A DNA stretch of 32,000 bases from Desulfocapsa sulfexigens DSM 10523 (GTDB lineage: Bacteria > Desulfobacterota > Desulfobulbia > Desulfobulbales > Desulfocapsaceae): assembly GCF_000341395.1 (NCBI RefSeq), contig NC_020304.1:3630001-3662000 (forward strand), read 5' to 3'. Made by a program: the position numbers and the translations under genes. Within the stretch, counting starts at the first letter, position 1. Every line of letters starts with the position of its first letter. The notes beneath the pieces are model-generated. The model had not been told where the DNA came from. It ran no database searches and was given only the letters and a program-made list of their open reading frames with translations. Below are positions 1-32,000 of the stretch, one piece after another.

Positions 1-3
1 CTT

Positions 4-1932
4 ATGGAACTCAACGCCAACATCCCCTCCGGCCCCTTAGCTGAAAAATGGGACAACCATCGTTTTTCCTCAAAACTTGTCAATCCTGCCAATCGCAGGA
101 AGTATAGAATTATCGTTGTGGGGACAGGCCTTGCCGGGGCCTCAGCTTCAGCAACTCTAGCAGAACAGGGCTATGAAGTGAGTACCTTCTGTATCCAGGA
201 CAGCCCGAGACGTGCCCACTCCATTGCGGCCCAGGGCGGCATTAATGCCGCCAAGAACTACCAGAATGATGGTGATTCCATTCAACGCCTCTTCTACGAT
301 ACCATTAAAGGTGGAGATTTCAGATCCCGTGAAGCCAATGTGTACAGGCTGGCTCAGGTCAGTAATAACATCATTGATCAGTGTGTTGCTCAGGGAGTTC
401 CTTTTGCCCGGGAATACGGCGGGACTCTCGCCAACAGGTCGTTTGGAGGGGCACAGGTTTCACGAACCTTTTATGCACGCGGCCAGACCGGCCAGCAGCT
501 TCTGCTTGGTGCCTATTCAGCACTTTCCCGGCAGATAAAAAATGGCAAGGTTACCATGCACACCCGACAGGAGATGATGGATCTGGTTCTTGTTGATGGC
601 AAAGCGCGTGGTATCGTCACACGTGACATCATCAGTGGCAAACTTTCAAGCCATTCAGCAGATGCTGTAATCCTTGCCACTGGAGGGTACGGTAACGCCT
701 ATTTTCTTTCCACCAATGCCATGGCTTCGAACGTGACAGCTGCATGGCGAGCACATAAGAAGGGTGCCGGTTTTGCCAACCCCTGTTTTGTCCAGATCCA
801 CCCAACCTGCATTCCGGTTCATGGCCACTTTCAATCGAAACTGACCCTAATGAGTGAAAGTCTTCGCAATGACGGTCGTGTCTGGGTTCCTAAGAAACCC
901 GGAGATAGCAGAAGACCTGGATCAATACCGGAGGAAGAACGCGACTACTATCTTGAAAGCAAGTATCCGAGTTTTGGAAATCTTGTTCCGCGTGACGTTG
1001 CTTCGAGAAACGCAAAAGAACAGTGCGACGAAGGAAAAGGTGTCGGTACAACCAACCTTGCTGTTTACCTCGATTTTGCTGAGGCTATCCAGCGTGACGG
1101 AAAAGCCACCATCCTTAAGAAATATGGCAACCTTTTCCAGATGTATGAAAAGATCACAGCCTCTAACCCACTGCATGAGCCCATGATGATCTACCCCGCT
1201 GTTCATTACACCATGGGTGGGTTGTGGGTCGACTACAATCTGATGACCACCATCCCTGGGTTGTTCGCCATCGGGGAATGTAATTTTTCCGATCATGGTG
1301 CAAATCGCCTTGGTGCCAGTGCCCTGATGCAGGGCTTAGCCGATGGTTATTTTATTGTTGGAACTTGTATTGCAAATTATCTTGGTTCCAACCCTCTCGC
1401 TACGGTGGAAGCCTCTGAACAGCCATTTACTGAGGCACTGAAACAGGTTCAAGCCAACATCGCCAGGCTCCTGAAAAGCAGTGAAGGTGGCCCGGAAGGA
1501 AAACTAACCGTCGATGAAATTCATAAGGAGCTTGGACTTCTTCTCTGGGATCATTGCGGCATGGCCAGAAATAAGGAAGGTCTGGAAAAAGCGCTCAAAG
1601 AACTGCCTCTCATACAGAAAAAATTTTGGGATACCGTGTATATTCCTGGTACCGGTGAAGAACTCAATCAATCTCTTGAACGCGCCGGGCGACTTGCAGA
1701 TTTTCTGGAATTTGCCGAAATTATGATTCGCGATGCACTGGCTCGTGAAGAATCCTGTGGCTGTCACCTCCGTGAAGAGAGCCAGACTGAAGAAAATGAG
1801 GCAAAACGTGATGATGCCGGATACAGTCATGTTTCAGTGTGGGAACATATGGGGGATGGTGAAGAACCGACTCTCCATAAAGAAGACCTGATTTTTGAAA
1901 ACGTTACTCCAAGCCAGCGAAGTTATAAATAA
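4..1932 (+). CDS. sdhA: Succinate dehydrogenase / fumarate reductase flavoprotein subunit
   Basis: Full 642-codon ORF from ATG at 4. It has the N-terminal dinucleotide fold [14 protein letters not shown], the covalent-FAD histidine context [15 protein letters not shown], the motifs IHPTC and [10 protein letters not shown], and [10 protein letters not shown] near the C-terminal domain. A membrane anchor gene would lie upstream, off-window. Confidence 0.93.
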
Positions 1933-1944
1933 TAGAGAATTATT

Positions 1945-2703
1945 ATGTCCATAGATACCATAGACCTCAGCCTTGAAATCTGGCGCCAGAAAGACTCCAA
2001 AGCAACTGGAAATTTTGAAACCTATGCCCTGCAAAACATCTCCACGGGTATGTCATTTCTGGAAATGCTCGATGTCCTGAATGAGAATCTCACCCGAGCA
2101 GGAAAAGACCCGGTAGCATTTGACCATGACTGCCGTGAAGGTATCTGTGGGATGTGTGGCGCTGTGATCAACGGCGTCGCCCATGGCCCTGAGCCAGAGA
2201 CTACCCTCTGCCAGCTTCATATGCGCCACTTCAAAACTGGTGACACACTGGTCATAGAACCCTTCAGGTCACGTGCTTTTCCAATCCGGAAAGATCTCAT
2301 TACAGATCGTAGTGCTCTCGACAGAATCATTCAGGCGGGTGGCTATGTCTCCGTAAACACCGGGGGAACCCCGGATGGTAATACTATCCCCATCCCCTCT
2401 GCTACTGCAGAACTTGCAATGGATGCAGCTTCCTGTATTGGCTGTGGTGCCTGCGTTGCTAGTTGCCCAAATGGGGCGGCCATGCTCTTCACAGGTGCAA
2501 AGATCTCCCAGCTCTGCCTTTTACCTCAGGGCCAGCCGGAACGGACTGAACGTGCATTAGCCATGGTAAAAGCCATGGACACCGAAGGATTTGGAAATTG
2601 TACCAATGAACGTGAATGTGAGGCGGTCTGTCCCAAGGGGATTTCAATTAGAAACATTGCCAGAATGAACAAGGAATTTGTCAAGGCAACATTTTTCGGA
2701 TAA
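1945..2703 (+). CDS. sdhB: Succinate dehydrogenase / fumarate reductase iron-sulfur subunit
   Basis: Starts 12 nt after the sdhA stop. It has three Cys clusters: [10 protein letters not shown] (2Fe-2S type), [12 protein letters not shown] and [12 protein letters not shown]. Length is 252 aa. Confidence 0.92.
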
Positions 2704-2708
2704 AATAT

Positions 2709-3242
2709 TCAATTCGACTCCTCACCTATCAGCAGACATCCCCCTCCATTAGAAAATGCAGGGGGATCATTACTTACACTGAAATCAAAAAAGTTAAGTC
2801 CGAATGAAATATCAGTAAGTACCAGAGGAATCTGCGGGTACTCCAAACGCAAAAATTCACTCAATTCAAAAATCTGCAGATTGTTACGCCCGGTGAATAC
2901 CTTGGCCGGACGATAACTATGTGAGAGGAAAAAGCTGAATTTCCGTGGTTTTTTATAACCCTCGACGATTACTCCATTCAATCGTATTGAAAGACGATTT
3001 TCACATTCAAATATCTGCTGCGTAGCAATTTCAGCCAACAGGATGTTCCCTTGAAGAGGCTTGCTGGTACGAACATCGTCCACATAGTCAACAGGCAATA
3101 CCACCATTCCATCCGGCATATAAAACGAGGCGATCTCGCTCAAAGCCTCAATAAAGTCATCGGAAATCTGTTGGGCTTGCATATCTTTCCTTACTGCATA
3201 ATCAAAGGGTGATTCAAGATTCACACTTTCCTCTCTTGACAC
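2709..3242 (-). CDS. Hypothetical protein (177 aa, no recognisable family)
   Basis: GTG-initiated ORF with no competing ORF on either strand, no signal peptide and no TM segment. Its stop lies only 5 nt from the sdhB stop (convergent). Coding status rests on length only. Confidence 0.5.
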   Translation of the reverse strand: MSREESVNLESPFDYAVRKDMQAQQISDDFIEALSEIASFYMPDGMVVLPVDYVDDVRTSKPLQGNILLAEIATQQIFECENRLSIRLNGVIVEGYKKPRKFSFFLSHSYRPAKVFTGRNNLQIFELSEFLRLEYPQIPLVLTDISFGLNFFDFSVSNDPPAFSNGGGCLLIGEESN

Positions 3243-3336
3243 CTCAGTAGAAGCAAAATGAAAAAATCATCAGGGCATTGCTTTTTTTAGTGTAATTACT
3301 TTTATACGATTTGCCTGTTTCGTAATCACTATAGCG

Positions 3337-3366
3337 TGGATAAAACAGCTATATGAAGTATATAAT
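3337..3366 (+). promoter_or_regulatory. Candidate sigma70-type promoter for the downstream flavoprotein gene
   Basis: TGGATA (3337-3342), an 18-nt spacer, then a perfect TATAAT (3361-3366), about 150 nt upstream of the ATG at 3514. Pattern match only. Confidence 0.3.
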
Positions 3367-3513
3367 CATAAAATCCAATCCAATCACAGAGTCTTCATTC
3401 CTCTATGCGAGCAGATGAGGAGTTTTTTTTTACTAATTGGCCTGATATTATTAAGATGTTATCCTGTGGTGGATTAAAACAGTTATTCTATTTTTTTTCA
3501 GGCTTACTAAAAA

Positions 3514-4545
3514 ATGCGTGTTCATACTCTAATCATAGGTGGCGGCCCCGGTGGACTTGCATGCGCAAAAGTCCTGGCCGATGCAGGTATAGATACCCTT
3601 GTCCTTGAACGAAAACAGACCATTGGCCCCAAGGTTTGTGCCGGAGGAATCACCTGGAGTGGATTAATCAGCCGTGTCCCTGAAGACCTTGCTGAAAAAA
3701 GTTTCCCACTTCAACATATTAAAACACCTCTCCAAAGTACCTGTATACAAGAAGAGATTCCCATTATTGCCACAGTAAACCGTGAACGACTCGGACAATA
3801 TATGGCACGACTTGCAACCGATGCTGGCGCCGAAATTCGTACCGGAGTCATGGTACGAAGTGTTTCAGAGGGCTCTGTCAAAATTCAGGACAGGACAAAC
3901 CTCAGGCTGGACACAATACATTTCGACAATTTAGTTGGGGCGGATGGCTCAAGTTCTCTGGTACGGCGACATCTTGGCATTCCATGCGAGCAGCTTGGCA
4001 TAGGGATAAATTATCAACTCCCTGGTGATGTAGTTAAAATGGAATGGCATCTCAACAATCGACTCTTTGGCAACGGCTATGCGTGGATTTTTCCGCACAG
4101 AAAAACCGTTTCCATAGGTGCCTATGCCGACCGGAAAACCATGGGTCCAGGTAAACTCAAGACAAACCTCATTACCTGGGCTGCCGGGCAGGGATTTTCT
4201 CTGAAGCAACACTCCGCTAAAGCTGAATATATTAACTTTGATTTCCAGGGATGGAATTTCGGTCATATATTCCTTGCCGGTGATGCAGCTGGTCTCGCCT
4301 CGGGACTCACCGGAGAAGGAATATACCCTGCTATAATTTCCGGTGAACAGATCGCCCACACGATCATCAATCCCGATCACAGTCCTGCTGTTATGAACAG
4401 GTTGATTGCTAACCATGACAAACACAGGCGAATGGTTGCAATAAGCGGCAAAAGCGGGTTGTTCAACTCCCTGCTCGCAGAAGTGGTGACACTGGGCCTG
4501 CGATCAGGTATGATAAAATTCAGCAAACTTGAAATGGCTGTTTGA
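3514..4545 (+). CDS. FAD-dependent oxidoreductase, geranylgeranyl reductase family
   Basis: N-terminal TLIIGGGPGGLACAKVLADAGIDTLVLERK Rossmann fold, GADGSSS, and the C-terminal FLAGDAAGLASGLTGEGIY motif typical of the GGR / FixC-like flavoprotein family. Confidence 0.85.
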   Translation: MRVHTLIIGGGPGGLACAKVLADAGIDTLVLERKQTIGPKVCAGGITWSGLISRVPEDLAEKSFPLQHIKTPLQSTCIQEEIPIIATVNRERLGQYMARLATDAGAEIRTGVMVRSVSEGSVKIQDRTNLRLDTIHFDNLVGADGSSSLVRRHLGIPCEQLGIGINYQLPGDVVKMEWHLNNRLFGNGYAWIFPHRKTVSIGAYADRKTMGPGKLKTNLITWAAGQGFSLKQHSAKAEYINFDFQGWNFGHIFLAGDAAGLASGLTGEGIYPAIISGEQIAHTIINPDHSPAVMNRLIANHDKHRRMVAISGKSGLFNSLLAEVVTLGLRSGMIKFSKLEMAV

Positions 4546-4648
4546 ACAGACTAACTCCTTATTTGGCGCTAACCAGTGTTAGCAGGTCTATTCAACTTCA
4601 GCAGACTAAAAAGGTTATCAACCCCTTCCAGCACACTATCAAACCATC

Positions 4649-4915
4649 ATGACTCCACCCAAAAAAAACAACTCTCTTCTTATAAATATAGCCTTCGTGG
4701 GAGTGGCAGTGGGCCTGCTTGCATTTCTCCTGAGAGCTCCCGAAATCACCACCCCAAAGCTTCCCCACGACGACGAACACGAACGTTTTTTTGCCATGAA
4801 GAAAAAAACAGCCGGAAAAATATGTGTAGAATGCCACAGTCCCGAAGGCGTTTACCCACTCCCAGAAGACCATCCACCAAAGTACCGCTGTTTATTCTGC
4901 CATAGAAGAGATTAA
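4649..4915 (+). CDS. Small membrane-anchored dihaem cytochrome c (88 aa)
   Basis: One N-terminal TM helix (LLINIAFVGVAVGLLAFLL) followed by two CXXCH motifs (CVECH, CLFCH) separated by a PEDHPP segment. This spacing resembles a single NapB-type dihaem unit. No clear SD, so the start is uncertain. Confidence 0.7.
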   Translation: MTPPKKNNSLLINIAFVGVAVGLLAFLLRAPEITTPKLPHDDEHERFFAMKKKTAGKICVECHSPEGVYPLPEDHPPKYRCLFCHRRD

Positions 4916-4927
4916 ATGAAGCCTCTA

Positions 4928-7555
4928 TCAAGTATCCAGGCTTCTTCGCACCATCTCAAACACATCGCCTGAAAGTCCCTCCTTCTCAGCAATACGCTGT
5001 AGCTGCGCTTTCATTAACTTCTGCCGGACTGTGTCATATCGTTTCCACGTCGAAAACGGTGTGGTCAATCGTGAAGCGATCTGAGGGTTGCGCGAATCCA
5101 GGTCGATAATCTGATCAGCCAGAAAACAATACCCCTCCCCCTTCGAATTGTGAAAAGCAACATGATTACCACCGAAGGCACCTATAAGAGAACGTACCTT
5201 ATTGGGATTGGAGATAGAAAATGCAGGGTGATGCATCAAATCCTTAACCGATGCAAGTGTGGATGGCAGGCTTGAGCTGGCCTGAAGGATAAGCCACTTA
5301 TCCATGACCAGCACATCATCCTTCCATTTTTCATAGAAATTCTGAAGTAGTTCCCCGCGTTCAGGGATATCACAGTGACTCATGGCCGAGAGGACGGCAA
5401 TGACATCGGTCATATTATTGCCATTCTCATACTGTTCCATGGCCATATCCACGTCACTCTGGTCAGGTCGCTCCCCTGCAAGCAAATAGGAAAGAGCGAC
5501 GTTTTGCAACCGTCTCCGGCCCATTGCTTCAGATGTCAGTTCATACTCTCCTCTGTTTGTATTTCCCTCCCAAACCGCTCTGAATTCCGCCTGAAGGAGA
5601 TTAGCCAGTTCCCGGCGGACAAACCTTCTGGCGAGATGCAGATTGTCAGGATCGATCACCTTCATCTGCTGGGCAAGATAATTTTCCTCAGGCAAACTAA
5701 GTGCCATTCCAAGTAGCGATTTATCACTTTCCCTATCCGTCAGTATTCGTCTCACGGCATCAATAAATAACGGGTCAAGAACCGCCTGGCGATTCTGCTG
5801 CAGGACACTGGTGAGTTCCAGGATCACAGATTCACTGAGACGAAATGATGCATCCCAGCGATTAAAAGGATCGGAATCGTTGGCCATAAGAAAGGCAAGC
5901 TGTTCACGGCTCTGCCATGGTTCGACTTTCACCGGAGCCGAAAATCCACGCAGCAGCGAAAGAACCGGTTTTTCATGAATCCCCTCAAACGTGAAGGTTT
6001 CTTCCGCGCTTTTCAGCTCCAGTAGCGCGTTTTTTAGCTCCATATCATTGCCATTGCTGTCAAGAAGCCCAAAGGATATTGGGATGTGAAAAGCTTTTTT
6101 ATCTTCCATACTTTGACTTGGCGTGGAGGGACAGCGCTGGGAAAGTGTTACCTTGTACCGTTGCCCTTCAACGTCCCATTCTTCGGTGACTGTAAGCTCG
6201 GGTGTCCCCGCCTGGCTATACCAGAGTTTGAATTGATCAAGATCAACGTCGGAGGCTGTTGCCATGGCTGATACAAAATCATCACAGGTCACCGCCTGAC
6301 CGTCGTGCCGCTTAAAATACAGATCAATCCCTTTGCGGAAATCTTCAGCCCCAAGCAGAGTGTGCATCATACGGATAACCTCAGCACCCTTATTGTACAC
6401 GGTCACGGTATAAAAATTATTAATCTCCAGATAGGAATCAGGCCGGACAGAATGAGCCATGGGGCCTGAGTCCTCACGAAACTGAAAACTGCGCAGGACG
6501 CGAACATCTTCAATTCGCTGGACTGGTCGAGAATTCATGTCAGATGAAAACTCCTGATCCCGAAATACGGTAAGGCCTTCCTTCAGACTGAGCTGGAACC
6601 AGTCCCGGCAGGTTACCCTGTTGCCGGTCCAGTTATGAAAATATTCATGGGCTATCACCCCTTCCACACCAAGATAATCCTGATCCGTTGCCGTCTCGGG
6701 GCTTGCCAGGACATATTTGGAATTAAAGACATTGAGCCCCTTATTCTCCATGGCACCCATATTGAAATCGTCGACCGCAACTATCATATAGGTATCCAGA
6801 TCATATTCAAGACCGAACACCTCTTCATCCCAGGCCATACTTTTCTTGAGAGAGGTCATGGCGTGACCGCATTTTTCACGATTTTTTGCCTCCACGTAGA
6901 TGCGCAGATCAATCCTGCGCCCGGAGCATGTTGTGAATTCATCCTGGATAAAAATAAGATCCCCAGCCACAAGGGCAAAGAGATAACACGGTTTAGGGAA
7001 AGGATCCTCCCATACTGCAAAATGACGGCCGCCTTCAAGCATCCCCTCTTCGACAAGATTCCCGTTTGACAGAAGAACCGGGCAATCGACAATATCACCT
7101 TCGATACGAGTAACAAACCGTGCCATAACATCGGGCCTGTCGAGATAATAGGTTATCTTACGAAAGCCCTCCGCCTCGCACTGGGTACAGAAGTTACCGC
7201 TGGAACGATATAATCCTTCAAGCGCTGTGTTTTTGTCGGGGTAGATCCTGGTACTGACCTCAAGAACAAAGCTATCCGGCATATCAATAAGAACCATGCC
7301 TTTTCCCTCGAGTCGATACCGGGAGGCAGGCAATTCGCTTCCATCTACTGCCACAAAGAGCAACTCGAGATTTTCACCATTGAGGAAAAGCTCATTACTG
7401 TTGCTCTTCGCTTCTTGATTCCTCTGAAAAACAGATTTCGCCTTCACCACACAATCTTTTTTCCCTAGTATAAAATTCAGGTTGAGATCAGTTATAAGAA
7501 AATCTGGTACCCGATAGTCCTTGCGATAAATAGTTGAATGCTCAGTGTTTGACAT
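4928..7555 (-). CDS. pepN: Aminopeptidase N (M1 family zinc metallopeptidase)
   Basis: 875 aa with the GAMEN exopeptidase motif and HEYFHNWTGNRVTCRDWFQLSLKEGLTVF (HEXXH-18-E zinc site). SD-like AAGGGAAAAA precedes the ATG. Confidence 0.95.
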   Translation of the reverse strand: MSNTEHSTIYRKDYRVPDFLITDLNLNFILGKKDCVVKAKSVFQRNQEAKSNSNELFLNGENLELLFVAVDGSELPASRYRLEGKGMVLIDMPDSFVLEVSTRIYPDKNTALEGLYRSSGNFCTQCEAEGFRKITYYLDRPDVMARFVTRIEGDIVDCPVLLSNGNLVEEGMLEGGRHFAVWEDPFPKPCYLFALVAGDLIFIQDEFTTCSGRRIDLRIYVEAKNREKCGHAMTSLKKSMAWDEEVFGLEYDLDTYMIVAVDDFNMGAMENKGLNVFNSKYVLASPETATDQDYLGVEGVIAHEYFHNWTGNRVTCRDWFQLSLKEGLTVFRDQEFSSDMNSRPVQRIEDVRVLRSFQFREDSGPMAHSVRPDSYLEINNFYTVTVYNKGAEVIRMMHTLLGAEDFRKGIDLYFKRHDGQAVTCDDFVSAMATASDVDLDQFKLWYSQAGTPELTVTEEWDVEGQRYKVTLSQRCPSTPSQSMEDKKAFHIPISFGLLDSNGNDMELKNALLELKSAEETFTFEGIHEKPVLSLLRGFSAPVKVEPWQSREQLAFLMANDSDPFNRWDASFRLSESVILELTSVLQQNRQAVLDPLFIDAVRRILTDRESDKSLLGMALSLPEENYLAQQMKVIDPDNLHLARRFVRRELANLLQAEFRAVWEGNTNRGEYELTSEAMGRRRLQNVALSYLLAGERPDQSDVDMAMEQYENGNNMTDVIAVLSAMSHCDIPERGELLQNFYEKWKDDVLVMDKWLILQASSSLPSTLASVKDLMHHPAFSISNPNKVRSLIGAFGGNHVAFHNSKGEGYCFLADQIIDLDSRNPQIASRLTTPFSTWKRYDTVRQKLMKAQLQRIAEKEGLSGDVFEMVRRSLDT

Positions 7556-7593
7556 TTTTTCCCTTGGTTCCTGTTAGAAAAGGTTTGTTGCCG

Positions 7594-7620
7594 TTGACAG
7601 CGGCTCCTTTCCAGTATATT
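7594..7620 (+). promoter_or_regulatory. Candidate sigma70-type promoter upstream of dapL
   Basis: Perfect TTGACA (7594-7599) followed by TATATT at 7615-7620. The spacer is only 15 nt; the alternative TATTTT sits at 17 nt. Located 67 nt upstream of the dapL ATG. Pattern match only. Confidence 0.3.
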
Positions 7621-7686
7621 TTCCGACGACTTAATGAAAAGTATCTCCATATTCATTCACCATATCAAACTTGAGGCAATAATCCC

Positions 7687-8910
7687 ATGATCAAGATCAA
7701 CGAACATTATCTTAAACTTCAGGCATCCTATCTTTTTTCTAATATTGCAAAAAAGGTTGGTGAATTTCAAAAATCAAATCCTGACAAAGAAATCATTCGC
7801 CTTGGTATTGGTGACGTTACCCGTGCCTTGCCCCAGGCTTGCACCGAAGCATTTCACAAAGCCGTGGATGAAATGGCTGCAGATTCAAGTTTTCGTGGCT
7901 ATGGCCCTGAGCAGGGATATGATTTTCTCCGTGAAGCCATTGTAAAAAATGATTTTCAGTCGCGCGGTGCTGATATTGCAGCCGATGAGATCTTTGTCAG
8001 TGATGGTGCAAAATGTGATACCGGCAACATTCAGGAACTGTTTACTCAGGATGCCAGAATCGCTATCCCGGACCCTGTTTACCCCGTTTACCTCGACACC
8101 AATGTCATGGCTGGACGAACCGGAAATTTCGAAGATGGAAGATATAAGGGAATTGTCTATCTTGATGCTACGAAAGAGAACAACTATGTGCCCGGCCTGC
8201 CTGAAGAGAAAGTGGATCTCATCTACATGTGCTTTCCCAACAATCCCACCGGGTCCACCATAACTAAAGCGGAACTTCAAACATGGGTCGATTATGCAAG
8301 AGAAAATCAGGCCCTGATTCTTTTCGATGCGGCCTATGAAGCATTTATTCGTGACGAGTCCCTGCCAAAGTCCATTTATGAAATTGAGGGCGCTAAAGAA
8401 GTAGCTATAGAATTCAGATCGTTCTCCAAAAGTGCCGGATTCACCGGAACTCGCTGTGCCTACACGGTGGTTCCGAAGGAATGCACAGCTTACGATGCCA
8501 GGGGCGGCAAGCAGGCTATTCATCCATTGTGGAACCGTCGCCACTGTACCAAGTTCAATGGCGTTTCCTATCCTGTGCAGCGGGCAGCCGAGGCTGTTTA
8601 CAGTGAAGCTGGAAAAACACAGGCAAAAGAACTGGTTACAGGATATTTAAAGAATGCCGATCTTATTGCATCGGAGATTAAAAACCTTGGCTATGATTTT
8701 GTCGGGGGTGACAACTCTCCATACATCTGGATTGAAGCAAAGCGTGACTCCTGGGAGTTCTTTGACATGCTTCTTGATAAGGCAGGAGTGGTCTGTACCC
8801 CGGGAGCCGGATTTGGAAAATGCGGAGAGGGATATATCAGACTGTCTGCATTTAATTCCTACGCAAATGTGGAAAAAGCAATGGCCAGGATTAAAAAAGC
8901 TCTGGCATAA
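7687..8910 (+). CDS. dapL: LL-diaminopimelate aminotransferase
   Basis: 407 aa. N-terminus [29 protein letters not shown], and the PLP-lysine context [16 protein letters not shown] are characteristic of the DapL class of class-I aminotransferases. Confidence 0.9.
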
Positions 8911-8919
8911 CTCCTTTTA

Positions 8920-8955
8920 CCTTCGTACTCCAGGAGATTCCCCGGAGTACGAAGG
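8920..8955. terminator. Strong hairpin between convergent dapL and ispH (possible bidirectional terminator)
   Basis: Perfect 12-bp stem CCTTCGTACTCC (8920-8931) / GGAGTACGAAGG (8944-8955) with a 12-nt loop. There is no clean U-tract on either strand, so function as an intrinsic terminator is not assured. Confidence 0.45.
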
Positions 8956-8973
8956 GTAATGGATTTCGTATGC

Positions 8974-9909
8974 CTATTTTTTTTCAAGTGTTGCAGGTTT
9001 AAAAATCAGTTTTTCCTCCTTCCCCTCCATCTCCTGAAAAGCGTTAAAGCCCTGTGTCTGCAAAAATTTAATCACATCCTGAACCAACCGTTCCGGAGCA
9101 GAGGCTCCGGCAGTGATACAGATTGTAGATACACCTTTCAGCCACTTCATTTCAATATCAGATTCGTCATCAATAAGATAGCCACGCATTCCGGCCCGTT
9201 CGCCTACTTCTCGTAATCTGTTTGAATTGGAGCTGTTTTTGGATCCAACGACCAGCAGAATATCACAGCTTTCCCCAATCTTTCGCATGGCCTCCTGCCG
9301 ATTCAAGGTTGCATAACAGATATTTGACTTCTGTCCCTTTATATTTGGAAAACGACTCAGCAAAACATCCCGTATCCCAGCTATATCATTCTGACTGAGA
9401 GTCGTCTGAGTAACATAAGCCACTCGATCGGGATCCTGAACCTCAACCCCTCTGGCCTCATCTTCTGAAGCTACCACATGGACATTTCCTAGAACCCGTC
9501 CGGCAGTTCCTTCCACCTCGGGGTGATTATGATGACCGATAATCATGACATCGTAGCCATCGGCATAATACTTCTCCACCATATTATGCACGGACCAGAC
9601 CAGAGGACAGGTACCATCGATGGTTCGCAACCCAAGTGTTTTTGCCCGCATCTCGGTCTCAACAGATACCCCATGAGCACTGAAGATACAGATGGCCTTA
9701 CGAGGGATATCAACAAGATCATTTACAAAGATAACCCCCATGTTTTCAAGTTCCTGTACCACATGTTTGTTGTGGACGATTTCATGGAGTACATAAATAG
9801 GTGAACCATATTCCTTTACTGCCAGTTTGACCGTTGATATTGCCCGATCAACTCCTGCACAAAAACCACGTGGATTTGCCAAAACAATCTTCTTGTCTTT
9901 TTTTACCAT
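8974..9909 (-). CDS. ispH: 4-hydroxy-3-methylbut-2-enyl diphosphate reductase
   Basis: 311 aa with PRGFCAGVDRAI (first cluster Cys), EIVHNKHVV, SAHGVS, GTCPLV and NSSNSNRL motifs. SD GAGGAAG lies upstream of the ATG. Confidence 0.95.
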   Translation of the reverse strand: MVKKDKKIVLANPRGFCAGVDRAISTVKLAVKEYGSPIYVLHEIVHNKHVVQELENMGVIFVNDLVDIPRKAICIFSAHGVSVETEMRAKTLGLRTIDGTCPLVWSVHNMVEKYYADGYDVMIIGHHNHPEVEGTAGRVLGNVHVVASEDEARGVEVQDPDRVAYVTQTTLSQNDIAGIRDVLLSRFPNIKGQKSNICYATLNRQEAMRKIGESCDILLVVGSKNSSNSNRLREVGERAGMRGYLIDDESDIEMKWLKGVSTICITAGASAPERLVQDVIKFLQTQGFNAFQEMEGKEEKLIFKPATLEKK

Positions 9910-10111
9910 GACTTCCTCAATTTATACATTAACACCCTAACCATCTCTTTATTATAAAAAAAATCAACCACATTGTTCACTATTATTGATCAAACTTTTT
10001 TCCAATTTGTTTTTTATTTTGGATTTGACTTGATATCATATAGAGTTTAATAAGGTGCAGTATCTAGCAGGAATTCAGCAATTTCACCACTTCCAAAAAG
10101 GAAAATAATAT

Positions 10112-11293
10112 ATGTCCCTTTCTCAAACATTCACCGTGACCCAGCCAACTCAAATTCAGTTCGGTGCAGGTACCATTGCCAATCTTGCTACAACAGTAAA
10201 AAACTTCAATGGAACTAACGTATTCCTGGTGATTGATCCGGGCCTGGTAAAAGCCGGTCTGGTCAAAACCATCACTGCTCCCCTCAAAAAAGCAAAAATC
10301 CCCTTTACTGTTTATGACAAAATCGATCCTGAGCCAGGTCTCAAACTAGCCGACAAAGGTACAACACTTGCCAAAAAATCGGGGTGCGACTGTGTTGTTG
10401 GCGTTGGTGGCGGTTCTGCCATGGACGTTGCAAAGGCAATCGCGATCCTCCTCACAAATGGAGGGAAAGCTGTTGACTATCTCGGCCTGGGTCTCATAAA
10501 AAAACCTGGTGTTCCAAAAATCATGGTTCCCACTTCCTCTGGAACTGGGGCAGAGGTAACATTCACCGCAGTATTTATCAATGAGAAAACCGGCTCTAAG
10601 GGCGGCATGAACGGCGACCCACTCTATCCCGACGCTGCCATTCTTGATCCGGAACTTACCCTTAGCCTTCCACCCCACGTAACTGCTTTTACGGGAATTG
10701 ACGCCCTCACCCATGCACTCGAAGCCTACACATCAACCCAGGCTCACACTCTCTCTGAGATGTATTCTCTTGAAGCTATAAACCTTATAGCTGCCCATCT
10801 TCCTGCGGCCTATGCCAATGGTAACAATCTGGAAGCACGCTCCGCAATGCTTATGGGATCTCTTCTTGGCGGCAAAGCACTGGCTACTGCTGGCGTTGGC
10901 CTGGTGCATGCCATGGCTTACCCCATGGGGGGAATGTTTGGTATCCCTCATGGCCTTGCAAATGCAGTACTTCTGCCCTATGTTGTGGAATATAATCTCA
11001 TTGGAGACATGGAAAAATTTGCAATTCTTGCTGAGGTTCTTGGCCAAAACACCTCTGACCTCACCTTGAGAGAATCGGCAAGTCTCTGTGTCGACGCACT
11101 TTTCAATTTAAATGATGATGTTGGTATTCCTGGCACTCTGAAAGATCTTGACATCCCCTTCGATGCAATACCTGAGATGGCAAAAATCGCACTCACTGTA
11201 ACCAGGCCTGTGGAAAACAATCCAAGGAAACCAACCCTTGAGGACGTAATTGGGATCTACGAAACTGCTTTTAATGGTGATATTTCTTTTTAG
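10112..11293 (+). CDS. Iron-containing (group III) alcohol dehydrogenase
   Basis: 393 aa with GVGGGSAMDVAKAIA, THALEAY and the metal-site region GLVHAMAYPMGGMFGIPHGLANAVLLP. SD AAGGAAA lies upstream. Confidence 0.9.
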   Translation: MSLSQTFTVTQPTQIQFGAGTIANLATTVKNFNGTNVFLVIDPGLVKAGLVKTITAPLKKAKIPFTVYDKIDPEPGLKLADKGTTLAKKSGCDCVVGVGGGSAMDVAKAIAILLTNGGKAVDYLGLGLIKKPGVPKIMVPTSSGTGAEVTFTAVFINEKTGSKGGMNGDPLYPDAAILDPELTLSLPPHVTAFTGIDALTHALEAYTSTQAHTLSEMYSLEAINLIAAHLPAAYANGNNLEARSAMLMGSLLGGKALATAGVGLVHAMAYPMGGMFGIPHGLANAVLLPYVVEYNLIGDMEKFAILAEVLGQNTSDLTLRESASLCVDALFNLNDDVGIPGTLKDLDIPFDAIPEMAKIALTVTRPVENNPRKPTLEDVIGIYETAFNGDISF

Positions 11294-11393
11294 GAACCTT
11301 TACACAAAATAATAATCAATGCAGTTTAGCTGCTTTTTTTAACCGAGAGACAGGATGTACTGTCTCATAAACTCTCTCCATGGAGGAAAGAAA

Positions 11394-12362
11394 ATGAACA
11401 AATTATTCGGAATTTTGTCAGTGATCTGTCTCAGTATGGTCATGACATTTGCTACAGCAGCAGATTCCCACGCAAAAAAACGTATTGTCTTTGGTGGTGG
11501 TCCTGCCGGTGGTACTTTTCAGGTAGTTGCCAACGCCATTCAGGTTTACCAACCTGTTAAAGATATGGCCGATTTCACTGTTAAAGCGCAATCCTCTGCC
11601 GGCTCTGTGGAGAACCTGCGCAAGGTAGACTCAGGTAAGTCTGATTTTGGCGTGGTTTACTCTGGACACGTGTATCTTGGCGCCAATGGCAAGATGAAAA
11701 ATGACCCCAAAAAATATGAGAATGTAATGGCTGTTGCCTATCTTTACGGCGCTCCAGCTCAGCTTGTTGTTCGTGCAGATTCCGGAATCAAATCCGTAAA
11801 AGATCTTGCAGGCAAAAAAGTAGGTGTTGGTAATGCCGGCTCCGGTGCCTTTGCCAACTGTGAACTTTTCTTCACCCATATGGGTGTGTGGGACTCAGTT
11901 GAACGTAATGCAATGGGCTATAACGATGCCGCAGCGGCATTTGGCAACAATCAACTCGATGCATTCTGGCTCTTCACTGCATTCCCATCCGGAGCAGTTA
12001 TCATGGCAGCACAGACCAATGACATCGCTCTTGTTGATCTTGGAGCAGATGCCATGGCCTCAGGATTTTACGAGAAATACCCATATTTCGCTAAACTCTC
12101 AGTTCCTGCTGGAACATACAAGGGTGTAGAGACAGCCACTCCGTCCTTTCAGGATTCTGCTCTTTGGGTAGCCAACAAAGACGTACCGGAAGACGTTGTG
12201 TACAAGCTCCTCAGCGTTATTTATACCGATGAAGGTCTCGCCCATATGGTTGGACAGAAAAAAACCTTCAAAGAGATGTCTATTGCAAGTGGTGTAAACG
12301 GAATCGTCACTCCAATGCATCCGGGTGCCATTAAATTCTGGAAAGAGAAAGGCGTGTTATAA
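11394..12362 (+). CDS. TRAP transporter solute-binding protein, TAXI family
   Basis: Start moved to the ATG at 11394, which has GGAGGAAAG 4 nt upstream; the track ORF begins at 11355. Has a signal peptide (MNKLFGILSVICLSMVMTFATAADSHA). GGGPAGGTFQVVANAI and SSAGSVENLRKVDSGKSDFGV are typical TAXI receptor motifs. Confidence 0.88.
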   Translation: MNKLFGILSVICLSMVMTFATAADSHAKKRIVFGGGPAGGTFQVVANAIQVYQPVKDMADFTVKAQSSAGSVENLRKVDSGKSDFGVVYSGHVYLGANGKMKNDPKKYENVMAVAYLYGAPAQLVVRADSGIKSVKDLAGKKVGVGNAGSGAFANCELFFTHMGVWDSVERNAMGYNDAAAAFGNNQLDAFWLFTAFPSGAVIMAAQTNDIALVDLGADAMASGFYEKYPYFAKLSVPAGTYKGVETATPSFQDSALWVANKDVPEDVVYKLLSVIYTDEGLAHMVGQKKTFKEMSIASGVNGIVTPMHPGAIKFWKEKGVL

Positions 12363-12382
12363 AACAGGCTGAGGGTTTATCA

Positions 12383-12437
12383 GGCTGAAGACTGAAGGTA
12401 AGGCATACACTCATTATCTTCTTCTTCAGCCTTTTTG
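12383..12437 (+). terminator. Intra-operon hairpin with T-run (attenuator/terminator) between the TAXI receptor and permease genes
   Basis: GGCTGAAGA (12383-12391) pairs with TCTTCAGCC (12423-12431). The stem can extend by GAAG(G)/(T)CTTC after a small internal loop. It is followed by TTTTTGCTTTT. Confidence 0.45.
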
Positions 12438-12496
12438 CTTTTACTTCCCCTTCACCTATCCACCAGCAATTCGTTCCCTAAAACGAGGTTTCCCCC

Positions 12497-14221
12497 GTGT
12501 ACGATGATCTAAAACGATTTGAACAGTTACTCTTCGACGTTTGCGCAGTAGGTCTATTGCTTTTTTATTCCTATGCTGCCGTTATATCTCCTGCTGCGAC
12601 CCAATATCATCGAGGGATATATGTCATTGTTACCTATGTACTTGTCTTTCTTCTGTACCGTTCCAAATCCATCTTCGGACGGATCATTGATTACCTGTTG
12701 ATTGTGCTTTCCATTGGAAGCATTGGCTACTGGATATTCAACTTCGAAGCCATCAATTACCGGACTGGTGCAGAGACCCCACTTGATACATGGATTGCCG
12801 TAGTTGGCGTGTTGCTTGGCATTGAACTCGCCAGACGTGTAGTCGGTGTTGTGTTTGTATTTATTGGTGTTCTTATGCTTGCCTATGGGGTATATGGAGA
12901 TTTCATGCCTGATCTTCTCTCCCACGCAGGCGATACCTTTCCTGCTCTCTGCACCTCTATCTTTTACAAGAGTGACGGTATCTTTGGCATTATGGCAAAT
13001 GTTCTCGCCACCTATATTCTGCTCTTTGTTTTCTTTGGTGCCTTTCTTGAAAAATGCGGTGCCCAGAAATTCTTTATCGATTTTCCACTTGCTGCAGTTG
13101 GTCATAAGATTGGAGGACCCGGCAAAGTGGCTGTTATCGCATCAGGTCTCTTTGGATCCATCTCGGGCAGTGCCATCGCAAATACCGTATCAACAGGTGC
13201 TTTCACCATCCCGATGATGAAAAAAGCCGGCTTCAAACCCCATATTGCCGGGGCTATTGAACCAGCCGCCTCCATCGGCGGAATGTTTATGCCACCCATT
13301 ATGGGAGCAGGTGGATTTATCATGGCGGAACTCACGGGTCTGCCTTATTCTCGTATTATGCTGGTAGCCCTCTTTCCTGCCATCATGTATTTTTTCTCCG
13401 TCTTTGTCATGGTTCATTATGAAGCAAAGAAAAATAACATTGTAGGTGAAAAATCAGAACACAGTGCCAGGGAAATTTTTATGAAAGAATGGTATTACAC
13501 AATCCCACTCATGGTAATCACCATTTTTATGCTTCTTGGATATTCACCCGGCTACTCCGCCATTCTTGGCCTTATTTCATGTATTGTTATTTCCTGGTTC
13601 CGTAAAGAAACCCGAATTGGCCCCAAAGAATTCCTGGTAGCATCAAGGAAAGGAGCAGAATCCAGTCTTAAGATCGGTGCTACTGTAGGTGTTATTGGCA
13701 TTATTATTGGTGTCCTGACCTTCAGTGGACTGGTTCTCACCTTTGCTGATATTGTTATTTCGCTCGCAGGCGGATCCCTGGTTCTCACAATCCTCCTCAT
13801 TGCCCTTGCATCCCTTGTGCTTGGTATGGGAGTACCTGTAACAGCTGCCTACCTGATCACCGCAGTGGTTGCAGTGCCGGCACTCACCCATCTTGGAGTA
13901 AACGAGCTGGCTGCACATATGATAGTGTACTGGCTTTCACAGGACTCAAATATTACACCGCCAGTTTGCATTGCAGCTTTTGCGGGAGCAACCATCGCCA
14001 AAGCAAATATGTGGAAGACAGCCTTTTCCGCCTTTAAATTCGCCAAGTTTCTGTACCTTGGCCCCTTTCTTTTTGGATTTGTACCGGGATTCTCTCTCGA
14101 TGGAAGCTCCATGGATATAATCAAGGCCTTTATTATGATTATCTTTGCTACCTGGTTGTATTCCTACTTCCTGAGTGGAATATGGATTAAATCTCTCTTT
14201 GGCAGGAAACAGGCTGCATAA
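12497..14221 (+). CDS. TRAP transporter fused permease (TAXI-type, DctQ/DctM-like fusion)
   Basis: 574 aa and highly hydrophobic throughout with many TM helices. Sits immediately downstream of the TAXI receptor. GTG start with ACGAGG about 10 nt upstream, so the start is less certain than the frame. Confidence 0.85.
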   Translation: MYDDLKRFEQLLFDVCAVGLLLFYSYAAVISPAATQYHRGIYVIVTYVLVFLLYRSKSIFGRIIDYLLIVLSIGSIGYWIFNFEAINYRTGAETPLDTWIAVVGVLLGIELARRVVGVVFVFIGVLMLAYGVYGDFMPDLLSHAGDTFPALCTSIFYKSDGIFGIMANVLATYILLFVFFGAFLEKCGAQKFFIDFPLAAVGHKIGGPGKVAVIASGLFGSISGSAIANTVSTGAFTIPMMKKAGFKPHIAGAIEPAASIGGMFMPPIMGAGGFIMAELTGLPYSRIMLVALFPAIMYFFSVFVMVHYEAKKNNIVGEKSEHSAREIFMKEWYYTIPLMVITIFMLLGYSPGYSAILGLISCIVISWFRKETRIGPKEFLVASRKGAESSLKIGATVGVIGIIIGVLTFSGLVLTFADIVISLAGGSLVLTILLIALASLVLGMGVPVTAAYLITAVVAVPALTHLGVNELAAHMIVYWLSQDSNITPPVCIAAFAGATIAKANMWKTAFSAFKFAKFLYLGPFLFGFVPGFSLDGSSMDIIKAFIMIIFATWLYSYFLSGIWIKSLFGRKQAA

Positions 14222-14250
14222 CAGTTAAAAAACAGTCCTTCCAGACTCTA

Positions 14251-14290
14251 CAGGGATCCCATTCTGTCGACACAGCGACATGGGCTCCCT
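14251..14290 (+). terminator. Hairpin downstream of the TRAP permease gene
   Basis: CAGGGATCCCAT (14251-14262) pairs with ATGGGCTCCCTG (14279-14290), 12 bp with one mismatch. An inner CTGT/ACAG mini-stem is possible. There is no U-tract. Confidence 0.3.
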
Positions 14291-14385
14291 GAAACAGTTT
14301 CTATGAAAGGTTATCGGTTTTTTCACCGTTCGTACTATCATTAACTTTCTCATCGCAACATCTCCGCCAGAAAACAGGACTACAT

Positions 14386-16674
14386 ATGCGGAAAATCGAA
14401 AACTGGATTGGAGATATGGTCATCCGGTACCGCTGGCTGTTTGTCCTTGGTCTTCTCGGTTCTGCTCTCCTGTCTGCAAACGGTATACGTTTCCTCACCT
14501 TCTCCAACGACTCACGAATGTTTTTCTCCGAGGAAAACCCTCAACTGCAAGCTTTGGAGGCACTGGAAAAAACCTACACCAAGGTGGAAAATGTCCTTTA
14601 TCTTATTGCTCCAAAGTCAGGAAACATATTTGAAAGAGAGACTCTTCAAGCCGTAGAATTCCTCACCGAACAGTCCTGGCGCCTTCCCTTCTCAAGCCGG
14701 GTCAACTCTTTGAGTAACTACCAGCACACCAGGGCTTTTGAAGATGACCTTATGGTTTCAGACCTTATAGCAGGTGCTGAATCCCTTACCGATGCAGAGA
14801 TCGCAGCAATAAAGAAGACTGCCCTCGCTCAACCCATGCTTCTCACCAGCATGATTGACAAAAAGGGTAGTGTTACCGCAATCAATGTTAATATAATCAA
14901 GCCAGACGATGGCAGTTATGACCTGCAGGAGATCAATGATGCGGCCCTGAATCTCCATCGACTTATGAAGGACACCTATCCATTTCTCGACATCTATCTC
15001 ACTGGCGGTGTCATGATAGATTCAGCCTTTGGCGATGCTCCTGCAAAAGACATGCGAACACTTATCCCCGTCATGTTTGGGCTCCTGCTCTTTCTCATTG
15101 TTATTTCCCTTCGTTCAATCATGGCAACAGTGGCCACTCTGCTTATCATCATACTGTCTACCATCACTGGTCTTGGTCTTGCCGGGTGGATGGGAATCGT
15201 GATAACACCAGCCTCTGCCAACGCGCCAATTATCATCCTGACCCTTGCGGTGGCTGACTCCATTCATATACTGGTTACCATTTTTCACCAGATGAGAAAG
15301 GGTACAGTAAAAACTGCTGCAATCAAAGAGTCCATCAGGGTAAACTTAAAACCTGTAGTGATAACGAGCGTCAGTACAGCAATAGGCTTTCTGACCATGA
15401 ATTTTTCCGATGCGCCACCCTTCAGAGATCTTGGAAATATTGTGGCCATGGGCGTTATGGCAGCTCTTATCTACTCAATTTTCTTTATGCCAGCACTTCT
15501 GGCCGTCCTTCCGTTGCGCACCAGACAAAACAGATCAGAACAACACAGGATATTTGGCCTCCTGGCTGAATTTGTTATCAGGCGCCGCACCCCTGTTTTC
15601 TGGTTTATGATAGCGATGATTCTTTTCACCAGCAGCGGAATGTCAAAAATTTATCTCAACGACGAATTTATAAAATATTTTGATACCAGCTATCCCTTTA
15701 GAGTGGCATCTGATTTTGCAGCGGAACACTTGGCAGGACTTGAAATCATAGACTGGAACCTCAATTCCGGAGAAGAAGGCGGCATCAATGACCCCAAATA
15801 CCTGGAAACAGTCGATGCTTTTGCCAACTGGTTTCGTGCTCAACCAGAAGTCAGGCACGTTTATACCATCACTGATATTATGAAACGTCTCAATCAGAAC
15901 ATGCACGGCGATGATCCGGCATGGTATAAACTTCCTCAGGAAAGGGATCTTGCTGCTCAATATTTGCTTCTCTACGAGATGAACCTGCCTTTCGGTCTTG
16001 ATCTCAACAATCGTATCAATGTGGATAAATCTGCTATCCGAATGACCGTTGCCACTCCAAATATCGGGACAGCTGCAATTCTTGACCTTGAGCGCCGCGG
16101 CCGTGAATGGCTTGATATCAACGCTCCTTCCATGACAACTTATGGATCCGGGCTTTCCATTATATTCTCCTTCATCTCAAAGCGAAATATCGATTCCATG
16201 CTGAAAGGTTCCGTTATTGCTCTGATTCTTATTTCGCTTATCATGATCGTGGCATTACGTGATATAAAACTTGGCATTTTAAGCCTGATACCTAACCTCA
16301 CTCCTGCTTTTATGGCCTTTGGTGTCTGGGGACATATGGTCGGACAAGTCGGCCTAGCCGTCTCAGTTATGATAGCCATGACTCTTGGTATTGTTGTTGA
16401 TGATACCGTTCATTTTATTTCAAAATATCAACGTGCCAGGAAAGAACATGGCATGGATGCTGAAGATGCTGTGAGATACGCTTTTAACACCGTAGGATCC
16501 GCAATCTGGGTTACTACCCTGGCCCTGGTCGGCGGCTTTGGTGTGCTTTCCTTCTCCGGATTCCAAATCAATGCCCATATGGGTTTGATGACGACAATAA
16601 CCATTATTTTCGCCATAATTCTCGATTTCTTCTTTCTCCCAACACTCCTCTTAAAACTGGAGAGTACCAGATGA
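14386..16674 (+). CDS. RND-superfamily exporter, MMPL / COG1033-like (two 6-TM bundles with sterol-sensing-domain-like topology)
   Basis: 762 aa with an internal duplication: a TM helix, a large soluble loop and five TM helices, twice. N-terminal MVIRYRWLFVLGLLGSALLS, then LTGGVMIDSAF...TLAVADSIHIL in bundle 1 and MTLGIVVDDTVHFISKY in bundle 2. Confidence 0.8.
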   Translation: MRKIENWIGDMVIRYRWLFVLGLLGSALLSANGIRFLTFSNDSRMFFSEENPQLQALEALEKTYTKVENVLYLIAPKSGNIFERETLQAVEFLTEQSWRLPFSSRVNSLSNYQHTRAFEDDLMVSDLIAGAESLTDAEIAAIKKTALAQPMLLTSMIDKKGSVTAINVNIIKPDDGSYDLQEINDAALNLHRLMKDTYPFLDIYLTGGVMIDSAFGDAPAKDMRTLIPVMFGLLLFLIVISLRSIMATVATLLIIILSTITGLGLAGWMGIVITPASANAPIIILTLAVADSIHILVTIFHQMRKGTVKTAAIKESIRVNLKPVVITSVSTAIGFLTMNFSDAPPFRDLGNIVAMGVMAALIYSIFFMPALLAVLPLRTRQNRSEQHRIFGLLAEFVIRRRTPVFWFMIAMILFTSSGMSKIYLNDEFIKYFDTSYPFRVASDFAAEHLAGLEIIDWNLNSGEEGGINDPKYLETVDAFANWFRAQPEVRHVYTITDIMKRLNQNMHGDDPAWYKLPQERDLAAQYLLLYEMNLPFGLDLNNRINVDKSAIRMTVATPNIGTAAILDLERRGREWLDINAPSMTTYGSGLSIIFSFISKRNIDSMLKGSVIALILISLIMIVALRDIKLGILSLIPNLTPAFMAFGVWGHMVGQVGLAVSVMIAMTLGIVVDDTVHFISKYQRARKEHGMDAEDAVRYAFNTVGSAIWVTTLALVGGFGVLSFSGFQINAHMGLMTTITIIFAIILDFFFLPTLLLKLESTR

Positions 16675-17483
16675 TTCTTCTCAACCCCCTTTCGATGTAT
16701 GGTCTGTTCACTGTTCTTCTTTTATCTCAGTGTTTTCTCATCTCCACCGCCTCCTGTGAAACTGCCGAGGAAAAAGGGCTGGCTATTGCTATGGAGGCTG
16801 ATCGGCGCGATAATGGTTTTGGTGATTACACTGCAGACATGACGATGACTCTTAAAAACCGACATGGCAAGGAAAGTAAACGACTCATTCGCAGCAAAAC
16901 ACTTGAGGTACCGGGAGATGGTGATAAAAGCCTTTCCATTTTCGACACCCCACGCGATGTAAAGGGAACCGCATTCCTCAGTTTTTCTCATAAAATCGGA
17001 GATGACGAGCAATGGTTGTATCTTCCTGCTCTTAAGCGGGTCAAAAGAATAAACTCCCGCAACAAGTCAGGATCATTTATGGGCAGCGAATTTGCTTACG
17101 AAGATATTGCCAGCCAGGAACCTGAAAAATTCACCTATAAACATCTCCGGGAAGAAGAATATCAGGGGCAACTCTGTTTTGTTGGCGAAAGTTATCCCGT
17201 AGATACCAAAAATTCCGGCTACACCAAACGTGTTTCATGGGTTGACAAGGCGGAATATCGTCTGCAGAAAGTCGAATTTTACGATCGTAAAAACAGTCTT
17301 TTAAAAACACTGACAGTGAATGGATATCGCCAGTATCTTGACAGATACTGGCGCCCAGAGAGCATGAACATGGTGAACCATCAAACCGGGAAATCAACCA
17401 CACTGGTATGGGAAAATTATTTATTCCGTACCGGACTCACAGACAATGACTTCAACTCCACCAGCCTGAAACGTGTCCGCTAA
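16671..17483 (+). CDS. Outer-membrane lipoprotein-sorting (LolA-like) family protein, exported
   Basis: The ATG overlaps the RND stop (ATGA), and GGAGAG lies 6 nt upstream. Has a signal peptide. DRRDNGFGDYTADMTM...LIRSKTLEVPGDGDKSLSIFDTPRDVKGTAFL...QWLYLPALKRVKRI...GSFMGSEFAYEDI matches my memory of the LolA_like family often annotated next to COG1033 exporters. Confidence 0.7.
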   Translation: MILLNPLSMYGLFTVLLLSQCFLISTASCETAEEKGLAIAMEADRRDNGFGDYTADMTMTLKNRHGKESKRLIRSKTLEVPGDGDKSLSIFDTPRDVKGTAFLSFSHKIGDDEQWLYLPALKRVKRINSRNKSGSFMGSEFAYEDIASQEPEKFTYKHLREEEYQGQLCFVGESYPVDTKNSGYTKRVSWVDKAEYRLQKVEFYDRKNSLLKTLTVNGYRQYLDRYWRPESMNMVNHQTGKSTTLVWENYLFRTGLTDNDFNSTSLKRVR

Positions 17484-17493
17484 CGCAATTCGA

Positions 17494-18693
17494 ATGATGA
17501 TTCCAGGTGTCTTGAGTTACCTTGTTCTGACTCTGCTTCTGTTGCCATCCCATGCTGCTGGATTTGAAGCCAGAGGAGATCTTTCCGCTCAGGGATTTCT
17601 CTTTCTTGAAAATGGAGCCTGGCCACACCAGGAAAAGCAATTCGCATCCGTTGCCGGGAACCTCCAGCTGCACCATGAAGCAGCTGATAATTTCCAATTC
17701 ACGGTGGATGCCTTTTACCGTATTGACAGTGAAGACAGGGAGAGGACTCACGGGGACCTGCGGCTCGCTGAAGTTCTCTACTTTACCGACAACTGGGAGA
17801 TCACTTTTGGGCTGGGACGGGTTTTCTGGGGTGCCACGGAGTTTGTCCACCTGGTTGACATCATCAATCAGACCGATCAGGTTGAAGCACCGGATGGCGA
17901 AGAGAAACTCGGGCAGCCCATGGTACACCTCACTGTTCCTCGTGACTGGGGCGTTATCGAAGCCTTTGTTCTCACATGGTTCAGAGAACGAACCTTTCCT
18001 GGTGAGAAAGGAAGAGTCCGAACTCCTCTTCCCGTTGACGCGGACCAGACCCAATATGAAAGCGGCGCTGAAGAGCATCACACCGATCTTGCCATGCGCT
18101 ATTCTACAATACTTGGTGATGTAGCAGATTTTGGTATCTACTACTTCAATGGTACAGCACGTGATCCTGTACTGTTATTTTCACAGGACAACTCTGGGAC
18201 TCCTGTATTGTATCCCTACTATGAACAGATTGGTCAGATTGGCCTTGATCTTCAAATGGTTGCCGGAGAGTGGCTGTTCAAGGCAGAGGCATATTATCGC
18301 AGCGGTCAGAGCAGATCATACGGTGCCACCACCTTTGGATTTGAATACACCCTTGTTGGAATTGCAGATACTATGATGGATCTTGGACTCATCGGGGAAT
18401 ATGTCTATGATGATCGTGACGATGGCTGGTTACCCACCATCTATGAAAATGACCTTATGGCTGGTCTGCGCCTGGCAGTAAACGATATGGATGACTCCAA
18501 TATCCTGCTTGGAGCCATCCGTGACATCCCTTCAGGCTCCACAACTATTGCTGTGGAAGCCAGTCGTCGAATCGGTGAATCAGTCCGACTCAACCTGGAT
18601 GCTTCTTTCTTTGTTAATATGGATAGTCAGGATCCCGCATTCAGCTTTGCCAGAGACGATTTCATAAAACTTGAAATACTTTACTACTGGTAA
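17494..18693 (+). CDS. Putative outer-membrane beta-barrel protein (uncharacterised)
   Basis: Start set at the ATG at 17494; the track start at 17473 is a GTG that overlaps the previous gene. Has a signal peptide MMIPGVLSYLVLTLLLLPSHAAG, an alternating hydrophobic pattern rich in Tyr/Gly/Asp, and the C-terminal signature LEILYYW ending in an aromatic residue. Confidence 0.6.
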   Translation: MMIPGVLSYLVLTLLLLPSHAAGFEARGDLSAQGFLFLENGAWPHQEKQFASVAGNLQLHHEAADNFQFTVDAFYRIDSEDRERTHGDLRLAEVLYFTDNWEITFGLGRVFWGATEFVHLVDIINQTDQVEAPDGEEKLGQPMVHLTVPRDWGVIEAFVLTWFRERTFPGEKGRVRTPLPVDADQTQYESGAEEHHTDLAMRYSTILGDVADFGIYYFNGTARDPVLLFSQDNSGTPVLYPYYEQIGQIGLDLQMVAGEWLFKAEAYYRSGQSRSYGATTFGFEYTLVGIADTMMDLGLIGEYVYDDRDDGWLPTIYENDLMAGLRLAVNDMDDSNILLGAIRDIPSGSTTIAVEASRRIGESVRLNLDASFFVNMDSQDPAFSFARDDFIKLEILYYW

Positions 18694-18750
18694 ATTACAC
18701 ATAAAATCCCCCTCCTAATCAAAACGAAAAAAAGGCTTTCTGAAAAATAA

Positions 18751-19644
18751 ATGACATCAAACAACAAAGGGCTTTTTGCAGCATTGGGAGCCTTCACAAT
18801 ATGGGGTCTGCTTCCTCTCTACTGGAAGGCACTCTCTTCCGCTATTCCCCTGGAGATTATATGTCACCGCATCACCTGGTCAACACTTGTAACCCTACTG
18901 CTTTTGGTCATGTGGGGAAAAGTCGGCAAGCTCCGCACAGTTCTCAAGAACAGGAAAATTTTACTGCGTTTTGCCCTCACCTCGCTTCTGCTCTCGACAA
19001 ACTGGCTTCTATACATATGGGCAGTAAACAACAACTATATCGTTGAATCCAGCCTTGGATACTATATAAACCCATTGATCAATGTCCTGCTGGGAGTCCT
19101 TTTCCTTAGAGAACGCCTCCGAGTGCCACAGTGGGTTGCTGTTTTTTTTGCATTTGCCGGGGTATGCTATCTCACCTTCGGTTATGGCCAGTTCCCATGG
19201 ATCGCCATTGTCCTCGCAGTGACCTTCGGTTTTTATGGTTTACTGCGTAAAACTGCAAGTATCCCCTCTCTGGAAGGGCTCTGTCTCGAGACTTCTCTCC
19301 TCTTTCTCCCGGCATTTCTGTTCCTGCTTTACCTGACCATTCAAGGAGAGTTTGATTTTGTGAAGCAGAGTATTGATGGCAAAATTCTATTGATCGGTAC
19401 CGGAATCGTCACCACTATGCCACTCCTTTTCTTTGGCTATGCTGCACAGAAAATTCAACTTTCAACACTTGGAGTTGTCCAATACCTTGCCCCAACACTA
19501 CAACTGAGCATTGGACTCTTTGTTTATAATGAACCTTTCCCCCGAGAACAGATGATTGGCTTTGCACTGGTATGGTGTGGCCTGCTTATTTATGCAACGG
19601 AGGGCACTCTCATCCATATTCGAAAAACAAAGAGGAGGCTATAA
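18751..19644 (+). CDS. rarD: EamA/DMT-family transporter RarD
   Basis: 297 aa with 10 predicted TM helices. The N-terminus KGLFAALGAFTIWGLLPLYWKAL is typical of RarD. Confidence 0.85.
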   Translation: MTSNNKGLFAALGAFTIWGLLPLYWKALSSAIPLEIICHRITWSTLVTLLLLVMWGKVGKLRTVLKNRKILLRFALTSLLLSTNWLLYIWAVNNNYIVESSLGYYINPLINVLLGVLFLRERLRVPQWVAVFFAFAGVCYLTFGYGQFPWIAIVLAVTFGFYGLLRKTASIPSLEGLCLETSLLFLPAFLFLLYLTIQGEFDFVKQSIDGKILLIGTGIVTTMPLLFFGYAAQKIQLSTLGVVQYLAPTLQLSIGLFVYNEPFPREQMIGFALVWCGLLIYATEGTLIHIRKTKRRL

Positions 19645-19700
19645 GTTTCAATGTCAACTACCGCCAACTCAGAAAAATTGTAACCACATGACCATAGGGT

Positions 19701-19958
19701 TTAGCGTTTTCGGCTACCACCACGCCTTTGTTTTGTACCGCTTCCATCTTCCATTGCATTGGCTGGCCGTCTACTATACTGCTGGCATTCTGCACGGAAA
19801 GCATTTCGCTCTTCCTCGCTTGCCTTTTGCATAGTACCTCGCGAGCTGTTTAGTTCTTCATTAGTTTTGCTTGAATAATCAGTAACTGCCCATACTGGTG
19901 CTGCTACCATGAGTACCATGGTCAATATCAGTGTTTTTTTAGGGATCTTGCGTGTCAT
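19701..19958 (-). CDS. Small secreted protein (85 aa), function unknown
   Basis: Start moved to the ATG at 19958 with a strong SD (GGAGGAAAAAT). Signal peptide MTRKIPKKTLILTMVLMVAAPVWA, then a helical charged segment NEELNSSRGTMQKASEEERNAFRAE and a basic tail. Confidence 0.55.
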   Translation of the reverse strand: MTRKIPKKTLILTMVLMVAAPVWAVTDYSSKTNEELNSSRGTMQKASEEERNAFRAECQQYSRRPANAMEDGSGTKQRRGGSRKR

Positions 19959-20024
19959 ATTTTTCCTCCATAATATTTGTGAATACAAGGCTCCAATCGG
20001 CCCTTATGGTGAGTTGAAAAATGA

Positions 20025-20162
20025 GTTGAACACAATCAGGTTCAGCCTTTAACTGATTCCCTTTCGGTAACCGGACTGGCTGCAGTGAAGATCAGTCACA
20101 GGAAGGATGAGATTGCATACTTAAACCGTTATTTTAACATGATGGCTGAGCAAACTCATTGA
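20025..20162 (+). pseudogene. Remnant of a HAMP-domain sensor gene (45 codons, no start, premature stop)
   Basis: The translation VEHNQVQPLTDSLSVTGLAAVKISHRKDEIAYLNRYFNMMAEQTH* has the P-L...DEI(G/A)xLxxxFNxM layout of a HAMP linker. It is bounded by TGA on both sides, and no TM or kinase/MCP domain follows in any frame. Confidence 0.45.
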
Positions 20163-20319
20163 TCCGCTCCTCACTCTGACCAAACTGAGGGCAATATGGG
20201 TGATACTCATAAAGATTCAGTAAAATCACACAAACTACTGAGCGAAAGTTTATGAATGCAGGGAAACTTATGAGCTTACTATCGCGGCCGAGATAGTCGA
20301 CGTACGGATCTCCAGTACT

Positions 20320-20856
20320 TTAGAACCAGAATTCCGGATATTGCCTGATTCTTGATATATTATTAACCAGCAGAGCGATGATAAGCATGACCACAGCTCC
20401 CGATGCCACAGGTACTAGGACATAAAAGTATCCTAAGGCATGGATGTTATCGCTTCCGATAACTGCAATCAGGGCGGTGGCACCTCCCGGCGGATGCAGA
20501 GTACAGGTTGCGTGCATAACAGCAATAGCTGTAGCCACAGCAAAGGCTGCAGCTAACCACATCTCACCATGGAATGTCTGGTAGCAAAAGACCCCTATTA
20601 TAGCCGACAAAATATGGCCACCCAAAAGATTACGAGGCTGGGCCAAAGGGCTTTTGATAGCCCCATAAATGAGCACCGCGGAAGCACCAAAGGAACCGAT
20701 TATCATTATGAAATCGCTTTCAGGGAAAAAATTATAATGGAGGAGGGCAACTGCTGCTATCCCCAGAAAGGCCCCGAACCATGACCAACATATTTCGGAT
20801 AGTCTCGGTCGGGGGGGGCTTTTGGTTATCCCCTTCATTTTTTGAAAGTAAGTCAT
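20320..20856 (-). CDS. HPP-family integral membrane protein
   Basis: Start moved to the ATG at 20856 (AGAGGAAAAAA upstream) because the longer track ORF overlaps the CBS gene. Has 4-5 TM helices and the diagnostic LHPPGGATALI motif. Confidence 0.85.
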   Translation of the reverse strand: MTYFQKMKGITKSPPRPRLSEICWSWFGAFLGIAAVALLHYNFFPESDFIMIIGSFGASAVLIYGAIKSPLAQPRNLLGGHILSAIIGVFCYQTFHGEMWLAAAFAVATAIAVMHATCTLHPPGGATALIAVIGSDNIHALGYFYVLVPVASGAVVMLIIALLVNNISRIRQYPEFWF

Positions 20857-20872
20857 TTTACGTTTTTTCCTC

Positions 20873-21484
20873 TTACAAAAGTTGAGCGCGGACAAGATCG
20901 TCCCTGGACACAATACCCACAACCACCTTTTCTTCTTGATCAAGCACAGGGAGCCGGTTTATCTTGTTTTTTGACATTATTTCGGTAATTTCAACCAACG
21001 GGGTGTTTTCTTTGATCGTAACAGGCGGTCGAGTCATAATATCCCCTGCCATCCCCATAGAAATAGAAAAATCAACACCTCCCAGTCCTTGAAGACATCT
21101 GGCGACAACAGCCATAAAAGATTTACAGCCATTGTTCAGTCCCTTGAGAAAGTCTTGTTCTGAGACAATACCTACCACTTTTTTATTATCATCCATTACT
21201 GGCACACCAGAGATAGAAGCATCTGCCATCCGGTTTGCTACTTCTAACAGTGGGGTAGTCTCAGTGACGCTCACCACATTTCGACTCATGATATCCCTGG
21301 CACATATGGAATGGCTCAGTCGTTCTATGGCATGATGGTATGAGTGTTGATAAAGCTCTTTGAAATCTCCTGTCGTGATATCAAGGTAGCCCGAAATTTC
21401 CTTCATCGCCTTATATATATCTTCATCGGAAATGGCCAATCTTTCAGGTAAAGAAGAGAGTGGGGAGTTTTTTGTTGTTCCCAT
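20873..21484 (-). CDS. CBS-pair domain protein (cytoplasmic)
   Basis: 203 aa with two CBS repeats (ARDIMSRNVVSVTETTPLLEVANRM...GVPVMDDNKKVVGIVSEQD and AGDIMTRPPVTIKENTPLVEITEIM...RLPVLDQEEKVVVGIVSRDD). SD AAGGA lies 6 nt upstream. The stop is 16 nt before the HPP start. Confidence 0.88.
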   Translation of the reverse strand: MGTTKNSPLSSLPERLAISDEDIYKAMKEISGYLDITTGDFKELYQHSYHHAIERLSHSICARDIMSRNVVSVTETTPLLEVANRMADASISGVPVMDDNKKVVGIVSEQDFLKGLNNGCKSFMAVVARCLQGLGGVDFSISMGMAGDIMTRPPVTIKENTPLVEITEIMSKNKINRLPVLDQEEKVVVGIVSRDDLVRAQLL

Positions 21485-21579
21485 AATCAGTCCTTTTTTT
21501 AGTTAGCTTACAAATGTTTTTTTTATATCTATTGCGTCAACCCGACAGGAATCAATGGCTTTTGCACAGTCACAGGTAG

Positions 21580-22845
21580 CTACTTCAATATTTTAGCTTT
21601 CGCTTCTTTGTATTTGAGAAGAACAGCAAGAGCAGGTTTTATGAGCATAGTCACCACCAAAGCACCTGTAGCCAAAACTCCCAGAGTAATAAGAATCTCA
21701 TTACTGGTCGGGGCGTAATCAACAACCTCACCCATTGGCGATGGCACAAAACCAGGGATAATAAGACCAAAACCTTTTTCAATCCAGATACCGGTGAACA
21801 GGCTTATCGCTGCTACCATGAGGTAACGGGGATTGCCTTTAGTCGGATCAAAGGCAAAAAGCAGTGTCCCTATAATGTTTAGACTAATAGCCGTCCATAT
21901 CCATGGCACAAGAGAATTGTGTCCTTCAAGCCCGAAGAAAAGGTATTGAGCCGAAAGGCTGTGATGGGTAAATGTATAGAATTCCTTAAATACTTCAGAA
22001 AAAAGCATCAGCAGATTAATGACTGCCGAAACAACGATGATTCTTTTTAATTTTAAGAAAATCTGTTCGTCAACCGAATATTTCGTGTTCTGTTTTATGG
22101 CAATGAGCACCACCATAATTACCGCAGGGCCTGCAGCAAATGCCGAAGCCAGAAAGCGCGGACCGAGCAATGGGTTGTTCCAGAAAGGGCGAGCCGGCAA
22201 TCCCTGGTAGAGAAAAGCTGTGGTCATGTGGATGGAAACAGCCCAGAAGATGGACAGGAAAACAAAGGGTTTATACTTCCAGCCGACAGGTTCTCTGTTA
22301 TGATAGTTGCAATAAAGAATGTAGAGAGGTACCAGGCTGTTTAAAGCTAAATAACCATTCAAAACAAGCATATCCCAGGTAAGAATAGATGAAGGCCAGT
22401 TAAACAGGCCTATTCCAGGAATCATGTGCCACACCTTCAACGGCCCGCCCATATCCACAGTGATAAACATCAGGCACATGACCAGAGCACCGACAGCGAC
22501 ACATTCACCTATAATAACGACTTCATGCAGATCTTTATCTTTCAGCATATAAGCTGGCAGGATCAGCATGACTGCAGCCGCCGCAACACCAACAAAAAAA
22601 GTAAAGTTGGAGATATAAAGGCCCCAACTGACAATATCCGACATACCGGTGATAATGAGGCCTTCCTGAAACTGCCTGGTATAGGAAAATGCACCCACGG
22701 CCATAACTGCAAGTAGAGCAATAATGTAAATTTTGAAACCTATCCCCCCGGACAGCGACCATCGCATACAGTCCGAGATAAATGAACGTCCTTGATTGGG
22801 GTTCGTAGTCATCGTTTTTTCCTTAGCGTCTCTTCGTACAGACAT
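21580..22845 (-). CDS. NrfD/PsrC-family polytopic membrane subunit (putative quinol-interacting anchor)
   Basis: 421 aa with about 10 TM helices, no Cys motifs and no haem motifs. Sits directly downstream of a Tat-exported 4-cluster Fe-S subunit, as in the Nrf/Psr/Ttr/Qrc/ACIII families. An alternative start is the ATG at 22812, which has a better SD (AAGGAAAAAACG). Confidence 0.8.
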   Translation of the reverse strand: MSVRRDAKEKTMTTNPNQGRSFISDCMRWSLSGGIGFKIYIIALLAVMAVGAFSYTRQFQEGLIITGMSDIVSWGLYISNFTFFVGVAAAAVMLILPAYMLKDKDLHEVVIIGECVAVGALVMCLMFITVDMGGPLKVWHMIPGIGLFNWPSSILTWDMLVLNGYLALNSLVPLYILYCNYHNREPVGWKYKPFVFLSIFWAVSIHMTTAFLYQGLPARPFWNNPLLGPRFLASAFAAGPAVIMVVLIAIKQNTKYSVDEQIFLKLKRIIVVSAVINLLMLFSEVFKEFYTFTHHSLSAQYLFFGLEGHNSLVPWIWTAISLNIIGTLLFAFDPTKGNPRYLMVAAISLFTGIWIEKGFGLIIPGFVPSPMGEVVDYAPTSNEILITLGVLATGALVVTMLIKPALAVLLKYKEAKAKILK

Positions 22846-22871
22846 TTTTTGTCTCTTTTAACCCGTTGTTG

Positions 22872-23831
22872 TCAATCCATGAAATACCAGAATTTTGGAT
22901 CAGTCCCCAATTCTTCCTTAAAGCGGAAAACCTTCTTGTTTTTCAGGACAAAACGGATTTCGCTGTCTGGATCAAGAAGATTGCCAAAAACCCTGGAACC
23001 TGTTGGACAGGCCTCGGCACAGGCCGGCAGCTTGCCCTGACGGGTTCTCTGCACGCAAAAAGTGCATTTTTCCATGACGCCTTTCATCCGCATGCGATTA
23101 CCGAGATAATGCTGTTTTCTATTTATCTCCTCTTCCGGCACTTCAGGCGTACCCCAGTTAAAACGGCGCCCCCAATATGGACAAGCTGCCAGGCAATAGC
23201 GGCAACCGATACACCAGTCGTAATCCACAACAACGATGCCATCCGGTTCTCGCCAGGTAGCTTTGGTCGGGCAGGCTTTAATACACGGGGCATTTTCACA
23301 ATGGTAGCATTGGACTCCCATGTAAAACTTATCAGCAACCGGCACTTCATGATGATATTTCCCATCTCCTGAAGTTGGATCAAGTTGACCGGAATCCATT
23401 TCAAAAAGACGGATATATTGGGTCTTTGATTTACGGTCAAGATTGTTTTCTTGAACACATGCCTCAACGCAATCCATATAGCCCTTGCAACGGGAGATAT
23501 TAAAGGCATAGCCGTAAAGGACATTTTCACGTGGCTCTGCGTTTGACATTTGAATGTCTCTGTCGTCCTTCATTTTGGCAAGTCTTACAAGGCGGGCAAC
23601 GGTTTCATCTTTTTCTTTCTGACTCATCAGCCTGTAATTCTTTTTAAAATACTCTTCCCACTTGAGTCCCATTTCTTCGGTATTTCCAAGCGATCCGCAA
23701 CCTCCGGTCACAAGTCCTGCCGAACCAGCTGCAGCGGCAATGGACAGACCCTTTATGAAAGATCTACGGCTGATTTTCTTTTCACCGTTTTCTGGTTTCA
23801 TCATCCCTTCTTTTTTTTTGCTGGAATTCAT
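22872..23831 (-). CDS. Tat-exported ferredoxin-type Fe-S subunit (NrfC/PsrB/QrcC-like)
   Basis: Twin-arginine signal SRRSFIKGLSIAAAAGSAG. Cys motifs are CKGYMDCVEAC (second Cys replaced by Tyr), CYHCENAPCIKACP, CIGCRYCLAACP and CTFC...CAEACP. A G8 run serves as the SD region 1 nt upstream of the ATG. Confidence 0.88.
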   Translation of the reverse strand: MNSSKKKEGMMKPENGEKKISRRSFIKGLSIAAAAGSAGLVTGGCGSLGNTEEMGLKWEEYFKKNYRLMSQKEKDETVARLVRLAKMKDDRDIQMSNAEPRENVLYGYAFNISRCKGYMDCVEACVQENNLDRKSKTQYIRLFEMDSGQLDPTSGDGKYHHEVPVADKFYMGVQCYHCENAPCIKACPTKATWREPDGIVVVDYDWCIGCRYCLAACPYWGRRFNWGTPEVPEEEINRKQHYLGNRMRMKGVMEKCTFCVQRTRQGKLPACAEACPTGSRVFGNLLDPDSEIRFVLKNKKVFRFKEELGTDPKFWYFMD

Positions 23832-23839
23832 ACCCCCCC

Positions 23840-24457
23840 CTACTTGTCTAATGGCAGCGAGTATGTCACCGGCATTTTTTTTTCAAAGGCAGGGGAATGT
23901 GGACTATGACAACTTGTACAATTGCGCACCACCCTTTCACCAGCCCAGTATGCCTCACGTTTACCATGAGCGCCGCCTAACCAGTCACGCTTCTGGCGAA
24001 AATGACACTGACCACAGAGTTGATAACTGTGATCAAAATCTATCTTCTTGCCCTCGGCATCAGAAAGAGAATCTCGGTCGTTTTCATCGTGACATTCTAT
24101 ACAAGACAGCTTGTCGCCTCCCCTTCCGTGGTTGATTTCGATATCACTATGGGTAAAAAGAGCACCGTCTCTTATCAGCACATTCTTCTCAGTATGGCAG
24201 ACGCTGCATCGAAACTTTGTTATGGAATCCTTGCGGGCAAGTACTCTAAAAGTACCTCCCTGGTAGGATTCTTTTGCACGAACCGTCTTAACCGGCAGTT
24301 CATAGGCTGTTTCAATTTTCATGTTATTAAATGGCTCTTCTGCGGCATTAATGCGGTCCATCACAGAATTTTCAGAAGCCATAACAAACGGACATGAAAG
24401 AAGGAACGTTCCCAGCAAAAGAAAAAACAGGCTAGAACGCAAAAATATTTTTTTCAT
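23840..24457 (-). CDS. Periplasmic tetrahaem cytochrome c (paired-CXXCH type)
   Basis: Start set at the ATG at 24457 (MKKIFLRSSLFFLLLGTFLLSCPFVMA signal peptide); the track start at 24541 overlaps the upstream gene. Has four CXXCH motifs: CSVCH, CIECH, CGQCH, CTSCH. The last pair sits in the CGQCH...W.GGAHG...CTSCHSPH doubled-CXXCH arrangement. Confidence 0.85.
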   Translation of the reverse strand: MKKIFLRSSLFFLLLGTFLLSCPFVMASENSVMDRINAAEEPFNNMKIETAYELPVKTVRAKESYQGGTFRVLARKDSITKFRCSVCHTEKNVLIRDGALFTHSDIEINHGRGGDKLSCIECHDENDRDSLSDAEGKKIDFDHSYQLCGQCHFRQKRDWLGGAHGKREAYWAGERVVRNCTSCHSPHSPAFEKKMPVTYSLPLDK

Positions 24458-24474
24458 AACTGTTCTCGTTCTGA

Positions 24475-25128
24475 TTAGTTGTTTCTGATAAATTCTTCTC
24501 TGGGTTCGGTAGCTATCATGGGCACATGACATTGTCGGCAATTGCCGCGGGAGGCGTGCTCAACCCGAATCTCTGCCACTGCGGCATTGCCTGTATGACA
24601 GGCAATACAGTCTTCCCTGAGCTGCAGACTGTGGATAATCGGTGGTGGTGATCCACCCATCTCAGACCTTCCCAGCGGAGGAGGATTTATTGACTGCCAG
24701 TCGGTTTCCACAAAAAGCTCCTCAGTCAACCGTGGAACATGGCATTGAAAACAATTCTCATATTCAGGATGAGGCGTAACGGGAGCATAGGCTTCCTGAG
24801 TGATGTCGTATCCTCCTTTGCCGTGGCAGGAGAGGCATTTCAGGGTGTCCCCGGAAAAAGAGGTCGGGACATCATGGGGAACCCGCGGCGGTGAACCGGG
24901 ATACTGACGGAGTTGGTAATACGTATTTAAGGTTCGCTTGCCGTCTGTCCCGGTCATGGCAGGCAGTGGAGTTTCGTTAAACCTGTTGAAGATTTTTTCG
25001 CCGTCTGAATCAAAGCCCTGGGCAATACCAGGCGCTGCATTTGCATACAGCACCAGAGAGGCTCCGGTTAAGCAGATAGCGGCAAAACCTGTAACAACTC
25101 TGCCGAGTACTGTATCTGCTTTTTTCAT
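24475..25128 (-). CDS. napB: NapB-like cytochrome c, tandem duplicated (tetrahaem)
   Basis: The start ATG at 25128 overlaps the napA stop (TAATG), and GGAGAAAG lies upstream. Sec signal MKKADTVLGRVVTGFAAICLTGASLVLYANA. Contains two successive NapB-type units: SPPRVPH...CLSCH...HPEYENCFQCHVP and SPPPIIH...CIACH...HASRGNCRQCHVP. Confidence 0.8.
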   Translation of the reverse strand: MKKADTVLGRVVTGFAAICLTGASLVLYANAAPGIAQGFDSDGEKIFNRFNETPLPAMTGTDGKRTLNTYYQLRQYPGSPPRVPHDVPTSFSGDTLKCLSCHGKGGYDITQEAYAPVTPHPEYENCFQCHVPRLTEELFVETDWQSINPPPLGRSEMGGSPPPIIHSLQLREDCIACHTGNAAVAEIRVEHASRGNCRQCHVPMIATEPREEFIRNN

Positions 25129-27446
25129 TATGCTTTCTCCAGACGGACTGCACATTTTTTATAATCAGGCTGCTTTGATATCGGGCAAAAAGCATCCAGG
25201 GTCAATTCGTTAATCTTGTAGGATTCATCAAAAAACGGCACAAAGACCGTACCCCGGGGAGGCACACCGCGCCCGTTTATGGAAGCTTTCATGGTCACCG
25301 AGCCTCGCCGTGAAATAATTTTCACCTTTTCGCCGTTCACCACACCTATATCAGCTGCATCCTCGGGGTTCATTTCCACATAGGATTCAGGCATGGCATT
25401 ATGGAGAACAGGAATCCGCCGGGTCATGGACCCGGTATGCCAGTGCTCGATGACCCGGCCGGTATTGAGCCAGAAATTGTATTCATTGTCCGGTGATTCA
25501 GCGGCAGGCTCATAGGGTCGGGCCCATATCCATGCTTTTCCGTCTTTTCTGCCGTAGAAATCAAATTCTGTTCCCGGCTTGCAGGCGGGATCATGCTGGG
25601 TGTTAAAGCGCCAGCGAGTCTCCTTGCCGTTGACAAAAGGCCATTGTACTCCGGGGCGTTCTCTCAGCACCTTATAGGGGGCCATGTTGTGTTTCGGGCC
25701 ATCATGGAAGAGCCTGTACTCCTCCCATATTTTACCGATATACTCATCTTCACTCCAGGGGAACTGCTTCTGGAAACCAAGTCTCCTGGCAACCTCGATA
25801 AGCTGCCAGGTATCGGACATGGTGTCGCCAGGGCCCGGAACAATCCGGTCAAAATGAGCAGTACGACGTTCAGCGTTACCAAACATACCCTCCTGCTCAA
25901 TCCACATGGTTGCCGGCAGAATGACATCGGCGACATCAGTGGTCGGAGTGGGATAGACTTCTGAAACAACGATAAAGCGTTCATCTTTCAAAACGCCATT
26001 ACGATACCGATTCAGATTTGGCATGGTAATCATAGGGTTGGTCACCTGTATCCACATAAACTTGATGTCGCCACGATCCAGGGCGCGGAACATCTCCACC
26101 GTATGATAGGTGGGCTTGGGATCGATATTTGTTACCGGCACATCCCAGATCCTGGCAGCCATTTCCCTGTCGTGCTCATTCGTAACGACCCCATGAGGTA
26201 AGGCGTGGGTCAGAGTTCCTACTTCGCGGACAGTGCCACAGGCACTGGGTTGGCCAGTGAGAGAGAAGGGACTGTTGCCGGGGGTAGATATCTTGCCGGT
26301 GAGCAGATGGATATTGTAAACGAGGTTCTGGATCCAGGTTCCCCGCACATGCTGGTTCATTCCCATACACCAAAAAGAGGTGACTTTCTTGGTAGGGTCA
26401 CCGTACAGGGATGCTAGGTATTTTATATCTTTGGCAGATACCCCGGAGATTTTTTCCGCCTTTTCAGGTGTATAGTCCTGCAAGAACGTCTTGTACTCTT
26501 CAAAAGTGATATTTTCAGGTGCATCCGTGAAACTGAAATGATCTTCAGTGCCATAGCCGATATTGGTTTTGCCTTTATGAAAGGTGGTATGCTTGTTGAC
26601 GAAATCCCAGTTTACCCAGTTGTTACGGATGATTTCGTAACAGATGGCATTGGCAACAGCAAGATCTGTGCTGGGTTTGAAGAGAATCGATTTGTCGGCC
26701 GCCTGGCTGGTTCTGGTGGTACGGGTGGCAAAGTCGATAATAGTGACATTGTTTTTGCGCTTACGGCTGGCCAGCATCCTGGAAAAAAGAACAGGATGCA
26801 TTTCCGCCATATTATTACCCCAGGTAACAAAAACATCAGCGTGCTCAATGTCTTCATAACAGCCCATAGGTTCATCAATACCAAAGGAAGTCATAAAACC
26901 GGTTACAGCGCTCGACATACAAAGCCTGGCATTAGCTTCAACATTGTTGGTGCCGAGGCAGCCCTTGAAGAGCTTGGAGGCCACATAGCCATCCGGAATG
27001 GTCCATTGGCCTGAACCATACATGGCAACTGAATCTTTACCGTGCTTTGCAATGGTTTCCTTGACCTTGTCGGCAATGACATCCAGTGCTTCAGAAATGG
27101 GAACTTCAACCATTTTCCCATTCTTGCGAATCTGGGCTTTTTTAATGCGGTCTTTGCCATACAGAGCCTGAACGGAATGAAATCCTTTCACGCAACATAA
27201 CCCTTTATTTACACTGCAATTTGGATCACCTTTAACTGCAACGGCACGGTCTCCGGACACACCGACCAATACACCGCACCCTGTGCCGCAAAAACGGCAG
27301 GGAGCTTTTTGCCAGGTTATTTTACCCGATGCATCTTCCTGTTTCTGCCAACCAGCAAAACTAATACCAGGGAAAATTGATCCGGCAGCTGCAATGGCAC
27401 TGCTGGCTGCGGCTGACTTAATGAATGATCGTCTGTTTAGCTTCAT
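25128..27446 (-). CDS. napA: Periplasmic nitrate reductase catalytic subunit NapA (Mo-bisPGD, 4Fe-4S)
   Basis: Tat signal MKLNRRSFIKSAAASSAIAAAGS. WQKAPCRFCGTGCGVLVGV...GDPNCSVNKGLCCVKG is the N-terminal 4Fe-4S motif. GSGQWTIPDGYVASKLFKG...NARLCMSSAVTGFMTSFGIDEPMGCYEDIE aligns closely with my memory of E. coli NapA, including the Mo-ligand Cys. 772 aa, i.e. the short 'monomeric-type' length. Confidence 0.93.
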   Translation of the reverse strand: MKLNRRSFIKSAAASSAIAAAGSIFPGISFAGWQKQEDASGKITWQKAPCRFCGTGCGVLVGVSGDRAVAVKGDPNCSVNKGLCCVKGFHSVQALYGKDRIKKAQIRKNGKMVEVPISEALDVIADKVKETIAKHGKDSVAMYGSGQWTIPDGYVASKLFKGCLGTNNVEANARLCMSSAVTGFMTSFGIDEPMGCYEDIEHADVFVTWGNNMAEMHPVLFSRMLASRKRKNNVTIIDFATRTTRTSQAADKSILFKPSTDLAVANAICYEIIRNNWVNWDFVNKHTTFHKGKTNIGYGTEDHFSFTDAPENITFEEYKTFLQDYTPEKAEKISGVSAKDIKYLASLYGDPTKKVTSFWCMGMNQHVRGTWIQNLVYNIHLLTGKISTPGNSPFSLTGQPSACGTVREVGTLTHALPHGVVTNEHDREMAARIWDVPVTNIDPKPTYHTVEMFRALDRGDIKFMWIQVTNPMITMPNLNRYRNGVLKDERFIVVSEVYPTPTTDVADVILPATMWIEQEGMFGNAERRTAHFDRIVPGPGDTMSDTWQLIEVARRLGFQKQFPWSEDEYIGKIWEEYRLFHDGPKHNMAPYKVLRERPGVQWPFVNGKETRWRFNTQHDPACKPGTEFDFYGRKDGKAWIWARPYEPAAESPDNEYNFWLNTGRVIEHWHTGSMTRRIPVLHNAMPESYVEMNPEDAADIGVVNGEKVKIISRRGSVTMKASINGRGVPPRGTVFVPFFDESYKINELTLDAFCPISKQPDYKKCAVRLEKA

Positions 27447-27468
27447 CTTCTTCTTTTCCTCTCTCTAT

Positions 27469-27708
27469 TTATTGTTCAACTTTAGCATTATGACCAAAAG
27501 TCATGCTCAGTGATTGTAGTGAAGGCAGGCTCTTAAGCGTTTTATGCAGTTTTTTTTCGGTTTCTTCATCAGGAGTCTCCGTCACGAGAATCACTACCTC
27601 TGCATTGTCCGATGGAATAATTTCGCAATAATCAATAGCGGACAGATCCAAACATAATTGATCCATGGCACCCTTATTGGGCAACGCCAGATAACTTAAA
27701 ATTGGCAT
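27469..27708 (-). CDS. napD: NapD-like Tat proofreading chaperone
   Basis: Start moved to the ATG at 27708 (AAAAAGGAGAAAGA upstream); the track start is a GTG at 27747. 79 aa, immediately upstream of napA. The pattern ...CEIIPSDNAEVVILVTETPDEE...LKSLPSLQSLSMTFGH fits the NapD beta-alpha-beta fold pattern. The family is poorly conserved, so the call relies largely on position and size. Confidence 0.65.
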   Translation of the reverse strand: MPILSYLALPNKGAMDQLCLDLSAIDYCEIIPSDNAEVVILVTETPDEETEKKLHKTLKSLPSLQSLSMTFGHNAKVEQ

Positions 27709-27810
27709 TCTTTCTCCTTTTTCCTGATCAATGGTTACCAACTGCACTCTGCAAATACTTCATTCGGCAAAACACTACGTAATTGCCTCACAACTAATGC
27801 TCACAGAATT

Positions 27811-27826
27811 AGCAACATTCATGCCA
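27811..27826 (-). promoter_or_regulatory. Candidate sigma54 (-24/-12) promoter reading into napD-napA
   Basis: The minus strand reads TGGCATGAATGTTGCT, against the consensus TGGCAC-N5-TTGCW with correct GG-to-GC spacing. It lies about 100 nt upstream of the napD ATG (27708). Confidence 0.55.
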
Positions 27827-27922
27827 TACCACCATGTGCCACCCAACAAGGCCAGTAAAACCCTTTTTACCTAAGGATATTATGCGCCACCCAATATCTA
27901 TCCGTTAATTTTTTCGTAAAAC

Positions 27923-27973
27923 ATGTTACCTCAAGGTAACATCCTCTTGTCGATATGTTACTTTTCGGTAAAT
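27923..27973. promoter_or_regulatory. Perfect palindrome plus a repeated half-site (candidate activator/UAS sites)
   Basis: ATGTTACC-TCAA-GGTAACAT (27923-27942, 8-bp perfect arms). A second, imperfect copy ATGTTAC-N6-GTAAAT lies at 27955-27973, 32 bp (about 3 helical turns) away. Both sit roughly 100-150 bp from each of the two sigma54-like elements. Confidence 0.45.
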
Positions 27974-28044
27974 AAAAAAAAACCATACGCTGTCTCGGCT
28001 ATATACAAACCCTGTACAATGCGGAACAGTGATCTCCTCCTGTA

Positions 28045-28076
28045 AGCTACTTTCCAGAGTAGCTGTGTCACGTGAC
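28045..28076. promoter_or_regulatory. Two further inverted repeats just upstream of the plus-strand -24 element
   Basis: AGCTACT-ttccag-AGTAGCT (28045-28064) and the perfect 10-bp palindrome GTCACGTGAC (28067-28076), which ends 18 bp before TGGCAT at 28094. Confidence 0.35.
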
Positions 28077-28093
28077 TGTGACATTGGTAGCAC

Positions 28094-28109
28094 TGGCATT
28101 AGTCTTGCC
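28094..28109 (+). promoter_or_regulatory. Candidate sigma54 (-24/-12) promoter reading toward the regulator/tup genes
   Basis: TGGCATTAGTCTTGCC matches TGGCAC-N5-TTGC with correct spacing. It lies about 230 nt upstream of the ATG at 28341. A sigma70-like TTGTCA (28229-28234) with an N17-19 AT-rich -10 candidate also exists closer to the gene. Confidence 0.45.
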
Positions 28110-28340
28110 GTCGCCAGACAAGCAAAAATGTGGCAACAGACGGATAAATTGTCCAAATACAGTTGCCATCATTAAGTCATCCTCTCAGGATATGAAAAAA
28201 AGATGCACAGCCAATTCAATATCCATATTTGTCACTTTTGGTTATTGTAGGTTTATATGAGTTTTTTTCTACCATTCATTGGTGTTATCGGACCTGAAGG
28301 TGTAATCAGTAACAACAACCAAAAGGGGGCTCCAGTAAGC

Positions 28341-29273
28341 ATGAAAACAGTTTCAAAATTCCTCACCACAAAAGACGTGGCCCAGCTTCTCAATGTAAAC
28401 GAGAAGATGATCTACTCCCTTGTTAACGACAAGGGGCTCCCGGCAACAAAAGTTACTGGAAAATGGTTATTTCCAAGAAGACTTGTGGAAGATTGGCTCG
28501 ATTCACATATCCTTAACTTTAGGTGCTCACACGACACCCTCTCATCCAATAACGGCCTCTTACTTCTTGCCGGAAGCGACGACCCGCTTTTCCAGAAAAC
28601 GCTTTCCCTTTTTCATAAAAAATACAGTGATACTATTGCCTTTTTTGCAAATCAGGGAAGCATGGGTGGTCTCACCAGCCTGAGAAGAGGTCTCTGCCAC
28701 ATCGGTGTTTGCCATCTCCTCGAAAATGAAGAGAATGAGTACAACTTCAGTTTTGCCGAGCAGGAGCTGGACAAGCCCCCGGTTTTTGTCAATTTCAGTA
28801 AACGTGAACAGGGTATCCTCATCCAAAAAGGAAACCCTAAGGGTATTCAATCAATCAATGATTTCTCCAGAAATGACGTCAGAATCGTTAACCGCCCCTT
28901 AAGCACAGGAACAAGACTGCTCCTCGACTATGAGATTTCCAGGTCAGATATCGCTTCAGCTGATATTGATGGCTACGATGTAGAACTCGCACGCCACATA
29001 GATGCTGGGCTTGAGGTTTTGTCAGGAAGGGCAGATGCAGCCCCTGCCATCCGCGCTGTTGCTGGCATGCTGGGGCTTGATTTTATCCCTCTGCGCTGGG
29101 AACGATTTGACTTGCTAATAAATCGAGAACGATTCTTTGAAAAAGGTATTCAACGCTTCATCAGCCTTCTGCATGAAAGGGAGTTCCGTCAATTGGCCAA
29201 TTCCTTTGAAGGCTATGACGTATCGCTTTGTGGAAAAATGCTTTTCCCGGACAATCTTAACAACGAGGAATGA
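28341..29273 (+). CDS. Transcriptional regulator: excisionase/MerR-type HTH fused to a cytoplasmic periplasmic-binding-protein-like (oxyanion-binding, COG1910-like) domain
   Basis: Start set at the ATG at 28341 (AAAAGGGGG upstream); the track start at 28257 sits inside a promoter-like AT-rich stretch. HTH: FLTTKDVAQLLNVNEKMIYSLVNDKGLPATKVTGKWLFPRRLVEDWL. C-terminal domain: LLLAGSDDP...GSMGGLTSLRRGLCHIGVCHL...REQGILIQKGNPKGIQSINDF...VNRPLSTGTRLLLD...GRADAAPAIRAVAGMLGLDFIPL. No signal peptide. Confidence 0.8.
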   Translation: MKTVSKFLTTKDVAQLLNVNEKMIYSLVNDKGLPATKVTGKWLFPRRLVEDWLDSHILNFRCSHDTLSSNNGLLLLAGSDDPLFQKTLSLFHKKYSDTIAFFANQGSMGGLTSLRRGLCHIGVCHLLENEENEYNFSFAEQELDKPPVFVNFSKREQGILIQKGNPKGIQSINDFSRNDVRIVNRPLSTGTRLLLDYEISRSDIASADIDGYDVELARHIDAGLEVLSGRADAAPAIRAVAGMLGLDFIPLRWERFDLLINRERFFEKGIQRFISLLHEREFRQLANSFEGYDVSLCGKMLFPDNLNNEE

Positions 29274-29275
29274 AA

Positions 29276-30172
29276 ATGGTATCACGAATCACAGCATTTG
29301 CAGGGGTCTTAGTTCTCTTATTTGCTATTAACTCAAACAGTATGGCTGAGGACAAGATTTTAAAGATGTCCACCACTACAAGTACCCAGTCATCAGGGCT
29401 TTTAGATATCCTTTTACCTGAATTTGAAAAAGCAACAGGCATAAAAGTGAAGGTTATCGCCAAAGGAACAGGGGCAGCCATACGTGATGGTGAGGATGGT
29501 AATGTGGATATTATCTTTGTCCATGCCAAGGGACGTGAGCTTGCCTTTGTTAAAGATGGCTTCGGCACTGAACGCTTTCCGGTAATGCATAATGATTTTG
29601 TGCTGTTAGGTTCATCAAAAGATCCGGCAGGGATTAAAGATTTTGCTGATATCGCAACTGTTTTTAAAACCATTGCTGAGAAAAAAGCGACCTTCGTCTC
29701 CAGGGGAGACGATTCAGGGACCCATACTAAAGAGCAGAAGCTCTGGGCTGACAGTGGCATTACAATGGTTGAAAAGACCCAAAGCATCGTAAAAAAAGGC
29801 CAGGAGACAAAAATTACTTCCAACTTTCCAGCAGACTCGGCAAGCTGGTATCTTTCCATTGGCCAGGGAATGGGTAAAGTACTCACCTACGCTGAAGAAA
29901 AACAGGCCTACACCCTCTCTGATCGGGGAACTTATATCAAATACAAATACGGCAAAACCCCCGCTCTTGAACTTGATATCCTGAGCCAGGGTGATACAAG
30001 ACTTGCAAACCCTTATGGTATCATCCCGGTTAACCCGGCAAAACACCCCCATGTAAAAAACGATCTGGCCATGGCTTTTGTTGAATGGATCACCGGACCA
30101 GAAGGACAAAAACTTATCGGTGACTATCGTCTCGAAGGAAAACAGCTTTTCTTCCCCGATGCCATCAAATAG
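29276..30172 (+). CDS. tupA: Tungstate/molybdate ABC transporter substrate-binding protein TupA
   Basis: Signal peptide plus the TupA signature MSTTTSTQSSGLLDILLPEFEK (TTTS motif), then VHAKGRELAFV and RGDDSGTH. Two in-frame ATGs exist: 29270 overlaps the regulator stop, while 29276 has GAGGA 6 nt upstream and is preferred. Confidence 0.88.
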   Translation: MVSRITAFAGVLVLLFAINSNSMAEDKILKMSTTTSTQSSGLLDILLPEFEKATGIKVKVIAKGTGAAIRDGEDGNVDIIFVHAKGRELAFVKDGFGTERFPVMHNDFVLLGSSKDPAGIKDFADIATVFKTIAEKKATFVSRGDDSGTHTKEQKLWADSGITMVEKTQSIVKKGQETKITSNFPADSASWYLSIGQGMGKVLTYAEEKQAYTLSDRGTYIKYKYGKTPALELDILSQGDTRLANPYGIIPVNPAKHPHVKNDLAMAFVEWITGPEGQKLIGDYRLEGKQLFFPDAIK

Positions 30173-30198
30173 AAAAACCTTGCATCATCTCTAAAAAT

Positions 30199-30235
30199 AA
30201 GGGAGAAGTGATGTTTTGCTTCTCCCTTTTTTTAT
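30199..30235 (+). terminator. Rho-independent terminator/attenuator between tupA and tupB
   Basis: Perfect 10-bp stem AAGGGAGAAG (30199-30208) / CTTCTCCCTT (30219-30228) with a 10-nt loop. The thymines continue past the stem into a TTTTTTT run (30227-30233). Confidence 0.7.
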
Positions 30236-30331
30236 AGGAACCAGGGGCCTGCAAGTACTGTTTTACCCCCTATGCTTTACCTAATAAACAGCAGTTTACT
30301 ATTGTTTTCTATCCCATCACAAAAGAACTGA

Positions 30332-31036
30332 ATGGATCTCCTCTTTGACAGTATACAATCTGCAATTGCCCTTCTTCTGACGCGTGACCCTGAGTTACTC
30401 AACATAGTCTGGGTATCCGTGAAAGTCAGTGCTTTATCCACGGTTATAGCCTCACTTGCAGGTATTCCCGGAGGATTCCTCATTGCCTATTCCGAGTTTT
30501 ATGGAAAACGGCTGCTCCTTACTTGCCTTAACACCTTACTGGCACTTCCTACGGTGGTTATAGGTCTTCTGGTCTACTCCTTTATTTCACGGCGTGGAAT
30601 ACTCGGACCAATGGAACTTCTCTATACCCAGAAAGCCATAATTATCGGCCAGGTCATTTTAATTGTCCCCCTTATCTGCTCCTTAACCATTGCAGCTATC
30701 AGCAGGATAGATACCCGCTATCGAAAGACAGCTCTCACCCTTGGGGCAACACAAAAGCAGATGGCCCTGGTGATCATTAAAGAAGCCCGTTATGGCATTG
30801 GCGCTGCTGTTATTGCTGCATTTGGTAGAGTCATAGCCGAAGTTGGAATCAGCATGATGCTTGGAGGAAATGCCAAAGGCTTTACCCGCACCATGACTAC
30901 AGCCATGGCCCTTGAATATGACAAAGGTGAATTTGTCCTGTCCGTGGCCCTTGGTCTTACACTCATGAGCATAGCTTTTGCAGTAAATATGCTCTTCCAT
31001 TTTTTTCAGGGAAGGACCAGGGTCGATGCTGTATAA
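30332..31036 (+). CDS. tupB: Tungstate/molybdate ABC transporter permease TupB
   Basis: 234 aa with 5-6 TM helices and an ABC permease EAA-like loop (KTALTLGATQKQMALVIIKEARYGI). Position between tupA and the ATPase gene. Confidence 0.85.
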   Translation: MDLLFDSIQSAIALLLTRDPELLNIVWVSVKVSALSTVIASLAGIPGGFLIAYSEFYGKRLLLTCLNTLLALPTVVIGLLVYSFISRRGILGPMELLYTQKAIIIGQVILIVPLICSLTIAAISRIDTRYRKTALTLGATQKQMALVIIKEARYGIGAAVIAAFGRVIAEVGISMMLGGNAKGFTRTMTTAMALEYDKGEFVLSVALGLTLMSIAFAVNMLFHFFQGRTRVDAV

Positions 31037-32000
31037 AATCCGTAAAATGACAAAGACTTTTAAGAATCGGACGATATTAAATCTTGAACAACTCGATATC
31101 GAGAAGGGAAAGATCTATGCTCTCGTTGGTGCAAATGGCGCTGGAAAGACAACCCTTCTCAACATCCTGTCATTTCTCGACAAACCCCATACAGGACAGC
31201 TTGATTTTTGTGGAGAACCGGTTCTGTACGGCAACCACCAACTCCTGAAACTCAGACGCAAGGTTGTCCTCCTTGACCAATACCCCATACTCTTCACAGG
31301 ACCAGTATGGAAAAATATAGAATTTGGCCTCAAGGTCCGATCCATTCCCAGAGCGCAATGCAAAAAACGTGTTGAGGAAGTCCTCAATCTTGTTGGGATG
31401 GGGGATTTTTTCCATGCAGAAGGTCATAAACTTTCCGGTGGAGAGACCAAACGAGTAGCTTTGGCCAGAGCACTGGCAATAGAGCCTGAAGTACTCCTCT
31501 GTGATGAACCAACAGCAAATGTGGACGCTGAAAATCAGGCAATCATCCTGAACATTTTACAGCAGATTAACTCTGAGCAAAAAACTTCGATTATCTTTGC
31601 CACTCACTACCTCTCCCAGATGCGAAGGCTGGCCAGCCATACCCTTACCCTGGAACATGGCCATCTCTCACAGCAAAAGAAAGAAAATAGCTATACCTGT
31701 ACCGTGATAACCAGAAAAGAGAATGGACTGCTCTGTTATCTCAATGACGCAGTTTCTCTTTTTTTTGCCGGGAATAGTCATCCAGAAGTAGAAAAAGGTA
31801 CAAAAATCCACATAGACCCACTCAGAATTTCCATTGGTAAATCAAAAAACAGTCTTGCAGAAAACACACTGCGGGGAGTTGTCGTTAAGATTGAACAAAA
31901 TAACACTCTCATTCGAATTGACATGGATTGTGGTTTACGAATACGTGTTGTACTGACAAAAGACGAATACCGTGACCTTCAGCCACAGGTAGGTGAGAAA
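31026..32000 (+). CDS. tupC: ABC transporter ATP-binding protein TupC with C-terminal TOBE/Mop-like domain (3' end cut by window)
   Basis: Not in the ORF track because it runs off the window; read directly from the sequence. ATG at 31026 overlaps the tupB stop; an alternative ATG is at 31047. Walker A GANGAGKTT, signature LSGGETKR, Walker B LLCDEPTA. Then NTLRGVVVKIEQNNTLIRIDMDCGLRIRVVLTKDEYRDLQPQVGEK, a typical TOBE pattern. Confidence 0.85.
   Translation, partial: MLYKIRKMTKTFKNRTILNLEQLDIEKGKIYALVGANGAGKTTLLNILSFLDKPHTGQLDFCGEPVLYGNHQLLKLRRKVVLLDQYPILFTGPVWKNIEFGLKVRSIPRAQCKKRVEEVLNLVGMGDFFHAEGHKLSGGETKRVALARALAIEPEVLLCDEPTANVDAENQAIILNILQQINSEQKTSIIFATHYLSQMRRLASHTLTLEHGHLSQQKKENSYTCTVITRKENGLLCYLNDAVSLFFAGNSHPEVEKGTKIHIDPLRISIGKSKNSLAENTLRGVVVKIEQNNTLIRIDMDCGLRIRVVLTKDEYRDLQPQVGEK

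Follow-up and report, generated by a model that had tools for sequence, protein, structure and literature searches.

A periplasmic nitrate reductase locus of Desulfocapsa sulfexigens with a putative DsrO/DsrP-like menaquinol dehydrogenase module in place of NapC or NapGH

The 32-kb stretch of DNA analysed here (the window) comes from the sulfur-disproportionating bacterium Desulfocapsa sulfexigens DSM 10523 and covers its UWK_03284-03289 region, in which six minus-strand open reading frames at positions 21580-27708 follow one another in the order napD-napA-napB'-cyt-O-P (5' to 3'). The features of this locus and of its flanks, with the basis of each assignment, are the following.

27811..27826, minus strand: sigma-54-type promoter-like element, TGGCAT-N5-TTGCT (read directly)
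27469..27708, minus strand: napD-like chaperone gene, 79 aa (Pfam NapD, synteny)
25128..27446, minus strand: napA, Tat-exported catalytic subunit of periplasmic nitrate reductase, 772 aa (NCBIfam, Pfam)
24475..25128, minus strand: tetrahaem 'double NapB', 217 aa (four CXXCH, NapB profile match)
23840..24457, minus strand: second tetrahaem c-type cytochrome, 205 aa, UWK_03286 (four CXXCH)
22872..23831, minus strand: Tat-exported four-cluster Fe-S subunit, DsrO-like ('DsrOh'), 319 aa (Tat motif, Pfam/NCBIfam)
21580..22812, minus strand: NrfD-family integral membrane subunit, DsrP-like ('DsrPh'), 410 aa (Pfam/NCBIfam)
20873-21484, minus strand: CBS-domain protein gene (Pfam CBS on the near-identical contig L082)
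20320-20838, minus strand: HPP-family membrane protein gene (Pfam TM_HPP on L082)
28257-29273, plus strand: HTH_17+PBP_like regulator gene (Pfam families on L082)
29270-30172, plus strand: periplasmic binding protein gene (Pfam families on L082)
30332-31036, plus strand: ABC permease gene (Pfam families on L082)

From napD to P, the intergenic gaps measure 22, -1, 17, 8 and 59 nt, the last shrinking to 26 nt with a longer P start, and the start of the NapB-like tetrahaem gene overlaps the napA stop codon by 1 nt. Gaps of -1 to 59 nt, together with the lack of any terminator-like site between the six genes, amount to operon-like spacing. An earlier note on this DNA had described six tightly packed minus-strand genes, separated by anything from a 1-nt overlap to 26 nt; they were recovered at the same coordinates and with the same gaps, all six of its gene identities proved correct in Pfam and NCBIfam profile searches and motif scans, and the Desulfobulbales-type origin it had suspected is borne out by the two cytochromes, both 100% identical to proteins of D. 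sulfexigens DSM 10523. Its observation that NapC and NapGH are absent from the locus was confirmed for the window: motif scans and Pfam scans of the other large open reading frames returned no NapC/NirT, NrfH, NapG, NapH or further multihaem gene elsewhere in the 32 kb, and no CX3CP membrane protein apart from FrdB. No other catalytic subunit of the Psr, Phs, Ttr or Dsr type was found in or beside the cluster.

The NapD-like protein scores just above the Pfam NapD cut-off (29.4 bits, cut-off 28); napD lies directly upstream of napA in 25 scanned related loci (47-82% identity), as does a gene called as NapD-like in Desulfolithobacter dissulfuricans. NapA exceeds the cut-offs of two NCBIfam equivalog models (NF010055, 990.5 versus 904 bits; TIGR01706, 960.4 versus 930.55 bits), comprises the Pfam domains TAT_signal, Molybdop_Fe4S4, Molybdopterin and Molydop_binding, and carries a Tat motif (RRSFI) at residues 5-9 as well as the string ARLCMSSA, which is probably the Mo-ligand Cys motif. 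Among solved structures it matches E. coli NapA (2nya, 812 bits) and C. necator NapAB (3ml1) best, with monomeric D. desulfuricans NapA behind them (588 bits); it is thus nearer to heterodimeric NapAB than to the monomeric type, which fits a NapB-like partner. By these matches it is a bona fide catalytic subunit of periplasmic nitrate reductase, with predicted activity. The promoter-like element lies 118 nt upstream of the napD ATG, and a match to TGGYAY-N5-YTGCW is found in the 400 nt preceding napD at 6/27 related loci, the background rate being 0.002 per 400 nt. Sigma-54 promoters are a typical feature of genes under nitrogen control, and the element may function as one.

The first of the two tetrahaem cytochromes, identical to a protein that NCBI names 'nitrate reductase cytochrome c-type subunit', has a signal peptide or anchor at its N-terminus and four CXXCH motifs arranged in two PPxxPH...CXXCH...CXXCH units. 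Its family profile matches NapB 3ml1_B over residues 72-146 (E=1.2e-6) and also 1ogy_B and 1jni_A (E=1.2e-6 to 5e-4 for the three), and the C-terminal half repeats the first unit internally (z=9.6 versus shuffles); judged by profile and repeat, it is a NapB duplicated into a tetrahaem 'double NapB'. The second cytochrome also has four CXXCH motifs, and its H103, H110, H164 and H187 do not vary among 32 homologues drawn from several phyla, which would fit four bis-His haems. Pfam Cytochrom_NNT (NapC/NirT) matched neither cytochrome at E<=0.01, and structure and profile comparisons yielded no specific solved-structure relative of the second, NrfH being absent from its profile matches. The hydrophobic segment at the N-terminus of this protein has the look of a cleavable signal (VMA-SE) within the clade and that of an anchor among distant homologues; the AlphaFold2 model of the protein has a pLDDT of 41, unusable for a comparison of haem-core folds. 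The family comprises 905 clusters at 50% identity (E<=1e-10).

The Fe-S protein (319 aa, or 309 aa from a later Met) bears the Tat motif SRRSFI, matches Pfam Fer4_11 and related families, and contains four Cys groups, the first with only three Cys (CX5CX3C); each of the 15 cluster cysteines is retained in 75 or more of the 76 homologues. Group I has Tyr118 instead of its second Cys in this clade, a substitution pointing to a possible [3Fe-4S] cluster. Of the NCBIfam models DsrO comes first, its 190.6 bits falling just short of the cut-off of 200, followed by QrcC (141.9, cut-off 400) and NrfC (128.2, cut-off 377.6), and distant module homologues give 167-184 bits with the DsrO model. The P subunit has 410 aa from the start at 22812 used by its homologues, a 421-aa start at 22845 being also open. 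It shows about ten hydrophobic segments by hydropathy, matches Pfam NrfD (112.7 bits) and has ActC (6f0k_C) as its best solved relative, at only E=2e-7. Across 79 homologues, 104 positions are at least 97% conserved, among them D120, H129, D147, H195, R208, R219, E273, K276, E277, E345 and K346, and P is the presumed quinol site. NCBIfam DsrP matches it above cut-off (396.7 bits, cut-off 350), in contrast to QrcD (36.3, cut-off 570), NrfD (28.7, cut-off 347.6) and TtrC (21 bits). The DsrP match does not imply Dsr function, since homologues in Opitutus, Omnitrophota, Geoalkalibacter and Epsilonproteobacteria MAGs reach 379-420 bits with the same model, and no recurrent dsr-like neighbours were found at their loci.

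Besides D. sulfexigens, the same six-gene order occurs in all 26 of the species-level genomes that carry a close homologue and reach far enough (25 with complete loci in the scan, plus D. dissulfuricans), at amino-acid identities of 42-93% per protein and 47-82% for the short NapD. Ten further contig-truncated loci are consistent with napD-napA-napB'-cyt-O-P, and of an eleventh (L032) no more than a piece of the P gene is present. Wherever the contig was long enough, no close homologue (P subunit at least 67% identical) was found without nap. The flanking genes differ among the related loci, so the six genes behave as a self-contained unit; and because their order recurs in 26 other species-level genomes while the flanks vary, the arrangement is, by this comparison, not a chance juxtaposition. 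In two MAG loci (L018 and L019) a canonical NapA gene sits immediately downstream of the cluster, in L019 within a full napFDAGH set and encoding 831 aa versus 772 aa for the cluster type, the two being 50% identical; two systems can therefore coexist.

Linkage of nap and the module extends to other phyla in rearranged form. A distant clade at about 50% identity has the order cyt-O-P-napA-napB' in Planctomycetales, Omnitrophota and other MAGs (Planctomycetota, Omnitrophota; L041, L045, L053, L056, L067, L075 and the truncated L063), and further arrangements are found in L059, L071 and L057. In eight loci the module lies directly beside epsilon-Hao-like octahaem cytochromes (Pfam PF13447), L059 having the order napA-napB'-cyt-O-P-octahaem, which ties the module to periplasmic N-oxide reductases more generally. 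Verrucomicrobial homologues have no nap within 10 kb and adjoin porin and multihaem genes rather than reductases; the module is thus not Nap-specific. A Desulfuromonadales MAG (Geoalkalibacter, L077) also carries a homologue of the D. sulfexigens module.

Directly downstream of the P gene in D. sulfexigens lie the CBS and HPP genes, with no terminator-like hairpin found in the 95-nt gap after P. They are not conserved in the related loci, except for an HPP gene in L027. HPP proteins reportedly act in nitrite transport (Maeda et al. 2014), and the pair is possibly a species-specific accessory, a candidate nitrite transporter that is perhaps co-transcribed. The divergent regulator, binding protein and permease genes are present only in this genome and near-identical contigs, and, judging by their domain architecture, probably encode a molybdate/tungstate uptake system with a TunR-like regulator.

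We consider it fairly probable that the six genes form one operon for a full periplasmic nitrate reductase system whose quinol-oxidising end is unusual, and that electrons reach NapA through it. A three-subunit module, consisting of a tetrahaem cytochrome c, a four-cluster Fe-S protein and a haem-free DsrP-like membrane protein, would replace NapC or NapGH. Menaquinol would be oxidised at the membrane subunit DsrPh, and electrons would travel through the clusters of DsrOh, the Tat-exported Fe-S subunit, to the tetrahaem cytochrome with its bis-His haems, from there to the tetrahaem 'double NapB', and finally to the [4Fe-4S] cluster and Mo-bis-MGD of NapA, where nitrate would be reduced to nitrite in the periplasm; NapD would chaperone the export of NapA. 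The earlier note had likewise seen the cytochrome/Fe-S/NrfD genes as the route from Nap to the quinone pool, a proposal now strongly supported by comparative genomics (synteny in 26 genomes, rearranged linkage in other phyla and octahaem neighbours), and had called this back end generically NrfBCD/Psr/Ttr/Qrc/ACIII-like, which needs revision: with 396.7 bits for DsrP versus 21-36 for NrfD, QrcD and TtrC, it belongs by profile specifically to a DsrO/DsrP-like clade, not to NrfCD, Psr or Qrc. On the best reading, Nap has in this module a dedicated menaquinol dehydrogenase of a third kind, which would work like NrfBCD. NrfD-family modules can run in either direction, Qrc reducing menaquinone. The identities of the genes, their close packing and conserved linkage, the cofactor motifs and the export signals were observed; the physical complex, the quinol as donor and the direction in which electrons flow are what we infer, as is any proton translocation or other energy coupling, which the earlier note had thought possible.

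In an alternative that we regard as unlikely, the module is a Qrc-like link that connects the periplasmic cytochrome pool and menaquinone in both directions. NapA-NapB' would then take its electrons mainly and directly from donors in the periplasm (hydrogenase, formate dehydrogenase or sulfur-oxidising cytochromes), and the module would bypass or feed the quinone pool. Desulfobulbales have rich periplasmic cytochrome networks, and the verrucomicrobial modules beside porin and multihaem genes suggest a general coupler of the quinone and cytochrome pools. QrcC is the second-best model (142 bits) for the Fe-S subunit, whose first Cys group resembles QrcC in having three Cys; the cluster content of QrcC includes a [3Fe-4S] (PMC8076601, Table 1). 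Against this, the module is devoid of QrcB and QrcA-type subunits, the QrcD model reaches 36 bits versus a cut-off of 570, and the way it stays tightly co-linear with napAB' across genomes implies that the two are dedicated partners. Nitrate reduction by menaquinol is, moreover, strongly downhill, and to our knowledge every characterised Nap system draws on quinol. It is very improbable that the cytochrome, Fe-S and NrfD genes are a sulfur-metabolism unit, either a polysulfide-reductase-like complex or a spare DsrOP, that merely adjoins nap. The DsrP score above cut-off and the PGAP naming of close homologues as DsrP would fit such a unit, but that model also matches non-dsr loci (379-420 bits), there is no Psr, Phs or Ttr molybdoenzyme and no dsrM/K/J in or beside the cluster, NapA is the sole catalytic subunit in the unit, the linkage to nap survives rearrangement in other phyla, and a canonical dsrPJKM set lies elsewhere in the genome (UWK_00238-00242; PMC3739170).

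A different kind of doubt concerns the physiological role rather than the electron path, and is therefore compatible with the menaquinol dehydrogenase reading. The D. sulfexigens operon could be non-respiratory, serving nitrate scavenging or assimilation or redox balancing, with nitrite from NapA imported through HPP and then reduced in the cytoplasm by an NAD(P)H-dependent nitrite reductase; or it could be cryptic in the laboratory. The two carriers in culture, D. sulfexigens and D. dissulfuricans, are listed as negative for nitrate as electron acceptor (PMC9751629, Table 1), the CBS/HPP genes follow directly with no terminator between, an assimilatory NADPH-nitrite reductase (UWK_03259) and a hydroxylamine reductase (UWK_03258) are encoded about 25 genes away (PMC3739170), and napD is preceded by the sigma-54-type promoter-like element. 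A frameshift in the tetrahaem gene of GF1 could account for one of the nitrate-negative cases; the copy in D. sulfexigens is intact. We nevertheless think a non-respiratory or cryptic operon improbable: conservation extends to the six genes but not to the CBS/HPP pair; a membrane quinol dehydrogenase of three subunits would be costly for assimilation alone; and elsewhere the module is coupled to epsilon-Hao-like enzymes typical of respiratory ammonification.

With canonical Nap systems (napFDAGHBC, napEDABC, napAGHBFLD and napCMADGH) the locus shares NapD, a Tat-exported NapA and a NapB-type cytochrome, and it differs from them in being without NapC/NapGH and in its tetrahaem NapB, short NapA and NrfD-family anchor. 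NrfBCD of the E. coli-type NrfABCD system has the same architecture as the module, with a multihaem cytochrome, a Tat-exported four-cluster Fe-S protein and a haem-free NrfD-family subunit beside a periplasmic reductase, and delivers quinol electrons to the soluble periplasmic N-oxide reductase NrfA. This likeness indicates a similar way of working, not membership: orthology was rejected on model scores (NrfB 22.7 versus 166.6, NrfC 128.2 versus 377.6 and NrfD 28.7 versus 347.6 bits), NrfB is pentahaem versus tetrahaem here, and the acceptor is NrfA versus NapAB' here. DsrMKJOP is the closest sequence family, with DsrP above cut-off and DsrO the top model for the Fe-S protein, but below cut-off; membership was rejected, no DsrM, DsrK or trihaem DsrJ being present in the 32-kb window or the related loci, where the partners are a tetrahaem cytochrome and Nap. 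Alternative complex III (ActABCDEF) is likewise an oxidoreductase between quinol and a periplasmic acceptor built on NrfD-family subunits, and ActC is the top solved-structure match for P and ActB among the best for the Fe-S subunit. The module has, however, no molybdopterin-like domain on its Fe-S subunit, no pentahaem ActA and no monohaem ActE, and membership was rejected on a single NrfD-family gene and the absence of ActA, ActE and ActF equivalents from the 32-kb window. Membership of Qrc was rejected as well (QrcC 141.9 versus 400 and QrcD 36.3 versus 570 bits; no QrcA or QrcB genes).

Two further systems have this three-subunit composition. Cbc4 of Geobacter sulfurreducens, likened here by description, has the same three-subunit architecture, with the tetrahaem CbcS, the 4x[4Fe-4S] protein CbcT and the membrane subunit CbcU; it is a proposed menaquinol:cytochrome c oxidoreductase with a bis-His tetrahaem, reported to have a NapC/NirT-like haem core in CbcS, and is described as of unknown physiological role and discussed for extracellular electron transfer, not nitrate (bioRxiv 10.1101/2025.04.14.648717). 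The 'DsrOhPh-tetrahaem' locus of cable bacteria and some Desulfobulbales, with members also in Gamma- and Betaproteobacteria, has the same make-up as the D. sulfexigens module, a bis-His tetrahaem cytochrome with DsrO and DsrP homologues apart from dsrTMKJ/dsrMKJ, and D. dissulfuricans is named among its carriers (BMC Genomics 2026, PMC13047784). By sequence, the D. sulfexigens back end corresponds to this already described module: the D. dissulfuricans P subunit (P0056) is 83% identical to that of D. sulfexigens and lies in the same napD-napA-napB'-cyt-O-P cluster. In true cable bacteria the module locus has an extra TMH1 gene and stands apart from their napFDDAGHB operon, whereas in D. sulfexigens the module is inside the nap operon. 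The main text of PMC13047784, which lists the function as unknown and speculates on a quinone-to-periplasm link or a 'candidate ACIII', makes no mention of nap beside the module; it is these nap neighbours that now suggest its role.

The six co-oriented minus-strand ORFs that an earlier note had read from the sequence at 21580-27708 are present in the window, and their coordinates were refined against homologues and against the gene calls on a public contig (L082) that is 99-100% identical. Purely comparative evidence suggests that they encode a Nap system whose quinol dehydrogenase module is of a third type, a linkage that our search of the open literature did not find reported.

Genes of the nap cluster
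27469-27708, minus strand: napD, 79 aa
25128-27446, minus strand: napA, 772 aa
24475-25128, minus strand: NapB-like tetrahaem cytochrome, 217 aa
23840-24457, minus strand: second tetrahaem cytochrome, 205 aa
22872-23831, minus strand: Fe-S protein, 319 aa
21580-22812, minus strand: NrfD-family protein, 410 aa

Intergenic distances from napD to the NrfD-family gene are 22, -1, 17, 8 and 59 nt, the last becoming 26 nt with the upstream ATG at 22845 that the earlier note had chosen as the start of the NrfD-family gene, and no terminator-like sites were found between the six genes. The napA product is a true NapA, as first proposed, exceeding the cut-offs of two NCBIfam equivalog models (990.5 versus 904 and 960.4 versus 930.55) and carrying the Tat signal and domains expected. 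Among solved structures it comes closest to heterodimeric NapAB, as known from E. coli, C. necator and R. sphaeroides (812-759 bits), with the monomeric D. desulfuricans NapA behind at 588 bits. NapD lies barely above the Pfam cut-off (29.4 versus 28), and its position is kept in 25 related loci of our scan. Pairwise identities do not decide whether module-linked NapA proteins form a separate clade (50% to the canonical NapA of locus L019 versus 49-54% to distant module-linked NapAs), and their common shortness is only suggestive of one.

Both cytochromes are 100% identical to D. sulfexigens DSM 10523 proteins named 'nitrate reductase cytochrome c-type subunit' and 'hypothetical protein UWK_03286'. 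Four CXXCH motifs occur in the NapB-like protein. Residues 72-146 align with complete dihaem NapB structures (family profile; 3ml1_B, E=1.2e-6), and this unit is repeated in the C-terminal half (alignment score 72 versus 24.9 +/- 4.9 for shuffles, z=9.6), which makes the protein a 'double NapB'. The duplicated PPxxPH...CXXCH...CXXCH pattern also occurs in an Omnitrophota homologue (L067; Pfam NapB 52 bits). The second tetrahaem cytochrome, whose family comprises ~905 clusters at 50% identity, combines four CXXCH motifs with four invariant histidines (32 homologues from several phyla), which points to four bis-His haems. Pfam detected no NapC/NirT signature in it, and profile and single-sequence searches against solved structures returned generic multihaem motif matches only, with no specific relative and no fold family. 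AlphaFold2 models of the two cytochromes, built from 49-sequence alignments of homologues 64-86% identical, had mean pLDDT values of 40.8 and 41.9 and were discarded.

In the Fe-S protein, which has a Tat motif, every one of the 15 cluster cysteines is kept in at least 75 of 76 homologues. The first cluster group of this protein in the Desulfobulbia clade is CX5CX3C, with three cysteines and Tyr118 replacing the second; a cysteine occupies this position in 27 of 76 distant homologues, and the swap suggests that, as in QrcC, one cluster is [3Fe-4S] and three are [4Fe-4S]. Cys45, which closes the Tat signal (VTGGC), might be a lipobox cysteine. The NrfD-family protein has ~10 hydrophobic segments and 104 positions at least 97% conserved among 79 homologues, including many charged or polar residues, a pattern compatible with, though no proof of, published ion-pathway ideas for NrfD-like subunits (PMC8076601).

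The earlier note had likened this back end to the modules of NrfBCD, Psr/Ttr, Qrc or alternative complex III (ACIII); the likeness in logic to NrfBCD stands, but the NCBIfam models place the proteins with DsrO and DsrP.

Scores against NCBIfam models
NrfD-family protein against DsrP: 396.7, cut-off 350
NrfD-family protein against QrcD: 36, cut-off 570
NrfD-family protein against NrfD: 29, cut-off 347.6
NrfD-family protein against TtrC: 21, cut-off 314
Fe-S protein against DsrO: 190.6, cut-off 200
Fe-S protein against QrcC: 142, cut-off 400
Fe-S protein against NrfC: 128, cut-off 377.6

Despite the DsrP score above its cut-off, we rule out that the module is a Dsr complex, because no dsrM, dsrK or dsrJ genes were found near the cluster, the canonical dsrPJKM genes of D. 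sulfexigens lie elsewhere (UWK_00238-00242; PMC3739170) and the partner is a tetrahaem cytochrome rather than the trihaem DsrJ. The DsrP model (NF045798; cut-off 350) also gives 379-420 bits for module homologues in L042, L056, L059, L077 and L080, whose MAGs are placed in Opitutus, Omnitrophota, Geoalkalibacter and Epsilonproteobacteria; since these loci have no recurrent dsr-like neighbours, this 'equivalog' model over-reaches. PGAP names close homologues of the NrfD-family protein 'DsrP', and by this comparison the automated label 'DsrMKJOP subunit DsrP' is systematically misleading for the family.

The gene-neighbourhood search proposed in the earlier note bore out a recurrent linkage of napA to an NrfD-family gene, in Desulfobulbia and in other lineages. 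A scan with the membrane subunit, taking a single genome for each species, gave 80 loci, and the six proteins were then placed in each of them by tblastn. The 36 loci with a membrane subunit at least 67% identical have the same six-gene order wherever the contig reaches: 25 are complete, 10 agree as far as their truncated contigs go, L032 retains just a piece of the NrfD-family gene, and none contradicts the order. They come from MAGs of Desulfocapsa, Desulfobulbaceae, Desulfurivibrionaceae and Desulfoarculaceae, from Desulfurivibrio sp. D14AmB and from a single MAG carrying the label Rokuibacteriota. The cluster is also present in the isolate Desulfolithobacter dissulfuricans GF1, and it occurs in at least 27 Desulfobulbia species. 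The genes flanking the cluster are not common to the related loci, which marks the six as the conserved unit, and in a search for conserved regulators or nrfA nearby only a sensor kinase and a response regulator recurred, each in 7 of 37 loci.

At ~50% identity the components are rearranged. Seven loci from Planctomycetales, Omnitrophota and other MAGs (L041, L045, L053, L056, L067, L075 and L063, which is truncated) read second tetrahaem, Fe-S protein, NrfD-family protein, napA, double napB; in L059 napA and double napB precede the module, which is followed by an octahaem cytochrome gene, and L071 and L057 combine napA, octahaem and module in further arrangements. An epsilon-Hao-like octahaem cytochrome (Pfam PF13447) adjoins the module in eight loci altogether. 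In a neighbour-joining tree of the membrane subunit, the nap-linked loci make up the entire Desulfobulbia clade and also turn up within two other lineages. No nap genes were found within 10 kb of the module in its Verrucomicrobial members, where NapC/NirT-like multihaem, porin-like and multihaem genes are the neighbours. Across these lineages, the linkages make the module look like a portable coupler between quinone and periplasmic cytochromes that was repeatedly wired to N-oxide reductases. Just downstream of the NrfD-family gene, 29 distant loci (Verrucomicrobia, Omnitrophota and Planctomycetes; within L037-L067, and L075) have a conserved gene of ~140-165 aa (for example, L056 14684-15181 and L042 11334-11861) with 39-62% identity between distant members and no Pfam match. 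Neither the window nor the Desulfobulbia clade has this gene, which may be a fourth component of the distant module branch.

From the identities, cofactor motifs, export signals and linkage observed, we infer a complex, a donor and a direction of electron flow, as well as any proton pumping. Menaquinol would be oxidised at the haem-free NrfD-family subunit, and electrons would run along the Fe-S chain in the Tat-exported subunit to the bis-His tetrahaem, the double NapB and finally NapA; the overall logic would be that of NrfBCD feeding NrfA, built from DsrOP-like proteins. Because the membrane subunit is of the 10-TM NrfD/DsrP type with many invariant intramembrane polar residues, periplasmic nitrate reduction driven by this module might be electrogenic, unlike the NapC route. 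More broadly, the tetrahaem/DsrO-like/DsrP-like module could be a widespread third quinol-dehydrogenase class for periplasmic N-oxide reductases of both the Nap and the epsilon-Hao type, standing alongside NapC/NrfH and NapGH/NrfBCD; we hold this broader reading, the electrogenic route included, to be a little less likely than not.

Several elements of the window surround the cluster.

Neighbouring genes
20320-21484, minus strand: CBS-domain gene and HPP-family (PF04982) membrane gene, directly downstream of the nap cluster
28257-32000, plus strand: HTH_17+PBP_like regulator, periplasmic binding protein and permease, divergent from napD

The divergent genes, with an ABC ATPase gene beyond the permease on L082, look like a TunR-type regulator and a molybdate/tungstate ABC transporter that plausibly supplies Mo for NapA; the arrangement is specific to the D. 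sulfexigens genome. A sigma-54-type promoter-like element (TGGCAT-N5-TTGCT, 27811-27826, minus strand) lies 118 nt upstream of napD; of 27 related loci, six have the same pattern upstream of napD, where the background is ~0.002 per 400 nt. Farther away, a small plus-strand ORF (4610-4912), flanked by genes for an FAD-binding protein and an M1 aminopeptidase, would encode a hydrophobic stretch and, after it, two CXXCH motifs (CVECH and CLFCH), possibly a membrane-anchored dihaem cytochrome. Fumarate reductase/succinate dehydrogenase flavoprotein and Fe-S subunit genes occupy the window start (4-2703, plus strand; the UWK_03265-03267 region of the genome paper, PMC3739170), and this Fe-S subunit holds the only other CX3CP motifs found in the window.

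HPP proteins are nitrite transporters in cyanobacteria and plastids. No terminator-like hairpin was found between the nap cluster and the CBS and HPP genes, an arrangement consistent with a role of the D. sulfexigens operon in scavenging or assimilation, as are assimilatory nitrite reductase genes nearby in the genome (PMC3739170); however, the CBS/HPP pair is not kept in related loci, the one exception being L027, where an HPP gene precedes napD. A published table records both D. sulfexigens and D. dissulfuricans as not using nitrate as electron acceptor (PMC9751629). In D. dissulfuricans GF1 (L081; AP024233.1) the tetrahaem gene at 8471-8988 has a frameshift near 8713-8716, which puts residues 32-113 and 113-204 in different frames while the other cluster genes are intact; it is either a pseudogene or a sequencing error, and may explain the phenotype of that strain. 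The 'nitrate reductase' in the published proteome tables for GF1 has 737 aa (GF1_13610) and is thus a different protein from the cluster's 772-aa NapA. In D. sulfexigens the tetrahaem gene is intact, yet the strain is nitrate-negative, so the operon there may be cryptic, expressed only under special conditions or used for scavenging or assimilation. Two types of Nap system do coexist: a canonical 831-aa NapA gene lies directly downstream of the six-gene cluster in L018 and L019, and inspection of L019 showed it within a full napF-napD-napA-napG-napH set (11256-16274), so that both types stand side by side in one genome, and NapGH may likewise be present elsewhere in that of D. sulfexigens.

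If our reading is true, an NrfD-family route would be a third quinol-oxidising solution for Nap, shared by at least 27 species of Desulfobulbia, with MAGs of Planctomycetota and Omnitrophota carrying it in rearranged form. An 'orphan' complex, currently labelled DsrP or polysulfide reductase and left unplaced by a 2026 comparison of cable bacteria, would gain a definite role that can be tested, and a function would be suggested for the cable-bacterial version as well. The reading would also expose a systematic annotation error, in the DsrP model and in older 'polysulfide reductase' labels on nap-linked proteins, and reopen the question of direct energy conservation in periplasmic nitrate reduction. 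Sulfur disproportionators such as Desulfocapsa are possible unrecognised nitrate reducers in sediments; the linkage is widespread and open to test in cultured strains, an outlook tempered by the nitrate-negative phenotypes and by evidence drawn from genome comparison alone.

To our knowledge only two quinol-oxidising solutions, NapC and NapGH (with CymA substituting for NapC), are usually cited for Nap, a textbook case of modular respiration. The cluster has the NapD, NapA and NapB of canonical Nap, and, as the earlier note had stated, neither NapC nor NapGH is encoded within the locus. Whether this synteny had already been described, which that note left open, has a divided answer: the module itself was reported in 2026 as the DsrOhPh-tetrahaem locus of cable bacteria, some Desulfobulbales and Gamma- and Betaproteobacteria, forming a clade separate from canonical DsrP, with its function left open and the cable-bacterial version a suspected link between the quinone pool and periplasmic cytochromes (PMC13047784), but a link to Nap was not found in the open literature. 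That paper mentions Nap once, in another context, and one of its supplementary files has no link between the locus and nitrate. The 2013 genome paper placed the NrfD-family gene (UWK_03284) under 'polysulfide reductases' possibly reducing sulfur and discussed no Nap system (PMC3739170). Closed-access reviews aside, we found no open report in which nap adjoins an NrfD/DsrP-type gene as it does here. Closest are Thermosulfurimonas and Dissulfuribacter, with NapGH-containing napMADGH operons and separate NrfD-containing loci (PMC5276818, PMC9676032); D. alkaliphilus has a different operon, napAGHD (PMC5516251), and cable bacteria have another, napFDDAGHB (bioRxiv 2020.02.22.960823), unlinked to their DsrOhPh locus. 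Among quinone-linked complexes, Qrc and ACIII are only remotely related to the module (ActC E=2e-7), Geobacter Cbc4 (CbcSTU; bioRxiv 10.1101/2025.04.14.648717) shares its architecture, and NrfBCD would work alike without the back end being a member, whereas to the DsrOhPh-tetrahaem family it does belong.

Follow-up and report, generated by a model that had tools for sequence, protein, structure and literature searches.

The intergenic region between napD and a regulator gene that precedes tupABC carries two sequences resembling sigma-54 promoters of the -24/-12 type, one directed at each neighbouring operon, and the question is whether both of them, only one or neither drives transcription. 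An earlier note on this DNA had read them as promoters on both sides of a shared control region. In the window, that is, the whole stretch of 32,000 nucleotides analysed, both 16-mers are present as it described them, on opposite strands and facing outward, with GG and GC at the consensus spacing (exactly 10 bases between the two dinucleotides in each element; GG at 27825-27824 and GC at 27813-27812 in the nap-facing TGGCATGAATGTTGCT). The facing T residues are 268 bp apart, the distance given before, with 267 nt between the 15-nt arms. The fuller consensus TGGCAC-N5-TTGCW, which had been attributed to both elements, holds for the nap-facing site, ending in TTGCT, but not for the final W of the tup-facing site, which ends in TTGCC.

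The minus-strand genes form a periplasmic nitrate reductase operon, with a NapA above the curated cut-off and a NapD chaperone (Table 1); the 79-aa napD product is called identically on five public contigs. Past the nap genes, a CBS protein and an HPP protein are encoded on the same strand. On the plus strand, the first gene after the second element encodes an HTH_17+PBP_like regulator, which we take to be TunR-like, and it is followed by the genes of an ABC transporter. The identification of the flanking genes in the earlier note therefore stands for napD-napA, whereas the transporter can be called TupA-like only, since its binding protein scores below the equivalog cut-off. As had also been observed, the window encodes no enhancer-binding protein: no Sigma54_activat protein and no GAFTGA/Walker motif was found anywhere in it, and the search for an activator gene also remained negative across the window plus about 14 kb of additional flanks.

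Table 1. Coordinates of the promoter-like elements, predicted activator sites and genes in the window.
Feature	Position	Strand	Description
Sigma-54 -24/-12 element, nap operon (predicted)	27811..27826	-	TGGCATGAATGTTGCT, read 27826->27811; exact core match
Second sigma-54-like element	28094..28109	+	TGGCATTAGTCTTGCC; exact core match; toward the regulator-tupABC genes
Near-core site within napA	27369->27354	-	TGGTATTAGTTTTGCT
Enhancer (UAS) palindrome A	27925..27940		GTTACCTCAAGGTAAC; perfect 6-N4-6 inverted repeat; predicted NtrC-family activator site
Enhancer (UAS) palindrome B	27957..27972		GTTACTTTTCGGTAAA; 2 mismatches vs consensus; 32 bp from palindrome A
8.56-kb segment	19644..28205		Small ORF, HPP, CBS, whole nap operon, enhancer and both sigma-54 elements; absent from L081
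napD	27469..27708	-	Pfam NapD, 29 bits vs cut-off 28; first nap-operon gene; ATG at 27708 after GGAGAAAG
nap operon body	21580..27446	-	Gene order kept in 80 related loci
napA	27446-25128	-	NCBIfam NapA equivalog, 990.5 bits vs cut-off 904
NapB-like cytochrome c	25155-24475	-	nap operon
Multihaem cytochrome	24541-23840	-	nap operon
Fe-S protein with TAT signal	23831-22872	-	nap operon
NrfD/DsrP-like membrane subunit	22845-21580	-	nap operon
HTH_17+PBP_like regulator	28341..29273	+	Pfam; first gene after the plus-strand element
TupA-like binding protein	29270-30172	+	TupA model 252 bits, below equivalog cut-off 400
Permease of tup operon	30332-31036	+	ABC transporter
ATPase of tup operon	31026 onward, off the window end at 32000	+	ABC transporter

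The 9-base core TGGCA-N6-TTGC is found as an exact match three times in the window, the third copy being located within pepN (5706->5692). The chance expectation put forward before, 0.25 cores per window, proved too low: dinucleotide shuffles gave 0.55, and in 2.75 Mb of related real sequence, read on both strands, the core occurred at 0.0138 per strand-kb, corresponding to 0.88 per window. At a Poisson probability of about 0.06 for at least three exact cores per window, the count of cores taken alone is unremarkable; for either strand of the 633-bp intergenic region taken singly, one core is expected by chance with a probability of about 0.009. The score distribution proposed in the earlier note was obtained for the window with an approximate sigma-54 PWM modelled on the published consensus, and its bit scores are only indicative. 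It singled out the nap-facing element as the best site (16.3 bits) but placed the tup-facing one fourth (13.3 bits), behind two sites in coding sequence, in pepN (15.2 bits) and in the signal-peptide region of napA (14.0 bits). Like the tup-facing element, background sites with the same core mostly end in TTGCC, many of them being GGCAA/TTGCC palindromes in coding DNA.

Conservation of the nap-facing element was analysed in 80 loci with close NapA relatives, the best of them 93% identical and most of them from MAGs of Desulfobulbales and Desulfobacterales. An equivalent sigma-54 element lies 5' of napD in L001, L002, L003, L012 and L013 (14.8-16.8 bits), and a weaker one in L004 and L006 (11-12 bits). 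In the window and these seven loci, the distance of the element to napA is 334-593 bp. GG and GC are kept across the nap loci while the spacer bases differ, and BLASTN at word size 7 detected no other similarity between the intergenic DNA of the window and that of these seven loci. Counting also four loci found through the activator (see below), the element recurs in 11 places outside the window, and we regard it as very probably a real sigma-54 promoter. The predicted transcription start is near 27800, about 92 nt 5' of the napD ATG. Since five loci lack the module despite 85-90% NapA identity to the window (L005, L007, L009, L010 and L011), it is clade-restricted.

Two tandem palindromes of the form GTTACC-N4-GGTAAC, which the earlier note had passed over, are located between the two elements. 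Palindrome A extends over 27923-27942 as ATGTTACC-N4-GGTAACAT, and in strain L163 its arms are unchanged with a T to C substitution in the spacer. Pairs of such 16-bp palindromes precede the sigma-54 site in 8/8 nap loci (the window and the seven above), and the starts of the two copies are 32-34 bp apart in all 12 module-bearing loci. About 1 Mb of fetched DNA contained 37 palindrome matches with at most 2 mismatches, 17 of which sit 250-800 bp 5' of napA; 16 of the latter make up eight tandem pairs, and the remaining one (L009) is a lone copy without a sigma-54 element. A second promoter in the nap cluster was considered and discarded, since the palindrome within its nrfD-like gene is not followed by any sigma-54 site of at least 9 bits. 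The -24 T and the start of the proximal palindrome are 66-70 bp apart in eight loci, 114-115 bp at the nap promoter of the window and in L013, and 134-135 bp in L012 and L171. In the window, the nap site is separated from the predicted activator sites by 114 bp and the tup-side site by 137 bp, both within the typical range of 70-150 bp. As a side observation, IHF consensus matches numbered 36, compared with 42 expected by chance, and the stretch from the enhancer to the nap promoter holds one site with 1 mismatch, at 27895-27907.

Given that the palindromes adjoin the HTH_17+PBP_like regulator gene, they might instead be operators of this presumably Mo/W-responsive protein, with metal-dependent control of nap. 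ModE, which acts at E. coli napF, provides a model for control of this kind, and a weak third copy of the palindromic repeat occurs at 28227-28244, 5' of the regulator start. Against it, the palindromes recur in 11 other loci, and this regulator is not encoded near any of them. A comparison set was also compiled from the regulator side, comprising 80 metagenomic loci with regulator relatives, about 57 of them closer ones with at least 150 bp of upstream sequence; in none of these ~57 orthologous loci was a palindrome present within 800 bp 5' of the regulator. In addition, the palindromes pair with a sigma-54 site and co-occur with kinase and activator genes, and a role as operators of the adjacent regulator is considered very improbable.

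The kinase and activator genes were recognized in L080, where the order is nrfH, nrfA, a single ATGTTACC-N4-GGTAACAT palindrome, a Tll0287-like histidine kinase with a CXXCH motif in its sensor domain, a regulator with Response_reg, Sigma54_activat and HTH_8 domains, and napD-napA; no sigma-54 site was detected ahead of napD itself in this locus. Four more loci on long contigs (L168-L171) were fetched independently via orthologues of the L080 regulator (68-77% identity). The kinase/regulator pair directly adjoins the nap operon in 4/4, although the nap operon types differ, and in 4/4 a sigma-54 site lies 66-68 or 134 bp beyond two palindromes that are 34 bp apart. This module is placed upstream of a regulator-napFDAGHB operon in L168, of nrfHA in L169, of napA in L170 and of orf-napA in L171; the nap operon of L169 is followed by moaA and moeA. 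Overall, orthologous activators are encoded beside nap in L080, L168-L171 and L174, and strong sigma-54 cores are present 5' of nrfH in L174 and L080. NCBIfam assigned no specific model to the activator, the best matches, AtoC and NtrC, being below their cut-offs. From this co-occurrence, we infer that the palindromes are bound by the NtrC-type regulator, paired with the Tll0287-like kinase.

The interpretation that we favour, with a probability of roughly 0.7, is that the nap operon is served by an enhancer-dependent sigma-54 promoter located between napD and the regulator gene. Sigma-54 RNA polymerase would bind the nap-facing -24/-12 element and would be activated by DNA looping from the two palindromes, the proximal one having its start 114 bp 5' of the -24 T. 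A response regulator of the NtrC family would be bound there, and its partner would be a sensor kinase whose periplasmic domain is Tll0287-like (CXXCH haem). Their genes are absent from the window; in related genomes, they directly adjoin nap and nrfHA operons bearing the same module. The system would be the Desulfobulbales counterpart of NrfS-NrfR of Desulfovibrio, with nap presumably switched on by nitrite or nitrate.

A different explanation would be that both sigma-54-like elements are chance matches and that nap transcription starts from a sigma-70 promoter such as TTAACG-18-CATAAT at 27908->27879, a 9/12 match. The frequency of the core in real DNA is in line with this, and alternative promoters at nap and nrf have been suggested by Cadby et al. 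(PMC5701242). Nevertheless, sigma-70-like matches are not in excess (3, compared with 2.4 in shuffles), and chance would hardly account for a -24/-12 element and tandem palindromes conserved jointly in 12 loci whose DNA is otherwise unalignable. We consider this explanation highly unlikely and retain the enhancer-dependent sigma-54 promoter for nap.

This type of control is not without precedent, and the claim of a distinct regulatory logic for an RpoN-dependent nap operon was overstated. In D. vulgaris, the sigma-54-dependent NrfS-NrfR system has been shown to activate nrfHA on nitrite, gel shifts having confirmed its 16-bp sites (PMC6456213, PMC5701242). For nap, the same control has been predicted in Desulfovibrio: Cadby et al. 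(2017, PMC5701242) described tandem NrfR-type sites, GTCAT-N6-ATGAC, 5' of napCMADGH in Bilophila as well as in Desulfovibrio, including D. desulfuricans 27774, and "sigma-54 sequence determinants" 5' of nap were reported for D. desulfuricans 27774 and relatives (PMC5701242; PMC6456213). NrfS-NrfR also figures in the table of a 2025 review, as activating both nap and nrf. The scheme of nap control by sigma-54 is thus already proposed for sulfate reducers, and it is the operator sequence and the clade that differ here.

The system resembles NrfS-NrfR, whose regulator is DVU0621, in layout and targets. Both systems are directed at nap and nrfHA; in the present case, the module precedes nap in the window and in L001-L004, L006, L012, L013, L168, L170 and L171, and nrfHA in L169. 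Both have a sigma-54 promoter, two tandem 16-bp inverted repeats upstream, and an NtrC-type response regulator paired with a kinase, the genes of both often lying next to nrfHA (here in L080, L169 and L174). The operators share the 16-bp dyad length but not the consensus, which is GTTACC-N4-GGTAAC here and GTCAT-N6-ATGAC in Desulfovibrio, and the tandem spacing is 32-34 bp rather than the ~20 bp counted from the Table S1 sequences of the Desulfovibrio sites. The host belongs to the order Desulfobulbales, the nap operon is of the type napD-A-B-like-cytochrome-FeS-NrfD instead of napCMADGH, and HcpR-type sites were not identified here.

With respect to glnAp2/NtrC, the classical enhancer-dependent sigma-54 promoter, the nap promoter region has in common GG-N10-GC, paired dyad sites for the activator at a distance of about 100 bp, and a predicted activator composed of receiver, AAA+ and HTH_8 domains. 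Signal and regulon are different, the process served being respiratory nitrate/nitrite reduction here and nitrogen assimilation at glnAp2. E. coli napF, on the other hand, is controlled by FNR, NarL, NarP and ModE at a sigma-70 promoter (2021 review, PMC8139620). That system controls the same enzyme and plausibly shares the link to nitrate/nitrite and Mo, but it differs in sigma factor, class of activator and promoter architecture.

As far as the literature consulted shows, the GTTACC-N4-GGTAAC operator has no earlier description. With these results, the sigma-54/enhancer type of control over dissimilatory nitrate and nitrite reduction, described for Desulfovibrio, would be extended to Desulfobulbales, that is, to Desulfocapsa-like organisms, which are common in sediments. 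They define a new tandem operator, with its copies 32-34 bp apart, and link it by genomic co-occurrence to a pair consisting of a haem-domain sensor kinase and an NtrC-type regulator. The regulon signature could be used to predict the capacity for nitrate/nitrite reduction (DNRA) and its regulation in metagenome-assembled genomes. For specialists, the finding is unsurprising, although it helps to annotate nitrate/nitrite reduction in Desulfobulbales. The 2021 review of the control of nitrate respiration names neither RpoN nor NtrC and is silent on sigma-54 (PMC8139620), indicating that the scheme is under-recognised.

For the tup side, the reading of the earlier note finds no support in the comparison of orthologous regions that it had proposed, in which the nap-facing element was conserved. 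No sigma-54 site of at least 13 bits was found within ~600 bp 5' of the regulator start in any of the ~57 regulator-tup loci. Of the 12 loci with the enhancer, the window alone shows a site above 10.2 bits on the opposite strand (0/11 in the others). The plus-strand element deviates from the 13 regulon promoters at position 7 (T, where 13/13 have R), position 11 (C, where 10/13 have T) and position 16 (C, where 13/13 have W). Both elements are kept in strains L163-L167, and the plus-strand element shows no substitution in L163, L164 and L166, which at 97.5% identity is uninformative.

The position of the plus-strand element is explained by the local arrangement of the genes. In L081, the closest of the regulator loci and cleanly syntenic with the window, an EamA gene (1805-2704, corresponding to window 18744-19643) is followed by 162 bp and then by sequence matching the window from 28206 onward (L081 2866-6660, window 28206-32000, 97.5% identity), with nothing between in BLAST. 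Since L081 lacks window 19644-28205, the plus-strand element, ~100 bp from the right edge of this nap segment, is part of it and does not belong to the native upstream region of tup. It faces regulator-tupABC because the 8.56-kb segment adjoins these genes in this lineage only. The EamA-regulator adjacency was seen only in L081, and the segment may accordingly reflect either an insertion or a deletion. In none of the 80 NapA-relative loci are tup genes found beside nap, which makes the divergent nap/tup arrangement peculiar to the lineage of the window. The 135 bp 5' of the regulator that are common to the window and L081 contain highly conserved tracts, including a sigma-70-like TTGGTG-16-TGTAAT, so that the regulator probably has its own promoter.

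It may still be asked whether both elements are working sigma-54 promoters served by one shared enhancer, with nap and the regulator-Mo/W uptake operon co-induced by nitrite or nitrate. Both retain GG-N10-GC and the 9-base core, and the symmetric palindromes between them would act over 114 and 137 bp, compared with 66-135 bp in the bona fide cases; 137 bp is close to the 134-135 bp class of L012 and L171. The low chance of a core on that strand (~0.009) and the absence of a terminator between the plus-strand element and the regulator gene are in the same direction, and a link between nap and Mo supply would be sensible, as NapA needs a Mo cofactor and moaA and moeA follow nap in L169. These points are outweighed by the lack of the tup-facing element in the ~57 orthologous regulator loci, including the 97.5%-identical L081, and of a divergent site in the 11 other enhancer-bearing loci. 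The element also departs from the regulon pattern at three positions with a TTGCC end as in the background, two coding-sequence sites of the window score equal or higher, and the conserved putative native promoter region of the regulator is still present. Joint induction from a shared enhancer is therefore doubtful.

The plus-strand element lies on the far side of the nap enhancer at a workable distance and is conserved in neither the nap regulon nor the tup operon. Its function as a promoter is judged rather unlikely, and a non-functional or weakly functional element is more likely than a true second promoter. It may be either a lineage-specific second promoter or a chance match, and a sigma-54 control region shared by nap and tup is possible, lineage-specific at best. 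Divergent sigma-54 promoters sharing activator sites are known from E. coli hyc/hyp with FhlA. An outward-facing -24/-12 pair flanks activator sites in both cases; unlike hyc/hyp, only one side is conserved here, the other being lineage-specific and off the regulon consensus. It seems rather unlikely, though conceivable, that a recent rearrangement which joined the nap segment to regulator-tupABC created a bidirectional sigma-54 enhancer, by which one nitrite/nitrate-sensing activator drives nap and Mo/W uptake in opposite directions. If the second element fires, this rearrangement would have wired the uptake of a cofactor metal to the enzyme needing that metal.

The leader of 220 nt between the plus-strand element and the regulator was also examined. 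Its folding is unremarkable (z = -0.45), and Rfam (E up to 1) gave no match over 27600-28500, neither a Moco riboswitch nor another known RNA being present in the leader. A remnant of a divergent gene 3' of the plus-strand element was considered and discarded, the small ORFs of L169 and L001 being without similarity to the window. The regulator start was assigned to the ATG at 28341; an in-frame upstream ATG at 28257 is lost in L163 (a ~98% identical strain), in which the gene caller gives a regulator of 310 aa.

The region of the window between 19644 and 28205 corresponds to an 8.56-kb indel relative to L081, a related regulator-tup locus whose adjoining tup-operon DNA is 97.5% identical to that of the window. 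In L081 nothing of this segment separates the EamA gene from the regulator-tup operon, which comes directly after it. Besides the entire nap cluster, the indel takes in CBS, HPP and a small ORF that looks secreted. The 135 bp located 5' of the regulator, common to L081 and the window, contain strongly conserved tracts with a direct repeat and a long-range complementary pair (see the table), and the regulator-tup operon may have its native promoter and operator in these tracts. Regarding the substrate of this operon, the binding protein encoded at 29270-30172 matched the TupA model with 252 bits, well under the equivalog cut-off of 400, so that the oxyanion it binds may be either tungstate or molybdate.

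In many metagenomic relatives, the operon encoding the HTH_17 + PBP_like regulator and tup has a divergent histidine kinase/sigma-54 activator pair upstream of it (L093, L094, L096, L097, L103, L104, L111 and L112). This tup-adjoining activator shares about 40% identity with the nap-linked one, and a sigma-54 site was not found in the intergenic region between the kinase/activator pair and the regulator-tup operon of those relatives.

Repeated elements were also found around the two sigma-54 elements of the window. Two short dyads, the second of them a perfect 10-bp palindrome, are situated immediately 5' of the plus-strand element; in the close strain L163 the palindrome is identical, and one base is changed in the left arm of the first dyad. 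The stretch that separates the enhancer from the nap -24 element holds a 13-nt direct repeat whose two copies are 48 bp apart; one of them carries a substitution in L163, and the repeat was not seen in the other nap loci. In sample SRR25712206, the public assembly breaks within the napD-regulator intergenic region (L161 and L165), and the ends of the two contigs overlap near window 28009-28035.

Features of the window and of related loci. Bits are from an approximate sigma-54 matrix based on the published consensus and are only indicative.
Feature	Position	Strand	Location or remark	Bits
pepN sigma-54-like site	5691-5706	-	coding sequence	15.2
Small ORF	19701-19988		within the indel	
Lone palindrome copy GTTACCTCATGGTAGC	21812-21827	nap strand	inside 3' end of NrfD/DsrP-like gene	
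napA sigma-54-like site	27354-27369	-	signal-peptide region, encoding PGISFAG	14.0
Direct repeat TTGGGTGGCRCAT	27834-27846, 27882-27894	nap strand	13 nt	
Dyad AGCTACT-N6-AGTAGCT	28045-28064			
Palindrome GTCACGTGAC	28067-28076			
Direct repeat GGTGTTATC / GGTGTAATC	within 28235-28325		conserved tract	
Complementary pair CTTTTGGTTATTGT / ACAACAACCAAAAG	within 28235-28325		conserved tract	
Divergent kinase/activator pair (eight relatives)	~1-2700		regulator at ~3001	

The lone additional copy of the enhancer palindrome keeps the same offset in the nap loci L001, L002, L003 and L080, and in the window it is not followed by a sigma-54 site. Its conservation may reflect coding constraint or an internal regulator site. 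No palindromes were found near the sigma-54-like sites in the pepN and napA coding sequences, and both are therefore probably fortuitous.

The activator-orthologue locus L169 holds a compact nitrate/nitrite module (3400-16400), arranged as sensor kinase, enhancer plus sigma-54 site, nrfHA, lone palindrome, activator, napFDAGHB, moaA and moeA. The locus has a further enhancer/sigma-54 pair, oriented in the opposite direction with its sigma-54 site at 3482 on the minus strand, which faces two small ORFs without known domains.
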